Positions 1 through 64,000 of a stretch of DNA of 64,000 nt are shown here, piece by piece. Each line of letters opens with the position of its first letter. Position 1 is the first letter of the stretch. The notes under the pieces were generated by a model. It was given only the letters and a program-made list of their open reading frames with translations, was not told where the DNA came from and did not search any database. A program made the position numbers and the translations under genes. The stretch is from Dehalococcoidia bacterium (GTDB lineage Bacteria > Chloroflexota > Dehalococcoidia > Bin125), in contig OY760135.1 in assembly GCA_963663185.1 (NCBI GenBank), positions 664,081 through 728,080 of the forward strand. Reading direction: 5' to 3'.

Positions 1-56
1 GCCCTTCATCGGCTCGAAGTGCCAAGGCATCCACCGTGCGCCGTAGTCACTTGACC
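1..56 (-). rRNA. rrl: 23S rRNA gene, 5' end (partial, continues beyond left edge)
   Basis: Reverse complement of 1-56 reads GGTCAAGTGACTACGGCGCACGGTGGATGCCTTGGCACTTCGAGCCGATGAAGG. This matches the conserved 23S 5' terminus (E. coli GGTTAAGCGACTAAG..CACGGTGGATGCCCTGGCA..GCGATGAAGGACG). Confidence 0.75.
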
Positions 57-402
57 TGCGCTACGCCACGCGCAGGCACTTCGCGCGATCGGGAGTTCCT
101 CGCCAGCAATGTTGCTGATGCCGACGTTCCCCATCGCATGCCGCGCGCCGCGCTGTATACGTCCCCGAGGCATTCGGGGAACAGCGCAGTCATCATTCGC
201 ATGTCATCAAGAACCACACACGTACCTCCCGCGCTCCATAGCGCGAGAGTATCCCGCAGCCCTCTGCTGCACGGAGCCGGCCCCATGGCCTGCTCCACAG
301 AGGGATGCTGTGGACGCATCTCAATCACTCTTCACTTGTCAAGGCGCATCCCCGACCGAGCCTCTGCCGCATTGGCGTCCGCTCTTGGGGCTGCAAGACC
401 CA

Positions 403-432
403 ATACTAGGCAGATGTGGTGTCCGATGTCAA
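403..432 (-). promoter_or_regulatory. candidate sigma70-type promoter for the 23S operon
   Basis: Minus strand reads TTGACA (plus 427-432), an 18-nt spacer, then TAGTAT (plus 403-408), about 340 nt upstream of the mature 23S 5' end. Five 12-bp imperfect repeats (gRGCTGAYNNCN) lie upstream at 459-521. Confidence 0.3.
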
Positions 433-649
433 CAAGTGGTTTACAGACGCGATTGACCGAGCTGATGTCCGAGCTGATCACGGGGCTGATGTCCGGGCTG
501 ACTCACTGGGCGGGCTGACGGAGCAAGCGGATACGCGCGTCGCTGGCGTGGTTCAGGCCGCTCAGTCGGCGACGGTGCCGCCGCCGTCGGCTCGCCGAGA
601 CTCGGGTAAGATGCCTCCGCGTTGGGGTTGGCGTCGATCTGAACGGCCT

Positions 650-1474
650 CTAGAAGCGATCCTGGTAGGAGCGCGCGAGCGATTCGGCCGGATCTGCCTG
701 GATGCCGAGCGGCGCGATCGGGTAGCGCAGACCGTTGCGGGACAACGCGGCGAGCCCGTCGATCAGCTTGGGCAGATAGCGCGGCGGGATTGCCATCAGC
801 AGCTCATGGTCCTGGACGCCGCCGAAGCGTCGCTCGGCGAAGCAGGGGATGCTGAGCGACGGCTCGCCCGTACGCAGGGCGCGCCCCCAGCTGTCAGCGC
901 AGGCCGACTCGCCGACCGACGCGAACTCGAATTTCTTGAAGCCGGAGTATTGCAGGCCGTTGATCAGGATGATCATCTGACCGGGCGTCGCGTAGATCAA
1001 GACGACATCGGGCGGGTCGAGTCGACCCGTCGCGATCGGCGAGAGCGCCAGGGCGGCGTATCGTCCCGACGGCAAGACGTCCATCGCCTGTTGGTGCGCG
1101 ATGGAGTCGGCATCCGTTTCGAACCAGACGTTGGTCATGGTCGTGCGCGAACGCCACTCGCCGTCGTCTGCATTCGGGTGCAGCCCAACCGGGGCGCCGC
1201 ATTGAGCGCCGATCAGGTCGTCCATCGTGACGCCCATGGTGACGTTGTTCCAGCGCGACTGTGCGACGAGCTGGTCAAGTGCGTACTGGATGCCGGGTCG
1301 GCGGATGCGCTCGACCGCTTCCATTTCGGCGACCGTCTCGAACATTTTCATGCCGACCGGGGTTGCGGTCAGCCGCAGATATCGCTGCAATCCGTCAACG
1401 ATGGCGGGCCAGTCATAGGAATCGGGTTCGGGTGGCGCGTCTGGCGCGACGCCAACGGCTGCGGTCGTGGTCAT
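650..1474 (-). CDS. DUF169 family protein
   Basis: 274-aa ORF starting MTTTAAVGV at ATG 1474; the longer ORF start runs into a tandem repeat. Size and motifs (..ATPGQMIILINGLQYSGF..) resemble the DUF169 family. Confidence 0.45.
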   Translation of the reverse strand: MTTTAAVGVAPDAPPEPDSYDWPAIVDGLQRYLRLTATPVGMKMFETVAEMEAVERIRRPGIQYALDQLVAQSRWNNVTMGVTMDDLIGAQCGAPVGLHPNADDGEWRSRTTMTNVWFETDADSIAHQQAMDVLPSGRYAALALSPIATGRLDPPDVVLIYATPGQMIILINGLQYSGFKKFEFASVGESACADSWGRALRTGEPSLSIPCFAERRFGGVQDHELLMAIPPRYLPKLIDGLAALSRNGLRYPIAPLGIQADPAESLARSYQDRF

Positions 1475-1584
1475 GGATCGTCTCCATCTCTGATGATTCC
1501 CTGATCGTTGCGTAGATTCATTGGCATGGTACTGAGGTGACATCATTTGCCAGATGGGCATGACCATGGGCGTAACCGGGCACC

Positions 1585-1626
1585 CAAGTAGCCAGGCGCA
1601 AGTAGCCAGGCGCAAGTAGCCAGGCG
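1585..1626. repeat. perfect 14-bp x3 tandem repeat (caagtagccaggcg) in a divergent intergenic region
   Basis: Read directly at 1585-1598, 1599-1612 and 1613-1626, between the DUF169 start (1474, minus) and the gene starting at 1705 (plus). Confidence 0.9.
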
Positions 1627-1704
1627 GCGGTACCCGGTCGGCCAGTGACTATCCGAGGTGACTATCCTGTTTGAGCGGGCGCCACACGCGCAAGGGAGGT
1701 TCTC

Positions 1705-2952
1705 ATGCTGGCTCGATATCGACTGCATCTGCTGCTGATCGCCACATTCGCCATCGCGGTGCTGCTCACGACCGTCGCCAATCAACTCGCCGGTCACCTG
1801 ATCGTCGGTCCTGCGGAGGCCGAAAATGGAGAATCCGTATCCACCGAGGTTCGGATCAATGCCAAACGACTGGATAACGGAGTCGTCGAGTTTGGCTTGC
1901 AGCAGTGGGACGGCAGCGCCTGGGGCGAACGTCTCCTGCCCAGCCAGCGATTCTTTTCGCCTGGCACCGAAGTCGACCGCTGGCTGAGCAGCAGCCCGGT
2001 GGAGCTTGCCGTAGCGGTTCCGGTGGTCGAGCCGATGCCGGTAGCTGAGCCGGTGGCAACGGAGGAGCCGGGGCCGAGGCCAACGCTTTGCGTCGTGGTG
2101 GACGGGGACTCGACGGCGCTGGTCTGGCAGTTCACTGCCCTCAATGCCCCGCGAGCAGCCGATCTGCTTGGTCTGGACCTGGAGTACTCGTCGCATCCAG
2201 ATGCCGAGGCTCGGGTGGCGGCGATCGAGAAGTGCGTTGAGGACGAGGTGCAGATGATCCTGTCGACGCTGGCCGATCCCGACATGGTGATTCCCGCGTT
2301 GCAGGATGCGGCCGCGCAAGGTATCAAGATCGCCAGCTTCGGGGCGGGCGGCGATCACGCTGATCGCGCCGGTTCCCTGATTCACGTCTCGCTCGACGAG
2401 GCGGCGGCCGGGCGTCGGGCCGCCGAACAGTTCGAGTCGCTCGGTGTATCCGGGCTCGTGCTCTGTCTGTTCGACGAAGGCGATCGGCAAGGTCGCCAGC
2501 GCAGCTGCGACTCGCTTGCGGAGCACTACGAGAGCGGCGAAGTGCTGCCGGTGCCCTTCAGCCTCAACGATCCACGATCGGAGATCGCCACGATCCTGTC
2601 CCTCTATGTCGACGTTGCCGGGCTGATAGTGGTCGAAGCTGACTTCCTCCCGGCCGCGCTTGAGGCGATGACGTTCACCGGGGTGGAACCGGTCCTCGGC
2701 GCAATCGGAGAGTATCCGTTGAGTCGGCTCAGGACTGTGGACCGCGATCGGATTGCGTTCACCGTGACGGATCTTGCCCGCTTCGAGGCCTTGCTCTCGG
2801 CAGCGGCCTTGCACCTGATGTATCGCTACCACCCCAACGCGCGCTTCTTCGAAGGCGCGATGCTCTTCGACGGGGCGCCCAATGTCCACACGGGCGGCCC
2901 GACGGGTGGTCCACGGCCTGTTCCCGAAGACGACGATGGCCAGGACCAATAA
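1705..2952 (+). CDS. membrane-anchored protein with a periplasmic-binding-protein-like (LacI/RbsB-type) domain
   Basis: N-terminal TM helix (LHLLLIATFAIAVLLTTV). The central region alternates beta-alpha like sugar-binding PBPs (..ADPDMVIPALQDAAAQGIKIASFG..HVSLDEAAAGRRAAEQFESLGVSG..). Confidence 0.4.
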   Translation: MLARYRLHLLLIATFAIAVLLTTVANQLAGHLIVGPAEAENGESVSTEVRINAKRLDNGVVEFGLQQWDGSAWGERLLPSQRFFSPGTEVDRWLSSSPVELAVAVPVVEPMPVAEPVATEEPGPRPTLCVVVDGDSTALVWQFTALNAPRAADLLGLDLEYSSHPDAEARVAAIEKCVEDEVQMILSTLADPDMVIPALQDAAAQGIKIASFGAGGDHADRAGSLIHVSLDEAAAGRRAAEQFESLGVSGLVLCLFDEGDRQGRQRSCDSLAEHYESGEVLPVPFSLNDPRSEIATILSLYVDVAGLIVVEADFLPAALEAMTFTGVEPVLGAIGEYPLSRLRTVDRDRIAFTVTDLARFEALLSAAALHLMYRYHPNARFFEGAMLFDGAPNVHTGGPTGGPRPVPEDDDGQDQ

Positions 2953-3004
2953 CGCACGACCCAACGAACGGTCTCGCCCACTTCGGCCGAGAAAGGAATT
3001 GACC

Positions 3005-4219
3005 ATGCCAGCACTTGATGGACTCCGAGTCCTCGACATGACCCAGTATGAGGCGGGCACGTCCTGCACGCAGGCGTTGGCCTGGGCCGGCGCCGATGTG
3101 GTCAAGATTGAACAGCCCGGCGTCGGCGATCCAGGCCGCGGCGTCGGCAGCGCCGCCGAGTTCGATTCCCACTATTTCATCAACTGGAATTCCAACAAGC
3201 GGTCGGTGACGATCAATCTGCGCGATGAGCGCGGCCGCGCGCTGCTCTTCGAGATGCTGCCGCACTACGACGTGTTCGTCGAGAACTACGGTCCCGGCGT
3301 GATGGAAAAGCTCGGCTTGACCTACGCGGCGCTCAAAGCGGTGCATCCCAGCATCATCTACGCGCGACTGAAGGGCTTCGGGCTCACAGGGCCGTTTGCG
3401 AACTTCAAGAGCTTTGATCCGGTGGCGCAGAATGCGGCTGGCGCCTTCTCGGTGACGGGCGAACATGACGGCCCGCCCATGCGGCCTGGCGCCTGCGTCG
3501 GCGATAGCGGGACCGGTATGCAGCTCGCCTTCGCGATTACATCTGCCTATGTCCAGAAACTGCGCACTGGCGAGGGTCAACACATTGAGATTTCGATGCA
3601 GGAGGCGATGACGTATTACGTGCGCACGCCGATCGCGGGGACGCAGAGTTGGGGCGACGTCGCCGCCGAGCGTCGCGGCAACGGCTGGAGTGGTCCCACT
3701 GACCTCTATCGCTGCAAACCGCTGCCCGGATCGGATGGATCAAACGACTATCTCTACATCATCGCCTTGACGACTCGCATGTGGGACACGTTCTGCGCGG
3801 CGATGGGTCGGCCGGACATGGTGGTTGATCCGCGTTTCTGCGATGAGCAGGCGCGCATCGACCACAACGACGAGCTGAAGTCGGAGATTCAAGCCTGGAC
3901 GATGCAGCACGACAAGTGGGAGGCGATGCAGATCCTGGGTGAGGCCGGCGTGCCCTGTTCGGCGACGCACGACACGCACGACCTGTTCCACAACCCGCAC
4001 TTCGACGAACGCGGCTTCGTGCAAGAGCTGGATCATCCACAGCACGGCCCGATCAAGCTGCTGGGCTGGGCGCCCAAGATGGAGAAGAGCGATGTGCCGA
4101 TGACGGCCGCTCCACTGCTGGCTGAACACACGAGGGAAGTCCTCAGCGACGACCTTGGCCTCTGCGAGGACGAGCTCTCGACCATGCAAGCTGAAGGCAT
4201 CATCAGCCTGCGCAGCTAA
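3005..4219 (+). CDS. family III CoA-transferase (CaiB/BaiF; formyl-CoA transferase-like), paralog 1
   Basis: MPALDGLRVLDMTQYEAGTSCTQALAWAGADVVKIEQPGVGDPGRG..YFINWNSNKRSVTINL. This is the typical CaiB/BaiF N-terminus, Frc-like. Confidence 0.8.
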   Translation: MPALDGLRVLDMTQYEAGTSCTQALAWAGADVVKIEQPGVGDPGRGVGSAAEFDSHYFINWNSNKRSVTINLRDERGRALLFEMLPHYDVFVENYGPGVMEKLGLTYAALKAVHPSIIYARLKGFGLTGPFANFKSFDPVAQNAAGAFSVTGEHDGPPMRPGACVGDSGTGMQLAFAITSAYVQKLRTGEGQHIEISMQEAMTYYVRTPIAGTQSWGDVAAERRGNGWSGPTDLYRCKPLPGSDGSNDYLYIIALTTRMWDTFCAAMGRPDMVVDPRFCDEQARIDHNDELKSEIQAWTMQHDKWEAMQILGEAGVPCSATHDTHDLFHNPHFDERGFVQELDHPQHGPIKLLGWAPKMEKSDVPMTAAPLLAEHTREVLSDDLGLCEDELSTMQAEGIISLRS

Positions 4220-4254
4220 CCGCCGGCGATCCTGTAGTCGGCGACCGGAGCGAC

Positions 4255-4962
4255 ATGTCCACCGCCGATGCCTCATCCAGCAGCCAGACCTTGGTCCTCT
4301 TCCGCCTGCCGGAGCCGCCTGAACGGCATCCGGACGAAGCGGCATCCTACAAATTCGTGCATACCATCGGCAACACGATGCATGTGGCCAAGCACCTCGG
4401 CAAACCGGAGACGACGATCGTCGGCGCCGAACTCTTCATCGTCGCCTACCGCGGCTATCGTCCCCGCCGCGTCCCTGACTTGCTGAACGCCCTGGACGCC
4501 GATCCTGACCTCTACGACGAACAGAACGGTTACGTCATCTCCGATCAGGGCAAACCGCCAGGCTTCATCCTCGAAGTCGCCTCGCCCAGCACGGCGAGGA
4601 TCGACACCATCGAGAAGCGCCGCGAGTACGCCGAACTGGGTGTGCGCGAGTATTGGCGCTTCGACCACACCGGCGAGTCGCACGGCGCACGGCTCGCCGC
4701 GGACCGTTTCGTCGGCCAGCGTTACGAGCCAATCCTGCTCGACGAACGCTCCGCCGATGTCTTGCAGGGTCGCAGCGAAGCCCTCGATCTGATCCTCCGC
4801 TGAGATCATGGCCAGTTGGCCTGGATCGATCCTGAGACGGGTGAGCACATCCCCACGTTCGACGGCGAACGCGAAGGCCGCCTGGCTGCGGAAGCCGCCC
4901 AACGAGCAGCGGAGGCTCGCGTGCGTGAGTTGGAAGCGGAACTGCGGCGCCTGCGCGACTGA
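4255..4962 (+). pseudogene. Uma2-family (DUF820) PD-(D/E)XK endonuclease with an in-frame TGA at 4801-4803
   Basis: ..YAELGVREYWRFD.. is the Uma2 core. Reading through the TGA in the same frame gives ..LDLILR*DHGQLAWIDPETGEHIPTFDGEREGRLAAE..RVRELEAELRRLRD*, the canonical Uma2 C-terminal tail. TGA most likely replaces TGG (Trp). Confidence 0.6.
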
Positions 4963-5067
4963 GCTCGAGTCGCGTGAGAGAGGTGCGGAATCCCGTTCCC
5001 TATGATGGTGAAGAATTTGACCCACGACGGCGCACTCTTGGCGCCGCGCCTGCAGAAGGACTTGACG

Positions 5068-6300
5068 ATGCCGGCTCTTGATGGAATGCGGATCCTGGAT
5101 ATGACCCAGTACGAGGCGGGCACGTCCTGCACGCAGGCGCTGGCCTGGCTCGGCGCTGATGTGGTCAAGGTGGAGCAGCCCGGCGTCGGCGACCCTGGAC
5201 GCGGCGTGCGTACCGGCACGCTCAACTCGCCCTACTTCATCAACTGGAACTCCAACAAGCGGTCGGTCACGATCAACCTCCAGGATCCCAAGGGTCGTGA
5301 ACTCCTGCTGGACATGCTGCCGCACTACGATGTCTTCGTCGAGAATTACGGCCCTGGCGTGATGGAGCGGCTGAATCTCACCTATGAGGTGATGCAGGAA
5401 GTCAATCCGGCCATCATTTATGGCCGTCTCAAGGGTTTCGGTCTCTCGGGTCCATGGGCTGACTACAAGTGTTTCGACATGATCGCGCAGTCTGCGGCGG
5501 GCGCGTTTTCGGTCACTGGCGAGAGCGACGGTCCGCCGATGCTGCCCGGCTCGACCGTCGGCGATTCTGGTACGGGCGTCGAGTTGGCGCTGGCGATCAC
5601 CGCCGCCTACGTCCAGCGACAGCGCACCGGCGAGGGTCAGTTCATCGAGATCACGATGCAGGAGGCGATGACCTACTTTATGCGCACCCGAATCGCATAC
5701 TCCGAGTGGGGTGAGAAGGTCGCGCCGCGCCGCGGCAACTCGGCCGGCGCGCCGACCGATCTCTATCCCTGCAAGTCGACGCCTGAGAGCGAAGCTCGCG
5801 GCGGCAATAATGACTGGGTCTACATCATGGTGGTGACGTCGCGCATGTGGGACACGCTGTGCGCGGCGATCGACCGGCCGGAGCTGTTGGTCGATCCGCG
5901 TTTCGAGGACATGTGGAAACGTAACGAGAACGGCAAAGAGCTGTATGCCGAGATCTCGGAGTGGACGATGCAGCGCACAAAGTGGGAGGCGATGGAGGAG
6001 CTCGGCGCGGTCGGCGTGCCCTGTTCAGCCGTCCTCGACACCTACGACCTGTTCCATAATCCGCACTTCGAAGAGCGTGGCTTTGTACACGATCTCGAAC
6101 ATCCTGCGCATGGCAACATCCGCCTGCTCGGATGGGCGCCGCGGATGTCGAAGAGCGATGTCCCGCTGGTTCGCGCTCCGCTGCTGGGAGAACATACGAC
6201 AGAGGTGCTTTCCGACGACCTCGGCCTTAACGCCGAAGACCTGCAGGAGATGGAGTCAGCCGGAATCATCGGAGGCGAACCCGTCTTCCCCGCGAAGTGA
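5068..6300 (+). CDS. family III CoA-transferase (CaiB/BaiF), paralog 2
   Basis: MPALDGMRILDMTQYEAGTSCTQALAWLGADVVKVEQPGVGDPGRG.. is near-identical in its N-terminus to paralog 1. Confidence 0.8.
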   Translation: MPALDGMRILDMTQYEAGTSCTQALAWLGADVVKVEQPGVGDPGRGVRTGTLNSPYFINWNSNKRSVTINLQDPKGRELLLDMLPHYDVFVENYGPGVMERLNLTYEVMQEVNPAIIYGRLKGFGLSGPWADYKCFDMIAQSAAGAFSVTGESDGPPMLPGSTVGDSGTGVELALAITAAYVQRQRTGEGQFIEITMQEAMTYFMRTRIAYSEWGEKVAPRRGNSAGAPTDLYPCKSTPESEARGGNNDWVYIMVVTSRMWDTLCAAIDRPELLVDPRFEDMWKRNENGKELYAEISEWTMQRTKWEAMEELGAVGVPCSAVLDTYDLFHNPHFEERGFVHDLEHPAHGNIRLLGWAPRMSKSDVPLVRAPLLGEHTTEVLSDDLGLNAEDLQEMESAGIIGGEPVFPAK

Positions 6301-6345
6301 TTCTCAGTCCCCGCTTGACGCGGGGATCGGCCCTCACTCTGTCCC

Positions 6346-6876
6346 ATGCCGCCCAACGATCTCCTCCAGGGCCTCCCGCCGATCCTGCCTGACGGCCACA
6401 TCCATGCCCTGATTCTCGGTTCATTTCCGAGCGTGCAGTCGCTGGAGCAGCAGCAATACTACGCTCACCCGCAAAACTGGTTCTGGAGGGTGATGCGGCA
6501 TTGTGGTGTCGTGGAGGACGCAACCGCGCCCTATGAGGCGCGGATCGAGCAGGTCAGGCAGAGGCATATCGCCATCTGGGATCTTTATGCGCAGGTGCGG
6601 CGACAAGGCTCGGGCGACGATCAGATTCGCGACGCGGCGCCGAATCCGATCAGGGAGTTGTTGGATTCGAGTGGGCCGTTCCCGATTCTGCTCAACGGCC
6701 GGCGTCTCAGGGAGTTTCGTAAGGCGTATTCCAATCTGGAAGTCGAGCTGATTGCGTTACCAAGTACGAGTCCGAGGCCGCTGCACTGGAACACCGAGGC
6801 CTCGCGGTCGGCGGCGTTGGCGGAGTGGCGTGAGGCTTTGCCAGGAGGTACAGCGCTACCTATGATTGACCTGTGA
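6346..6876 (+). CDS. DNA-deoxyinosine (hypoxanthine) glycosylase, UDG family 6
   Basis: HALILGSFPSVQS..QYYAHPQNWFWRVM motif. Confidence 0.6.
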   Translation: MPPNDLLQGLPPILPDGHIHALILGSFPSVQSLEQQQYYAHPQNWFWRVMRHCGVVEDATAPYEARIEQVRQRHIAIWDLYAQVRRQGSGDDQIRDAAPNPIRELLDSSGPFPILLNGRRLREFRKAYSNLEVELIALPSTSPRPLHWNTEASRSAALAEWREALPGGTALPMIDL

Positions 6877-7151
6877 TTGTCACTATCCGACATCGGGGAA
6901 TCCGTCGAATGTATGAACGTGACGACTCCAGTTTCCTGCCACCGCAGCATCTCGACAAGATCGAGGATGTAATCGGTCGTCTCGACGTAGCAGCTGGGCC
7001 GTCGAATATGGACATCCCGGGCTATCGACTTCACGAGCTTCGAGGCGACCTTGCTGGACACTGGGCCGTCCGAGTTTCACGAAACTGGCGAATCACGTTC
7101 CGATTCGAAGGCGGTAATGTGTATGACGTCGATCTGGCCGACTACCATTGA
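6873..7151 (+). CDS. higB: type II toxin HigB (RelE/ParE superfamily, plasmid-killer type)
   Basis: 92 aa; ..GHWAVRVSRNWRITFRFEGGNVYDVDLADYH aligns with the HigB C-terminus. 4-bp overlap with the upstream gene. Confidence 0.7.
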   Translation: MIVTIRHRGIRRMYERDDSSFLPPQHLDKIEDVIGRLDVAAGPSNMDIPGYRLHELRGDLAGHWAVRVSRNWRITFRFEGGNVYDVDLADYH

Positions 7152-7172
7152 GGAGCGCACGAGGAGCGCACC

Positions 7173-7457
7173 ATGCCGATGAAGCATCCACCTCATCCGG
7201 GACGTTCACTGCTCCGCGACTGTATCAAGGAGCTGAAATTGACTATCGCCGAGACAGCCGCGCATCTTCAAATCGAAGAACGCGTGCTTGAAGACGTATG
7301 CCACTGCCGTGCCCCGATCACTGCCGATCTGGCAGTTCGGATTGATATGGCCTTCGGCGGAGACGCTGACACCTGGCTCCGGGCGCAGGGCGCATACGAT
7401 CTGGCCCAGGCGCGCAAGACAGCCTGCGACATCAAGCGAATCGAACGCGCCGCCTGA
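7173..7457 (+). CDS. higA: HigA antitoxin (XRE-family HTH)
   Basis: ..LKLTIAETAAHLQIEERVLEDVCHCRAPITADLAVRIDMAFGGDADTWLRAQGAYDLA.. is the HigA/VapI HTH. Confidence 0.7.
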   Translation: MPMKHPPHPGRSLLRDCIKELKLTIAETAAHLQIEERVLEDVCHCRAPITADLAVRIDMAFGGDADTWLRAQGAYDLAQARKTACDIKRIERAA

Positions 7458-7681
7458 CCATTGAAGCCGCAGCCATTGAAGCCGCAGCCAGGCGCCTTCG
7501 TGTACCCACGGAGACACGCTTCGTGATCTGCGCCGACCAGTCACCGATAACCGCCGACATGGCGATTCGCGCCGAGATGGCCTTCGGGAGCGCAGCTGAA
7601 TTCCGGTTCCAAGCCACCCATGATCTCGTCCAAGCTCGCAAGACATCGCGCAACATCGAGGGGATCGAGGTTGCGGGCTAA
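7458..7681 (+). pseudogene. decayed partial duplicate of higA, with a 15-bp x2 tandem repeat at its junction
   Basis: Translation ..IEAAARRLRVPTETRFVICADQSPITADMAIRAEMAFGSAAEFRFQATHDLVQARKTSRNIEGIEVAG* is a paralog of the HigA HTH but has no usable start. cattgaagccgcagc is repeated at 7458-7472 and 7473-7487. Confidence 0.55.
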
Positions 7682-7969
7682 CTGTCGTGATAGGCATTCC
7701 ACGGGTAGGTCTCGGCATAGATGTCGCCAAGATCGCGACCGTTGAAACGCCAGGCGTTGTGTCCTCTGGCGTGCTGTTTGCCTGTCGCCTCACGCGAGGC
7801 GCGGGTGATGGACTTCACCGCTCCTCGGAAGCTGACGAGGTGTTCCTACACGATGGCGACTTCACCCGTTGCTTGACATTTCAGTTCTGAACCGATGGGA
7901 ATACCCATGTCTGCGTAGTTGTATGGCGGTCGGCGCGGCATGGCCTCGACTCCTTCGCTCTCCAGCGTC

Positions 7970-8935
7970 CTAGCTTGCGCTGAGCTTCCCCACCAGCGAC
8001 GCCAACATTGACATCAGCGGACATGCGATGCCCAGCTCCGTTGCGCGCTTCACTGGCTGCCGGAAGATGGCGTCGACCTCCAATGGCCTGCCTTCGATGT
8101 AGTCGATGGTCGTGCTGGGACGATACGCTCCCATGCCGGCGGTCAACGTCAGGTAGAGGCGGCATAGCTGATCGCCGTCAATTCTGAGTGACGCTCCATG
8201 CGCGGCGAGGTCGGCGTTGCCGGCGGCGACAACCTCTCGCATGATTTCGTGAGCCGCGTGATGCAGCGCGGGGTCGTGGATGATCTGGTCCGTGGCGACT
8301 CCGCCGGCGATGACGCAGAGGCCGTTGAAGGGGATATTCCAGCCCAGCTTTTCCCAGCGCGCCTTGAGCAGGCTCGGCTCGGGACGGATCTCGACGACCG
8401 AGCCCTTGAACAGGTCAACGGCTCGCTGCAGTTCGTCCGCATCGTCGCCGTAGTGTCCTATGTTCAGCGCGCCGAACTCCTGGTGAATGACCTGTCCAGG
8501 CTCGCCTCGGACGACGCCGATGAATCCGAGCCCGCCGAAGAGCGACGTCGAGGCTGGTAGATGCGCTGCGATCGCTTCGTCAACGCTGAGTCCATTCATG
8601 ATCGCGAGGACTCGCGTGCGCTCCGAGAGCAGCGGGCGGACAAGCGACGGCAGGTCGGGAATGGCGGTTGCCTTGAGTCCGATCAGCAGCCAATCGAACT
8701 CGCCGTGGGTGGACAACGCTTCGGGCGATCGCTCTACGGTTGGCGCAGGAAACGTCAGGTCGCCGAGCGGACTGCTCAGATGTAGGCCGCCCGCCGCAAC
8801 TGCGTCGTAATCGCGACGCATCAGGAAGGAGACATCGTGGCCCGCCTCGGCGAGACGCATCCCGTAGTAGCTGCCAATCGCGCCCGCGCCGACAGCGGCG
8901 ATTCGCTCTTGCGTCATCGACTCCATTGACTCCAT
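7970..8935 (-). CDS. panE: 2-dehydropantoate 2-reductase (ketopantoate reductase)
   Basis: N-terminal Rossmann AAVGAGAIGSYYG; ApbA/PanE-like length and C-terminal domain. Confidence 0.6.
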   Translation of the reverse strand: MESMESMTQERIAAVGAGAIGSYYGMRLAEAGHDVSFLMRRDYDAVAAGGLHLSSPLGDLTFPAPTVERSPEALSTHGEFDWLLIGLKATAIPDLPSLVRPLLSERTRVLAIMNGLSVDEAIAAHLPASTSLFGGLGFIGVVRGEPGQVIHQEFGALNIGHYGDDADELQRAVDLFKGSVVEIRPEPSLLKARWEKLGWNIPFNGLCVIAGGVATDQIIHDPALHHAAHEIMREVVAAGNADLAAHGASLRIDGDQLCRLYLTLTAGMGAYRPSTTIDYIEGRPLEVDAIFRQPVKRATELGIACPLMSMLASLVGKLSAS

Positions 8936-8938
8936 TGA

Positions 8939-10129
8939 TCAGTCACCTGCCGCAGAAGATTCCGTTCTCTGCGCTTCCGTTCGTTCGATGTAGCGATCAA
9001 CATGGAAGAGATCGAGGTCATGCTCAGAGCGCCGATCGATGCTGAGATCAGACAAGGCCTCGCCAATCGCTGGTGAGAACTTGAAACCGTGTCCTGAGCA
9101 GGCGCTCGCCAGCGCGATATTGGGTCGCTTGGGGTGCAGATCGATGAGGAAATGAGCATCGGGCGTGTTGGTGTAGAGGCAGGTCTCGGCGCGCAGCATG
9201 CGACCGCCAACGTCCGGGAAGGTGCGATCGAGCCAACTGCGCATGTTGGCTTCGTCGGCGGCGTTGACGACACGGTCATAGCCGGAAGGATCGACCTCAT
9301 CAAGCGGCTGATGATGTCCGAGCTTGAATCCGCGACCGATGTTGGGGAAGCCGTACGCGAAGTCTTGCGGACCGCGTTCCCACATCCAGAATGGCAGCGC
9401 ACCGAGCTCGAACGCTTGCGGGTTCGCGCGCGGCTCGAACCAGAACATCACCTGTCGCGTGACGCGCAAGGGCAGGTTGAGCTTGCCGACCAGGCCCGGA
9501 TTCCAGGCGCCAGCGGTGATCACGAGACGGTCTGCTTCGTAGCGTCTATTGGCGGTCTGGATCGAGAACGGCGATTCCAGATCGTCCATGTCGAGCGGCA
9601 GCCAGCGTTCGACCGGCTCGTCGAAGTGGAGCTCGGCGCCGTGCCGCGCCGCCAGGTCGAGCTGTCCGTTGAGCGCGGTGTCGATGTCAATCATGCCGCC
9701 GCGCTGCTCGAGCACGCCGACGAGATCGTCGCTGGCGGCGATGCCTGGGTAGCGGCGTCTGAGGTCGGCGGCATCCATTTGCTCAACAGCGATATCGTGT
9801 TCGCGGGCGCTCGCCAACACGCCTTCAACGAGACCCGCGCCTTCGCTGCCGAGTGATAATGCGCCGGTCTGGGTGAAGAGCGGCTGGCCGATCTCGGCAG
9901 CGAGTTCGTCCCAGAGTTCGTAGGCGCGGCGCACGAAGGGCACGTACGACGGACCCTCGTAATAGGCCTCGCGGATGCCGCGACTGTCGCCGTGCGTGGA
10001 GCCGAACATGTGCGGCGGTCGGAAGCGATCGAATCCGATCACACGCTGCCCGCGCAGCGAGAGCCGCCAGGCGGTAGCGGATCCCATAGCGCCGAGTCCG
10101 ATTACGGCGACGTCATATCGTTCGCTCAT
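8939..10129 (-). CDS. FAD-dependent sarcosine / N-methyl-tryptophan oxidase-like oxidoreductase
   Basis: MSERYDVAVIGLGAMGSATAWRL..GQRV.GFDRF.PPH..GS.HG.SR is the MSOX/SolA family N-terminus. Confidence 0.65.
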   Translation of the reverse strand: MSERYDVAVIGLGAMGSATAWRLSLRGQRVIGFDRFRPPHMFGSTHGDSRGIREAYYEGPSYVPFVRRAYELWDELAAEIGQPLFTQTGALSLGSEGAGLVEGVLASAREHDIAVEQMDAADLRRRYPGIAASDDLVGVLEQRGGMIDIDTALNGQLDLAARHGAELHFDEPVERWLPLDMDDLESPFSIQTANRRYEADRLVITAGAWNPGLVGKLNLPLRVTRQVMFWFEPRANPQAFELGALPFWMWERGPQDFAYGFPNIGRGFKLGHHQPLDEVDPSGYDRVVNAADEANMRSWLDRTFPDVGGRMLRAETCLYTNTPDAHFLIDLHPKRPNIALASACSGHGFKFSPAIGEALSDLSIDRRSEHDLDLFHVDRYIERTEAQRTESSAAGD

Positions 10130-10225
10130 ACCAAGACCTCCTCACCAGCGCCACCATGATATCCGTTGTCCGTCGTCTGTTTCACGGCACGCATGCTCGT
10201 CCTCAGCCGGAGACATGATGCCGCC

Positions 10226-10627
10226 ATGATCAGACTCGCGACTGCCCTCTGGTTCATCTCAGTTGGAGTGGTCTTGGTCGCCTGCGCGGACGATGTGCCC
10301 TCATTTCAGGAGGAGTCGGCGTCGATCTCACAGCCACAGGCGGTCCAGGAGCGAGAGCAAGTCAACGGCTCGCTCTGCGCGTTGCTCAACCCGCTGATTA
10401 ATCGGCGGTCTATCACTGAGCCACGCGTCAACTACCGGGATGTGGTTGACGCCATCGAACAGGGCGCAACGATCAACGTTCGCTGCGCCGCCGGCTCGTC
10501 GCCGCTCCACTTCGCGGCAGCCGCTCACGGCCTGATGGTGGTTGAACTGCTGATCAGCCAGGGGGCCGACATCCCCGCCGTCAATGGCGCCGTGACCAAT
10601 GCCTCGGTCGATGTCGTACGCATCCTG
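10226..10627 (+). pseudogene. ankyrin-repeat lipoprotein gene, 5' fragment truncated by an IS insertion
   Basis: Lipobox-like signal (MIRLATALWFISVGVVLVAC) followed by ankyrin motifs (GSSPLHFAAAAHGLMVVELLISQGADIPAVNG). Confidence 0.5.
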
Positions 10628-10668
10628 CTAGGGCCTGTTCACTCTATTTCGTCATGAAGTGGATGCAG

Positions 10669-11251
10669 GCGAGGAGGACTTGGTTGAGGTAGATGTGGGC
10701 GAGTTTGTGATAGCGGTTGGCGATGCCGCGCAATCGTTTGATGCGTCCGAAGTAACGTTCGATCGTGTTGCGGGCGCGGTAGGCCGCACGGTTCAGCGGC
10801 CACGGTTGAGCGGCCAGGGCTTGCGGCGATTCGCCTTCGGCGGGGTGATCAACTCCGATCCGAGTTCGGCGGCCAACGCACGCATCTCATCGCCCTCGTA
10901 GGCGCGGTCGGCGAGCAGTTGCGGCTGACCGGATACGGAGCCGAGCCGCTCCAACCACCAGCGTCCCCAGGGCGCATCGCCCCAGTGACCCGGCGTCAGG
11001 GTCAGCATCAGCGGCAGGCGGTCTTCCAGCACGACGGCGTGCAGCTTGGTCGTCAAGCCCCCGCGCGAGCGACCGATCGCCTGGAGCCCCTGTTGCTGGG
11101 CGCTCCGGTCCCGTCCTGATGGACCTTCACAATCGTGCTGTCGAGCGAGACGCGCAACGGTCGCTCCGGACCAGCTTGTTCGAGCTGCGCATCCGGTTCG
11201 TCCCGTTGCAGTTCGGCGAAGAGGCGCTCCAGCACGCCTTTGTCGATCCAA
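10669..11251 (-). pseudogene. IS5/IS427-type transposase OrfB (DDE domain), disrupted by a 14-bp tandem duplication
   Basis: ..QAIGRSRGGLTTKLHAVV..ADRAYEGDEMRALAAELG..KPWPLNRGR* stops at 10793. In another frame the C-terminus continues ..QPWPLNRAAYRARNTIERYFGRIKRLRGIANRYHKLAHIYLNQVLLACIHFMTK*. Units cacggttcagcggc (10786-10799) and cacggttgagcggc (10800-10813) form the duplication that shifts the frame. Confidence 0.6.
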
Positions 11252-11481
11252 CGCCGTCCGCGCATGTAGACCGTGTGCCAGGGACCGAAGCGCTCAGGCA
11301 AGGCCCGCCAGCTACAGCCTTCCTTGGTCACGAACAGCCAAGCCTCCAGCACTTGTCGCGAGGGCAGCTTGCAGTTGCCGCGCGGCGTCGGCATGAGCGG
11401 CGCGATCCGCGCCCATTGTGCGTCGGTCAGTTGCATGATCCCATTGACCCGGCCGCCAGACCGTTCCTCCAACTCTGACAC
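11053..11481 (-). CDS. IS5/IS427-type transposase OrfA (DUF4096 N-terminal domain)
   Basis: ..LTDAQWARIAPLMP..GNCKLPSRQVLEAWLFVTKEGCSWRALPERFGPWHTVY.. is the typical IS5-family OrfA. Confidence 0.75.
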   Translation of the reverse strand: MSELEERSGGRVNGIMQLTDAQWARIAPLMPTPRGNCKLPSRQVLEAWLFVTKEGCSWRALPERFGPWHTVYMRGRRWIDKGVLERLFAELQRDEPDAQLEQAGPERPLRVSLDSTIVKVHQDGTGAPSNRGSRRSVARAGA

Positions 11482-11537
11482 AGGTCTCGATTAGAGTGAA
11501 CAGGCCCTAGAAGGCTGGAGCTGCATCCAACCCGCTC

Positions 11538-12038
11538 GGCGAAGTCGGTCTCACCCCACTCCTCCGCGGGGCGCGCGCGGGCGGAGCGTCTCTGATCCGT
11601 GTCCTGCTCGAACACGGCGCCGACCCCAGCGCCACTGGCCCTGACGGTCGCACTGCCTTGCACATTGCGGCGCGTCACAACCCGCTGTCGGCCGTCTCCG
11701 AGCTATTGCTCAACGCTGGCGCTGATCCTGCCGTGCGCGACCGGCAGGGCAGTACTCCCTGCCACGTTCCAGGCGACCACCTCTCCGATCCCGAAGTCCG
11801 GCAACGCATCTGTACGGGTGGCTCACGCGACCGGATACATCAATACTCAATTGTCAATCCGAGCGCGACATCTCCGACGCCACTTGCGACATCGAGTTGT
11901 GCTCCCAATAGAGGATATGCTCGACATGCTCGCGAATCGACCATTCGTCATTGGGCGCTTTGGCGTCGAGCAGTGCGTCATCCATATGCAGCAGCTGTCC
12001 GACCAGTTCGGCGCGCTGGAAGATCAGGTCGCGCGTGA
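11538..12038 (+). pseudogene. ankyrin-repeat gene fragment downstream of the IS (different frame from the upstream fragment)
   Basis: ..TPLLRGARAGGASLIRVLLEHGADPSATGPDGRTALHIAARHNPLSAVSELLLNAGADPAVRDRQGSTPCH.. are canonical ankyrin repeats. This frame is not continuous with the pre-IS fragment after removing the IS. Confidence 0.5.
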
Positions 12039-12282
12039 GATGCGCGATCGGCGACTCCTGCATCTGTCTGGCGGTGTAGCGGGCAGTCGAGACGGCGCCG
12101 GCGTGCATGCGATCATGCTCGGCGTTGTGGACGAGTAGACGTCGAACGCCGCCGTTCATGGCGCAGCCGTGTTCAGTCGGGAAGGACAGATCGTCGTCCG
12201 TCGAACCCGACAGTTGCTCGACGGTGTCGGTGAGCTGGCGCATCAACTTGAGCGCTAGCTCGGTGGATTCGCTTGTTGGCAT
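11854..12282 (-). CDS. DinB-family (DinB_2-like) four-helix-bundle protein
   Basis: 143 aa from ATG 12282 (MPTSESTELALKLMRQLTDTVEQL..); His-containing motifs (..EHVEHILYWEHNS..) fit the DinB/YfiT fold. Confidence 0.4.
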   Translation of the reverse strand: MPTSESTELALKLMRQLTDTVEQLSGSTDDDLSFPTEHGCAMNGGVRRLLVHNAEHDRMHAGAVSTARYTARQMQESPIAHLTRDLIFQRAELVGQLLHMDDALLDAKAPNDEWSIREHVEHILYWEHNSMSQVASEMSRSD

Positions 12283-12334
12283 GATGCCCCCTCTGCCCCT
12301 ACAGGGCACCTCCCCCAGAGGGGGAGGTCTTGGA

Positions 12335-13372
12335 TTAGTCGGTTCCTGCGGCGAGGAACTCGAGCAGTGTTTGGTTGGTGAAATCCGGCGCCTCCTCGGG
12401 GAAGAAGTGTCCGGCGCCAAGCACGCCGACCGAGGTCAGATTGGGGAAGTACATCGAGAACTGGTCGAAGAACGGATTGCCCGACGGGGTGGAGCGGGCG
12501 GCGCCGCTGCCGGGCGCGAGCCGTGCGTTGCCATACATCCAGAGCGCGGGCTTCTGGTAGCGCTTGCGCCGATCCTCAGGGCCGTACTCCATGAACTCGC
12601 GCCCCATGGGATGCTCGTTCAGACCGTGTCGCCAGATCTGTCCGACCTGACTGCTCGTCAATCGCTCGCAGCGAAAACCGCCGGCGATCTGATCGTCGGG
12701 TCGCATCCGATGGAACGGCAGGGCGTGTCGGTAGTAGGCGATCGCCGCTGCGTGAGAGTCGGGATCGGAGAACGCCTGCTTGTATACCGCTACGTCTTCG
12801 TCTGTCGCCCAGCGATTCTGGGTCAAGCGGCGTCCCGTGACATTCCAGGGAGACAGCGGCCAACCTGGCAGCTCAGGGTCGGACGCGCCGGTGAAGATGG
12901 TCTCGATGAATTGTTGGTGATACTCGGCGAAGAAGAGCTCAGGCAAAGGTCGCGCCTTGAACCAGAAACCGTGAATGGCGGCCGGCGTCCAGACGCTGCA
13001 GAGCGTGTCCAACAGCGCCGCGCGAGCAATCCGGTCGGGCCAGTCGATCAACAGCTTGAAGCCGATGATCCCGCCCCAGTCGTGTCCGATCAGCGCCGCC
13101 TCATCCACGTCGAAGTGGTCCAGCACGCCGACCATATCCGCGGCGAGCGTGTGTCGGGAGACTGGGCCGCGCGGCTTATCGGAGGCGCCGTAGCCGCGGG
13201 TGTCAGGCGCCATCACGCGATAGCCAGCGTCAACGAGCGCGGGAATCTGGTGTCGCCACTCGTACGACGTCTCGGGGAATCCATGGATCAGCAACACGGG
13301 CGGACCGTCGGACGGGCCGTCCGTCAGCACGTTGATGCGAATGCCATTGGAGTCGATGCGCTGGGTGTCCAT
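12335..13372 (-). CDS. alpha/beta-fold hydrolase (epoxide hydrolase / haloalkane dehalogenase-like)
   Basis: ..VLLIHGFPETSYEWRHQIPALVDAGYRVMAPDTRGYGASD..IGHDWGG.. Confidence 0.75.
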   Translation of the reverse strand: MDTQRIDSNGIRINVLTDGPSDGPPVLLIHGFPETSYEWRHQIPALVDAGYRVMAPDTRGYGASDKPRGPVSRHTLAADMVGVLDHFDVDEAALIGHDWGGIIGFKLLIDWPDRIARAALLDTLCSVWTPAAIHGFWFKARPLPELFFAEYHQQFIETIFTGASDPELPGWPLSPWNVTGRRLTQNRWATDEDVAVYKQAFSDPDSHAAAIAYYRHALPFHRMRPDDQIAGGFRCERLTSSQVGQIWRHGLNEHPMGREFMEYGPEDRRKRYQKPALWMYGNARLAPGSGAARSTPSGNPFFDQFSMYFPNLTSVGVLGAGHFFPEEAPDFTNQTLLEFLAAGTD

Positions 13373-13482
13373 GAGCTGATCCTGTTCCTTTCCAGTCCGA
13401 TTCCATTCAGAGTGTCGCGCGGGCGAGGCCTGTTGTACTCAATGTGCAGTCACTTTGCACTCCGCCTGCACTCAGCTTGCAC

Positions 13483-14460
13483 TCAATCGAATGCCGGCAG
13501 GACATCGCTGGTGACACGGTCGTACATCGACTGTTGGTCGTAGCCGACCAGGCGCAGCGTGATCGTCGTGGCGCCCGCGTCAATGTAGGACTGGATGTCA
13601 GCGACGCACTGCTCAGGCGTACCCATGGCCACCCAGAGGTTGAGCGCCGCGTCGGTGTAGGTGGTGGTGTAATAGGCCTCGAGATAGCGCCGCGACTCGT
13701 CAAGCGCAGCGTCGCGGTCTTCGTTGACGTTGATGTTGTAATAGACGGCGACCTCAAAGTCGTCGGGCAGGGTACGTCCCAAATCGTCAGCGTGCCCGCG
13801 AATGTCCGCCAGATACGCGGCAACGGTGTCAGGCGGCTGGAAGGTGGTCATCCAACCGTCGCCAAGTCGGGCGACGCGACGCAGTCCGCGACGACGGTTC
13901 GCGGTGTCGTCCGGGCGCGGATTGGATGTGACCCAGATGGGCACGGGGCGCTGAACGGAGCGTGGCTCAATCGTGACATGGTCGAAGTCGTTGTACTCGC
14001 CGTGGTAGGAGACATCGTCTTGCGCGGTCAAGAGACGCAGAATCTCGATTGCTTCTTCCATGCGCGTCATGCGCGAGTTGGGTGTCACGCAGAAGGCCTC
14101 GAACTCGCCAAGCATGTCGCCGCCGCCAGCGGCCGGCTGACCCATGCAGGCAGCGAAGATTGAGCGACCCTGGCTCATGAAGTCGAACGATGCCCATTGA
14201 TAGGCGAGCAGCAACGCGGGCCGAAGCGGCGTCGAGGCGAAGCAGGCAGGGCCGATTCTGACGCGGTCGGTTTGCGCGGCGAGGCCGGCCATCAGTCCGA
14301 GCGCGTCGAGTCTCGGCTTGGCGAGGATGGAATCGCCCACCCAAACCGAATCCCAGCGCTGATCGTCATCGGCGCGTCGGGCGAGAGCGTACATGTCCTC
14401 CAGCGTGGACGCGCCGGTGACGACTCCGCGGTTGGAGAGGGTGAGTCCGAATTTGACCAT
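13483..14460 (-). CDS. LLM-class F420-dependent (luciferase-like) oxidoreductase
   Basis: MVKFGLTLSNRG..; TIM-barrel LLM-family length; ..TITLRLVGYDQQS.. C-terminus. Confidence 0.6.
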   Translation of the reverse strand: MVKFGLTLSNRGVVTGASTLEDMYALARRADDDQRWDSVWVGDSILAKPRLDALGLMAGLAAQTDRVRIGPACFASTPLRPALLLAYQWASFDFMSQGRSIFAACMGQPAAGGGDMLGEFEAFCVTPNSRMTRMEEAIEILRLLTAQDDVSYHGEYNDFDHVTIEPRSVQRPVPIWVTSNPRPDDTANRRRGLRRVARLGDGWMTTFQPPDTVAAYLADIRGHADDLGRTLPDDFEVAVYYNINVNEDRDAALDESRRYLEAYYTTTYTDAALNLWVAMGTPEQCVADIQSYIDAGATTITLRLVGYDQQSMYDRVTSDVLPAFD

Positions 14461-14563
14461 TCTGAATGCCTCCGAAATCTGAAGCGAGTATAGGCGCGCG
14501 GCGGAAGGCGGAGATCCGCGCCGATCAGGGCGAATGCAGCGTTTCGCTGGAGCTCAGCAGCGG

Positions 14564-14875
14564 CTACCTCCGTAATCGCCTCAAGGCAGTCAGACATCTG
14601 CGGAGGGAGTCGGAGCGTTCCGCCGCTCGAACAGGGCTCCAGTGGTCGCGCGCGAAGTCGATGAGGAAGTCGTTGTCGCTCTGACCCACGAGGGCGGCCG
14701 GGACGGAGGGCAAGATCAGCGTTCGTACGGATTTCGTACCGCAATGCGCACGCACCAGTTCAACGAGGCGTCGTTTTGGGAACGATATCGAGTCAACGTC
14801 ACCGGGCAAGGTTCGTTGCGGAATGCGCAGGCGGCTCGCGATGCCAGGGTCAGCGAGCAGCCATGACTCTACCAA
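14564..14875 (-). pseudogene. DUF4276-like C-terminal gene fragment
   Basis: ..WLLADPGIASRL..SISFPKRRLVELVRAHCG..FARDHWSP.. resembles the C-terminal half of DUF4276 proteins (..ALLFADPAALAEVLG..PSKRIARLAPNY..ACPHFNAW..). The N-terminal half is absent or frameshifted. Confidence 0.3.
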
Positions 14876-14972
14876 TCAGGACTCTACTTCGTGTACGGCG
14901 ACCCGCACTTGCATCTCGTGGCGACAGCCAGATCGAGCCGGCCTTCGGTGGCGACTCGTATCGTCTTCACAC

Positions 14973-15289
14973 TCAAAGGGGCAGTTGAGCGCCGCCGGCA
15001 TGAACTGCCGACGCCAGGAGGATGTCGCCAACGGAGCCTCCGGCCATGGCGATCTCCACGGCGCCTCGGTCATCGGCGCCCGATTTCACCACGGAGCCTT
15101 CTTTGCCTGGCAAGACGATCATGACTTCAGCAGGAGCGATGCCTTCGTCTTGCAACAGGTCAGGAGAGTGCGTTGTGACCAGCACCTGTCGTCCGCGCGT
15201 GGAGACCGTGTACCCATGTGCTGTAGCGCTCTGGCGAGGCTTGGCGGTGTGCCTCGAAGTCTGTTCCGCTCTGGGATGAGCCTGTCAGC
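14973..15289 (-). pseudogene. C-terminal remnant of an AAA_21/ABC-type ATPase (THSP H-loop)
   Basis: ..VSTRGRQVLVTTHSPDLLQDEG.. carries the H-loop typical of AAA_21/OLD/Septu-PtuA-type ATPases. The frame is closed by a stop about 100 codons in and overlaps the pepA start, so only the last ~100 aa survive. Confidence 0.35.
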
Positions 15290-15304
15290 TGGTGAGTCGT
15301 TAGG

Positions 15305-16867
15305 ATGGATATGACTGTGGAGTTCGTCGGACGTACTCGCGTACTAGAAGAGATGGACATGGATATTCTCGCAAGCTCGCAGCCAGCATTGGACGCCGCG
15401 GCTGACCATCTGCTGATGTTTGCAACCAAGGGTGACGACCTGCTTGAGGGTGGCGCGTTGCGTCGGCTGAACGAGGCGTTGGATGGCGGTCTCGGATCGC
15501 TGGCGGCGTCGGGCGAGCTGAGCGGCAAGGTGGATGAGGTGGTGGTGATCCACAGCTTCGGCCGATTATCGGCGGCGCGCGTGGTGATTGCGGGCCTGGG
15601 CCCAGCCGAGCGAATGGGCTTGGACGAGATTCGACACGCTGCGGCGAACGGAGCGAGGCGAGCGCGATCGCTGGGCTCGGGCAGGCTGGCGATCGCCGTT
15701 GACGGCGAGTCGTGCGGCTTCAGCAGCGCGGAGATCGCAGGTGCGATCGTAGAGGGTCTGGACATGGGCCTGTATCGCTTCGATCGCCATCAGGCCCCGA
15801 AAGAGTTGAAGCACGAGTTGGAGTCTGCGACGCTGCACGCGGACGATGTTACTGGGCTCAACGCGGGGATTCGTGAGGGACGGTCACTGGCTGGAGCAGC
15901 GAACTTTGCGCGCGATCTGGCGAACGAGCCGTCGAATCTGTTGACGCCGACCGAGCTGGCGAGTCGGGCTGAGGCCTGGGCGTCGTCGCATGGCGTTGAG
16001 ATTGAGATTCTCGATGAAGAGGGCGCCGCAGAGCTGGGCATGGGGTCGTTTCTCGGCGTAGCGCGCGGATCGCATCAACCGGCGAAGTTCCTGATTATGC
16101 GGCATTGCGGCGGCGGCGACGAGCCTGGCATCGGCTATTGCGGCAAGGGGATCACGTTCGACACGGGCGGCATCTCGATCAAGCCGGCGATGAACATGGA
16201 GGCGATGAAGCAGGATATGTCTGGCGCGGCCGCTGTCGTGGCGTCGATGGGCGCGATTGCGGATTTGGGTCTGCCGCTCAACGTGACGGCGCTGGCGCCC
16301 TGCACCGAGAACATGCCGGGTGGGAACGCGATCAAGCCAGGCGACCTGTTGACCGCCATGAACGGGACCACGATCGAAGTGATCAATACTGACGCGGAAG
16401 GTCGGCTGGTGCTGGCCGATGCGTTGTCATACGCGAACCATCTGGGCCTGTCGCCGCTCGTTGATGTGGCGACGCTGACCGGCGCTTGCGCAGTCGCGTT
16501 GGGCGATGTCGCAACGGGCGTGATGGCAAACGATGACGAATTGGCGTCCGAGATCATCGCGGTCGGCAAACAGGCGGGCGAGAAGTTCTGGCAGCTGCCG
16601 ATGTTCTCGGAATACGACGAGCAGATTCGCAGTCAGGTGGCTGACGTGAAAAACACGGGCGGTCGTCTGGCGGGCGCGATTACGGCGGCCAAGTTCCTGG
16701 CGCGCTTCGCGGGCGATACGCCGTGGGCGCATCTGGATATGGCTGGCACGGACGATGCGTCGAAGACTCGCGGTACGCAGGTGAAGGGCGCTAGCGGCGT
16801 CCCGGTGCGGACACTGGTGCGGTTCGCCGCCGCGCGCGCGGCAAACGGCGACAACAGCATGGACTAG
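15305..16867 (+). CDS. pepA: leucyl aminopeptidase (M17 family)
   Basis: ..NTDAEGRLVLADALSYA.., ..GKGITFDTGGISIKP.. and ..MKQDMSGAAAV.. are M17 signature motifs. Confidence 0.9.
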   Translation: MDMTVEFVGRTRVLEEMDMDILASSQPALDAAADHLLMFATKGDDLLEGGALRRLNEALDGGLGSLAASGELSGKVDEVVVIHSFGRLSAARVVIAGLGPAERMGLDEIRHAAANGARRARSLGSGRLAIAVDGESCGFSSAEIAGAIVEGLDMGLYRFDRHQAPKELKHELESATLHADDVTGLNAGIREGRSLAGAANFARDLANEPSNLLTPTELASRAEAWASSHGVEIEILDEEGAAELGMGSFLGVARGSHQPAKFLIMRHCGGGDEPGIGYCGKGITFDTGGISIKPAMNMEAMKQDMSGAAAVVASMGAIADLGLPLNVTALAPCTENMPGGNAIKPGDLLTAMNGTTIEVINTDAEGRLVLADALSYANHLGLSPLVDVATLTGACAVALGDVATGVMANDDELASEIIAVGKQAGEKFWQLPMFSEYDEQIRSQVADVKNTGGRLAGAITAAKFLARFAGDTPWAHLDMAGTDDASKTRGTQVKGASGVPVRTLVRFAAARAANGDNSMD

Positions 16868-16919
16868 CGGAACGTTTGGCAACGATTGGCACTCTGAGCG
16901 GCGCCTGAGAGGACGAACC

Positions 16920-17261
16920 ATGGCGGAATTCGAGCGACTGACTGATCTCCCTGAAGCGGAAGAACGCGCGATGCGCGACCGGTACCGCCAAGAGATGACG
17001 GAGCTGGCCGATCAGTTTTGCGAGGAACGCGGCTACATCTTGATGAATGCCGATCAGACGATCGAGGACTTCGTCAACATGCGGATGCGATTCGGCAAGT
17101 TCTACTGTCCATGTCAGCCGGCCAATAATGACGACACCATCTGTGTCTGCGAGCCGGTGCTGAATGGTCTGGTGGACTTTGAAGGTACGTGCTTCTGCAA
17201 CTTCTTCACGCTGCCGGAGGGCAAGACGCCGCTGAAGGAAGAGATGTCGGTTGATCTGTAG
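16920..17261 (+). CDS. ferredoxin-thioredoxin reductase catalytic-subunit-like Fe-S protein
   Basis: 113 aa with a CPC..(13)..CVC..(13)..CFC cysteine pattern, like the FTR catalytic chain (CPC/CPC/CHC). Confidence 0.45.
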   Translation: MAEFERLTDLPEAEERAMRDRYRQEMTELADQFCEERGYILMNADQTIEDFVNMRMRFGKFYCPCQPANNDDTICVCEPVLNGLVDFEGTCFCNFFTLPEGKTPLKEEMSVDL

Positions 17262-17314
17262 GACGCAACGAGGTCTGCGAGGTCTGCCTGGCAGCCCCTG
17301 GTCGCTCTTGGTCG

Positions 17315-18067
17315 CTACGGCGACGCGGTCGTGTTCCAGCGGTCGAACTCGGGTGGCAGGATGCGTATGAGCGCGTCCGGGGTCATGCCGTAGACGTCGT
17401 AGGTGCGTTCGAGCTGGCCCATCACGCGCATCAGATGCGCAACCCCGCCGGGTCCGGCTCCATTCTTCGGCTTCTGCCTGGCACCATCGGTGTAGAGCTG
17501 CAGCATGAGCGGCACGACGCCGAGCGAGTGGAAGATGCGCGAGACGCCGATGATCCTGGAGCTCAGGTTGGAGAATTCCGTGAGCGGTAGGTCTAACACG
17601 AAGGCGGCTTGTTCGCCGTGTGTGTGATAGAGGCTCCAGGCGCCCCAGAGCCAGTGTCGGTAGCGTCGCTGAAAGCGTCTGCCTTCACGCTGGAACACGA
17701 ACACGGTGTCTTCAGGCCAGCCGCGTGTGGTGCGCATGTCGCCGTCGCGATCCCAAAGCGTCGTGCGGAAGTTCAGAAGTCCCAACCAGGACCAGATACC
17801 AGCGTGATCGGCGACCAGGTGGCGCGCATCGCTGAACCTGGGTAGGAAGTAGTCGACGACATCGCGGCGGGTGTGAAACCACTGCGGCTCGACCTCGACG
17901 TGCGCGAGTTCAGGCACGACCGAGGTCAACTGCGGATCGTGCAGCAGCCGGTCAGGCACTGCAACGGGCCGGTCGCGAGTCTTGGCTTGAGCAACGAAGC
18001 TCAAGGCCTCGGCGATGCCGAGTTCGTTGAGTTGACGCAGCTGCATCAGAGGGCCGCAGCCTTCCAA
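17315..18067 (-). CDS. hypothetical protein (its last ~43 codons are duplicated just upstream)
   Basis: 250-aa ORF; no family recognised. Confidence 0.4.
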   Translation of the reverse strand: MEGCGPLMQLRQLNELGIAEALSFVAQAKTRDRPVAVPDRLLHDPQLTSVVPELAHVEVEPQWFHTRRDVVDYFLPRFSDARHLVADHAGIWSWLGLLNFRTTLWDRDGDMRTTRGWPEDTVFVFQREGRRFQRRYRHWLWGAWSLYHTHGEQAAFVLDLPLTEFSNLSSRIIGVSRIFHSLGVVPLMLQLYTDGARQKPKNGAGPGGVAHLMRVMGQLERTYDVYGMTPDALIRILPPEFDRWNTTASP

Positions 18068-18180
18068 CGGTCGAAGTCAGGCGGGAGGATGTTCATGAGC
18101 GCGTCGGGGGTCATGCCGTAGACGTCGTAGGTGCGTTCGAGCTGTTCCAGGACGCGGATCAGATGTCGCAATCCACCCTG
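18049..18180 (-). repeat. duplicated 3' end (~130 bp) of the 17315..18067 gene
   Basis: The stretch ..atgagcgcgtc(c/g)ggggtcatgccgtagacgtcgtaggtgcgttcgagctg.. appears at 17360-17420 and 18090-18150. The encoded tail is LIRVLEQLERTYDVYGMTPDALMNILPPDFDRW versus LMRVMGQLERTYDVYGMTPDALIRILPPEFDRW. Confidence 0.8.
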
Positions 18181-18250
18181 AGGTACACTAGTATTCCATA
18201 AGGTTATCCATGTTGGGCACCGAATTCGGCAGTCTGACACCAGGCCTGGA

Positions 18251-27115: not shown

Positions 27116-27408
27116 TCTTCGAGCTGTTTCGTTCGTTGCTCCCGCGCTTCGCGGATCAGATCGACCGAGTCACCCTCAAAAACACGATCGCCGAGCAGCT
27201 CGTTGCGGAAAGCGATCAAACCCTCAATGTCGAAGGGCTTGTATGCCTGTTTCTGTGTGTTGGTATCGTCACTGGCCAATTCGTGCTCGATGGCGTCAAG
27301 GCAGTAGCGACTGACTTCGATTCCCTTGCATTCGGCGGCGGCTTGCACTCGCGCCTTGACATCGGCGTTGAGATGAATCGTCAGTTGCTCTTCACTGGTA
27401 GTGGTCAT
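27106..27408 (-). CDS. vapB: VapB-type ribbon-helix-helix antitoxin
   Basis: MTTTSEEQLTIHLNADVKARVQAAAECKGIEVSRYCLDAIEHEL..; overlaps the vapC start. Confidence 0.55.
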   Translation of the reverse strand: MTTTSEEQLTIHLNADVKARVQAAAECKGIEVSRYCLDAIEHELASDDTNTQKQAYKPFDIEGLIAFRNELLGDRVFEGDSVDLIREAREQRTKQLEEWR

Positions 27409-27464
27409 GATTGTCTCTCGCGGAGTGGTATCCAGCACTCAGACCCAAGATACCCAGATTGCCT

Positions 27465-28253
27465 CTACTCGCCCTTGAATTCGGGTTGGCGGCCTTGGGC
27501 GAAGGCTCTGGGGCCTTCTTTGGAGTCGGCGGTTTGGCCGACGATCCAGCGCAGGCTACCTCCGAAGCGGTTGGCCTGGGCGAGGGTCATGTCTGCCTGG
27601 GCGATGATCAGTTCTTTCATGGCGCGGACGGCGATTGGGGCGTAGCCGGCGACCTGGCTGGCCATCTCCTGCGCGGTTCCGAGCAGCTCGTCCTGGGGGA
27701 CGAGGCGGGAGATGACGCCCCATTGCAGCGCTTCCTGCATGTTGAGGCGGCGGCCGAGGTAGAGCATCTCGTTGGCGTAGGCCTGAGGGATGGCGCGGGG
27801 CAGGCGCATCGGACCGCCGGCGAGCGGGAAGAAGCCGAGCGTAATCTCCGGGAGGCCGAGGCGGGCGCGGGCGTTTTCGGCGCCGATGCGCATGTCGCAG
27901 ATCAGCGCAATCTCGAAGCCGCCGCCGAGCGCGTGGCCGTTGATCGCTGCGATCAGCGGCTTCTTGGCGTCGAACTCGTCGAAGCGGTCAGCGGCATTGG
28001 TGGGGAAGTGTCCGGCGGGGCCGGCGGAGGCAGCGGGGCCGTCGCCCTGGGTGAGGTCGGCGCCGGCGCAGAAGGCGCGCTCGCCGGCGCCGGTGATCAC
28101 GGCGCTGCGGATGTCGTCGTTGTTGCGTACTTCGATCAGCGCCTCGATCAGACCATCGCCAAGCGCGCGATTGATCGTGTTCATTTTGTCGGGACGGTTG
28201 AGCGTGATCGTGGCCACGCGCTCTGAGACGTCAAACAGGACCTCGTCGGTCAT
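27465..28253 (-). CDS. enoyl-CoA hydratase/isomerase (crotonase superfamily)
   Basis: ..ITLNRPDKMN.., ..GAGERAFCAGADL.. and ..AAINGHALGGGFEIALICDMRIGAE.. Confidence 0.8.
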   Translation of the reverse strand: MTDEVLFDVSERVATITLNRPDKMNTINRALGDGLIEALIEVRNNDDIRSAVITGAGERAFCAGADLTQGDGPAASAGPAGHFPTNAADRFDEFDAKKPLIAAINGHALGGGFEIALICDMRIGAENARARLGLPEITLGFFPLAGGPMRLPRAIPQAYANEMLYLGRRLNMQEALQWGVISRLVPQDELLGTAQEMASQVAGYAPIAVRAMKELIIAQADMTLAQANRFGGSLRWIVGQTADSKEGPRAFAQGRQPEFKGE

Positions 28254-28345
28254 CTCGATACTCCATTCGACTTGTTGAGGACACCAAGATCATAGACACA
28301 GCCTATAATCGCCTCATTCAGCAGCCACTTCAGAGAGGCGGCGGT

Positions 28346-28564
28346 ATGGCGGCAACACCGATCCAAGCGCTTGAGGCGCTTGCCGAATCGCTCGGCGCCG
28401 ACGCGTCGGTTGACGAGCTTGAGCGCGCGCTGCCGATCGTCACGCGCATGCTCAAGAACGCCATCTCTCGAGATCGCTTGCCCGATCTCGGCGAGACCGA
28501 GCCGGCTTTCGGTCTGCGCTTCGATTCGAGCGAACTCAGCAGCGAGCTCAGTACAGGAGAGTAG
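28346..28564 (+). CDS. AtzG/GatC-like small subunit (DUF4089-like)
   Basis: 72 aa, acidic and helical (..LPIVTRMLKNAISRDRLPDLGETEPAF..). It is translationally adjacent to the amidase, as in the AtzE/AtzG arrangement. Confidence 0.35.
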   Translation: MAATPIQALEALAESLGADASVDELERALPIVTRMLKNAISRDRLPDLGETEPAFGLRFDSSELSSELSTGE

Positions 28565-28571
28565 GCGTTTG

Positions 28572-29960
28572 ATGGAAGGTCGTAAACCGTACGAACTGAC
28601 CATAGTGGAGCTCGGCGAGGCGCTGCGCCAGGGCGCGATCACCGCGCTCGATCTCACCGAGTCGGTGCTGGCGCGGCTGGAGGCGACGGAGCCGCTGCTC
28701 AACGCGTACATCACGGTGACGGCTGAGTTGGCGCGCGAGCAGGCGTCGGCGGCGGATGACGCGATGCGGGACGGACGTGACCTGGGTCCGCTGCACGGGA
28801 TTCCGATCGGACTGAAGGATTTGGTCGACACGGCCGGCATTCCTACGACGGGCGGCGGCGGATTCCTGCGTGATCGCGTGCCCGAGGCCGATGCCACGGT
28901 GTACCGCAAACTGAAGGAAGCTGGCGCGGTGATGCCGGGCAAGCTCAATCTGCATGAGTTTGCGTTCGGCACGACGAGCGCCAATCCGCACTACGGTCCG
29001 GTCTGCAATCCGTGGGACGTGACGAAGTCGCCGGGCGGCAGCAGCGGCGGTTCGGGCGCGTCGGTGGCGGTCGGATCGTCGATTGGGGCGCTCGGCTCCG
29101 ACACTGGCGGTAGCATCCGCATTCCCGCCAGTCTCTGCGGCGTCACCGGACTGATGGGGACGTACGGTCGGGTATCGCGCCGCGGTGTTTTGCCGCTCTC
29201 GTGGACGCTTGACCATGTTGGACCGTTGACCAAAACCGTTGAGGAAGCGGGACTCGTCCTCAACGCGATCTCTGGCTACGACCCATCCGATCCCGGCAGC
29301 GCCGATGTCCCGGTCAACGACTGCAATGAGTCGATCGGAGAAGGCGTCGACGGGATTCGGATTGGATTGCCTCGCAAGATGCTCTGGACCGGTTGCGACG
29401 AAGACGTCATTGAACACTGCGAGATCGCGGTGGATCATCTGCGCAGCCTCGGCGCGACGGTGATCGAGGTGGAGCTGCCGTTGCAGACGGACCGTCCTCG
29501 CGGACTGACGATCATCGCCGAGGCGGCGGCCTATCACGCCAAGTGGCTGCGCGAGCGTCGGGACGAATACGGCGACATCCTGGAGCGAGTCGAGGCGGGG
29601 CTCTCCGTTAGCGCAGTGGACTACATCAACGACCAGCGTCTGCGACGGAAGTTCATCGAGGAGACGGCGGCGGTATTGCAGGAGGTGGATGTGCTGATCT
29701 CGCCGACCTGCTCGCGGACCGCGCCGCTGATCGAGGATGGCGATCCGACGGCCGAGCTGGCGCGACTGACTGCTCCGTACGACGTGACCGGGATCCCCGC
29801 GATCTCGATTCCCTGCGGCTATGACCGCAAGGGGATGCCGATCGGCCTGATGATCGGCGGTCGACACTTCGACGAAGCCACCATCTGCCGAGTCGCCCAT
29901 GCCTATGAGCAATCGACGGATTGGGTGTTACAGCGTCCAGATCTCGAGCTGGGGAGCTAG
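28572..29960 (+). CDS. amidase-signature family amidase (GatA/AtzE-like)
   Basis: ..GPLHGIPIGLKDL.., ..GGSSGGSGASVAVG.. (Ser-cisSer-Lys signature), ..DTGGSIRIPA.. Confidence 0.85.
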   Translation: MEGRKPYELTIVELGEALRQGAITALDLTESVLARLEATEPLLNAYITVTAELAREQASAADDAMRDGRDLGPLHGIPIGLKDLVDTAGIPTTGGGGFLRDRVPEADATVYRKLKEAGAVMPGKLNLHEFAFGTTSANPHYGPVCNPWDVTKSPGGSSGGSGASVAVGSSIGALGSDTGGSIRIPASLCGVTGLMGTYGRVSRRGVLPLSWTLDHVGPLTKTVEEAGLVLNAISGYDPSDPGSADVPVNDCNESIGEGVDGIRIGLPRKMLWTGCDEDVIEHCEIAVDHLRSLGATVIEVELPLQTDRPRGLTIIAEAAAYHAKWLRERRDEYGDILERVEAGLSVSAVDYINDQRLRRKFIEETAAVLQEVDVLISPTCSRTAPLIEDGDPTAELARLTAPYDVTGIPAISIPCGYDRKGMPIGLMIGGRHFDEATICRVAHAYEQSTDWVLQRPDLELGS

Positions 29961-30040
29961 TGTGTCCTAATCCCTGAGTTGTGGCGACAGGTGTGGGCCT
30001 GGTGCGGTGAGATGGGAAATGTGATTAGCGCGATGCTGGA

Positions 30041-32335
30041 TTGGTACGTGCGATAATGCGCGAAGACGGTTCTGCGGTTGGCCATTGGAGCGACCGTGCG
30101 TCTGGGGGTGAAGTCGTGACCAAGACAGCGCGACCAAGTCGGCGGCAGACGGCGGCAGCGACCGAATCGACGGGCAAGCGAGTGTCGGCGTTGGCCATTC
30201 CGGCCTGGCTGCCATTGGGAGGGCTGCTGTTGGTCTCGGGCGCGGAGACGGTTCGCGTGACCGGAGCGCATCGCGAGCTGTTCTTCAACATCGATCACTT
30301 TTGGGTGCTGTATATGTTGCTGCCCTTCGTGATCGGGATCATCGTCTACGGACTGGTACGGCGATCGCGAATTTGGCGACTGGGTGAAACGTCGTTCAAT
30401 CTGCGCAATGGCCTGGGCAGCTTCGATCATCTACAGCTGCGATTGACCCGGGTCTTGCGCGGCGGCGCGGGGACCGAACGGGTGTTGCGCGACCCGTACT
30501 CAGGCGTGATGCACATGTGCATTATGTCTTCGATGATCGTGCTGTTTCTGGTGACGGCGTTGCTGGCGATCGACGACTACATCCCGGTCGACATCCTGGT
30601 CGGGCCGCGCTATCTGGGCTATTCGTTGGTGGCGGACGTCTTCGGGTTGATCGGGATCATTGGCGTGGCGATGGCGGTGGCTCATCGATGGGTGCGACCG
30701 CGCACGGCATGGTTGCCGACCTGGGAGGACTGGCTGATTCTCGGCGGATTGGGGTTGCTGTTGGTTACGGGATTCGTTGTCGAAGGGTTGCGGATTCACA
30801 CGTCGGAGATTGATGTCAATCCGCAGTGGTCGTACTGGTCGCCGGTGGGGTACGTGGTGGCGTTGATGTTCTCGGGCGTGCGGATTTCGGCGGCGTTGGA
30901 CATCCATACGGCGCTGTGGTGGGTACACATGATCGGCGCGCTGTCGTGGATCACGCTGCTGGGTTACTCGAAGCTGAATCATCTGGTGCTGGCCCCGGCG
31001 AACGCGTTCCTGAAGAGCACGGCGGCGCCTGGCAAGCTGGAGCTGATCCAGAACATTGAAGAGCAGGAACACTTCGGCGTGTCGCAGCTGGAGCACTTCT
31101 CGATGAAGCAGCTGTTCGAGCTCGATGTCTGCGTGCGCTGCGGGCGTTGCACTGATAACTGCCCGGCCGACATTGCCGGCCAACCGCTCTCACCGATGCA
31201 CATCATCCAGGATCTGAAGTCGTACGCGACGTCGGTGGGCGAGCGCAAGGTGGCGAATCTGGTGCAGGGCAATGACCTGAATTTCGGGCTGGAGGACGAG
31301 GCGGCGATGGTGGGCGGCGTGGTACGAGATGAGTCGCTGTGGGCGTGTCGGACCTGCGGCGCGTGCGTGGAGGCGTGCCCGGTCTTCATCGAGCATGTGC
31401 CGACGATTGTGGATATGCGTCGTTCGCTGGTGATGGAAGAGGCGCGGATGCCGGAGACGGTGCAGGGCACGCTGGAGACGCTGGAACGTCAAGGTCATCC
31501 CTGGCGCGGGACTCCGTACACGCGGGAGAGCTGGATGGAAGGGATTGAGGTACCGGAGTGGACGGGCGAGCAGGACTATCTGTACTTCGTCGGTTGCACG
31601 GGAGCGTTCGTCGATCGGGCGCAGGCGATCACGCGATCGGTTGTCTCGTTGTTGCGTGAGGCGGATGTGTCGTTCGGCGTGTTGAAGGGGATGGAATCGT
31701 GCAACGGCGACCCGGCGCGGCGCCTGGGGCACGAGTACCTGTACCAGATTCTGGCTGAAGGGTTGATTGAGCTGTTCAACGAAACGGGCGTCAACGAGGA
31801 GCAGAAGACGGTGATCACGCACTGTCCGCACTGTTTCAACACATTCCTGAACGAGTATCCGGAGATGGGCGCGAAGTTCCAGGTGATACACCACACGCAG
31901 TTGCTGGAGCAGCTGATGGATCGTGGCCAGTTGGTCGCCCGCGCGGACGGTCCGGAGCAGACGATCACGTATCACGACAGCTGCTACCTGGGTCGGCACA
32001 ACGACATTTTCGAGGCGCCGCGTCGGATTTTGGAGCAGGTGCCGAACGTGACGTTGATTGAGATGCCTCGGAGTCGCGAGCAGGGACTCTGTTGCGGGGC
32101 TGGCGGCGGCAACATGTGGATGGAGGAGCAGGGCAAGAGTCGGGTCAATGAGGTGCGGGTTGAGGAGGCGGTATCGACGGGCGCGGACTCGGCCTGCACG
32201 GCGTGTCCATTCTGCATTCAGATGTTTGACTCGGGCATCGGCACGGTGCAACTGGATGTCGAGGACGAGGACAAGCTCAAGGTGCTGGATGTCGCAGAAC
32301 TGCTCCAGGCTGCGGCCGTCTCGGATTCCGATTAG
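30041..32335 (+). CDS. membrane-bound Fe-S oxidoreductase (NarI/HdrE-like TM domain + 2x[4Fe-4S] + CCG domains; HdrD/GlpC/DsrK-like)
   Basis: Multiple TM helices in the N-terminal half. CxxCxxCxxxCP sites at ..CVRCGRCTDNCPA.. and ..CRTCGACVEACPV.. Two CCG cysteine-rich domains (..YFVGCTG.., ..CCGAGGG..). The exact start is uncertain. Confidence 0.7.
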   Translation: MVRAIMREDGSAVGHWSDRASGGEVVTKTARPSRRQTAAATESTGKRVSALAIPAWLPLGGLLLVSGAETVRVTGAHRELFFNIDHFWVLYMLLPFVIGIIVYGLVRRSRIWRLGETSFNLRNGLGSFDHLQLRLTRVLRGGAGTERVLRDPYSGVMHMCIMSSMIVLFLVTALLAIDDYIPVDILVGPRYLGYSLVADVFGLIGIIGVAMAVAHRWVRPRTAWLPTWEDWLILGGLGLLLVTGFVVEGLRIHTSEIDVNPQWSYWSPVGYVVALMFSGVRISAALDIHTALWWVHMIGALSWITLLGYSKLNHLVLAPANAFLKSTAAPGKLELIQNIEEQEHFGVSQLEHFSMKQLFELDVCVRCGRCTDNCPADIAGQPLSPMHIIQDLKSYATSVGERKVANLVQGNDLNFGLEDEAAMVGGVVRDESLWACRTCGACVEACPVFIEHVPTIVDMRRSLVMEEARMPETVQGTLETLERQGHPWRGTPYTRESWMEGIEVPEWTGEQDYLYFVGCTGAFVDRAQAITRSVVSLLREADVSFGVLKGMESCNGDPARRLGHEYLYQILAEGLIELFNETGVNEEQKTVITHCPHCFNTFLNEYPEMGAKFQVIHHTQLLEQLMDRGQLVARADGPEQTITYHDSCYLGRHNDIFEAPRRILEQVPNVTLIEMPRSREQGLCCGAGGGNMWMEEQGKSRVNEVRVEEAVSTGADSACTACPFCIQMFDSGIGTVQLDVEDEDKLKVLDVAELLQAAAVSDSD

Positions 32336-32533
32336 GGCGCCGCTGAATCTACGCTGCTGCGCAGGGGCGCGGCGAAGTGACGAAGCCGGCTTGCTCGGCG
32401 CTCAGTTTGTGCGCACATGTAGGCGGTACTGGATTCTGTATCCCAGCTGATTGCCTGAGCTGGTTGGGTTCGGCACAATATGCGATTGGACGCGCGATTC
32501 GCGTCGACGCGAGCATCAGTATGTGAGGAACCG

Positions 32534-33337
32534 ATGAACGTCATCGTCTGCGTGAAGCAGATTCCCGATCCCGAGACGCCTGCGGCGGCCTTCAAGGTTG
32601 ACGAGCAGGCGATGCAGGTCATGCCGGCGCAGGGAATATCGCCGGTGATATCCCCGTTTGACGCGCAAGCGGTCGAGGCCGCGTTGCGGATCAAAGATGC
32701 GGCTGGAGAGGGTTCGGTGCAGGTGATATCGCTCGGGCCCGACTCGGCGCGTGATGCGATCAAGCATTCGTTGGCGATGGGCGCAGACGATGGCTTTCAT
32801 CTGAAGGATGCTGCTTTTGAAGGCGGCGACGCGTGGACGACGGCGTTGACGCTGTCGAAGGCAATTCAACATGTTGGGCTGCCGGATGTGCTGATCTTCG
32901 GGCGTCAGGCGGCGGACTGGGACCAGGGCACGGTCGGGAGCATCGTGGCTGAGCTACTGGACCTGCCGTCGGCGACGGTATTGCGGGCGGTCGAGCTGAC
33001 GGATGGTGGCATCACGGTGTCTCGCGTGGTGGCGGACGGCTTTGAGACGGTGGAGTTGCCGACGCCGTGCGTGTTGACGATTTCGAACGAGTTCGGCGAT
33101 CCGCGTTATCCGCAGCTGCGTCAGATTATGCTGGCGGCGCGCAAGCAGGTAGTCGAGTTGGGCGCGTCTGATCTGGGATTGGATGCGTCTGAGGTCGGCG
33201 CAGCGGGCGCTCGCATACAGATGCACGCGCTGTTCCAACCGACGAGTGATGTCGAAGTGGAGATCATTGAGGGCGACACGCCGGACGAGAAGGCGGCCGG
33301 CCTCGTGAACGCGCTTCGCGCAGCGAAGATCCTGTAG
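32534..33337 (+). CDS. etfB: electron transfer flavoprotein beta subunit
   Basis: MNVIVCVKQIPDPETP..; ..VISLGPD.. and ..FGRQAADWDQGTVG.. Confidence 0.85.
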   Translation: MNVIVCVKQIPDPETPAAAFKVDEQAMQVMPAQGISPVISPFDAQAVEAALRIKDAAGEGSVQVISLGPDSARDAIKHSLAMGADDGFHLKDAAFEGGDAWTTALTLSKAIQHVGLPDVLIFGRQAADWDQGTVGSIVAELLDLPSATVLRAVELTDGGITVSRVVADGFETVELPTPCVLTISNEFGDPRYPQLRQIMLAARKQVVELGASDLGLDASEVGAAGARIQMHALFQPTSDVEVEIIEGDTPDEKAAGLVNALRAAKIL

Positions 33338-33442
33338 CGCGAAACGCGGCGGTTGCGGCGCATCCGCGCTTGGATTGCCGCAGCCGACGCGACCGTCAGA
33401 CGACCAACACACGACCGAACTTGACAGACTGGGGCAGAGCAC

Positions 33443-34417
33443 ATGGCGCGCATTCTGGTGATTGGCGAAGCGGACGGCGGCGAGCTGACCGCACCGACGT
33501 TGGAGATACTGGGCGGAGCGAGGCGGCTCGCGTCCGAGCTGGGCGGCGATGTGGCCCTCGGGCTGATCGGCGCGGGATTGGGCAGTGCCGCGGCGGCGGC
33601 CGGTTCGGCTGGCGCGGACACGGTGTACACGGCTGACTCGGAGTCGCTGTCGGTGTACCAGACGGAGAGCTATCTACCGTTGGCGCAGGCGATCGTCGAG
33701 CAGTCTGCGCCGTCGGTCGTGCTGATGGCGCAGTCGAGCATGGGGCGTGACCTGGCGCCTCGGCTGGCGACGCGTCTGGGCAGCGCGGTCGTGATGGATG
33801 CGTTGGGGTTGGAAGTGGATGGCGACCGAGTGAAGGCGACTCGGAGCTGCTACGGCGGCAACGCGCGTCAGGTCGTGACCGTGCAGACCGATCCGCAGCT
33901 GATTACGGTGCGAGCGAAGGCGCAGGATCCGATGGCGCCGGATGCGTCGCGTTCGGCAGAGGTGATTGCGGTGGAGGTGGGTGAGCGGGAGCTGCGCGCG
34001 CGCACGACCGGCAAGGAATTGGCCGAGTCGGAAGGCGTGCGGCTGGAGGACGCGGAGATCGTGGTCTCGGGCGGGCGCGGTTTGGGTGGGCCTGAGGCGT
34101 TCTCGGATCTGGAGCGGTTGGCGGGCGTGTTGCAAGCAGCGGTCGGATCGTCGCGAGCGGCCTGTGACCTGGGCTGGTATCCACCGTCGCAGCAGGTAGG
34201 GCTGACCGGGACCGTGGTCTCGCCGACGCTGTATCTGGCGATTGCGATTTCGGGCGCGAGTCAGCACATGGCGGGTTGCGGGGGATCGAAGAACATTGTC
34301 GCGATCAACAAGGATCCGGACGCGGCGATCTTCAACTTTGCGCGATTCGGGATCGTGGATGACTACAAGAAGGTGTTGCCGTCGCTGGAGTCAGCGTTGG
34401 CGGCGGCGCTGGAGTAG
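33443..34417 (+). CDS. etfA: electron transfer flavoprotein alpha subunit
   Basis: MARILVIGE..; C-terminal FAD-binding region ..YLAIAISGASQHMAGCGGSKNIVAINKDPDAAIF.. Confidence 0.85.
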   Translation: MARILVIGEADGGELTAPTLEILGGARRLASELGGDVALGLIGAGLGSAAAAAGSAGADTVYTADSESLSVYQTESYLPLAQAIVEQSAPSVVLMAQSSMGRDLAPRLATRLGSAVVMDALGLEVDGDRVKATRSCYGGNARQVVTVQTDPQLITVRAKAQDPMAPDASRSAEVIAVEVGERELRARTTGKELAESEGVRLEDAEIVVSGGRGLGGPEAFSDLERLAGVLQAAVGSSRAACDLGWYPPSQQVGLTGTVVSPTLYLAIAISGASQHMAGCGGSKNIVAINKDPDAAIFNFARFGIVDDYKKVLPSLESALAAALE

Positions 34418-35012
34418 GTCAGCGCTGCTTTGGCTCTTCTGAGGCGCGTCTGTCCCAGCCAGGCGGAGCGACGCCGAGCGAACTGACTGGCGGCAGGCCG
34501 TCGATCGGGCCGCGAGCCGCGCTTCGGTGCAAGCCGGCCACGAGCAACCAGGGCGACGCCGTCAGCTACGTCTCTCGGATCGATTCAGGCGAGGATGTGA
34601 TCGTGAACTTCCTCACCCATTTCATGCCGTCGGGCGTATTCAGATTTCGCATTCAGATCAACAGATTCATTATCCAGGCCACTGGATTGAGTGATGTCTG
34701 CAATGCTTGGCGCGGTCGGGCTGTTCAGTTCGCCGGCTGCGCCTGCCGACGAGTCATCGATTTAGGCGACCGTTGACGCTGGCGTCAGCGACCAGGCTGG
34801 AACGTCAACTGAAGATCCACTGGCGGAGTAGAAGTGTATTAGGGCTTCTTCCCTCCGCCAAAACAATGGTCCGTTCCAGGCGGCGCATGAGTACATCGTG
34901 TATCAAGTGGTCAGGAACGATGATCAGGGCCCGTTGGGGAAGATTGAAACACGCCATCACAGCTTGACCGTCTCCCATCCGTACGTCAAACAGGTGATCT
35001 TGCAGCAACAAC

Positions 35013-35697
35013 ATGCCGAAGGCAGGTACCGCGACTGGAACGACCAGATCGCTCGGTGACCACGTGGTCAACATCACCTTGCCAGACCTGCGCAAACCCA
35101 ATGTGGACCCGGTCAGCAGGGGGTCGGAGTCAGTGAGCGACTCGAGTGCGCCGGCCGAATCTCCGGAGATTCGGGTAGCGAGAATTGCTTACGAGGAGGC
35201 CAGCGCGCGCGAGGCGGACGGCGTCGCCTTGTTGGAGCGCAGGACCAGGCAGTCCACGCGGGCGGAACGCGACTATCGCGACTCCGTCACAGCCCTCAAG
35301 AAGGCGCGGAGCAAGCGCGATGACGCCAAGGGCCCTGCTTGAACGCCGAACCGCGGTCTGGCAGCAGCGAGCTCAAGAGTGGGAAGCGGGCGACCAGTCC
35401 AGCGCAGCGGAGCGTCGCTTGCAGCGCACGCTTGACCGGTAGCTCGATGCAGATTCTGCGTTCGGAGACCGCGTCGCTGAAGTGTCCGCAGCCAAGAAGA
35501 AACGAAATCGACTTGAAAAGAAATGGGCCGAGGCGGTCAAGGGAGTGACCAGGGCGCAGGCCGAGCTTGACGCGCTCAAGGTCGAGACGAAACAGGCCCA
35601 AGCCCGACTGACAGCGCTGGAGCAACAATCGATCAGCCGATCAGCCGATCAGCCGAACCGGCACAACGATCAGCTCATCAGGGTCGGTGGGCCATAA
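35013..35697 (+). pseudogene. degraded coiled-coil protein gene (frameshift plus in-frame TAG at 35440)
   Basis: Three ORF pieces in two frames all read as charged coiled coil (..ALLERRTRQSTRAERDYRDSVTALKKARSKRDD.. / ..ALLERRTAVWQQRAQEWEAG..QRTLDR*LDADSAFGDRVAEVSAAKKKRNRLEKKWAEAVKGVTRAQAELDALKVETKQAQARLTALEQQ..). Confidence 0.35.
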
Positions 35698-35845
35698 GTT
35701 CGCCTACTGTCAGCTCAACGCCGCGCGCCCGGCGATCATGAAGATCGGCTGCCACGGCGATTGCATCGGCGACTTGGCGGTCAACTGTGCTTTTTCGGTC
35801 TGATGCGCGCGGTCTGATGCGCGACATCGCTTCTTCAGGGGGTTG

Positions 35846-36322
35846 CTAGAAGCCGTGGGTCTTGCGCCAGCTGCGGATTTGGCTGGCGTGCTCGCTGTCG
35901 TGAGTGATGAGGGCGTCAACCAGCTGATTGACTGAGATGTGCTTGTCGCCGAAGAGGAGGGTGGGTTGATCGCGTTCCTCGTCGGTGAGTTGGCTGATGC
36001 GCGCGGCCATGTCGTCACGCATGTTGCGCAAGGTCGAGATCAGGTCTGGGATGGGGCGATCGGCCCAATCGGCAGGGCAGGCTTCATTGATTTCGCGCTC
36101 GGAGGGGAGTGGCGCGAGAGGCATGCCGACGCTGGAGCGTTCGAGCGCGTTGGATGTCCAGGCGTCCCAACCGACGATATGGGCGAGGCAGTCGCGGATG
36201 GACCAGTTGCCGATGACGTGCGACTTGTCGAAGGCGGAGTCGGGCAGGCGGTCAACGGCTTCGAGCAGGCCGGTGCGTCCGTCGGTGCAATCGATCGTGT
36301 CAGATTTGGCTTCAGCAACCAT
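35846..36322 (-). CDS. DinB/ClbS(DfsB)-like four-helix-bundle protein
   Basis: 158 aa from ATG 36322; ..GNWSIRDCLAHIVGWDAW.. resembles the ClbS/DUF1706 and DinB-type motif. Confidence 0.4.
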   Translation of the reverse strand: MVAEAKSDTIDCTDGRTGLLEAVDRLPDSAFDKSHVIGNWSIRDCLAHIVGWDAWTSNALERSSVGMPLAPLPSEREINEACPADWADRPIPDLISTLRNMRDDMAARISQLTDEERDQPTLLFGDKHISVNQLVDALITHDSEHASQIRSWRKTHGF

Positions 36323-36685
36323 CGAAGGCTCCTGGCAGGCACGGCGAACTGGGCGTTCGGAGTGTGCGGTGGTTGCGCGGGCAGGGCCCACAAATCGATG
36401 CGCGGTTGGCGGCCGAAGTTGGCGACCAACGTGCGGACCGCGTTGATGTTGGTATTCAGGCTACCAATTTGGCGATCCGTCGCCTGCTGACTGAGATACA
36501 GATAGATGTTCTGAGCGATGCGCGGCTGAGAGAGTCGGTGGGAGGGCGGTTGGGCGAGGTTGACCATGTTGGCGGGCGTCAATAACCTTTGAGTTCAGCG
36601 TGCGTCTGCGCGGTCGGTGGGCGACGGTTCACTTGGCCGGTTTGGCAAGAGGGCGGCGCGATAGATGTAGGGACGCACATCGGTT

Positions 36686-37306
36686 ATGCGCTCAATTGGA
36701 CTGACTGGCGGGATCGCATCGGGCAAATCGACGGTCGTGCAGCAGCTTGAGGCGCTCGGCGCTGCGACGATTGACGCGGATCTGCTGGGGCATCAGACGT
36801 ACGAACCGGGCACGGAGACATTTAGGCAGGTCGTGGCGGCGTTCGGCGACGATCTGGTCGCGGAAGACGGCACGATTGATCGCAGCAAGCTGGGTCCGAA
36901 GGTGTTCGGGCATCCGGACGGAATGAAGCGGTTGACGGATATCGTCTGGCCGGGGATTCGCGCGTTGGCGGAGGCCGAATTGTCGCGACTCGCAGCGGCT
37001 GGGACCGAGGTGGCGGTGTTGGAGGCGGCGGTCATGATCGAAGCCGGTTGGCAGGACCTGGTGGATGAGGTGTGGGTGGTGGCGGTCAGCCGCGAGACGG
37101 CGAGCGAACGGTTGATGGCGCGCAATCGCTTTTCGGCCGAGGAAGCGGATCGCCGGATCGAGTCTCAGATCACGAATGACGAGCGATTGAAGCACGCTGA
37201 TGTGTTGATCTCGAATGACTGCAGCATGGAGGTCGCGGCCGGGCGAGTGGCCCGCGCCTGGGCCGGATTGCAGGCTGAGAGCTCGGCTCAGATAGGCTCA
37301 AGCTAG
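36686..37306 (+). CDS. coaE: dephospho-CoA kinase
   Basis: MRSIGLTGGIASGKSTV..DADLLGH..; P-loop and CoaE motifs. Confidence 0.85.
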   Translation: MRSIGLTGGIASGKSTVVQQLEALGAATIDADLLGHQTYEPGTETFRQVVAAFGDDLVAEDGTIDRSKLGPKVFGHPDGMKRLTDIVWPGIRALAEAELSRLAAAGTEVAVLEAAVMIEAGWQDLVDEVWVVAVSRETASERLMARNRFSAEEADRRIESQITNDERLKHADVLISNDCSMEVAAGRVARAWAGLQAESSAQIGSS

Positions 37307-37393
37307 AGGCGCACTGCAATCCATCGAGATTGGGTGCGAGAGAGTTCCGCGAACACAGGCTCGGCGCAGCGATGAGTCCGAGCGGGAGAGCGT

Positions 37394-38293
37394 TTGATGA
37401 CGACTGCAAGCCAACCGATCACCGAATACCGCAGCTGGGCGGTGGAGGAGTTCCGCCTTGAGGAGGAGCCGTACTACGTCCCCGTCGCGGACGAAGTCGA
37501 GATCTTCCAGGCGGCTTGGAACAGCAAGATTCCGGTCTTGTTGAAGGGCCCGACGGGCTGCGGGAAGACGCGGTTCGTCGAGTACATGGCATACCACCTG
37601 AACCGGCCGCTGTCGGTGGTGCGCGATGGTCGGACAGAGATCGAGACTGAGACGAATTTGCCGCTGGTGACCGTGGCGTGCCACGAGGATTTGACGGCGT
37701 CCGACCTGGTTGGTCGCTATCTGCTTGAGGGTAACGAGACGGTCTGGATTGATGGTCCGCTGACGCGCGCGGTCAAGGCGGGCGCGATCTGCTATCTCGA
37801 TGAGGTGGTGGAGGCGCGCAAGGACACGACGGTGTTGATTCACCCGTTGACGGACCACCGCCGGATTTTGCCGATTGAGAAGAAATCGCAGCTGCTGCAG
37901 GCTCGCGACGGTTTCCTGTTGGTGATCTCCTACAACCCGGGTTACCAGTCGGCGCTGAAGGATTTGAAGCAATCGACGCGGCAACGGTTTGTGGCGGTCG
38001 AGTTTGATTACCCGCCGCGCGAGACGGAGGCGGAGATTGTGCGGCATGAGTCGGGTTGCGACGCAGACGTGGCGTTGAACCTGGCGAAGATGGCGGAGAA
38101 GATTCGCAATCTGCGAGAGCACGGCCTGGCCGAGGGTGCGTCGACGCGTCTGTTGATCTACGCCGGTCGGATGATTGCCGAGGGTGTGAGCCCGCGGCGG
38201 GCTTGTCAGGTGGCGATCGTCTGGCCGCTGACGGACGACGGCGAGGTTCAGCGGTCGATCGAGGAAGTGGTTTCCTCGATCTTTGAGGAATAG
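37394..38293 (+). CDS. MoxR-class AAA+ ATPase of the CbbQ/NirQ/NorQ/GvpN family
   Basis: ..[19 protein letters not shown].. (Walker A), ..[10 protein letters not shown].. (Walker B); CbbQ-like length of 299 aa. Confidence 0.8.
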
Positions 38294-38305
38294 CACGGAA
38301 TCGCT

Positions 38306-38878
38306 GTGCGGATTGGCATCGTATCGGACATTCACTGCAATGCGGCGGCGTTGGACCGCGCCGTGGAGCAGATGGGTGACGTAGACGAGATTCTCTGCGC
38401 GGGCGACGCCTGTTACCAGTACCGGTTCTCGAACGAGGTGGCGGAGCGGCTGCGCCAGCTCGGCGGTCGCTACGTGTTGGGGAACCATGAGGAGATTCTG
38501 CTGTCGGAGGCGGGCGCGCGGGCGCAGGCGTCGCCGACGGTGGATCATGCACTGCTGGAATGGACGCGAGATCAGCCGCAGTTGCTGCGCACGGAGATCG
38601 ACGGGAAGCGTCTGCTGATGTTTCACGCGACGCCGTGGGCGCCGTACAAGGATTATCTGTTTCCGCACGATCCGCAGCTGCAACGGTTGGCGGAGGAAGA
38701 GGCCGACTTCATCATCTATGGGCATACGCATGCGCCGTTGGTGACGCGAATCGGTCGAGCGCTGATCGTGAATCCGGGTTCTGCGGGGGAGATGCGGGGC
38801 GCGGAGCAGGTGCTGACTTATGCTGTGTTAGACACGGCTGACGATCACGCAGAGATCGAACAGATCCGATTTGACTGA
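38306..38878 (+). CDS. metallophosphoesterase (YfcE/MJ0936-like)
   Basis: MRIGIVSDIHCN.. (D-x-H), ..GDACYQY.., ..GNHE.., ..GHTH.. are calcineurin-like motifs. Confidence 0.8.
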   Translation: MRIGIVSDIHCNAAALDRAVEQMGDVDEILCAGDACYQYRFSNEVAERLRQLGGRYVLGNHEEILLSEAGARAQASPTVDHALLEWTRDQPQLLRTEIDGKRLLMFHATPWAPYKDYLFPHDPQLQRLAEEEADFIIYGHTHAPLVTRIGRALIVNPGSAGEMRGAEQVLTYAVLDTADDHAEIEQIRFD

Positions 38879-41800
38879 TTCCGAGCGCAACAACGGCGAC
38901 CGTTGGCTGAGAGCCGAGGGATTGCCGGTTGGGAAGACGCCCATGACCGACCAGACCAACTCCGCCACATTGACCGAAGACGCGCGCGAACAGTTACGCC
39001 AGTTTCCACCGGCGTTGAGCCAGGACTTTGAGGCGGCGCTCGCCGCCGTGAGCGAGGTTCTGGAGCCGGACGAGCTAGGGTCGTGGCTGAACGATGGTCT
39101 GGACATTGCGCGGCATTCGCTGCGCAGTTGGGAGGCGGCGGCCGAGTACTTCCGCGCCTCAGGGCCGGTGTTGGAACAGATCACATACGACCGCATGCGT
39201 GAGTGGTGCGCGGTGGGGATCGAGCTGATGGACACGTCGCCGGCGTTGTCTGGGGCGATGTTCCGCGCCTCGCCGTCGGTGTTGCCGCATCTGTCGGTAG
39301 CGCAGGCGAGCGATTGGGCGGGGCAAGGCAAGTCGCTGTACAAGGGGACGTGGAAGTCAGGATCGCTGTCGGCGCAGTACTTCGATGTGGCGCCGCAGAT
39401 TTTGCCGCATCTGCCGCTGTCGCAGATGCGCCTGTTGGTGGATCTGATTGACTCGCTGGCGTCGCACTCGTACGAGCTGGCGTCTGCCTGTCTGGGGATG
39501 GCGCCTGGCGTGTTGTCGCAGTTGGATCGCGGTGATCGGGCGCCATTCCTTGAGTTTGGCGGGATTGTGGCGCATACGGCGTGGGTGGACGCGCGGGTCT
39601 ACTTCGAGCGTGGGCCGGGCGCGTTGCGGCAGGTGTCGGAGGAGCAGCGTCCGCGCTATCTGTCGCTGTCCGGTCAGGTGGCGATGCAGGTGGGTCGACT
39701 TGGGCATCCATACTTTATTGAGGCCGCGCAAGCGTTGGCGGAGGTGGACAAGGAGATTCACGAGGGGTTGCTGGAGCTGTCTGAGCAGTTGGCGCCGCAT
39801 TCGGGCGACGCGGCGATGGAGTTTCTGAAGTCGTCGCCGCAGGTAGCGGAACGCCTGGGGATTGACGACATCGCTCGCTGGCAGGAGTTCGGACTTGGCA
39901 TCCTGCAACAGTCGCGCGACGGCGGCGAGGCGTTTTTCCGACTCGAGTCGGCGCGCGGCGAAGAGGTGATGGAGGCGCTGAGCAGTCGTGTGGATCTGGA
40001 TCGCGTTTCGGAGCTGATTCGGATGTATTGCAAGGCGCTCACGGGCGTGGATGTGGGTGTGAAGGCGTCGGAAGAGCTGACGGCGAAGGGTGTGGGTTGG
40101 GTGGACGAAAGCAGTCCGACGACGGAGGGGACGACGATCTATCTGCCGGAGAATGTCGAGCGATACCAAACGAAGGACGAGAATTTCGCGGTCTACAAGG
40201 TGTTCGCGACGCATCAGGCTGGGCGGCTGGAGTTCGGCTCGTTTAACTACGAGTCGGCGACTGATTCCGAGCTGTTCCCGCAGCCGTCGAATGGTGCGCA
40301 GAACGGCCACGGTCATGGTCGGGGCGCAAGTGTGGCGGCGGTGGTCCAACAGGACGCGGAGAGTGGCGAGATTCACACGGACATGGAGCGATTCTTCGAT
40401 CAGTTCGAGGATCGAAAGCTGGCGCACGATCTGTTTACGATCGTGGAGGACACGCGCATCGACACGATCGTGAAGCGTGAGTACGCCGGGGTGCGTCGCG
40501 CGTTCACGCGGCTACAGCAGTCAGCGGCGGAGCGACGTCGCCCGGTGGAAGATATGCCGGCGAGACAGGCGATGGTGGAGAATTTACTGCGGGCGTCACT
40601 GGATGAGGTGGGCCGGATCCGTTGGCCGCAGGAGCTATCTGAGGAGTTGCGGACGCCGCTGCGGATTCTGAATCGGATCCGCGAGGACGGCGCGACGGTG
40701 CAGGACACGGCAGCGGCGACGGCGTTGCTGTATGAGTGGTTGTCGAATGTGCCGAATGTGGAGCTGGAGTCGGAAGATTGGTCGGATATTGAGCAAGAGA
40801 TGAGCGGCGATCCGGATGCGGGCGAGGATGGCGACATGATGCCGGGTTCGGGTTCTTCTGGCCTGGAAGAATCGTTCATGCCCTTCATGCCGGGTTCGGA
40901 GGAGCGACCCTACGACAGCCCGGACCCTGTGGATTTCCGCGGCGACTTCAAGCCAGAGTTGGTGCAGTTGCTGATGAAGTTGAAAGGCGAGATCGGTTCG
41001 GGCGACGCTCCGCCGATTCCGCTGACGAAGGAGCAGTTGCAGGAGCTGTTGGAGAAGTCAGTTGAGATTTCGATCAACGAGCTGATGGACATGGACTTGG
41101 CGGAGTCGTCGGGCATGTTCCTGGACAACCTGTTGAAGGAAGTCAATCAGATTCAGGGAGAGCGGCAAGAGGGTCAGCAGGCGATGGGTGACGACTCGAC
41201 CGGGGCGGAAGATGATGGGGAGTTGCCGGTTGAGGCGCAGTCGTTCTACTACGACGAGTGGGATTTCCGGGCGGCGGACTACAAGCCGCGCTGGTGTCGG
41301 GTGCAGGAGCAGCGCGGTGAGTTGGGCACGACGGGGTACTACACGGAGACGTTGCACGAGCACACGCAGCTGGTCAAGGAGACGCGCAAGCAGTTTGAGA
41401 TGCTGCGACCGGAGATGTTCCGCAAGATGAAGCGTTTGACGGACGGTGAAGATTACGATCTCGACGCGGTGATCGAGTGGTACACGGAGAAGATTGCCGG
41501 CGCCACGTCGGAGACGAAGCTGTTCTACCGACGGAACAAGGTGGAACGTGATGTGGCGGTGGCGTTCTTGTTGGATGTTTCCGCCTCGACGGATGAGGAG
41601 ATCCAGAAGCATCACGATCAGCGGCAGGACGATCAGTTTGACGATGATCCGCGCAAGTACCTGTCCTGGTGGGCGCAGCGTCGGGCTGAGGCGGCGCGTC
41701 ATCCGGGTAAGCGGATTATTGACCTGGAGAAGGAAGCGGTGGTCCTGCTGATCGAGGCGCTGGAGACGATCGGGGATAAGTACGGCGTCTACGGATTCTC

Positions 41801-42236
41801 TGGCTACGGACGGGACAATGTGGAGTTCTTCGTCTACAAGGACATGGATGAGCCGTTTGGCGATCGGATCAAGGAGCGGATCGACAAGATTGCCCCGGTC
41901 CGCTCGACGCGGATGGGGCCGGCCATCCGCCACTGTATCTGGAAGCTGCAGAACACGGATGCCAAAGTGAAGATCCTGATGCTGTTGTCGGACGGTCGGC
42001 CGCAGGATCACGGATACGGTCGCGACCGCACGGAGAAGGAATACGCGATTCACGACACGAAGATGGCGTTGACGGAGGCGCGTCGTGAGGGCATGGTTCC
42101 GTTCGCGCTGACGGTGGACCGGGCGGGGCATGACTACCTGAAGCAGATGTGTCAGGACATGGCGTACGAAGTGGTGGCGGACATTGAGTCCTTGCCGCGG
42201 CGCCTGCCGGCGCTGTATCGCCGTTTGACTGGCTAG
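38871..42236 (+). CDS. large VWA-domain protein, CbbO/NorD-like partner of the CbbQ-type ATPase
   Basis: The C-terminal about 350 aa form a VWA domain with a MIDAS motif (..VAFLLDVSASTDEE.., ..LMLLSDGRPQD.., ..TVDRAGHDYL..). The N-terminal about 750 aa are an unrecognised helical/acidic region. Total 1121 aa from the ORF start; the true start may be a few codons in. Confidence 0.65.
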   Translation: MTDSERNNGDRWLRAEGLPVGKTPMTDQTNSATLTEDAREQLRQFPPALSQDFEAALAAVSEVLEPDELGSWLNDGLDIARHSLRSWEAAAEYFRASGPVLEQITYDRMREWCAVGIELMDTSPALSGAMFRASPSVLPHLSVAQASDWAGQGKSLYKGTWKSGSLSAQYFDVAPQILPHLPLSQMRLLVDLIDSLASHSYELASACLGMAPGVLSQLDRGDRAPFLEFGGIVAHTAWVDARVYFERGPGALRQVSEEQRPRYLSLSGQVAMQVGRLGHPYFIEAAQALAEVDKEIHEGLLELSEQLAPHSGDAAMEFLKSSPQVAERLGIDDIARWQEFGLGILQQSRDGGEAFFRLESARGEEVMEALSSRVDLDRVSELIRMYCKALTGVDVGVKASEELTAKGVGWVDESSPTTEGTTIYLPENVERYQTKDENFAVYKVFATHQAGRLEFGSFNYESATDSELFPQPSNGAQNGHGHGRGASVAAVVQQDAESGEIHTDMERFFDQFEDRKLAHDLFTIVEDTRIDTIVKREYAGVRRAFTRLQQSAAERRRPVEDMPARQAMVENLLRASLDEVGRIRWPQELSEELRTPLRILNRIREDGATVQDTAAATALLYEWLSNVPNVELESEDWSDIEQEMSGDPDAGEDGDMMPGSGSSGLEESFMPFMPGSEERPYDSPDPVDFRGDFKPELVQLLMKLKGEIGSGDAPPIPLTKEQLQELLEKSVEISINELMDMDLAESSGMFLDNLLKEVNQIQGERQEGQQAMGDDSTGAEDDGELPVEAQSFYYDEWDFRAADYKPRWCRVQEQRGELGTTGYYTETLHEHTQLVKETRKQFEMLRPEMFRKMKRLTDGEDYDLDAVIEWYTEKIAGATSETKLFYRRNKVERDVAVAFLLDVSASTDEEIQKHHDQRQDDQFDDDPRKYLSWWAQRRAEAARHPGKRIIDLEKEAVVLLIEALETIGDKYGVYGFSGYGRDNVEFFVYKDMDEPFGDRIKERIDKIAPVRSTRMGPAIRHCIWKLQNTDAKVKILMLLSDGRPQDHGYGRDRTEKEYAIHDTKMALTEARREGMVPFALTVDRAGHDYLKQMCQDMAYEVVADIESLPRRLPALYRRLTG

Positions 42237-42250
42237 GTAGCGTTATCGCT

Positions 42251-42598
42251 ATGGGTGCGATCGCCGGGAGCTTGACGGTTGGCGGGATTTCAGCTGCCTT
42301 TGCGGCGACGCTGATTGGTCAGGATTCGACGCCGCTGTACATCGTCTGCGTGTCGGTGGCTGGCGCGGGCTTGTTGCTGATGCTGTTGCATGTGGCGCGG
42401 CAGCGAGGCGACACGTCGGCGCCGTGGTACGCCTTGGCTCCGATGGCGATCGTGGTGGCCCTGTTGGGAATTGCGGCGTCGGGAGCGACGTGCGGTGTTG
42501 CCTGCATCGCCTGGGGCACGCCGGCCGCAGCCGCCACGCTGGCTGTTCCCGATCTGCGAGGTTGGCTAAGTCGGAAGCGTCCGTTGCGAGAGCTGTAG
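42251..42598 (+). CDS. small hypothetical membrane protein (3 predicted TM)
   Basis: Hydrophobic 115-aa ORF immediately after the VWA gene. Confidence 0.4.
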   Translation: MGAIAGSLTVGGISAAFAATLIGQDSTPLYIVCVSVAGAGLLLMLLHVARQRGDTSAPWYALAPMAIVVALLGIAASGATCGVACIAWGTPAAAATLAVPDLRGWLSRKRPLREL

Positions 42599-42615
42599 TT
42601 CGCTAATCTATATCT

Positions 42616-43245
42616 ATGGTGATGTTCGACAGACTTCCGATGCGCGATGTGTTGGTGGGCCGACTCGGTTGGTCGGAGGAGGACGCGCGGGCTTTCCTCG
42701 AGGTGATGGAGTCGCCGACTGAGCATCTCGCCACGCGAGATGACGTTGCCGCGGTGCGCTCAGATCTCGATCAGGCCAGAGAAGACATCGTGCGTCTGAA
42801 GGCGGATGTGGCGCAGTTGAAGATGGATGTCGCAGAGCTGAAGGCGGATGTGGCGCAGTTGAAGACGGATGTCGCAGAGCTGAAGGCGGATGTGGCGCAG
42901 TTGAAGACGGATGTCGTAGAGCTGAAGGCGGATGTGGCGCAGTTGAAGATGGATGTCGCAGAGCTGAAGACGGATGTCGTAGAGATTCGGTCAGATGTCA
43001 GACGGTTGGATGAGAAGGTTGAGTACTTGCGAGTATCGCAAATGGAGATGGAAGAGCGCCTCATTCGATACATCGACAGCAAAATGGCGGATTTGGAGAG
43101 AACGATGGCTGCGGAACGGGAGGCCAGCGAAGCGAGATTCATGGCTGCGCTGCGGGACAGCGAAAGAAGAATGCTGATGCTGGTGTCCAGCGTGGGGTTC
43201 GGCACGATTGGGATCGGAATCGCGATCCTGGTCCGAGTCCTCTGA
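42616..43245 (+). CDS. DUF1640-like coiled-coil protein with C-terminal TM anchor and expanded 8-aa/16-aa repeats
   Basis: ..LKADVAQLKMDVAELKADVAQLKTDVAELKADVAQLKTDVVELKADVAQLKMDVAELKTDVVE.. then ..LVSSVGFGTIGIGIAILVRVL. The DNA shows about four 48-bp tandem units at ~42790-42990. Confidence 0.5.
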   Translation: MVMFDRLPMRDVLVGRLGWSEEDARAFLEVMESPTEHLATRDDVAAVRSDLDQAREDIVRLKADVAQLKMDVAELKADVAQLKTDVAELKADVAQLKTDVVELKADVAQLKMDVAELKTDVVEIRSDVRRLDEKVEYLRVSQMEMEERLIRYIDSKMADLERTMAAEREASEARFMAALRDSERRMLMLVSSVGFGTIGIGIAILVRVL

Positions 43246-43269
43246 GCGTCTGCGCATTTGCAGCGAGGA

Positions 43270-46200
43270 TCAGTTTGTGAGGCGCAGTTCGCGGTTGAGT
43301 TCGAGGCGCAGGAACCAGCGCCAGGTCGCCAGGACACCGATGACGAGGACGCCGGCGAGGACGCCGAAGGCGATACCGAGGATCTGCCAGTCGGTCTCGA
43401 TCTGGAAAGGTGGTAGCACCGTTCGGCCCTTTTCATCGATCTCGAGATAAGCGAGCAGCAGTAGCGAGATGCGGTTGCCGAGCAACACACCGAGCACGAG
43501 ACCGGTACCGACGATGATGGCGTACTCGAGGGCAATTTGGATGAGGATGCTGAGGTTACCGACACCAACGGTTCGAAGTAGCGCCATCTCGAGCCGCCGT
43601 TGGCGGGCGGAAACGGCCATTGAGACAAGGAAGGCGAGCGCAAGAAGCAGCGAGATGGCGATGAAGGCGACGAGCAGGATTCCCGATCCGCCAGCTGTGG
43701 TGAGCGGGTCACGCCCGCTCTGTTCTAGCTGCTCGATCTGATCGTTGAAGCGACCGAGCGAGTATCGGGGACGATTGAGTTCCCACTTGATCGCCTCACG
43801 GGCCTCAGGATCATCGACGAGGTCGAGCCAAGCCTCGGTGGGCATGATGGATGGTCGCAGCGTGGTGACCGAGCCCAGGTGATAGAGCGCGTCGTAGTCG
43901 GCGACGATGAATGGCAGTTCGTCGGGGCGCAGGGTGGGGAACAGGTCAATGATCGACATGATGCGCGCCGAGACCACGAACTGATCGAGGCGTAGCGTGT
44001 AGCGATCGCCCACTTCCAGCAGCTGGCGCTCGGCGAAGCTGGCGCTGACGATGGTGGGCAGTGTGCAGCGCGTATTGGAGCAGAACGACGGGTCGGCGAA
44101 GTGAGCGGCGCGTAAGCCGGGCGACTGCCCGATGCTGGGATAGAAGGCCATCACGTGTTCGCCGGAGACCGGATCGTCTGCTTGCTCGAAGGCAACCTCA
44201 TCGCCGGAGCCGCGACGCTGTACGTAAGACAGCCAGCCGCGATGCTCGAAGTCTTCGATGATCAGTTCGCGACCATCGGGTTGGACAGCGGTGACGGCAT
44301 CGAAGAAGATCGTCGCTGGTTCGGAGGCGAAGAGTCCGTAGGGTTCGCTCATGACGATGCTGTGCAGGGTGTAGGGGCTGGCGGTGCTGGAGCCAACGAT
44401 TTCGCGTTGGAAATCAATCTCGACGGCGGTCCAGGGCGACTCTGGGCGAGGCATGTCGAGTCCGCCAGCGGTGTGGTATCGGCCGTCGCCGTCTCGGATG
44501 CGGAACCAGAGTGATTGGTCGGACTCGCCCAGACCGAGTCGTACCCAGAAGCGGAGGGTTTCGGTCTCTGGCGGGATGCTGATGCCGCGTCCGACGGGCG
44601 GCACGTCGATGCTGGCGATCAGGTCTTCGAAGGTCATCAGCGAGAGGTCTTCGCGAAACCACATCATGTCGAGCGCGGCGCGCGGTTCGAGGCCGAGGAT
44701 GTTGACGCTGGCAGCGGTGCCGACGCTGCGGCCGGCGGAGACCTTGGATCGGTGGACGGCGGAGACGGCGTCAACGCCCTCGAGCGGGCCGAGTCGGTTG
44801 CGGACGCCGTTGGCGGACGAATAGCCGCTCTCGCCGAGTCCGACGCGGAACTCGACGCCGGTGTCGTACTCGATGCGTTCTTCCAGGGAACGTTCGATGG
44901 TGTCGGCGTAGGAGGCGGCAAAGGTGCCGAGCGCGGCGCCGAGCATGAGCAGGATGGTGAGCCGCGCGGCAGGTCCGACGGTGCGGCTCACGTATCGCAA
45001 CGTGGAGGCGATGGAGAGCGGGAAGCGGTCGTAGGTCAGCCAGGCGAAGAGTCGGTAGATATAGGGCAGGAAGCGGAGGATGACCAGTGTGGCTGCGAGC
45101 GCGAAGAGGATCGGGGTGCTGAGCAGGAGCGGGTCGGCGGCCAGTCCGCCGACGCTGTTGCGCTCGAAGACGGTGCCTTTGAGATCGGCTTCGAAGATCA
45201 GGCCGACAGCGACGAGGACGAGGGCGATGTCGAGGTAGTAGCGCTGCAGGGCGTTGGGACCGCTGGGTCGGGCGATGCTGCGCAGGCGCTCGGAGAGGAC
45301 ACGGGTGCGACTGGCGACCACAAGCGGCGCCAGTGTGAAGAGGACCGCAACGATGGCGCCAGCGGCGGAGAGCAGGAACGCCATGTCGGTGAGCGTGGTG
45401 GGGATCGTGGCGCCGCCGGTCAGCGGTTCGAAGACGGGCGTATATCCGAGCAGTCCGATGATGCCGATGGCGATGAAGGGCGCCACGGCCGCAGCGACGA
45501 TCGCGAGCAGGATGCCTTCAATCGCCGTGTGCGAGACGACCTGCATGATCGAAGCGCCGCGGGAGCGCATCGAGAAGAGCTCTTCGCGTCGTTGGGCGAC
45601 CTGGACCCCGGAGACGATGACGACGTAGAAGAGGGCGATGCCGACCACTTGGGCGAGCAGCATGAGGATCGGGACCTGGGTGAAGCTGAGGTCCTTGACG
45701 AAGGTCTCGAGGCGAGGTTCGATCGGCGATCTGACGCCGCCGCTGATTGAACGCAGGTCTTCGCGGAGCAAGTCGAAGGATGCTCTGGTCTGATCGAGGA
45801 CGGCAACGTTGAGTTGGTCCGTGTCGATCTCGGAGATCCAGGTGGTATTGACGAGGTAGCCGCTCATCACCTGAGGGAGTTCGAGGTCGAAGGCCTGGGA
45901 CGCGACGATCAGTGGGATGACCTGAGCTCGCGAACTGCTGATGTAGACCGGGCCGGTGATGTTGTCGGGGACGCGAGCCCAGAATGCCTCTGCTGCTTCG
46001 CTCTCGGCGGGTTCGACGAACCCGGTGACGACGACCGGTATGAGGCGCTGAACCAGCATGGTCGGTTCGCAGGGCGGTCGAGGCGGCGGCGGCGGCCCAC
46101 CGGGCGGTGGATCGGGTTCGCGGTCGCACTCGTCGAAGCCGTCGATCAGTTCCCAATTGCTGCCGACCTGGATGCCGTAGCCGGACGCGGCGCGAACTGG

Positions 46201-46695
46201 TAGTGCGACTTCGATCGGGCCGCTGAGCGCGCCGTCGGCGGTGAGGACGGGAGGATTCGGGAATCGTCCTTCGACCATGCTGAGATGCGGCTCGGCTTGA
46301 TCGAGGGACGCGAGAAAGGCGGTTGGGTTGATGACCTGACCGCGACGCAGGCCGACATTGATCTGCGTCGGGACGGTGGCGCGGAAGCGCAGGCGTTGGG
46401 ACTCGAGATCGCCGAAGCGTTGGCTGATTGAGTCTTCGGCGTATTCGCGCGCGGAGTCGTTGGGTCCGCCGGCGAGCGGGATGTTGTTGAGCGAGCTGAA
46501 CATCTGCCGGCGATCGGTGAGGTCTTCACGCAAGCTGACGGTGAGCGAGAGGTCGGAGACGGCTCTGGTGTAGATCGTGGTGGACGCCATCAAGACGGCG
46601 GCGACCAGGATGCCAGCGGCGATCACGAGCTGGAGTCTCCAGCTGTCGCGCATACGACGTAAGACAAAGCCGAGTATCGCGCCGACTGACTCCAC
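43270..46695 (-). CDS. FtsX-family permease, giant two-FtsX-domain type (1141 aa)
   Basis: Repeated 4-TM FtsX modules with large extracytoplasmic loops; proline tract ..EPDPPPGGPPPPPRPPCEP..; MacB/DevC-like topology. Confidence 0.65.
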   Translation of the reverse strand: MESVGAILGFVLRRMRDSWRLQLVIAAGILVAAVLMASTTIYTRAVSDLSLTVSLREDLTDRRQMFSSLNNIPLAGGPNDSAREYAEDSISQRFGDLESQRLRFRATVPTQINVGLRRGQVINPTAFLASLDQAEPHLSMVEGRFPNPPVLTADGALSGPIEVALPVRAASGYGIQVGSNWELIDGFDECDREPDPPPGGPPPPPRPPCEPTMLVQRLIPVVVTGFVEPAESEAAEAFWARVPDNITGPVYISSSRAQVIPLIVASQAFDLELPQVMSGYLVNTTWISEIDTDQLNVAVLDQTRASFDLLREDLRSISGGVRSPIEPRLETFVKDLSFTQVPILMLLAQVVGIALFYVVIVSGVQVAQRREELFSMRSRGASIMQVVSHTAIEGILLAIVAAAVAPFIAIGIIGLLGYTPVFEPLTGGATIPTTLTDMAFLLSAAGAIVAVLFTLAPLVVASRTRVLSERLRSIARPSGPNALQRYYLDIALVLVAVGLIFEADLKGTVFERNSVGGLAADPLLLSTPILFALAATLVILRFLPYIYRLFAWLTYDRFPLSIASTLRYVSRTVGPAARLTILLMLGAALGTFAASYADTIERSLEERIEYDTGVEFRVGLGESGYSSANGVRNRLGPLEGVDAVSAVHRSKVSAGRSVGTAASVNILGLEPRAALDMMWFREDLSLMTFEDLIASIDVPPVGRGISIPPETETLRFWVRLGLGESDQSLWFRIRDGDGRYHTAGGLDMPRPESPWTAVEIDFQREIVGSSTASPYTLHSIVMSEPYGLFASEPATIFFDAVTAVQPDGRELIIEDFEHRGWLSYVQRRGSGDEVAFEQADDPVSGEHVMAFYPSIGQSPGLRAAHFADPSFCSNTRCTLPTIVSASFAERQLLEVGDRYTLRLDQFVVSARIMSIIDLFPTLRPDELPFIVADYDALYHLGSVTTLRPSIMPTEAWLDLVDDPEAREAIKWELNRPRYSLGRFNDQIEQLEQSGRDPLTTAGGSGILLVAFIAISLLLALAFLVSMAVSARQRRLEMALLRTVGVGNLSILIQIALEYAIIVGTGLVLGVLLGNRISLLLLAYLEIDEKGRTVLPPFQIETDWQILGIAFGVLAGVLVIGVLATWRWFLRLELNRELRLTN

Positions 46696-46828
46696 CCGCG
46701 CCCCCGTTGTCTGAACATCATCCGCCGAAGCTCGGCGGCGATGTTGAATTTCGATACTGCTAGTAGTCTACGAACAACCTTCGGTCTGACATACCTTGAA
46801 CGCGTCAGCGGCTGGGGGACGAGGCAGT

Positions 46829-49800
46829 ATGGGCGGACTGTTCAGCTCTATTCCGACGGCGTTTCGGATTGCGGTGCGGCGCTTGAACGGCAACCGTCGA
46901 CTGATGGCGGCGGTTGCGGTCGGCGTGATTCTGGCCGTGGCGTTGATGGCGTCAACGTCGATCTATCGCAACACGCTGCAGGATCTGGGCTTGCAAACGG
47001 ATCTGAAGCGGGTGTCGGATCAGGATCTGGATGTGCGGGTCCTGAATGCCGCGCACGGGCTCTCGGGCGGGCAGGCGGAGGAGTCGTTTGCGACGATTGA
47101 TCGCCGTCTGCGGATTCCGCGCGAGTACATCTCGGATACGACCCATTCGCTGACATCGGCGACGTTCTTCATGACCGAGGTCGGGGATACACCGCCCGAT
47201 GAGGACCCACGCGACCGGGCGCGGGTGTTGTGGTTTGAAGGCGTACGTGAGCATGTTGAGGTGGTGGAAGGTCGTTGGCCGACGGCGGCGCCCGCGGCGA
47301 CGCCTGAGGATGCGCCGGTGATTGAAGTCGCGATGGGCGTGGAGGCGGCCGCGTCGGGCGGGTATGAGTTGGGGGAAACGCGCGATATCCATGCGTCATG
47401 GCGGGATGACGCCGGCCCGATCCAGCTGCTGGTGGTAGGGCTGATCCGACCGATCGATTACACGGAGCGTTACTGGGGAGTTCGGCGCGACCACTTCCAG
47501 GTGCCGGTGGAGAAGACGGACGCGTTCGCGTTCTTTGCGCCGCAAGAGACGCTGTTGGCTTCGATGGCGGGCTTCATGCCGGAGCTGCGCGGTCGACTTG
47601 AGGTGACGGCACAAGTCGATCGGGCTGCGTTCGTGGCGGATGATGCGGGGATCGCGGCATTGCGCTTCCGCGGCGCGTTTGAGGCGATTTCGAAGGAGAT
47701 CGATCGGGCGCGGATCGAGTCCGAGATCGTGAACGTACTGAACGACTTTGAGACGAAGGATTTCTTCTCCTCGATTCCGCTGCTGGTGCTGACGCTGCAG
47801 ATCGTAGGAATTGTGCTGTTCTATCTGGTGTTGGTGTCGACGATGGTGGTGGAGCGGCAATCGGCGGAGGTGGCGCTGTTGAAGTCGCGCGGGGCGGGGT
47901 TGGGACACATTATGTCGATTTCAACGATTGAGGGGTTGTTGCTGGTGGCGCTGGCGCTGGGATTGGGGCCGCTGGTCGCGCGCGAGGCGATTGCGTGGCT
48001 GGGATACTCGCCGGCGTTCGAGGGTTTGACGGGCGGCGCGCGCCTGAGTGTGGCGTTGGATGCCGAGGTATACATCTGGGCGGCGATTGGCGCGGTGCTG
48101 AGCTTTGTCGCGTTGCTCTGGCCGGCCTGGAGATCGAATCGCGCGACAGTGGTGGCGTTCGCTCGCTCGACATCGCGACCGCAGGACCGACCGGCGTTTC
48201 AGCGCTATTACCTGGACCTGGTGGTTGTGGGCGTTGGCGCGCTGCTGTTCTTCCAACTGCAGGAGTCTGGCTCTCTGGTGACGGAGGATCTGTTTGGCGG
48301 GTTGCAGCAGGATCCGTTGCTGTTGATCGCGCCGGCTGTGTTCGTGGTGACGGTAGCGGTGTTGTTCTTGCGTCTGTTTCCGCTGTTGTTGTCGGGAGTT
48401 TCGGCGATATCCCGACTGCTGGGCGGAGCGTCGATGCAGATGGTGCTGTGGCACCTGACTCGGGCCCCGGTGCAGCCGGGGCGGCTCGCCTTGCTGCTGA
48501 TCATGGCGACGTCGCTGGGCATGTTCGGCGGTACGTTCGGCGCGACATTGGACAAGTCGTTTGACGATCGGGCAGCGTATCAGTCGGGGGCGGCGCTGCG
48601 GCTTGGGGATTTGCGCAGTAGCGGTTCGTCCGTCTCGATGTTGGAGGCTGACCTGGCAGATGCGCCGGGGATTGGCGACGCGTCGTACGTGATTCGCGCC
48701 AATGCGTCGTTCTCGCGCGGCGCGCTCGACGTGACGGATGCGACGATTCTGGGCATTGAACCAGAGTCGTTTGTAGATGTGTTGTGGTTCCGAGAAGACT
48801 TTGCCTCAGAAGACGCGCGCGCGTTGGTGTCGCTGGCGACAGGTCCGGCGTTCGAGGTGGAGGAGATCGTGGTGCCGGCCGACGCGACCTACGTCGGGAT
48901 GTGGTTCTGGTTGCCGGAGACGAGCGGCGCGATCGCGCCGAATCTTCGCCTGGTGGACTCGTCCGGCCGTTTTCGCGATGTGGCGTTGCTCGGCTTGCCC
49001 CGCGGTCGCGGGTTCGGGATTGGTACGGATCATGCGGAGGGTTGGCGGTTTCTGTTTGGTGATCTGAGAAAGGGCGCCGGATCGCCGCACATTGGGCCGT
49101 GGACATTGCAGGGCGTCAATGTGCGTACGGCGGGCACGACCAACTTCTCGGGCACGGTCGGTTATGACGCGATTCAGTACACCAAAGAATCGACGCTGCC
49201 GGAGGACATTCTTGAGGCGGGTTTTGATGAGGGCGTGATCATTGAGAGCTTTGAAGAGCAGGGGCGTTGGACGGTCCTGACTGACACGACACGCGACGGT
49301 CCGTTGCCAGATGACGCGCGGTTGACATCCGCGCAGGCGTATGACGGCGAAGCGGGCATGCGATATGTCTGGAATCGCACGGTACGCAGCGGGATTCCGC
49401 GCGGGATTCGGCTGGTGGGACCGGATGATCCCTTGCCGGTCGTGGTGAGCAATACGTTCCTGCGAGAAGCATCGCTGGATATGGGGTCGACGATTTTGCT
49501 GGGCACATCAAGCGTGTATGTGCCGGCTCGGGTGGTCGGGAGCTTCGATCTGTTCCCAACCTGGGATCCGGAAGAGCCGCGCTCACTGATTCTGGCGAAT
49601 CGTGACTATCTGTACTACCGGGTGAATCGGAATCCGACGACGGTGGGCGCGCTGTCGCCGAACGAGGTCTGGATTCAGCCGACGGATGAGGATGGTCTGC
49701 GACAGCTGCGCACGTGGTTGGAGGTGGAGTCGCCCTGGAAGCATGATGCGTACGATGTCGACGCGATCCGCAATCTGCAGGACGAGGATCCGTTGGTGGC

Positions 49801-50230
49801 GGCCGGCTGGGAGGGACTGCTGTTCCTGACGTTCATTGCGATCGTGTTGCTGGCGGCGCTGGGCTTCTTGGTGGCGTCGGTGTTGGTGGCGCAACAGCAG
49901 CAGGGAGAGTTTGCGGTGCTGCGGACGTTGGGCTTCTCGCTGCCGCAGGTGCTGTTGATTGTGGGCGTGGAGAAATTGCTGATCATCGCGGTGTCGATGG
50001 GCTTGGGCACGGTGGTGGGCTTGCAGCTGGGGACGATGATGCTGGAGTTTGTCGGCTTCGTCGAGACGGGCGAGACGTTGCTGCCGCCATTCGTGACGGT
50101 GACGGATTGGGCGACGATCGGCGGGGCCTACGGCGTGCTGGGTATGGTGTTCCTGGGAGCGATCGGGATCATTGTGGCGCTGTACATGCGGATGGCGATC
50201 GGGCAGATTCTACGGATCGGCGCGGATTGA
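46829..50230 (+). CDS. FtsX-family permease, giant two-FtsX-domain type (about 1133 aa), divergent paralog
   Basis: Same architecture and alignable blocks (..LLKSRGAG..IMS.STIEG..) as the divergent neighbour. Confidence 0.65.
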   Translation: MGGLFSSIPTAFRIAVRRLNGNRRLMAAVAVGVILAVALMASTSIYRNTLQDLGLQTDLKRVSDQDLDVRVLNAAHGLSGGQAEESFATIDRRLRIPREYISDTTHSLTSATFFMTEVGDTPPDEDPRDRARVLWFEGVREHVEVVEGRWPTAAPAATPEDAPVIEVAMGVEAAASGGYELGETRDIHASWRDDAGPIQLLVVGLIRPIDYTERYWGVRRDHFQVPVEKTDAFAFFAPQETLLASMAGFMPELRGRLEVTAQVDRAAFVADDAGIAALRFRGAFEAISKEIDRARIESEIVNVLNDFETKDFFSSIPLLVLTLQIVGIVLFYLVLVSTMVVERQSAEVALLKSRGAGLGHIMSISTIEGLLLVALALGLGPLVAREAIAWLGYSPAFEGLTGGARLSVALDAEVYIWAAIGAVLSFVALLWPAWRSNRATVVAFARSTSRPQDRPAFQRYYLDLVVVGVGALLFFQLQESGSLVTEDLFGGLQQDPLLLIAPAVFVVTVAVLFLRLFPLLLSGVSAISRLLGGASMQMVLWHLTRAPVQPGRLALLLIMATSLGMFGGTFGATLDKSFDDRAAYQSGAALRLGDLRSSGSSVSMLEADLADAPGIGDASYVIRANASFSRGALDVTDATILGIEPESFVDVLWFREDFASEDARALVSLATGPAFEVEEIVVPADATYVGMWFWLPETSGAIAPNLRLVDSSGRFRDVALLGLPRGRGFGIGTDHAEGWRFLFGDLRKGAGSPHIGPWTLQGVNVRTAGTTNFSGTVGYDAIQYTKESTLPEDILEAGFDEGVIIESFEEQGRWTVLTDTTRDGPLPDDARLTSAQAYDGEAGMRYVWNRTVRSGIPRGIRLVGPDDPLPVVVSNTFLREASLDMGSTILLGTSSVYVPARVVGSFDLFPTWDPEEPRSLILANRDYLYYRVNRNPTTVGALSPNEVWIQPTDEDGLRQLRTWLEVESPWKHDAYDVDAIRNLQDEDPLVAAGWEGLLFLTFIAIVLLAALGFLVASVLVAQQQQGEFAVLRTLGFSLPQVLLIVGVEKLLIIAVSMGLGTVVGLQLGTMMLEFVGFVETGETLLPPFVTVTDWATIGGAYGVLGMVFLGAIGIIVALYMRMAIGQILRIGAD

Positions 50231-50290
50231 GGGCTTCGCTGGCAGCTGGCAGGTCGGCGCGCGCAGGGAAGGTTCAGCAGTCAGCAGCGG

Positions 50291-51727
50291 TTAGCCGCCG
50301 CCCCCACCGCCTCCACCTCCGCTGCCGACGCGTTCCTCAGCGACGGATCGTTGGGGAGCGGGGCGAGCGGACAGGTCGAGTGGTCGTAGCGCCGCTCCAG
50401 CGGTGGCTGCTATTTCTCGCACCACTCCCTGCGCCATGCGCCGACCCTCTTCGACAATGCCGCCGTTGCGGATGATCGTGCGAATGCGCGGCAGTCCCAA
50501 TGCCAGGAGCATGATGACGGCAAAGATGAAGCCTGGTCCGATGAGCAATGGTCGGATGCTGATGTAATCGGCAGCGAGTCCGTTGGCCAGGATCATGACG
50601 GCCATGATGCCACCGGCGAACATTGAGTAGAGAGACATAACTCGCCCGCGAAGCGAGTCGGGCAGCACTGCCTGGATCATGGCGCTCGTGAGCGCCATGT
50701 ACATGGCCTGGCTTGCGCCTGCGAGCACACCGCCAATCAGAGCGAGCAGCAGCGAGTCGGCGAATCCCATCCAGACGAGGGACAGACCGGAGAATATGCC
50801 GACGACCATGAAGACGCGGCCGCGGATGGCGCCCAACGGCAGCATGGACAGCGCGATGGTGGAGACGAGTGCGCCGCCGCCGATCGCCATCAGCAGGTAG
50901 CCATATTCTGATTGACCGCCGCCGAGAATGAGGTCGGCATAGGCGGGCAGCAGTGAGAAGTCGAACGCCATGGTGAACATGCAGTGGAGAGAGACCATCA
51001 CGATCATCAGGCGTACCGACGGGGCTTTGCCGAGATAGCTCATTCCTTCATAAATGTGGCGCGCACTGTCCCGCAGGAGTCCGCCGGTGTGACCTTGAAT
51101 GCCGCCTGTGGAGCGGGTCCGGATGCGCGTCATTTGAAAAATCGAGAGGAAGAGGAAGATGGCGGCAGCGGCAAACACCCACTCGGCGCCGAATGCCTTG
51201 AGGATGGGCCCGGCGACAGGACCGATCACTTTGGAGCCGAACTGCATCATGGAGGCCATCGTGATGGCGCTGAGCAGGGCCGTGATTTTGACCGTGTTGG
51301 GCAGCAGGGCTTGCTGCGCTGGCATCTCGCCGGAGCGAATGAGTCCCGAGAACGCCGTGATCAACACGAGGTTCCACATGGCGATCAGTCCGCTGAAGGC
51401 GAGAAAGGCCAGTGCGATTGCGCAGATGGCAGCTCCGAGTCGGCAGATAATCACGATGCGGGCGCGGTCGAACCGGTCAGCGAGCGCGCCGCCAATCGGC
51501 GCGAGGACCCACGGCCCGATCGCGGCGAATGTGACGATTGCCGTGCCCGACGGATTGCCGGTCAGCTCGTAGGCAAGCCAGCCGCGCGCGGTGATCATGG
51601 CCCACAGCGAGATCGCCGACAATCCGGCCGCGTAAAACAAGCGGCGATATTCGAGGTACTCCATTGCCGGGAATAGCCGTAACAGCCGCCCCGGCTGACT
51701 GCCCGCCACCTCAGCTCTCTGGCTCAT
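50291..51727 (-). CDS. MFS transporter (EntS/enterobactin-exporter-like) with C-terminal poly-Gly tail
   Basis: 12 predicted TM helices; ..GPWVLAPIGGALADRFDR.. MFS motif A; ends ..GSGGGGGGGGG. Confidence 0.7.
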   Translation of the reverse strand: MSQRAEVAGSQPGRLLRLFPAMEYLEYRRLFYAAGLSAISLWAMITARGWLAYELTGNPSGTAIVTFAAIGPWVLAPIGGALADRFDRARIVIICRLGAAICAIALAFLAFSGLIAMWNLVLITAFSGLIRSGEMPAQQALLPNTVKITALLSAITMASMMQFGSKVIGPVAGPILKAFGAEWVFAAAAIFLFLSIFQMTRIRTRSTGGIQGHTGGLLRDSARHIYEGMSYLGKAPSVRLMIVMVSLHCMFTMAFDFSLLPAYADLILGGGQSEYGYLLMAIGGGALVSTIALSMLPLGAIRGRVFMVVGIFSGLSLVWMGFADSLLLALIGGVLAGASQAMYMALTSAMIQAVLPDSLRGRVMSLYSMFAGGIMAVMILANGLAADYISIRPLLIGPGFIFAVIMLLALGLPRIRTIIRNGGIVEEGRRMAQGVVREIAATAGAALRPLDLSARPAPQRSVAEERVGSGGGGGGGGG

Positions 51728-51835
51728 CCGCGATCACCTTCACTGTCTCAATTCGCCTCATGCTAAGCGTTGGCATGGAGTTCTGCCATTACGCTAGCCG
51801 CTAGACGACGAATCGCCATGAGATGGGGCAATGAG

Positions 51836-53518
51836 ATGACTGCTGCTGACCGACTGCGCGAGCGATCGAGCGTGCTGGTGGATGGGCCGAATCGCGCTGC
51901 GGCGCGCTCGCAGCTGTACTCGGTGGGGTACGACGATGAGGCGCTGTCGAAGCCGTTGGTAATGGTGGCGCATTCGTGGATTGGGACGATGCCGTGCAAC
52001 TTCTCGCACCGCGAGTTGGCGCAGGACGTGATGCGCGGGATCCGCGAAGCCGGCGGCACGCCGATGGAGGTGAACACGGTCTCGATTTCGGACGGGATCA
52101 CGATGGGCACCGAGGGCATGAAGGCGTCGTTGATCTCGCGCGAGATCATCACGGACTCGATTGAGCTGTGCGCCGTGGGGTATGCGTTTGACGCCGCGGT
52201 GGTGATCTGCGGTTGCGACAAAACGATCCCGGCTGCGGCGATGGCGATGGCGCGGATCAATATTCCGTCGGTGGCGCTGTATTCCGGTTCGATTGCGCCG
52301 GGTCGGCACCACGACGGTCGTGATCTGACGATTCAGGACGTGTTCGAGGCGGTTGGGCAGCACTCGGCGGGGACGATCGACGACGAGGAGTTGCATCAGG
52401 TGGCGCTGAACGCGTGTCCTGGCGCAGGCGCGTGCGGCGCGCAGTACACGGCGAACACGATGGCGACGACGCTGGAGTTCCTGGGGCTGTCGCCGATGGG
52501 CTCAGCGACGGTGGGGGCAACGGACCCGCGCAAGCGGAACGTTGGCGAGGACGCTGGGCGGCTCGTGATGGAGGTGTTGGCGCGCGGGGTGAGGCCGCGC
52601 GATCTTCTGACGAAGGAGGCGTTGGAGAACGGGATCGCCTGCGCGGCCTCGACAGGCGGTTCAACGAATGTGGTGTTGCATCTACTGGCGCTGGCGCGCG
52701 AGGCCGGGGTTGAGCTGAACATCGATGATTTTGACCGTGTCTCGGAGCAGACGCCGCTGATCGGAGACTTGCGTCCGGGCGGACGATACGTGGCGCTGGA
52801 CATGGATCGGGCAGGCGGGACGCCGCTGTTGGCGAAGCGATTGTTGGAGGCGGGCAAGCTGCATGGCGATGCGATGACGGTCAGTGGGCAGACCATCGCG
52901 GAGGCAGCCTCGGACGCTGAGGAGACACCTGGCCAGGACGTGATTCTGCCGGTCGAGCGAGCGTTGAAGGAGACGGGTGGGTTGGTGATTTTGAAAGGTT
53001 CACTGGCGCCGGCGGGCTGCGTAGTGAAGGTGGCGGGATACGAGCGTTTACTGCAGAGCGGTCCGGCGCGGGTGTTTGAGCGCGAGGAGGACGCAATGGC
53101 GGCGGTCACGAATCACGAGATTCAGGCGGGCGACATCGTGGTGATCCGATACGAGGGTCCGAAAGGCGGTCCAGGGATGCGCGAGATGCTGGGCGTCACG
53201 GCGGCGATCGTCGGCGCGGGACTGGGCGAGTCGGTGGCGCTGCTGACGGACGGCCGGTTCTCTGGCGCGACGCGCGGGCTGATGGCTGGCCACGTTGCGC
53301 CGGAGGCGTTCGTCGGCGGACCGATCGCGCTGGTCAAAGAGGGCGATCTGATCACGCTGGATATCGCGAATCGCGAGCTGAATCTGGAAGTCGAAGAGGC
53401 TGAGCTGGCGAGTCGACGGGCGCGTTGGAGTCGGCCGCAGGCGAATTACGATCACGGCGTCTTTGCGAAGTACGCGACGCTGGTGTCGGGCGCGGAACGC
53501 GGCGCGGTGACGAGCTAG
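51836..53518 (+). CDS. ilvD: dihydroxy-acid dehydratase
   Basis: ..[23 protein letters not shown].., ..CDKTIPA.., ..[17 protein letters not shown].. are IlvD/Edd signature motifs. Confidence 0.9.
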
Positions 53519-53552
53519 GACTTGTGCGGGCGCCGAGCGGTTGAGCGCTGCT

Positions 53553-54191
53553 TCAATACCATTTGCGTTTGCGCCTGCGTTTTCGGCGCCCGAAGCCGGG
53601 GCTGCTGCTGCGGGATGATGACCCCATGAGGACGGAGAAGAGGCTATTGCGACTTCTGCGACCGAAGACAATCCTGCTGAACATGTTGAACACTTCGAGC
53701 CAACCGATGGACTTGGGCTGCTTGCCGGCGGCGCGACGATGTTTGCGGAAGTCCCACGGATACACGATCTGGTCGTCTTGCCAGACGCCGAGTCCTTCTT
53801 TGCGTGCGTAACGTTCGAGGTTCTCGAACTCGCCGAGCTTGTCGCCGTATTCCTTGTACCAATGCGCCCAGCCGGTGCGCACCATTTCATGGTTCGCGGA
53901 GAGGATGCCGACGCCGTTGGTGCTTCGGTAGACGGACGAATCGTCCTCGCAATAGATCAGGCCGACGAGGCGTTGATAGTGATCCTTGTCGATGACGTGG
54001 AGTCTCCAGTCGCGACCACGGCTCAGGATCTGGTTGAGCATCTTGGTCGAGGATGCGCCGCGCTGTTGGGCTGTTTCGGGGGCGTCGATGCCATACATGC
54101 GAACCGATTGCTCGCTGCCGTCGGGGAGTCGCACCTTGACGGAGTCGCCATCGATCACGCGCAGAATCTTGACGGGGTAATCCTCGGCCAT
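53553..54191 (-). CDS. thermonuclease (SNase-like) with basic C-terminal tail
   Basis: ..VKILRVIDGDSVKVRLPDGSEQSVRMYGIDAPE.. is the staphylococcal-nuclease family motif; C-terminus ..GRRKRRRKRKWY. Confidence 0.7.
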   Translation of the reverse strand: MAEDYPVKILRVIDGDSVKVRLPDGSEQSVRMYGIDAPETAQQRGASSTKMLNQILSRGRDWRLHVIDKDHYQRLVGLIYCEDDSSVYRSTNGVGILSANHEMVRTGWAHWYKEYGDKLGEFENLERYARKEGLGVWQDDQIVYPWDFRKHRRAAGKQPKSIGWLEVFNMFSRIVFGRRSRNSLFSVLMGSSSRSSSPGFGRRKRRRKRKWY

Positions 54192-54277
54192 GAAGCGATG
54201 TTACTGGATCAGGGACGAATGCGGTACCCGATCGGGATCAGCAGAGGTTACCGACTCAGGATTGCTAGCCTCCGTTC

Positions 54278-55066
54278 ATGGCTCGCATGCAGGTGACCGC
54301 AGATCTGTCGTTGGATGTGGTGGACGAGGGTCAGGACGAGCTCGTGCTGTTGATTGCCGGCGGATTCATGGATATGGATCAATGGGCGCCGGTAGCGGAG
54401 AGGTTGGCTGAGAGTTGCCGCGCGGTTCGTTACGACCAGCGGGGGATTGGCGCGTCGGATCAGACGACTGAGGGCTACACGATCGAGCAGTTTGCTGAGG
54501 ATGCGATCGGCCTGATCGAGGGGTTGGGCGGCGGTCCGGCAACCCTGGTCGGAAATTCGCTGGGCGGATCGGTTGCGATGGCAGCCGCCTTTGCAGCGCC
54601 GGAGTTGGTGAAGGGTCTGGTGTTGTGCGCGACGTCATCAGGTCCGCAGGGCCCACCGACGCCTGTGGAGACGATGCAACGGATGATGCGTGGCGCGTCG
54701 TTGCCGGTGCCGCAGGCAGCGTCGGCGATGATGGATATTCTGTTCGCCACTGATTACATTGATGAGCATCCGGCGATGTTGGACGCGGCGATTGAGAAGC
54801 GGAGTCAGGGATCGCCGATGATGGCGGCGCTGGGACCGTTGCAGTCGGCGCTGGTGTTTGATCCACTCGAGCGGTTGGCGGAGATCGGCTTGCCGTTACT
54901 GGTGTTGCACGGCGAGGAGGATGTGGTCGTATTGCCGGAGCATGGCGAGCGGTTGGCGTCGGTTGGAGGTGGTGAGCTGCGGCTCGTGGCGGACGCGGGC
55001 CATGCGTTGGTGGTTGAGCGCGAGGAGTTGGCGGCGAGGGCTATTTTGGGCTGGTTGGGAGAGTGA
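54278..55066 (+). CDS. alpha/beta-fold hydrolase
   Basis: ..VLLIAGGFMDMDQWAP.. and ..GNSLGGSVAM.. (nucleophile elbow). Confidence 0.7.
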   Translation: MARMQVTADLSLDVVDEGQDELVLLIAGGFMDMDQWAPVAERLAESCRAVRYDQRGIGASDQTTEGYTIEQFAEDAIGLIEGLGGGPATLVGNSLGGSVAMAAAFAAPELVKGLVLCATSSGPQGPPTPVETMQRMMRGASLPVPQAASAMMDILFATDYIDEHPAMLDAAIEKRSQGSPMMAALGPLQSALVFDPLERLAEIGLPLLVLHGEEDVVVLPEHGERLASVGGGELRLVADAGHALVVEREELAARAILGWLGE

Positions 55067-55085
55067 AGGAATTGAGGGACGGTAA

Positions 55086-55175
55086 GGGAGATACCTCTCC
55101 GCTCCTGGGTCCCCTTCTCTGAGAGGGGGAGGGGCTACTTCCCTGTTCTCCCCCGTGATGGGGACGAGGGGGAGA
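55086..55175. repeat. cluster of GGGAGAGG/CCTCTCCC-type palindromic hairpins (REP-like)
   Basis: tccccttctctgagagggggagggg and tctccccc-gtgatggggacga-gggggaga (55147-55175), between the hydrolase gene and rho. Related palindromes occur at 12309-12327 (cctccccc-aga-gggggagg) and 22824-22845. Confidence 0.6.
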
Positions 55176-55177
55176 GG

Positions 55178-56455
55178 TTAGGCCTCGGCGGCGGTGAGGT
55201 TTTCGAGGAATTCTGAGTTCGACTTGGTGCGGGCCAGGCGATCAAGCAGGCGCTCGGTCGGTTCGGTGGCGCCACCGCCGGAGCCGGCGAGGACGGACAT
55301 CATGCGCCGCAAGAGCCAGACGCGTTGCAGCTCCTCGCCAGAGAGCAGGAGCTCCTCTCGGCGGGTGGAGGAGCCGGCGATATCGATCGCGGGGTAGATG
55401 CGACGCTCGGCGAGCTTGCGGTCGAGTCGCACTTCCCAGTTGCCGGTGCCTTTGAACTCTTCGAACACGACGTCGTCAAGCCGTGAGCCGGTGTCGACGA
55501 GGCAGGTAGCGATGACGGTGAGGGAGCCGCCTTCCTCGGCCTTGCGGGCGGAGCCGAAGAATCGCTTGGGCGGGTAGAGGGCGACCGGGTCGATGCCGCC
55601 GGAGAGCGTGCGGCCAGTGGAAGGCATTTCGAGGTTGTAGGCGCGAGTGAGGCGCGTGATGGAGTCGAGCAGAATGACCACGTCACGGCCCATTTCCATG
55701 AGCCGCTTGGCGCGATCGAGTCCGAGTTCGGCGACGCGGGTGTGTTCCTCGACCGGTTCGTCAAAGGTGGAGGCGATCACTTCGCCGCGCACGGAGCGCT
55801 TCATTTCGGTGACTTCTTCGGGCCGCTCGCCGATCAGGACGACCATGAGGTGTACCTCAGGGTGGTTGACGGCGACGCCGTTGGCGATGGATTGGAGCAG
55901 CATGGTCTTGCCGGCTTTGGGCGGGCTGACGATGAGGCCGCGTTGCCCGCGTCCCATTGGCGCGACGAGGTCGATGACGCGGCCGGAGAGTTCGGCGGGA
56001 TCATCGGTCTCGAGCTCGAATCGTTGGTGTGGGAAGACTGCGGTGAGGGTTTCAAAGTTGGGTCGTTGGGCGGCGTCAACCGGGCTGACGCCATTGACGA
56101 GATCGACACGCGCCATGCCGTAGTACTTTTCGCCTTGGCGAGGTGGACGCACGGAGCCGATCACGTAGTCGCCGGTACGCAGGTCATTTTTTCGGACGAG
56201 GTTTTGGGCGACGTATACGTCAGTGGGGGCGGGGAGCAGCGATTCGCCGCGTAAGAATCCGTAGGAGTCGTCAACGATTTCGAGGACGCCGCCGGAGAGG
56301 AAGTGGCCTTCGGCCTCGGACTGCGCTTGCAGGATGCGAAGGACGATGTCCTGCTTCTTGAGTCCGGAGAGGCCGTTGACATTGAGATCGCGGGCGGTGG
56401 CGAGCAGTTCATCGCGGGTGAGGTGCTCTAGATCGGGAATGTTCAGGCTCGTCAT
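55178..56455 (-). CDS. rho: transcription termination factor Rho
   Basis: ..[29 protein letters not shown].. (Walker A), ..FDEPVEEH.., ..[41 protein letters not shown].. Confidence 0.95.
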
Positions 56456-56716
56456 CGCTACCTCGTCAGGCGTGTGCTGTTGCGGTTGGGTTGGGGCGTG
56501 TTGGTGTCAGGACTGTGAACGTGCAAATGCTGCACCGATCGTCGTTGCCGGCTCCCAATGCGCGATGTACTTCCGTGCGCGAGTGTCGGGTGGCCCTTGG
56601 CAAGCAAACTGAACGGGTCATCTCAAATGGTAATCGTGAATGGCACGCTTCGCAAGCATGGCATCGAAAGTTTGTACAGGAGCGTCCGGTCGCGCTGACC
56701 TGGTCGGTTGATCACG
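56456..56716 (-). promoter_or_regulatory. rho leader with C-rich/G-poor (rut-like) tract
   Basis: The minus-strand leader reads ..cacagtcctgacaccaacacgccccaacccaaccgcaacagcacacgcctgacgaggtagcg-ATG. It is 260 nt long. Confidence 0.4.
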
Positions 56717-57406
56717 TTAGCTGACTGGTTGGGCGCGGAGTTGGGCTTCCGCCTGATGCCAGTCGGCGAGAAAGGCCTGGATGCCCTTGTCAGTGAGCGG
56801 ATGCTGCTGCATCTGTTCAAGCACGGAGAAGGGGATCGTGGCGATGTGGGCGCCCGCGCGCGCGGCTTCGGCGGTGTGGTCGGTGTGTCGTAAGGATGCG
56901 GCGATGACCTGGCAGGGAAGGTTGAAGCGGTCAAGCAGGTTGACGCAGTCAGCGACGAGTTGGATGCCGTGCTCGCCGATGTCGTCAAGCCGCCCGACGA
57001 AGGGAGAGACGTAGGCAGCGCCGGCGCGGGCGGCGAGGAGCGCCTGGTTGAGCGAGAAGATGAGCGTGGTGTTGATCTGGATGCCTTCGTCGGAGAGTGC
57101 CTTGATCGCGGCGAGGCCTGGTCCGTCGATCGGAATCTTGACGACGACGCTCGGGTGCCAGCTGGCGAGTTCGCGAGCTTCCTCGATCAGTTCGGCGGTG
57201 CTGCGTGACACACATTCGGCGGAGATAGGGCCGTCGACGATCTCGGCGATGCGGAGGATGCGTTCGCGGTAGCTGAGCGCGTTGGAGTCCTCGTGAGCGA
57301 CGGCTCGGGCGTGGAGCGAGGGATTGGTGGTGATGCCGTCGCAGACGCCCCAATTGACGGCCTGTTGGATTTCGTCGAGGCGAGCGGTGTCGAGGAAGAT
57401 TTGCAT
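56717..57406 (-). CDS. transaldolase / fructose-6-phosphate aldolase (short TalC/Fsa type)
   Basis: MQIFLDTA.., ..GITTNPSL.., ..VKIP.. (Schiff-base Lys region); 229 aa. Confidence 0.8.
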   Translation of the reverse strand: MQIFLDTARLDEIQQAVNWGVCDGITTNPSLHARAVAHEDSNALSYRERILRIAEIVDGPISAECVSRSTAELIEEARELASWHPSVVVKIPIDGPGLAAIKALSDEGIQINTTLIFSLNQALLAARAGAAYVSPFVGRLDDIGEHGIQLVADCVNLLDRFNLPCQVIAASLRHTDHTAEAARAGAHIATIPFSVLEQMQQHPLTDKGIQAFLADWHQAEAQLRAQPVS

Positions 57407-57496
57407 GTCGTTGGGTTCCCTTGACAGACGAGTGGGTGGCGGCGAGGCGTGGGTGCAGCGATGGTTGGCTGTGATGGCTGCGAGTTGGATGAGCAG

Positions 57497-64000: not shown

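What the first reader, a model, noticed from the sequence alone, without database searches (positions are those of the whole stretch)
10226..12038. IS427-group element with perfect 19-bp inverted repeats splitting an ankyrin-repeat lipoprotein gene; its transposase is killed by a 14-bp tandem duplication
Terminal inverted repeats ctagggcctgttcactcta / tagagtgaacaggccctag are exact, and ankyrin-repeat coding sequence is visible on both flanks. Bacterial ankyrin proteins are often lineage-specific or host-interaction factors. Inside orfB the motif cacggttcagcggc|cacggttgagcggc is a 14-bp tandem duplication that shifts the DDE domain out of frame; the remaining C-terminus is readable in the -1 frame. 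This copy is therefore probably immobile unless complemented in trans. The two ankyrin fragments are not in the same frame after removing the IS, which implies an additional lesion.
Basis: seen in the sequence. Interest (0 to 1): 0.5.

Follow-up and report, generated by a model that had tools for sequence, protein, structure and literature searches.

The report
Broken IS5-family element in decayed ankyrin gene
A small jumping gene of a well-known type (IS5 family, IS427-like), itself disabled by a 14-base duplication, sits inside an ankyrin-repeat lipoprotein gene of a Dehalococcoidia bacterium that carries several other lesions; this is ordinary genome decay.

Summary

- **The element.** An 877-bp insertion sequence lies at 10631-11507. 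It has 16-bp terminal inverted repeats and a TA target duplication in a CTAG target. The "19-bp perfect repeat" is 16 bp of element plus TA plus one base of the palindromic target.
- **The transposase.** It is on the minus strand as two overlapping frames: orfA (DUF4096) and orfB (DDE, -1 frame). The same arrangement is seen in at least ten related copies from Dehalococcoidia MAGs.
- **The 14-bp duplication.** The tandem duplication at 10787-10814 is absent from all 24 full-length relatives. Removing one unit restores orfB to the family's normal stop. As it stands, orfB ends just before the Y-R-E-K motif that carries the catalytic glutamate.
- **The flanks.** Both score as ankyrin repeats, and the N-terminus has a conserved lipobox.
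- **Other lesions.** Intact syntenic orthologues are 347-369 aa. An IS-free allele exists in sister samples. The IS-free allele is broken too, by different lesions.

No intact near-identical IS copy was found. This is a new member of a known kind, of low interest.

The parts
10226..10630 (+). 5' fragment of the ankyrin-repeat lipoprotein gene. It starts at ATG 10226 and has the signal peptide with lipobox LVAC. As it stands the ORF runs 9 codons into the IS and stops at 10655-10657.
   Evidence: ORF; Pfam Ank 28.7 bits; lipobox Cys column conserved in orthologues.
10579..10597 (+). Junction of a 339-bp (113-codon) in-frame internal deletion that removes 3-4 ankyrin repeats relative to intact orthologues. 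The break lies in a CGCCG microhomology at about 10588-10592.
   Evidence: the anchor-to-anchor distance is 358 nt in L054, L073 and L074 versus 19 nt in the window.
10629..10630 (.). Left copy of the TA target-site duplication, within target CTAG.
   Evidence: 23 of 25 copies are flanked TA/TA.
10631..11507 (-). The insertion sequence proper: 877 bp, or 863 bp without the duplication. IS5 family with IS427-group features; transposase on the minus strand.
10631..10646 (.). Terminal inverted repeat at the low-coordinate end (GGGCCTGTTCACTCTA), downstream of the transposase. It contains the natural orfB stop codon TAG (10644-10646, minus strand).
10644..10786 (-). Stranded C-terminal part of orfB (AAYRARNTIERYFGRIKRL...IHFMTK*). 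It includes the Y-R-E-K motif coded at 10737-10787 and is now out of frame with the rest of orfB.
10787..10814 (.). 14-bp tandem duplication (10787-10800 and 10801-10814; one C/G mismatch, synonymous Leu CTG/CTC). It shifts orfB and creates a premature TGA at 10793-10795.
   Evidence: absent in 24 of 24 relatives.
10793..11103 (-). orfB as it stands: the central part of the DDE domain including ADRAY (10895-10912). It is in the -1 frame relative to orfA and truncated at PWPLNRGR*.
   Evidence: The truncated fusion covers only positions 6-110 of the 200 in DDE_Tnp_1.
11083..11103 (-). orfA/orfB overlap where the -1 frameshift must occur. The window reads GCGCCCAGCAACAGGGGCTCC; most relatives have CCAAAAGGGG here.
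11053..11436 (-). orfA (127 aa from the ATG): DUF4096 DNA-binding part plus the first catalytic region (SLDSTIVK, 11122-11145).
   Evidence: (DUF4096, 89 bits).
11492..11507 (.). Terminal inverted repeat at the high-coordinate end, upstream of the transposase. It is a perfect complement of 10631-10646.
11508..11509 (.). Right copy of the TA target-site duplication.
11511..11512 (+). One extra base. The window has CTAGAAGGCTGG; the IS-free allele has CTAG-GGGCTGG and orthologues CTGG-ASGCTGG. It puts the 3' ankyrin fragment out of frame with the 5' fragment.
   Evidence: the same junction appears in an independent Illumina contig, L070.
11510..11825 (+). 3' fragment of the ankyrin gene (reading frame from 11511). 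The ancestral stop TAG is replaced by TCA at 11823-11825.
   Evidence: (Ank 50.6 bits).
11826..12038 (+). Run-on of the ankyrin frame after the stop loss. It overlaps the 3' end of the convergent DinB_2-like gene on the minus strand.

Best explanation
**The element (shown).** An IS5-family insertion sequence with IS427-group features lies at 10631-11507. It inserted at the TA of a CTAG site in a Dehalococcoidia ankyrin-repeat lipoprotein gene and duplicated that TA.

**How such elements work (inferred from the family).** They make their transposase by a -1 frameshift that joins orfA to orfB. orfA carries the DNA-binding DUF4096 domain and the first Asp region. orfB carries the second Asp and the Y-R-E-K glutamate.

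**Why this copy is disabled (shown and inferred).** A 14-bp tandem duplication sits immediately upstream of the Y-R-E-K codons. It shifts the frame and stops orfB at PWPLNRGR*. Any fusion protein therefore lacks the C-terminal 45% of the DDE domain, including the catalytic Glu. I infer that the copy cannot move itself. Both 16-bp ends are perfect and match those of related copies that appear recently active. A closely related transposase supplied in trans could therefore still move it (inferred).

**The host gene (shown).** It is a pseudogene with at least three other lesions: a 339-bp internal deletion, a +1 base next to the IS, and a lost stop codon. IS-free alleles in sister samples share the stop loss. 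They carry their own different deletion junction and frameshifts.

**Overall reading (inferred).** The gene is decaying in this lineage whether or not the IS is present. The IS is one hit among several. The order of events in the window strain is not resolved.
For: - **IS boundaries, IR and TSD:**. 23 of 25 copies are flanked TA/TA. The left flank is CTA in 20 copies and the right flank TAG in 18.
- **Family:** NF033580 transpos_IS5_3, 233 bits against a cut-off of 110, covering 4-257 of 258. DUF4096 plus DDE_Tnp_1.
- **Two frames in 0/-1:** conserved in at least 10 intact relatives.
- **Published group features:** 832-865 bp, 2-bp DR, two overlapping ORFs, and a complete DDE only in the fusion (PMC3281130). 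IS711 duplicates TA in YTAR and uses a -1 frameshift (PMC2266754).
- **The duplication:**. It is absent from all 24 full-length relatives. Removing one unit reads through to ...IHFMTK*. The repaired fusion matches DDE_Tnp_1 positions 6-199 of 200, the actual one only 6-110. The Y-R-E-K codons at 10737-10787 abut the duplication.
- **Ankyrin gene:** Pfam. Orthologues are 347-369 aa with a conserved lipobox. Synteny ApbA-DAO | Ank | DinB_2-hydrolase-luciferase in L053, L054 and L073.
- **Empty site:** found in L053 and L071.
- **Other lesions:** (339 nt against 338 nt deleted, with different junctions; TAG to TCA).
- **Independent support for both junctions:** Illumina contigs L001 and L070 are 100% identical to the window over 10,653 and 4,892 nt. 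They stop 26-27 nt inside the IS.
Against: - No experiment shows that the frameshift happens or that the truncated protein is inactive.
- The interior of the IS, including the duplication, is supported only by the window sequence. The short-read contigs end inside the IS termini.
- The number of IS copies in the window's own genome is unknown. Only one lies in the 64-kb window. No near-identical intact copy was found anywhere; the best is 91% nt and 82-89% aa. Trans-mobilisation is therefore only a possibility.
- The A-run seen at the frameshift site in most relatives (CCAAAAGGGG) is interrupted here (GCAACAGGGG). Relatives with intact ORFs share a similar variant, so its meaning is unclear.
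- Without the IS and the extra base the window's ankyrin ORF would be open. It may have been working when the IS arrived.
Confidence: 0.85

Rival explanations
1. The ankyrin lipoprotein gene was functional in the window strain until the IS landed. The IS was the inactivating event, and the +1 base arose afterwards in a dead gene.
For: Without the IS and the extra base, the window ORF reads from the ATG at 10226 through all remaining repeats. Its signal peptide and lipobox are intact, unlike L053. Its internal deletion is in frame, at 339 nt.
Against: The 339-bp deletion leaves a hybrid repeat 8 residues short and lacking the TPLH start. The stop codon was already lost in the common ancestor with L053. 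IS-free sister alleles have independently acquired frameshifts, which argues for relaxed selection on the gene whatever the IS did.
Confidence: 0.3
2. The 14-bp duplication is an assembly or sequencing artefact, and the transposase of this copy is intact.
For: The IS interior is not covered by the independent Illumina contigs, which stop 26-27 nt inside the ends. The only database record of the truncated orfB (P0241) comes from one 3.28-Mb contig, which is probably the window's own source.
Against: A 14-bp tandem copy with an internal substitution is not a typical homopolymer or consensus error. Elsewhere the window is 100% identical to the short-read contigs over 15.5 kb, with no indels.
Confidence: 0.05
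3. The element belongs to another IS5 subgroup (for example IS1031-like), or to an unnamed subgroup, rather than the IS427 group.
For: ISfinder could not be queried. The closest annotated plasmid-borne transposases are below 50% identical and are named only 'IS5 family'.
Against: A 2-bp TA duplication, a length of about 860 bp, and two overlapping ORFs in 0/-1 frames are the IS427-group features. From memory of ISfinder's scheme, the IS1031 group is described with one ORF and 3-bp repeats.
Confidence: 0.1

Closest known systems
IS711 / IS6501 of Brucella (filed in the IS5 family, IS427 group, from memory of ISfinder)
   Same: It is about 842 bp with short terminal IRs and two overlapping ORFs thought to be joined by a -1 frameshift. 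It duplicates the TA of a YTAR target (PMC2266754). The element here is 863 bp without the duplication, has 16-bp IRs and the 0/-1 ORF arrangement, and duplicates TA in (C/T)TA(G/A).
   Different: No direct sequence comparison was made. The host phylum differs (Chloroflexota, Dehalococcoidia). This copy carries a disabling 14-bp duplication.
IS427-group elements of Paracoccus (IS1248, ISPpa2, ISPam4, ISPaes1 and others)
   Same: They are 832-865 bp with 13-21-bp IRs and 2-bp direct repeats. They have two overlapping ORFs, and only the fusion carries the complete DDE motif (PMC3281130).
   Different: The best tblastn match to a Paracoccus plasmid is about 42% identity (H14). The frameshift motif is not the same sequence as far as could be checked.
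Related copies of the same IS lineage in Dehalococcoidia MAGs (e.g. L022 in OZ253456.1, L020 in OZ242281.1, five identical copies in OZ219805.1)
   Same: They share the same 16-bp ends, the TA duplication, the ORF arrangement, and 80-91% nucleotide identity.
   Different: None carries the 14-bp duplication. Most have open orfA and orfB. Some carry a different 24-bp palindromic insert in orfB.
Intact ankyrin-repeat lipoprotein orthologues (P0002-P0010, e.g. P0003 in OZ242281.1)
   Same: They have the same neighbours (DAO upstream, DinB_2 downstream), the same lipobox N-terminus and the same conserved C-terminal LSDPEVRQRIC.
   Different: They are 347-369 aa, with about 113 more residues of ankyrin repeats and a stop right after RIC-x-D-G. 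They have no IS and no frameshift.

Membership tests
IS5 family, IS427 group | DDE transposase of the IS5 family | tested here: met
   NCBIfam NF033580 transpos_IS5_3, 233 bits (cut-off 110), covering 4-257 of 258 for the repaired fusion. Pfam DUF4096 plus DDE_Tnp_1.
IS5 family, IS427 group | Element length of about 800-1000 bp | tested here: met
   877 bp, or 863 bp without the duplication. Relatives are 857-889 bp. Published members are 832-865 bp.
IS5 family, IS427 group | Short terminal inverted repeats | tested here: met
   16 of 16 bp perfect and conserved across copies.
IS5 family, IS427 group | Target duplication of 2 bp (2-4), typically TA in YTAR | tested here: met
   TA/TA in 23 of 25 copies. 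The flanks are C/T on the left and G/A/T on the right. Compare IS711 and the Paracoccus elements.
IS5 family, IS427 group | Two overlapping ORFs, with the transposase made by a programmed -1 frameshift | tested here: inconclusive
   The 0/-1 ORF arrangement is conserved in at least 10 relatives. Frameshifting itself cannot be shown in silico, and the A-run is interrupted in this copy.
IS5 family, IS427 group | Sequence relationship to named IS427-group members in ISfinder | not testable with these tools
   ISfinder is not available. The plasmid tblastn best hit is below 50% identity, annotated 'IS5 family transposase'.
Autonomous (functional) IS copy | Uninterrupted coding capacity for all three catalytic regions (D, D, E) | tested here: not met
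   A premature TGA at 10793-10795 precedes the Y-R-E-K codons. The DDE_Tnp_1 match is cut to positions 6-110 of 200.
Ankyrin-repeat protein | Significant matches to ankyrin repeat profiles | tested here: met
   Both fragments exceed Pfam's gathering score for Ank (28.7 and 50.6 bits against 21.1). The joined protein scores 74.3 bits.
Bacterial lipoprotein | Signal peptide ending in a lipobox [LVI][ASTVI][GAS]C | tested here: met
   MIRLATALWFISVGVVLVAC|ADD. The Cys column and lipobox-like context are conserved in the seven intact orthologues aligned. This is a pattern match only: no SignalP run and no experiment.

The most novel reading that the evidence does not exclude
The ankyrin lipoprotein gene is being lost repeatedly and independently in very closely related Dehalococcoidia strains. 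The evidence is different deletion junctions 12-13 nt apart, different frameshifts, and an IS hit in only one strain. That pattern could reflect selection for losing a surface protein (for example a phage receptor or another exposed target) rather than neutral decay.
Probability: 0.15. Interest if true: 0.4.

Novelty: new member of a known kind. Interest (0 to 1): 0.15.

Why it matters
It matters little beyond annotation. The region should be annotated as one ankyrin lipoprotein pseudogene interrupted by a defective IS5-family element, not as several small ORFs. The IS lineage is widespread in Dehalococcoidia MAGs and looks recently active in some of them: one MAG holds five identical copies at different sites. 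It could therefore serve as a strain marker. The contrast between IS-bearing and IS-free alleles in sister samples gives a small, clean example of parallel pseudogene decay in an uncultured lineage.

Tried and rejected
- **Search for other copies of this isoform.** A metagenome-wide scan with a 20-nt pattern spanning the duplication site gave 14 loci, all chance matches.
- **Exact-sequence look-ups.** The window's orfA with four start choices, and the repaired orfB with three start choices, were not on record. Only the truncated 87-aa orfB is known, on one 3.28-Mb contig, and its contig could not be fetched.
- **P0144.** This 55%-identical orfB is listed on a contig of the same length. The look-up returned a different 2.69-Mb contig and said nothing about the window's genome.
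- **Models that rejoin the ankyrin fragments in frame.** I considered no target duplication, or a 3-bp duplication. I rejected both because 23 of 25 copies show TA/TA with variable outer bases. Any duplication model gives the same pre-insertion sequence.
- **Long-read homopolymer error as the source of the extra base.** Rejected: an independent Illumina contig is identical across that junction.
- **Literature search** for 'IS427 group' with CTAG or TA dinucleotide returned nothing relevant.
- **The window itself** was searched for further copies by IR pattern and by tblastn. There are none.

Full report
**What is in the sequence**

The motif CTAGGGCCTGTTCACTCTA occurs exactly twice in the window, at 10628-10646 on the plus strand and 11492-11510 on the minus strand. 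None is expected by chance (pair I1).

Tandem Repeats Finder and the repeat scan both report a 14-bp unit repeated head to tail at 10787-10800 and 10801-10814. The two units are CACGGTTCAGCGGC and CACGGTTGAGCGGC, 13 of 14 identical.

Between the inverted repeats the minus strand carries two overlapping frames:
- A 127-aa ORF (11436 down to 11053) with a DUF4096 domain (89 bits).
- In the -1 frame, a DDE_Tnp_1 / DDE_Tnp_1_2 ORF.

The window holds only this one copy.

**True limits of the element**

A scan of one genome per species for the 16-nt core of the repeat returned 51 loci. Most are in long-read Dehalococcoidia MAGs. Twenty-four full-length copies align with the window element at 80-91% identity.

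In 23 of 25 copies, counting the window, the element GGGCC...GGCCC is flanked by TA on both sides. The next base outward varies: C or T on the left, and G, A or T on the right.

The element is therefore 10631-11507 (877 bp) with 16-bp perfect inverted repeats. It duplicated the TA of a CTAG target.

One MAG (OZ219805.1) has five copies identical over aligned positions, each at a site with different flanks. The lineage thus appears to have been active recently. Its normal length is 862-863 bp.

**Family**

Joining orfA and orfB at the overlap and removing one 14-bp unit gives a 258-aa protein. It matches NCBIfam NF033580 (IS5 family transposase) end to end at 233 bits, against a cut-off of 110.

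The 0/-1 two-ORF arrangement recurs in at least ten relatives with open frames. The following features are those published for the IS427 group of the IS5 family:
- A length of about 860 bp, short IRs and a 2-bp TA duplication in YTAR.
- Two overlapping ORFs, of which only the fusion holds a full DDE domain.

The sources are the Paracoccus elements (832-865 bp, DR 2 bp; PMC3281130) and IS711 (842 bp, -1 frameshift, TA of YTAR; PMC2266754).

ISfinder could not be queried. The nearest annotated plasmid-borne transposases are below 50% identical. This is an unnamed member of a known group.

**The 14-bp duplication**

None of the 24 relatives has the extra 14 bp; all show a clean 14-column gap. Deleting either unit restores ...PWPLNRAAYRARNTIERYFGRIKRL...IHFMTK*, which is the C-terminus of the intact relatives.

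With the duplication, orfB ends at PWPLNRGR* (TGA at 10793-10795). The codons for the Y-x2-R-x3-E-x6-K motif (10737-10787) start directly after the duplication and are left in another frame.

The Pfam DDE_Tnp_1 match shrinks from profile positions 6-199 to 6-110 of 200. The first Asp region (SLDSTIVK, 11122-11145) lies in orfA and the second (ADRAY, 10895-10912) in orfB. Assigning these as the catalytic residues rests on general knowledge of IS4/IS5 transposases. It was not tested here.

The two units differ at one synonymous position (Leu CTC/CTG). The relatives are also polymorphic at this position (C, G or A), so the mismatch does not date the duplication.

Both 16-bp ends are intact. The copy is best described as non-autonomous, and it might be mobilised by a close relative's transposase.

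I found no such relative:
- The best nucleotide identity is 91%.
- The best orfB protein hits are 82-89% identical.
- The repaired orfB does not exist as an exact sequence among about 15 billion proteins.
- The truncated 87-aa form exists once, on a 3,278,079-bp contig that is probably the window's source.

**The host gene**

Both flanks pass Pfam's ankyrin thresholds. The N-terminus MIRLATALWFISVGVVLVAC|ADD has a lipobox. Its cysteine column is conserved in the orthologues.

A protein search found intact orthologues of 347-369 aa. Three were fetched with DNA: L054 in MAG OZ242281.1, L073 and L074. They lie between the same neighbours: a DAO-family oxidoreductase upstream, and a convergent DinB_2-like gene, an alpha/beta hydrolase and a luciferase-like monooxygenase downstream.

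The closest hit, P0001, lies on Logan contig ERR3887496_1643 (L053). L053 is 97.5-99.3% identical to the window across the locus. It has no IS and reads CTGCTAGGGGCTGG at the site, so it is the empty site. A third sample, ERR3887490 (L071), has the same IS-free allele.

Two Illumina contigs from sample ERR3887492 (L001 and L070) are 100% identical to the window over 10,653 and 4,892 nt. They end 26-27 nt inside the two IS termini. Both junctions are therefore independently supported. The IS ends are also repeated somewhere in that sample.

**Lesions in the window's ankyrin gene, relative to the three intact orthologues**

- **(a) Internal deletion.** A 339-bp in-frame deletion has its junction at about 10588-10592. 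It leaves a hybrid repeat 8 residues short.
- **(b) The IS.**
- **(c) One extra base at 11511-11512.** The window reads CTAGAAGGCTGG. L053 reads CTAG-GGGCTGG, and the orthologues read CTGG-ACGCTGG or CTGG-AGGCTGG. This is why the fragments are out of frame after the IS is removed.
- **(d) Stop loss.** TAG became TCA at 11823-11825. The frame runs on to 12038 and overlaps the convergent gene.

**Lesions in the IS-free allele**

L053 shares (d) but differs elsewhere:
- It has lost one base in the lipobox region.
- Its internal deletion is 338 bp and out of frame, with a junction that differs from the window's. The window keeps GTCAATGG from the upstream side; L053 keeps GCTGCACGA from the downstream side.
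- It has a further 4-bp deletion that happens to restore the frame.

Two histories fit the deletion junctions. One is two independent large deletions. The other starts from a shared in-register 315-bp loss of three repeats (GETPL|HDAV). Separate 24-bp and 23-bp slippage deletions between CGCCG-type short repeats would then follow in the window and in L053. Either way, the two lineages damaged the same spot independently.

**Interpretation**

It should be widened: the gene is decaying in this lineage with or without the IS, so the IS is one of several hits. It is not shown to be the cause of inactivation.

In the window strain the order of deletion, extra base and IS insertion cannot be determined. 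Without the IS and the extra base, the ORF would be open.

**What remains open**

- Whether the duplication is confirmed by raw reads.
- How many copies the source genome holds, and whether any is intact.
- Whether the interrupted A-run at the frameshift site matters. The window has GCAACAGGGG where most relatives have CCAAAAGGGG; four relatives have GGAACAGGGG or GCAACAGGGG.

**Verdict**

This is a real, correctly described but ordinary feature: a new, defective member of a known IS group inside a multiply damaged pseudogene.

Noticed in passing
L030, L023, L032, L050, L003 and L002 (related IS copies), at the position aligned to window ~11060: Six related IS copies carry an extra 24-bp palindromic insert in orfB, just before the GGLTTKLH codons. 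In five it reads CCTGTCCCCGGCTTGACCGGGGAG (stem CCCCGG/CCGGGG); L002 has a three-base variant. It lengthens the element to 885-889 bp and changes the orfA/orfB overlap.
   Followed up: no
L048, L045, L017, L013 and L019 (all in MAG OZ219805.1): Five copies of the IS are 100% identical over aligned positions at five sites with different flanks. One of them (L019) has a 1-nt deletion that breaks orfB. This suggests recent transposition bursts in that genome.
   Followed up: partly
L005 (CAXXUV010000003.1) and L026 (CAXXUV010000008.1): Two IS copies in one MAG share the same 12 nt of left flank (TTCAGAGCATTC) but have different right flanks. This would fit IS-mediated rearrangement or a duplicated segment.
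   Followed up: no
L051:4572-4631: The right flank of this IS copy runs directly into another IS-end-like sequence (TAGGGCATGTTCACT). It looks like two elements abutting or nested.
   Followed up: no
window ~6809-7304: The megablast alignment between the window and the sister-strain contig L053 breaks here, although both sides align at 97-99%. In the window strain this stretch holds a HigB-like toxin gene and a 94-aa partner ORF (annotation of L001). No HigB-like gene is called in L053. This may be a variable toxin-antitoxin cassette.
   Followed up: no
window 10644-10646 (minus strand): The natural stop codon (TAG) of the transposase lies inside the terminal inverted repeat. The coding region therefore runs into the IS end.
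   Followed up: partly
Alignment A1 (ankyrin lipoprotein orthologues P0002-P0010): Besides the lipobox cysteine, four cysteines are invariant across the family (positions 51, 87, 219 and 236 of the joined window protein). So are the N-terminal SLCxLL and C-terminal EVRxRIC motifs. This suggests disulfide-stabilised extracytoplasmic ankyrin proteins of unknown function, conserved in Dehalococcoidia.
   Followed up: no
window 11826-12038 (+) versus 11854-12282 (-): After the stop loss, the ankyrin frame overlaps the 3' end of the convergent DinB_2-like gene by about 185 nt. The same overlap is present in the IS-free sister allele (L053 genes 8001-8861 and 8677-9105).
   Followed up: partly

Follow-up and report, generated by a model that had tools for sequence, protein, structure and literature searches.

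The ATPase and the long VWA protein encoded between positions 37,394 and 43,245 represent, in our assessment, a previously uncharacterised subfamily of a known machine whose client would be encoded elsewhere. We consider it probable (about 0.72) that the two proteins would form a NorQ-NorD/CbbQ-CbbO-type machine acting on its client in trans. Because no client was found, the term remodeller rests entirely on homology, and we infer complex formation, remodelling activity, client location and any part played by the esterase by analogy with these systems; the domain identities, the intact motifs, the structural resemblance to NorD and the patterns of conservation and synteny are direct observations. 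The window is the whole stretch analysed, 64,000 nt of Dehalococcoidia bacterium DNA (GCA_963663185.1 OY760135.1:664081-728080). ORF analysis of the window found five ORFs, all co-directional, in 37394-43245 (Table 1), separated by gaps of 12, 64 (counted to the ATG at 38943), 14 and 17 nt, and a search for terminator-like sites between these five genes found none. An earlier note on this DNA had proposed a CbbQ/NorQ-type MoxR ATPase and a NorD/CbbO-type VWA partner with a YfcE-like gene between them, which family searches and PDB matches bear out; the co-directional small hydrophobic and coiled-coil genes that it placed directly downstream are also present. The co-directional block begins with coaE, 5' of the ATPase gene. 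CoA-dependent enzymes are abundant in the 64-kb window.

Table 1. Features of the cassette and its flanks (window positions; residues are those of the adaptor).
Feature	Position	Strand	Basis
coaE (dephospho-CoA kinase)	36686..37306	+	Pfam CoaE 6.4e-48; TIGR00152 152.8 bits vs cut-off 65.55
CbbQ/NorQ-type MoxR AAA+ ATPase, 298 aa	37397..38293	+	AAA_5 + CbbQ_C
YfcE-type metallophosphoesterase, 190 aa	38306..38878	+	Metallophos_2 1.8e-31; TIGR00040 YfcE
Long NorD-like VWA adaptor, 1097 aa	38943..42236	+	database protein P0001 100% identical, 1097 aa
N-terminal alpha-solenoid, residues ~2-340	38943..39959	+	AF2 model; segment-HMM repeats
Central domain, residues ~345-560	39972..40619	+	weakly NorD-N-domain-like
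Linker, residues ~560-755	40620..41204	+	conserved helices among acidic low-confidence segments
NorD-type VWA domain	41205..42233	+	phmmer NorD 9qhd_G 2.7e-36; profile 2e-61
Beta-hairpin 'finger', residues 767-792	41238-41315	+	predicted strands E767-775/E782-792 (AF2)
MIDAS D879-x-S881-x-S883	41574-41588	+	DxSxS
MIDAS T990	41907-41909	+	
MIDAS D1018	41991-41993	+	
Hydrophobic protein, 115 aa	42251..42598	+	no family match
Membrane-anchored coiled-coil protein	42616..43245	+	coiled coil + C-terminal TM segment

Judged by its sequence, the ATPase is a member of the CbbQ/NorQ (CGN) subfamily of MoxR AAA+ ATPases. Its ORF spans 37394-38293, and we placed the start at the ATG at 37397 from the start of a database homologue and an upstream GGGAGAG. 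Pfam gave full-length matches to both AAA_5 (PF07728, 5.9e-31) and CbbQ_C (PF08406, 2.6e-31). This was further supported by matches to solved structures, namely CbbQ 5c3c (2e-104, aligned over nearly the whole length) and 6l1q (1.8e-95) and NorQ 9qh4 (1.6e-95) and 9qhd (~1e-95). Walker A (GPTGCGKT, 37547-37570) and the Walker B DE (37799-37804; YLDE in alignments) are both intact. The Walker-A helix is followed by a clade-specific insertion of 18 aa (37610-37663), which varies in length among the ATPase partners of long adaptors and is missing from CbbQ and NorQ. By analogy, the ATPase would assemble as a hexamer with one VWA adaptor and hydrolyse ATP.

The VWA partner had been described as an unusually large protein of 1121 aa. 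It is indeed far longer than NorD, but that start is too early: the 1121-aa ORF (38871-42236) opens with a TTG, whereas the identical P0001 starts at the ATG at 38943, giving 1097 aa (residues are counted from the codon at 38940, with the Met as residue 2). A word-index search returned 667 relatives, and the N-terminal 747 aa matched 1118 representative clusters (50% identity). The N-terminal region of about 750 aa, which the earlier note called helical/acidic and unknown, resolves by profile searches and structure prediction into three parts: a solenoid, an N-domain with weak likeness to that of NorD, and a partly acidic linker. The predicted solenoid has 18 helices in two-helix repeats of ~38 aa, seen as internal repeats with segment HMMs, and its AF2 pLDDT is ~97 at residues 10-300 and 78-95 by residue 340. 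Only designed helical repeats, PP2A-A and importins resembled it structurally and its profile matched symplekin and ApoA-I; Foldseek of the N-terminal adaptor model against the PDB gave no significant match. The central domain carries the conserved motifs YKVxATHQAGxLEFG and FTIVEDTRID. Its profile matches to NorD residues 36-118 and 156-199 are collinear but insignificant (domain E-values 24-1500), and hhalign against one NorD (Shinella) aligned only the C-terminal part of the adaptor (3.9e-44). In the linker, segments with pLDDT <50 (620-649, 684-694, 707-726 and 736-763) are found together with the conserved motifs ATVEDxAEAT and RGDFKPELVQLL.

The C-terminal part of the adaptor is where the resemblance to NorD is clear. 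The Pfam VWA model PF00092 spans residues 952-1099 of the 1121-aa ORF, the DxSxS MIDAS motif noticed earlier reads DVSAS, and D879, S881, S883, T990 and D1018 are invariant across 70 homologues. An insertion of 33 aa directly follows the DxSxS. The YDEWDxR region ahead of the VWA domain is conserved between the adaptor and NorD, as is the C-terminal tail LPxLYRRLT (LPxLYRxL in the comparison with NorD). The six best PDB matches of the adaptor model in Foldseek were all NorD chains of NorQD complexes (E 4e-13, target TM ~0.70); in the full-length AF2 model, confidence is low in the linker and moderate in the VWA core (mean pLDDT 71). PF00092 was the only Pfam match of the adaptor and VWA_CoxE, not matched here, was reached only below threshold by the homologue at locus L176 and by P0235. 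No NCBIfam family, the NorD model included, matched at E <= 0.01, the PDB sequence search gave no match to CbbO, and the family profile reached CobT 101-269 at an E of only 0.0095; among the annotated neighbours, no cobN stood out. JGI annotations label many of the homologues 'NorD', the name that PGAP gives to the Shinella protein. In a rough tree, the family forms a branch separate from NorD and from a Thiothrix protein resembling NorD. We discarded several candidates: the fusion P0192 (PAS-HisKA + solenoid) looks like a mis-called gene, other candidate fusions are shorter VWA variants, and an Acidithiobacillus plasmid match considered as a source of CbbO is only a fragment.

Conservation of the locus was examined in 172 related loci, which form 56 clusters at 70% identity, 42 of them with usable flank; neighbours were surveyed by tblastn with defined queries, greedy ORF clustering having been dropped as too noisy in high-GC DNA. 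The ATPase-adaptor pair is conserved throughout a whole class of Chloroflexota. These are the only two near-constant genes in the 172 loci; 39 of the 42 dereplicated clusters have the ATPase upstream of the adaptor at a distance of <=6 kb, and the adaptor subfamily has come close to fixation in abundant marine (SAR202-type) and sponge-associated Chloroflexota. In loci L005, L059, L067, L075 and L077 the adaptor has no ATPase within 10 kb, so in some lineages the two genes can be separated or the adaptor may work on its own. Among the neighbours of the ATPase, coaE is the best conserved: it lies directly 5' of the ATPase in 26/42 clusters, has moved to a place right after the adaptor in L092 and L099, and is missing from non-Chloroflexota members. 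Further downstream, cinA (NAD salvage) lies convergent within 6 kb in 17 of 35 clusters, and the synteny of cinA, DUF4340 and an ABC system is also kept in marine (SAR202-type) loci. Slow decay of gene order within one class, instead of function, could explain why neighbours are conserved. Loci that hold the ATPase and adaptor alone have no third recurrent gene in common.

The slot between the ATPase and adaptor genes holds a YfcE-type phosphoesterase (6 of the 42 usable clusters), a CoA-pyrophosphatase-like (NudL-like) NUDIX protein (15) or nothing, and the two enzymes never co-occur; 19 clusters have no hydrolase, and in two others a PHP phosphoesterase is found upstream of the ATPase, separate from the YfcE and NUDIX clusters. 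The phosphoesterase of the window scores 63.9 bits against the TIGR00040 cut-off of 56.25, has intact catalytic and metal motifs (DIH for DxH, GD, GNHE and GHTH) and has 3rqz, 3ck2, 3qfm and MJ0936 as PDB relatives. We regard it as an accessory gene whose role in the system is putative. The best match of the three NUDIX proteins examined was CoA pyrophosphatase NF007980 (1e-24 to 7e-30), at scores below its curated cut-off of 134 bits, and two of the three have a near-complete NudL signature. Genes of the cluster overlap or abut in L087, L088 and L091. Inserts among the ATPase, esterase and adaptor genes in L076 and L083 (cyclophilins, BsuPI-like and BNR proteins) were rejected as clients, being non-recurrent; LarC and MoaD-MoaE beside the cluster in L087 and L088 were set aside as single occurrences.

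The genes downstream of the adaptor are more local. A homologue of the 115-aa protein, the small 3-TM protein of the earlier note, was present only in loci with at least ~82% adaptor identity, and the protein is probably not part of the system. The coiled-coil gene contains a 42-nt tandem repeat (42796-42977, 4.3 copies, 96% matches; TRF), and the DUF1640-like label of the earlier note is putative, as the 25 Pfam families listed do not include DUF1640. Reading the N-termini in 38 close relatives, we found this gene in eight, each with a different repeat unit, and the rest lack it; it is a dispensable neighbour outside the system. At 67% adaptor identity the downstream genes are instead a metallo-beta-lactamase-fold gene and cinA.

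These patterns bear on two explanations that start from the neighbours. The tight, co-directional packing of the five genes next to a pair of giant FtsX permeases would fit the proposal of an envelope module acting on these permeases via the 3-TM and coiled-coil proteins; the alternative proposed is an anti-phage system, and MoxR-VWA conflict systems exist (PMC7159879). Gene order in the 172 loci contradicts a conserved five-gene unit, as the 3-TM gene and the FtsX pair adjoin the cassette only at >=~82% identity and most close relatives lack the coiled-coil gene. Because these neighbours are local, the permeases are not a co-conserved target, and we ruled them out as one since their adjacency is limited to the closest clade. 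Nor does defence find support: PADLOC on the cassette gave only P-loop-local IetA matches (1e-5, residues 39-77) and coiled-coil noise, and the locus sits in stable chromosomal synteny with housekeeping genes and not in a variable island. Either form of this proposal is scarcely credible. The other explanation takes coaE and the hydrolases as its guide. Rubisco activase works together with an inhibitor-degrading phosphatase, and by the same logic the pair may serve enzyme repair in CoA/nucleotide-cofactor metabolism, opening an enzyme in which a nucleotide-type ligand, damaged or inhibitory, has become stuck; jointly with this opening, the phosphohydrolase would break down the ligand once it is set free, and CoaE would act in resynthesis. 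This combination is in line with the adjacency of coaE, kept even after rearrangement, with three unrelated phosphohydrolase families that never occur together (YfcE-type in 6, NUDIX in 15 and PHP in 2 clusters), with the CoA-pyrophosphatase match of the NUDIX proteins, the overlapping or abutting genes, the nearby cinA and a window rich in CoA-dependent enzymes. The argument is nevertheless one of guilt by association. The NUDIX scores fall below the curated cut-off, 19/42 clusters lack a hydrolase, non-Chloroflexota members lack coaE, and broad synteny is kept in these lineages anyway. We know of no MoxR system that works in this way, and the literature searched held no link of dephospho-CoA kinase with MoxR, NorQ or CbbQ. 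We judge such an enzyme-repair role quite unlikely. Very unlikely, in our estimate, is the further proposal of a cofactor-maintenance module, not recognised before, that has the pair at its core in Dehalococcoidia-class Chloroflexota and comprises an activase, an interchangeable phosphohydrolase and a co-expressed CoaE. Under that proposal the candidate client would be a CoA-dependent enzyme or a molybdoenzyme with a dinucleotide cofactor, and the YfcE-type, NudL-like NUDIX or PHP enzyme would degrade the expelled nucleotide-type ligand.

Two further explanations name a client, and we looked for client genes by tblastn with NorB, NorC, RbcL and CoxL-like queries in 178 sequences with 2.77 Mb of flanks. 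NorB and NorC were found in none of these except the norCBQD control locus (L094), and RbcL in no locus and not in the window. In the 64-kb window, Pfam searches of large ORFs and tblastn revealed no genes for Rubisco, NOR or CODH, and the earlier statement that no client gene adjoins the cassette holds for the window and for every close relative. An ordinary NorQ-NorD pair serving a nitric-oxide reductase, or an ordinary CbbQ-CbbO pair serving Rubisco, each with its client gene far away, would fit the 'NorD' names given by JGI, the nearly full-length ATPase matches to solved CbbQ and NorQ (2e-104 and ~1e-95) and the NorD-like VWA domain. The flanks without NorB, NorC and RbcL argue against it, given that the control was detected, as do the missing NCBIfam match, an adaptor 450 aa beyond NorD length with a different N-terminus, the separate branching from NorD and the ATPase insertion not found in CbbQ or NorQ; we consider it highly improbable. 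CoxD/CoxE assemble the Mo active site of CO dehydrogenase, and an analogous maturation factor for XDH/CODH-family molybdoenzymes (CoxSML-like) encoded elsewhere would be another possibility. In L106 a full-length adaptor homologue comes directly after coxM-, coxS- and coxL-like genes, and in L176 another follows a coxL-like gene, co-directional in both; the L176 adaptor shares 32% identity with that of the window across residues 154-1097 (E 2e-149) and has the same motifs. In L135 a convergent coxL/coxS-like pair comes right after the ATPase and adaptor, and L096 has a coxL-like gene 8 kb upstream. In addition, CO dehydrogenase is matured by MoxR and VWA proteins (PMC4240915, PMC3471820) and cox genes are widespread in SAR202 (PMC11245477). 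The earlier note had taken a canonical client in the same operon elsewhere as grounds for rejecting its view; the coxL-like genes beside homologues bear this out in part, but only in 3-4 of the 172 loci, which are distant and lie in the other main branch of the rough tree. No coxL-like gene was detected by tblastn within 10 kb in loci of the window's branch or anywhere in the 64-kb window, and the window adaptor lacks a VWA_CoxE match. We regard molybdoenzyme maturation as unlikely.

Our preferred reading remains a NorQ-NorD/CbbQ-CbbO-type machine with its client in trans, and by homology it may work as follows. One adaptor would be bound by a hexameric AAA+ ring; the VWA beta-hairpin finger of the adaptor would enter the ring pore while its C-terminal tail docks on the ring, and ATP hydrolysis would twist or stretch the adaptor linker. 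Selecting and holding the client enzyme would fall to the N-terminal solenoid and the N-domain, and the MIDAS face would take hold of one of the client's acidic residues. Possibly, a buried active site is thereby opened, so that a metal or cofactor can be inserted or a tightly bound ligand can leave. We expect a cytoplasmic client whose gene lies elsewhere in the genome. ATPase and adaptor would make up the functional unit, with coaE and a small metal-dependent nucleotide phosphohydrolase (YfcE-type here) as co-transcribed accessories; neither the FtsX permeases nor the 3-TM and coiled-coil proteins would belong to it. To our knowledge, MoxR-VWA pairs are widespread and their known clients few: Rubisco, NO reductase, CO dehydrogenase, methanol dehydrogenase and fumarate reductase/complex I. 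Two leads to a client are the coxMSL-like molybdoenzymes of the sister branch and the recurrent association with coaE and nucleotide hydrolases in the window's own branch, and the solenoid with the N-domain is a defined candidate specificity module for interaction screens. Finding a client would reveal a new class of enzyme maturation or repair in organisms that so far resist cultivation.

Compared with named systems, the pair resembles CoxD-CoxE(-CoxF) as a MoxR ATPase and a VWA protein, which in the CO dehydrogenase system act on a metalloenzyme (PMC4240915, PMC3471820), and its distant full-length homologues adjoin coxMSL-like genes, co-directional in L106 and L176. It differs in that the window adaptor falls below the VWA_CoxE model, the window ATPase matches CbbQ_C and solved CbbQ/NorQ, and the window clade has no cox genes nearby. 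A plasmid of the actinobacterium Miltoncostaea oceani (NZ_CP064358) carries an uncharacterised system in which a CbbQ-family gene is accompanied by a split adaptor, made up of a 362-aa hypothetical gene and a 548-aa VWA gene. The 362-aa protein aligns with adaptor residues 304-437 (31% identity, E 1e-19), including HxxGxxEFG, and the 548-aa protein with residues 744-1097 (41% identity); unlike the window pair, this system uses two genes instead of one and has neither the post-MIDAS insertion nor the ATPase insertion. CbbQ-CbbO is a MoxR-type Rubisco activase (PDB 5c3c, 6l1q; PMC4660213, PMC5437159). The ATPase is slightly closer to CbbQ (2e-104) than to NorQ and shares its N-terminal extension, and a single large adaptor with a C-terminal MIDAS VWA would fit the Q6O1 design, whereas no Rubisco genes adjoin the cassette and the adaptor, compared by length, is ~340 aa longer than CbbO (A. 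ferrooxidans CbbO2, 759 aa).

A further close parallel is NorQ-NorD, the FeB-insertion chaperone of nitric-oxide reductase (PDB 9qh4-9qhg), in which the finger enters the pore, the tail binds the post-sensor-1 loop and the linker is essential, including for FeB insertion (PMC13036017), and in which the NorD N-domain is the specificity element (PMC9976466). Against ~640 aa in NorD, the adaptor has 1097 aa, adding an N-terminal alpha-solenoid of ~340 aa, a longer linker with conserved motifs of its own and 33 aa right after the DxSxS, while the ATPase carries the 18-aa insertion after the Walker-A helix and norCB is near none of the 172 adaptor loci. On the side of likeness, the ATPase shares its fold and motifs with NorQ (~1e-95), and the order of a putative N-domain, linker and VWA domain matches that of NorD, with only marginal similarity in the N-domain. 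The C-terminal 340 aa of the adaptor align with NorD through the finger region, the MIDAS and the C-terminal tail, and the closest structural match of the adaptor model is NorD in the NorQD complex.

Between 36.7 and 43.2 kb of the window six tightly spaced genes run in one direction (see the table), bordered upstream by a divergent DinB-like gene and downstream by a convergent FtsX-type permease. From the ATPase gene onward the intergenic gaps are 12-64 nt, and a scan of the gaps found no terminator-like sites between the genes. The VWA protein (the adaptor) had been described as an ORF of 1121 aa, which starts at a TTG inside the 3' end of the esterase gene. The start is instead placed at ATG 38943, where translation begins in all relatives and in P0001, a database protein of 1097 aa with identical sequence; residue numbering used here starts at codon 38940. 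The source is an uncultured, probably sponge-associated member of the class Dehalococcoidia (Chloroflexota) with a G+C content of ~63%. The nearest loci are Dehalococcoidia/Chloroflexota metagenome-assembled genomes, for which the bin names suggest a sponge-metagenome origin.

Coordinates of the features discussed (L-numbers are related loci)
Feature	Locus	Position	Strand
Family-III CoA-transferase paralogue	window	2882-4219	
Family-III CoA-transferase paralogue	window	5002-6300	
Positive GC skew	window	12000-64000	
932-aa ORF	window	19106-21904	-
Family-III CoA-transferase paralogue	window	22850-24037	
EtfD-like protein, EtfB, EtfA	window	30041-34417	
coaE	window	36686-37306	+
AAA+ ATPase	window	37397-38293	+
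ATPase insertion, 18 aa	window	37610-37663	
Metallophosphoesterase	window	38306-38878	+
Very long VWA protein (adaptor)	window	38943-42236	+
115-aa hydrophobic protein (3-TM gene)	window	42251-42598	+
209-aa coiled-coil protein, C-terminal membrane anchor	window	42616-43245	+
42-nt repeat of coiled-coil gene	window	42796-42984	
FtsX-type permease, 1141 aa	window	43270-46695	-
FtsX-type permease, 1144 aa	window	46796-50230	+
LarC gene	L087	13204-14415	
MoaD-MoaE fusion	L088	5138-5836	
Split adaptor, Miltoncostaea oceani	L093	35210-38920	
coxM-, coxS-, coxL-like genes and adaptor	L106	543-7514	
coxL/coxS-like pair, ATPase and adaptor	L135	3767-10623	
coxL-like gene and adaptor	L176	83-5366	

The C-terminal 340 residues of the adaptor are NorD-like by every test applied: comparison with NorD gave 2.7e-36 in phmmer and 2e-61 with the family profile, and hhalign gave 3.9e-44 against NorD encoded in a bona fide norCBQD cluster of Shinella. 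The residues of the MIDAS metal site (D879, S881, S883, T990 and D1018) are invariant among 70 homologues, a two-strand hairpin (the finger) is predicted at 767-792 ahead of the VWA core, and the best six PDB structural matches of the adaptor are NorD chains of NorQD cryo-EM structures. Beyond the VWA core no curated family model matches. The N-terminal 750 residues, which the earlier note regarded as an unknown region, could be resolved into a solenoid, a further domain and a linker. Residues ~10-340 are modelled as an 18-helix alpha-solenoid of ~38-aa repeats (pLDDT ~97 over most of its length), with likeness to generic helical-repeat proteins only. A separate domain at ~345-560, modelled with lower confidence, gave a collinear but not significant profile match to the NorD N-domain, and the linker (~560-755) combines conserved helices with acidic disordered stretches.

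The ATPase has AAA_5 and CbbQ_C domains with Walker A and Walker B intact, and aligns over almost its full length with solved CbbQ 5c3c (2e-104) and with NorQ 9qh4 and 9qhd (about 1e-95). Its insertion, which follows the Walker-A helix and precedes the next strand, recurs with a length of 4-22 aa in partners of long adaptors; CbbQ, NorQ and two NorQ-like plasmid genes lack it. The enlarged adaptor may make contact with the ATPase there. The esterase exceeds the cut-off of the curated YfcE model and retains every calcineurin-like motif.

Related loci came from a species-representative genome scan (80 loci), look-ups of distant members and a metagenome scan (80 loci), in total 172 loci that formed 56 clusters at 70% adaptor identity. 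Neighbours were scored by tblastn with defined queries, and counts out of 42 refer to clusters whose upstream DNA spans 2.5 kb or more. The ATPase lies no more than 6 kb 5' of the adaptor in 39/42 clusters, coaE immediately 5' of the ATPase in 26/42 (and just 3' of the adaptor in two more, L092 and L099), electron-transfer flavoprotein (ETF) genes upstream in 9/42 and convergent cinA within 6 kb downstream in 17/35. The ETF genes of the window follow that of an EtfD-like membrane Fe-S protein with CCG and 4Fe-4S domains, whose relatives have a weak NarI-like N-terminus as well; the trio precedes coaE and the ATPase in those nine clusters, one of which (L089) has an adaptor identity of only 26%. 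In record OZ219765.1, labelled 'chromosome', the whole syntenic block, running from the ETF genes through both FtsX permeases, is present twice at ~90% identity (L011, L025); the cause is either a genuine large duplication or the merging of two strains during assembly. Searched alone, the adaptor N-terminal region occurs in 1118 representative clusters, and Chloroflexota make up the majority of those carrying a source name. The 46.6-kb plasmid NZ_CP064358 of the cultured actinobacterium M. oceani encodes the same adaptor as two genes (362 and 548 aa), preceded by a CbbQ-family ATPase gene and broken just past the conserved HxxGxxEFG motif; this could be a relative open to experiment. Full-text searches found no papers combining CbbQ, Chloroflexi and VWA, and nothing describing the long-adaptor family in the SAR202/MoxR and coaE/MoxR literature.

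The genes downstream are less constant than the five-gene unit previously proposed. The 3-TM gene and FtsX pair lie 3' of the cassette only at adaptor identities of at least ~82%, and at 67% a metallo-beta-lactamase-fold gene and cinA take their place. The two divergent permeases are paralogues (~27% identity), retained in every relative of the ≥82% clade. Nor does the coiled-coil gene belong to the cassette, as few close relatives carry one, each with a different repeat unit; it is fast-evolving and dispensable. In the window the repeat has 4.3 copies with 96% matches, and the homologues (L008, L026, L027, L034, L037, L040, L044) retain the N-terminal MVTFDxLPMRDVLVxRLGW and, where the full sequence is visible, the C-terminal anchor, with entirely different repeat units. 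An envelope/FtsX role of ATPase and adaptor is poorly supported, as is a defence role.

Searches for a client, the enzyme that ATPase and adaptor would remodel, covered the window and the flanks of related loci. Neither NorB nor NorC homologues were found in the window or in 178 sequences (2.77 Mb), except in the norCBQD control locus L094, nor was RbcL, for which the query was approximate; an ordinary NorQD or CbbQO function is poorly supported. Large window ORFs encode CoA-transferases, enoyl-CoA hydratase, acyl-CoA dehydrogenase, ETF, EtfD-like protein, PanE, IlvD, Rho and similar proteins. With three family-III CoA-transferases, the hydratase and dehydrogenase, ketopantoate reductase and coaE within 64 kb, gene content is strongly CoA-centred. 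The 932-aa ORF, with no Pfam match at 1e-5, sits in the lowest-GC stretch (18-20 kb, GC 0.565), and a strong positive GC skew (about +0.2) extends across most of the last ~50 kb, where genes lie on both strands.

The slot between ATPase and adaptor holds a YfcE-type esterase in 6 clusters and a NUDIX hydrolase in 15; a PHP phosphoesterase lies directly upstream of the ATPase in 2, 19 have no hydrolase, and no locus has two of the three types together. Three NUDIX proteins examined had CoA pyrophosphatase as top match (1e-24 to 7e-30, under the curated cut-off), two of them with a near-complete NudL signature. By association, this pattern together with coaE is consistent with the narrower hypothesis that the pair is tied to CoA or nucleotide-cofactor maintenance, which would be new if true, although these lineages in any case keep their gene order over longer distances. 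Where a locus stems from another phylum or its origin is unknown (one attributed to Deltaproteobacteria, others Abyssubacteria-like), it consists of ATPase and adaptor only, and no third recurrent gene common to these loci was found. Another narrower hypothesis is that the pair matures XDH/CODH-family molybdoenzymes, in line with the CoxD/CoxE precedent (PMC4240915, PMC3471820) and with sister-branch operons containing cox-like genes. Full-length adaptor homologues lie immediately 3' of coxM-, coxS- and coxL-like genes (L106) or of a coxL-like gene (L176; 32% identity over residues 154-1097, all motifs present), with no ATPase gene seen on either short contig. In L135 a convergent coxL/coxS-like pair lies directly 3' of ATPase and adaptor, and in L096 a coxL-like gene is 8 kb away. 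These cox-like neighbours are the one positive lead to a client. In a rough, distance-based neighbour-joining tree of the VWA domain only, these loci fall in the heterogeneous second branch and the window adaptor in the coaE-linked Chloroflexota branch. Single occurrences of a LarC nickel-insertion gene directly 3' of the adaptor (SAR202 locus L087) and of a MoaD-MoaE fusion directly 5' of coaE (L088) were also observed.

Taken together, the best-supported reading is that ATPase and adaptor form a NorQD/CbbQO-type remodelling machine with its client encoded elsewhere. Both long-adaptor branches are separate from NorD in the tree, and the long N-terminus would confer client specificity, as has been suggested for variable N-domains in adaptors of this type (PMC9976466). 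In NorQD structures the finger sits in the pore, the tail is docked on the ring and force acts on the linker (PMC13036017); carried over by homology, the adaptor described here would likewise place its finger in the ring pore and its tail on the ring, with force on the linker.

Follow-up and report, generated by a model that had tools for sequence, protein, structure and literature searches.

Type VII ABC systems carry out mechanical work in the cell envelope, including lipoprotein extraction, control of wall hydrolases, expulsion of toxins or antibiotics, and lipid hydrolysis, and their fused 10-TM forms have been solved only recently. YbbP of E. coli belongs to the type VII ABC system YbbAP-TesA (PDB 9GE6/9GE7; PMC12646458). 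It is ~800 aa long. The product of the adjacent gene ybbA supplies the ATPase, in the form of a homodimer, and YbbP is partnered by the hydrolase TesA. MacB and LolCDE are built from dimers of 4-TM subunits instead of a fused chain, with the ATPase fused in the case of MacB, and their partners are MacA/TolC or LolA. BceB of BceAB(-S) (PMC9169098) is an FtsX permease of the fused 10-TM form and associates with two ATPase subunits; it comprises ~640 aa with one large outer domain (TM7-8) and is coupled to the BceRS two-component system. Duplicated FtsX permeases without an adjacent ATPase are represented by the acidobacterial duplicated orphan permeases (ADOP, TIGR03434; PMC3914696), proteins of ~800 aa that form extensive paralogue arrays in Acidobacteria and in part of the Bacteroidota, and for which a shared motor is assumed.

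A divergent pair of giant FtsX permeases

The initial annotation of the window, the whole 64-kb stretch of DNA that was analysed, which comes from a bacterium of the Dehalococcoidia (Chloroflexota), described two paralogous FtsX-family proteins of ~1140 aa which are transcribed divergently from a 133-bp spacer, and both points were confirmed. Gene A (43270..46695, minus strand, GTG start) encodes a 1141-aa fused double-FtsX permease with 10 TM helices, and its start is backed by 1139-aa homologues with 100% query coverage. Gene B (46829..50230, plus strand) encodes a paralogue with the same 10-TM architecture, 1133 aa long when read from the ATG at 46829. The longest ORF for B starts from a TTG at 46796 (46796-50230, plus strand, 1144 aa); the ATG codon aligns across the members of the window clade and yields the 133-bp spacer common to both genes (46696..46828). 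A and B are colinear over their full length and share 28% identity (E 2e-98). Pfam FtsX (PF02687) matches two stretches in each protein, with 53.3 bits for A and 32.1 bits for B at a gathering cut-off of 25.5 bits, so that the HMM check agrees with the FtsX identity.

The best NCBIfam match of A is a weak one to ADOP (TIGR03434, 35.2 bits vs a cut-off of 622.3), and A is not a member of that group. The LolC/E model TIGR02212 gave 23.2 bits (cut-off 362) and the cell-division FtsX model NF038346 gave 17.4 bits (cut-off 250). Using phmmer against the PDB sequences we detected no similarity to YbbP, and LolC alone was returned (E 0.12). A and B are not orthologous to YbbP at the sequence level, no ybbA-type ATPase gene lies next to them, and a partial scan of the window neighbours revealed no TesA-like (SGNH) thioesterase. 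Counterparts of MacA/TolC or of LolA were likewise not detectable in the window. Neither an ATPase nor a histidine kinase or response regulator (BceA/BceRS-type neighbours) was present among the window genes scanned, and with two large outer domains and no such neighbours A and B do not belong to the BceB type.

We found 84 homologues of gene A, nearly all of them from Chloroflexota or Dehalococcoidia, and a full HMMER scan put the size of the family at 663 clusters at 50% identity (E<=1e-30). The locus falls into an uncharacterised subfamily of a known type, and the family of ~1,100-residue YbbP-like permeases in A/B pairs is large and, as far as we could tell, not previously characterised. 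The window clade comprises ~50 species-level loci with a mean pairwise identity of 0.71 for A and 0.74 for B overall. Both ORFs are intact in ~50 loci, which together with these identities led us to reject a reading as decaying pseudogenes; intactness and the conserved coupling helices described below indicate that A and B are under purifying selection in this clade.

In the alignment of the window clade the spacer is mostly variable, with one invariant block. This 13-nt element, CGTAGACTACTAG (46760..46772, minus strand), lies 65 nt upstream of the start codon of A, contains GTAG-A-CTAC and is unique in the 64-kb window. In each of 47 window-clade loci its degenerate pattern CGTAGRCTACWRG occurs a single time, within the A/B spacer and with unchanged strand orientation, whereas none of the 115 other loci fetched contains it. 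The element is a candidate promoter or operator. A scan of the spacer for consensus sigma-70 sequences gave no convincing promoter.

Topology, outer domains and coupling helices

Hydropathy and AlphaFold2 modelling gave 10 TM helices, arranged as two FtsX modules of four helices each and a further two that link them, and outer domains of ~275 and ~390 residues, which in A span residues ~60-335 and ~613-1000 (A model with 10 TM helices, mean pLDDT 74). Of the two 4-TM modules with very large outer domains proposed initially, modules and domains were both seen, but the total is 10 TM helices (4+2+4) and not 2x4. The best Foldseek match of the A model was YbbP (9ge6_A, E 5.7e-17, ~1156 columns), and the YbbP-type layout is present, with 4+2+4 TM helices and large outer domains between TM1-2 and TM7-8. 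The features of the FtsX type are present: in the 4-TM module a Porter/Sabre-type extracytoplasmic domain separates helix 1 from helix 2, and each module has a predicted cytoplasmic coupling helix that lies between helices 2 and 3. With MacB/LolCDE the proteins share the FtsX 4-TM fold, the Porter/Sabre outer domain and the mechanotransmission logic.

YbbP, shorter than the ~1140-aa proteins described here, lacks the beta-sandwich insert and the proline loop bracketed by cysteines; the locus moreover carries a pair of paralogous permease genes, to which relatives add genes for two distinct ATPases. The insert is an all-beta stretch of ~170 residues (A ~700-870; 44086..44598, minus strand) in outer domain 2, itself of the Porter/Sabre type. 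It folds as a jelly roll or beta-sandwich and gives at most a hint of a glycan or lipid ligand. The proline-rich stretch PPPGGPPPPPRPP (A residues 196-208; 46072..46110, minus strand) had been taken for a linker in the first protein. The stretch does exist in A, but the homologue alignment and the AlphaFold2 model identify it as a loop of outer domain 1 that is flanked by Cys190 and Cys209, and not as a linker between the modules. The loop is of low confidence and unstructured in the model (pLDDT ~56). The product of gene A has only four cysteines (190, 209, 872 and 877), and the two that bracket the loop are conserved without exception in 10 homologues, the most distant of them at 33% identity.

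The coupling helices were assigned on the basis of the topology and coupling-helix positions of YbbP (PMC12646458). By this analogy the first segment of A (residues ~366-385, containing RREELFSMRSRGAS; 45541..45600, minus strand) is located in the cytoplasmic loop TM2-TM3, and the second (residues ~1029-1049, containing RRLEMALLRTVGVG; 43549..43611, minus strand), with the motif E..[LM]LR[ST].G, between TM8 and TM9. In B the corresponding segments are residues 341-360 (VERQSAEVALLKSRGAGLGH; 47849..47908, plus strand) and 1020-1040 (AQQQQGEFAVLRTLGFSLPQ; 49886..49948, plus strand). The motif E..[LM][LM][RK][ST].G occurs in 3 of the 4 modules and a near-variant, EELFSMRSRGA, in the fourth. Mean pairwise identity in the window clade is 0.86 for segment 1 and 0.87 for segment 2 of A vs 0.71 overall, and reaches 0.98 in a 20-residue block of A (1021-1040). 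For B the values are 0.91 and 0.92 vs 0.74 overall, with cross-clade identities of 0.68 and 0.61, respectively. Within the window clade the coupling helices of A and B are hence among the most conserved segments, on par with the TM helices.

ATPase genes at the locus and in other Chloroflexota

No ABC ATPase gene had been noted next to the permease pair, and this observation extends well beyond the immediate neighbours. In six frames of the 64-kb window there is no gene combining Walker A with LSGGQ, and phmmer with two bona fide partner ATPases as queries gave no match in the window at E<1e-5. ABC ATPases were also absent from 10 kb past the right window end and from ~1.4 kb past the left end, so that over >70 kb no such gene was found flanking A and B. 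An LSGGQ match at 47060 was dismissed as an ABC signature, because it is a chance occurrence in the part of B that forms outer domain 1.

Orthologous loci in other Chloroflexota (e.g. L003, L055-L066, L084) show 31-38% identity and a like architecture, but unlike the window clade they keep two MacB/LolD-type ATPase genes, ATP1 and ATP2, after B, and usually small proteins after A. The B orthologue is directly followed by ATP1-ATP2 in all non-window clades sampled, among them 16 loci of other Dehalococcoidia clades, some of which show A and B head-to-head as in the window. In a metagenome set of 80 ATP1 loci with a GC content of 0.39-0.74, usable upstream DNA was available for 60 and usable downstream DNA for 62. 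A giant FtsX-like permease ends beside ATP1 in 54-55 of the former, and ATP2 follows ATP1 in 60 of the latter. In Anaerolineae/Ardenticatenales the two are fused to one protein of ~560 aa, which argues that ATP1 and ATP2 act as a pair. ATP1 is marked by the motif VGFVWQQ and an AbrB/MraZ-like C-terminal domain. Gene A lies outside the ATPase transcription unit in every lineage and stands alone in several; the small membrane-anchored beta-rich proteins (usually two) that follow it in other clades are missing in the window clade. In a neighbour-joining tree the window-clade B proteins are nested among ATPase-linked B proteins, and the unlinked state is therefore derived.

Searches for the ATPases in the window clade itself covered 1.13 Mb of DNA, in which tblastn found no remnants of the ATPases or of the small proteins apart from one ABC ATPase, a generic, 35%-identical protein at locus L025. 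None of the best 120 matches listed in an ATP1 profile search came from a window-clade chromosome; these matches were fused ATP1-ATP2 proteins and sequences close to the queries. A search with the AbrB-like C-terminal domain of ATP1 alone gave short fragments only. No orphan ATP1-ATP2 pair was found in the metagenome scan, where essentially all copies adjoin a B-type permease.

A probable ATPase in trans and its alternatives

We consider it probable, at roughly 0.7, that the locus belongs to an ordinary mechanotransmission ABC system with its ATPases encoded in trans elsewhere in the genome. The initial annotation had reasoned that FtsX permeases need an ATPase, and had left two options, a partner gene at another site or a different mode of action. 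The orthologous loci and the coupling helices support this reasoning and favour a partner elsewhere, because relatives carry the ATPases after B, A is never ATPase-linked and the coupling helices are conserved. In this reading A and B are paralogues that serve as permease subunits in a type VII (MacB/FtsX-superfamily) ABC system with a fused YbbP-like architecture. Each polypeptide forms an internal pseudo-dimer of TM1-4, two linking helices and TM7-10, with Porter/Sabre outer domains at TM1-2 and TM7-8 and coupling helices at TM2-3 and TM8-9, and would dock a pair of MacB/LolD-type nucleotide-binding subunits, probably in a ratio of 1 permease to 2 ATPases. Movements driven by ATP would be passed from the ATPases to the outer domains of each permease and would perform mechanical work on the extracytoplasmic face of the membrane, not solute passage through a pore. 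This work may consist in extracting or expelling an envelope-associated compound, or in driving an extracellular partner. In related lineages the motor would be the ATP1/ATP2 heterodimer encoded directly after B, while in the window clade the ATP1/ATP2 genes would have moved away from the locus, their products acting on the permeases in trans. We infer that ATP1/ATP2 orthologues or another MacB-type ATPase are encoded elsewhere in this genome. The window clade probably lost linkage only; both permeases are intact.

It is quite improbable that the dedicated ATPases were lost rather than moved, with A and B acting without ATP hydrolysis as scaffolds, receptors or anchors. The window clade is the sole sampled lineage with a B lacking ATP1-ATP2, the fetched clade sequence (1.13 Mb) contains neither a remnant nor a relocated copy, the accessory small proteins of other clades are gone too, and the clade-specific conserved intergenic element suggests rewired regulation. 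Yet the coupling helices and the E..LLR[ST].G motif (3 of the 4 modules) are as conserved as the TM helices, although this conservation would be expected as well from a structural role independent of an ATPase, and the apparent absence refers to only ~23 kb inspected per genome. We also know of no FtsX-family protein that has been shown to work without an ATPase. Little credence is given to the idea that the whole clade (~50 species-level Dehalococcoidia genomes) dropped ATP1/ATP2 and that A and B work ATP-independently or by another energy source.

Rather unlikely as well is a shared motor, in which A and B would borrow a non-orthologous MacB/LolD/FtsE-type ATPase of another FtsX-type system. 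Orphan duplicated FtsX permeases are already known from ADOP (TIGR03434; PMC3914696), and in all lineages A already relies on ATPases encoded in a different transcription unit, but B is very closely linked to ATP1-ATP2 in relatives (54-55/60 loci) and the distinctive ATP1 motifs (VGFVWQQ, AbrB/MraZ-like C-terminal domain) suggest a co-evolved interface. That the permeases work with the neighbouring MoxR AAA+ ATPase/VWA operon (37394-43245), in place of the ABC motor or in addition to it, is hardly credible. The order MoxR, metallophosphoesterase, VWA, 115-aa membrane protein, (coiled-coil protein), A is kept in most window-clade loci, but conserved gene order among such close relatives carries little weight, and MoxR-VWA pairs are soluble chaperone-like systems. 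The operon is convergent with A and therefore not co-transcribed, and it is not beside A in the clade members L042, L047 and L050, nor in any ATPase-linked clade; its orientation and its absence in part of the clade make it an unlikely functional partner.

If the motor in trans is simply encoded elsewhere, which is the likely case, the window clade would exemplify an ordinary operon rearrangement. The family is set apart by an extra beta-sandwich in an outer domain and by a heterodimeric or fused ATPase pair in most lineages, and the window clade presents a natural experiment in which the ATPase genes were removed from an otherwise very stable operon. Their fate would reveal the degree to which FtsX permeases rely on a motor of their own, and if the clade had discarded the ATPase, A and B would be the first FtsX-fold proteins working without an ABC ATPase.

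Structure of the A/B permease pair

Both large ORFs of the initial annotation were found in place. ORF calling assigns A (43270-46695, minus strand) 1141 aa from a GTG start, and homologues of 1139 aa cover this long form to 100%. B (46796-50230, plus strand) comprises 1144 aa from a TTG or 1133 aa from the ATG at 46829; the latter codon is aligned across relatives and reproduces the annotated 133-bp spacer between the genes. The proposed FtsX membership and paralogy hold as well: each protein contains two Pfam FtsX stretches above the gathering score, and the two are colinear full-length paralogues (28% identity end to end, E 2e-98).

A has ten TM helices arranged 4+2+4, as judged from hydropathy and from an AlphaFold2 model (mean pLDDT of 74 overall and 80-93 in the outer domains), with outer domain 1 (residues ~60-335) between TM1 and TM2 and outer domain 2 (residues ~613-1000) between TM7 and TM8. 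The motif E..LLR[ST].G is found in the short cytoplasmic segments TM2-3 and TM8-9. A Foldseek search against the PDB gave E. coli YbbP as top hit (9ge6_A, E 5.7e-17) in an alignment spanning the entire chain, followed by MacB, BceB, LolC/E, YtrF and HrtB. The topology described for YbbAP-TesA is identical: its coupling helices lie at TM2-3 and TM8-9, and each YbbP pairs with two YbbA (PMC12646458). By analogy, the predicted mode of A and B is that of a type VII ABC permease with the architecture of YbbP. They are, however, not orthologous to YbbP: sequence similarity is undetectable, the outer domains of A and B are larger, and no ATPase gene is adjacent, nor a TesA-like gene among the neighbors scanned. 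Both proteins also stay below the NCBIfam cut-offs for ADOP, LolCE and cell-division FtsX and are not members of these families, nor do they fit the pattern of BceB with its one outer domain and two-component system.

The stretch PPPGGPPPPPRPP, annotated as a linker, is present in A (residues 196-208), but the linker role was rejected, as it sits within outer domain 1 with Cys190 and Cys209 on either side, both invariant in homologues down to 33% identity. It is probably a surface loop closed by a predicted disulfide. A contains four cysteines in all, 872 and 877 being nearly invariant in outer domain 2, while B has none and lacks the PPPGGPPPPPRPP loop.

Relatives and gene order

Nearly all of the 84 word-index homologues of A are unnamed or labelled merely as Chloroflexota FtsX-like or ABC permeases. 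Of 1.84 billion cluster representatives scanned in full with HMMER, 663 matched at E<=1e-30, mostly of 1100-1150 aa; the family is therefore sizeable and, as far as could be told, uncharacterised to date. An ENA contig of 2.69 Mb is 99% identical to the window, and the genome scan yielded 79 loci, every one from a MAG of Dehalococcoidia or other Chloroflexota. ORFs were called in all loci and queried with the window proteins and those of one distant locus.

The window clade comprises about 50 loci with 60-99% identity to A and the order MoxR, phosphoesterase, VWA protein, 115-aa membrane protein, (coiled-coil protein), A and divergent B, MFS, IlvD, with no ABC ATPase within 10 kb on either side. 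In 16 loci of other clades (31-38% identity) two ATPase genes, ATP1 (~300 aa) and ATP2 (~260 aa), lie directly 3' of B, either in the layout A, two small genes, B-ATP1-ATP2 or with A and B head-to-head as in the window; some clades have a lone A-type gene. When metagenomes were scanned with an ATP1 profile, 80 loci with a GC content of 0.39-0.74 were recovered. A giant FtsX permease ends beside ATP1 in 54-55 of the 60 loci with usable upstream DNA. Of the 62 loci whose downstream DNA is usable, 60 have ATP2 next after ATP1, and eight loci have two tandem giant permeases ahead of the ATPases. Because a neighbor-joining tree of 119 A/B-type proteins nests the window-clade B within ATPase-linked B proteins (sister: locus L084 plus the L003/L055-L062 group), the unlinked state is derived, and in this sample it is unique to the window clade.

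Walker A, signature (LSGGEQQR) and Walker B/catalytic Glu motifs are intact in ATP1 and ATP2, and ATP1 ends in a weak AbrB/MraZ-like domain. In Anaerolineae and Ardenticatenales both are fused into one protein of ~560 aa, which argues for a heterodimer acting on one permease. In the fused form (P0085 and ~100 similar proteins) the AbrB/MraZ-like domain lies between both ABC domains. At L128 7568-10873 an open frame of 1100 codons ends in an ATP1 match; this could be a permease-ATPase fusion or just a frame that happens to be open upstream.

Surroundings of the gene pair

Across the clade the A/B spacer varies save for one 13-nt block, CGTAGACTACTAG (46760-46772, same strand as A and 65 nt ahead of its start), which occurs once in the window. 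The degenerate pattern CGTAGRCTACWRG is present in exactly one copy at the same position in 47 clade loci and in 0 of 115 other fetched loci. We take the block as a candidate clade-specific promoter or operator element; a simple sigma-70 scan placed no promoter there.

In the non-window clades two small convergent genes come after A (minus strand; L003 13395-14311, L072 13484-14874, L069 13386-15320). Their products are beta-rich, anchored N-terminally in the membrane and without Pfam match, and are possible accessory (adaptor-like) subunits of the permease system. They recur across more than 20 loci but not in the window clade; in the window an unrelated membrane protein of 115 aa and a coiled-coil protein with a tail anchor take their place. 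The latter (42616-43245, plus strand; 209 aa by longest ORF) has 14-residue repeats (LKADVAQLKTDVAE), and its gene contains a 42-nt tandem repeat (42796-42977, 4.3 copies, 96% matches). Between two contigs with the 99%-identical A homologue P0001 the coiled-coil gene differs: it encodes 174 aa in L001 and is split into 142 + 40 aa in L002, which points to a variable repeat number.

The operon at 37394-42598 (plus strand) encodes a MoxR/CbbQ-type AAA+ ATPase (AAA_5 and CbbQ_C), a YfcE-type metallophosphoesterase, a protein of 1121 aa whose VWA domain is C-terminal and whose N-terminal 950 residues have no further match, and the 115-aa membrane protein. Its order beside A is kept in most of the clade and is absent from L042, L047, L050 and all other clades.

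Elsewhere in the window, a 932-aa ORF without Pfam match (19106-21904, minus strand) occupies the lowest-GC part (0.565 at 18-20 kb versus ~0.63 elsewhere), possibly acquired DNA. GC skew of the plus strand is positive from 12 kb on and stays near +0.2 in most bins past ~30 kb, and the cumulative skew climbs steadily independent of gene direction, which suggests that the window lies within one replichore and that strand asymmetry of the genome is unusually strong. Three family-III CoA-transferases, two enoyl-CoA hydratases, an amidase and a luciferase-like monooxygenase are encoded at 2882-6300, 13483-14460, 21974-24037 and 27465-29960, and ORF calling in L165, a contig matching the window, gave a HigB-like toxin gene. 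Such genes would suit Dehalococcoidia of marine or sponge-associated habit with a versatile catabolism; we presume the sponge association from the MAG name prefixes RHO, IRC, COS and SB.

Search for a partner ATPase

A six-frame motif scan (Walker A and LSGGQ) detected no ABC ATPase in the 64-kb window: its sole LSGGQ lies within an outer domain of B, and the only clear P-loop genes encode a CoaE-type kinase and the MoxR AAA+ protein. A phmmer search with two genuine partner ATPases of a relative gave no match in the window at E<1e-5, and no ABC ATPase occurs in the next 10 kb beyond its right end, in agreement with the annotated lack of a flanking ATPase gene. No ATPase remnant was found by tblastn in 1.13 Mb of window-clade DNA, the only match being a generic ABC ATPase in locus L025 (35% identical). 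Among the best 120 matches listed for the ATP1 profile none came from a clade chromosome, and a search with the AbrB-like C-terminal domain of ATP1 alone returned fragments.

A and B are intact in every window-clade locus. Among clade members, pairwise identity averages 0.71 for A and 0.74 for B. It rises to 0.86-0.92 in the four coupling-helix segments, level with the TM helices, and is 0.56-0.69 in the outer domains. Between unlinked and ATPase-linked clades the coupling blocks of B, at 0.68 and 0.61 identity, are among the best conserved. Since no lineage has A in one transcription unit with the ATPases, service in trans is normal in this permease family. Intact genes, conserved coupling helices and the service of A in trans together favor a motor encoded elsewhere in the genome, to which we assign a probability of about 0.7. 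The initial annotation had left open a partner elsewhere or a different mode of action; this interpretation is supported, and the evidence leans to a partner elsewhere.

That A and B instead borrow a non-orthologous ATPase, likewise a partner elsewhere, is unlikely. Duplicated FtsX permeases that lack a neighboring ATPase are already known from ADOP (PMC3914696). True loss of the motor in the window clade would be remarkable, but we consider it quite improbable. With the motor most probably encoded elsewhere, the locus is one of large paired, insert-bearing YbbP-like permeases whose ATPase genes became detached in one clade of Dehalococcoidia.
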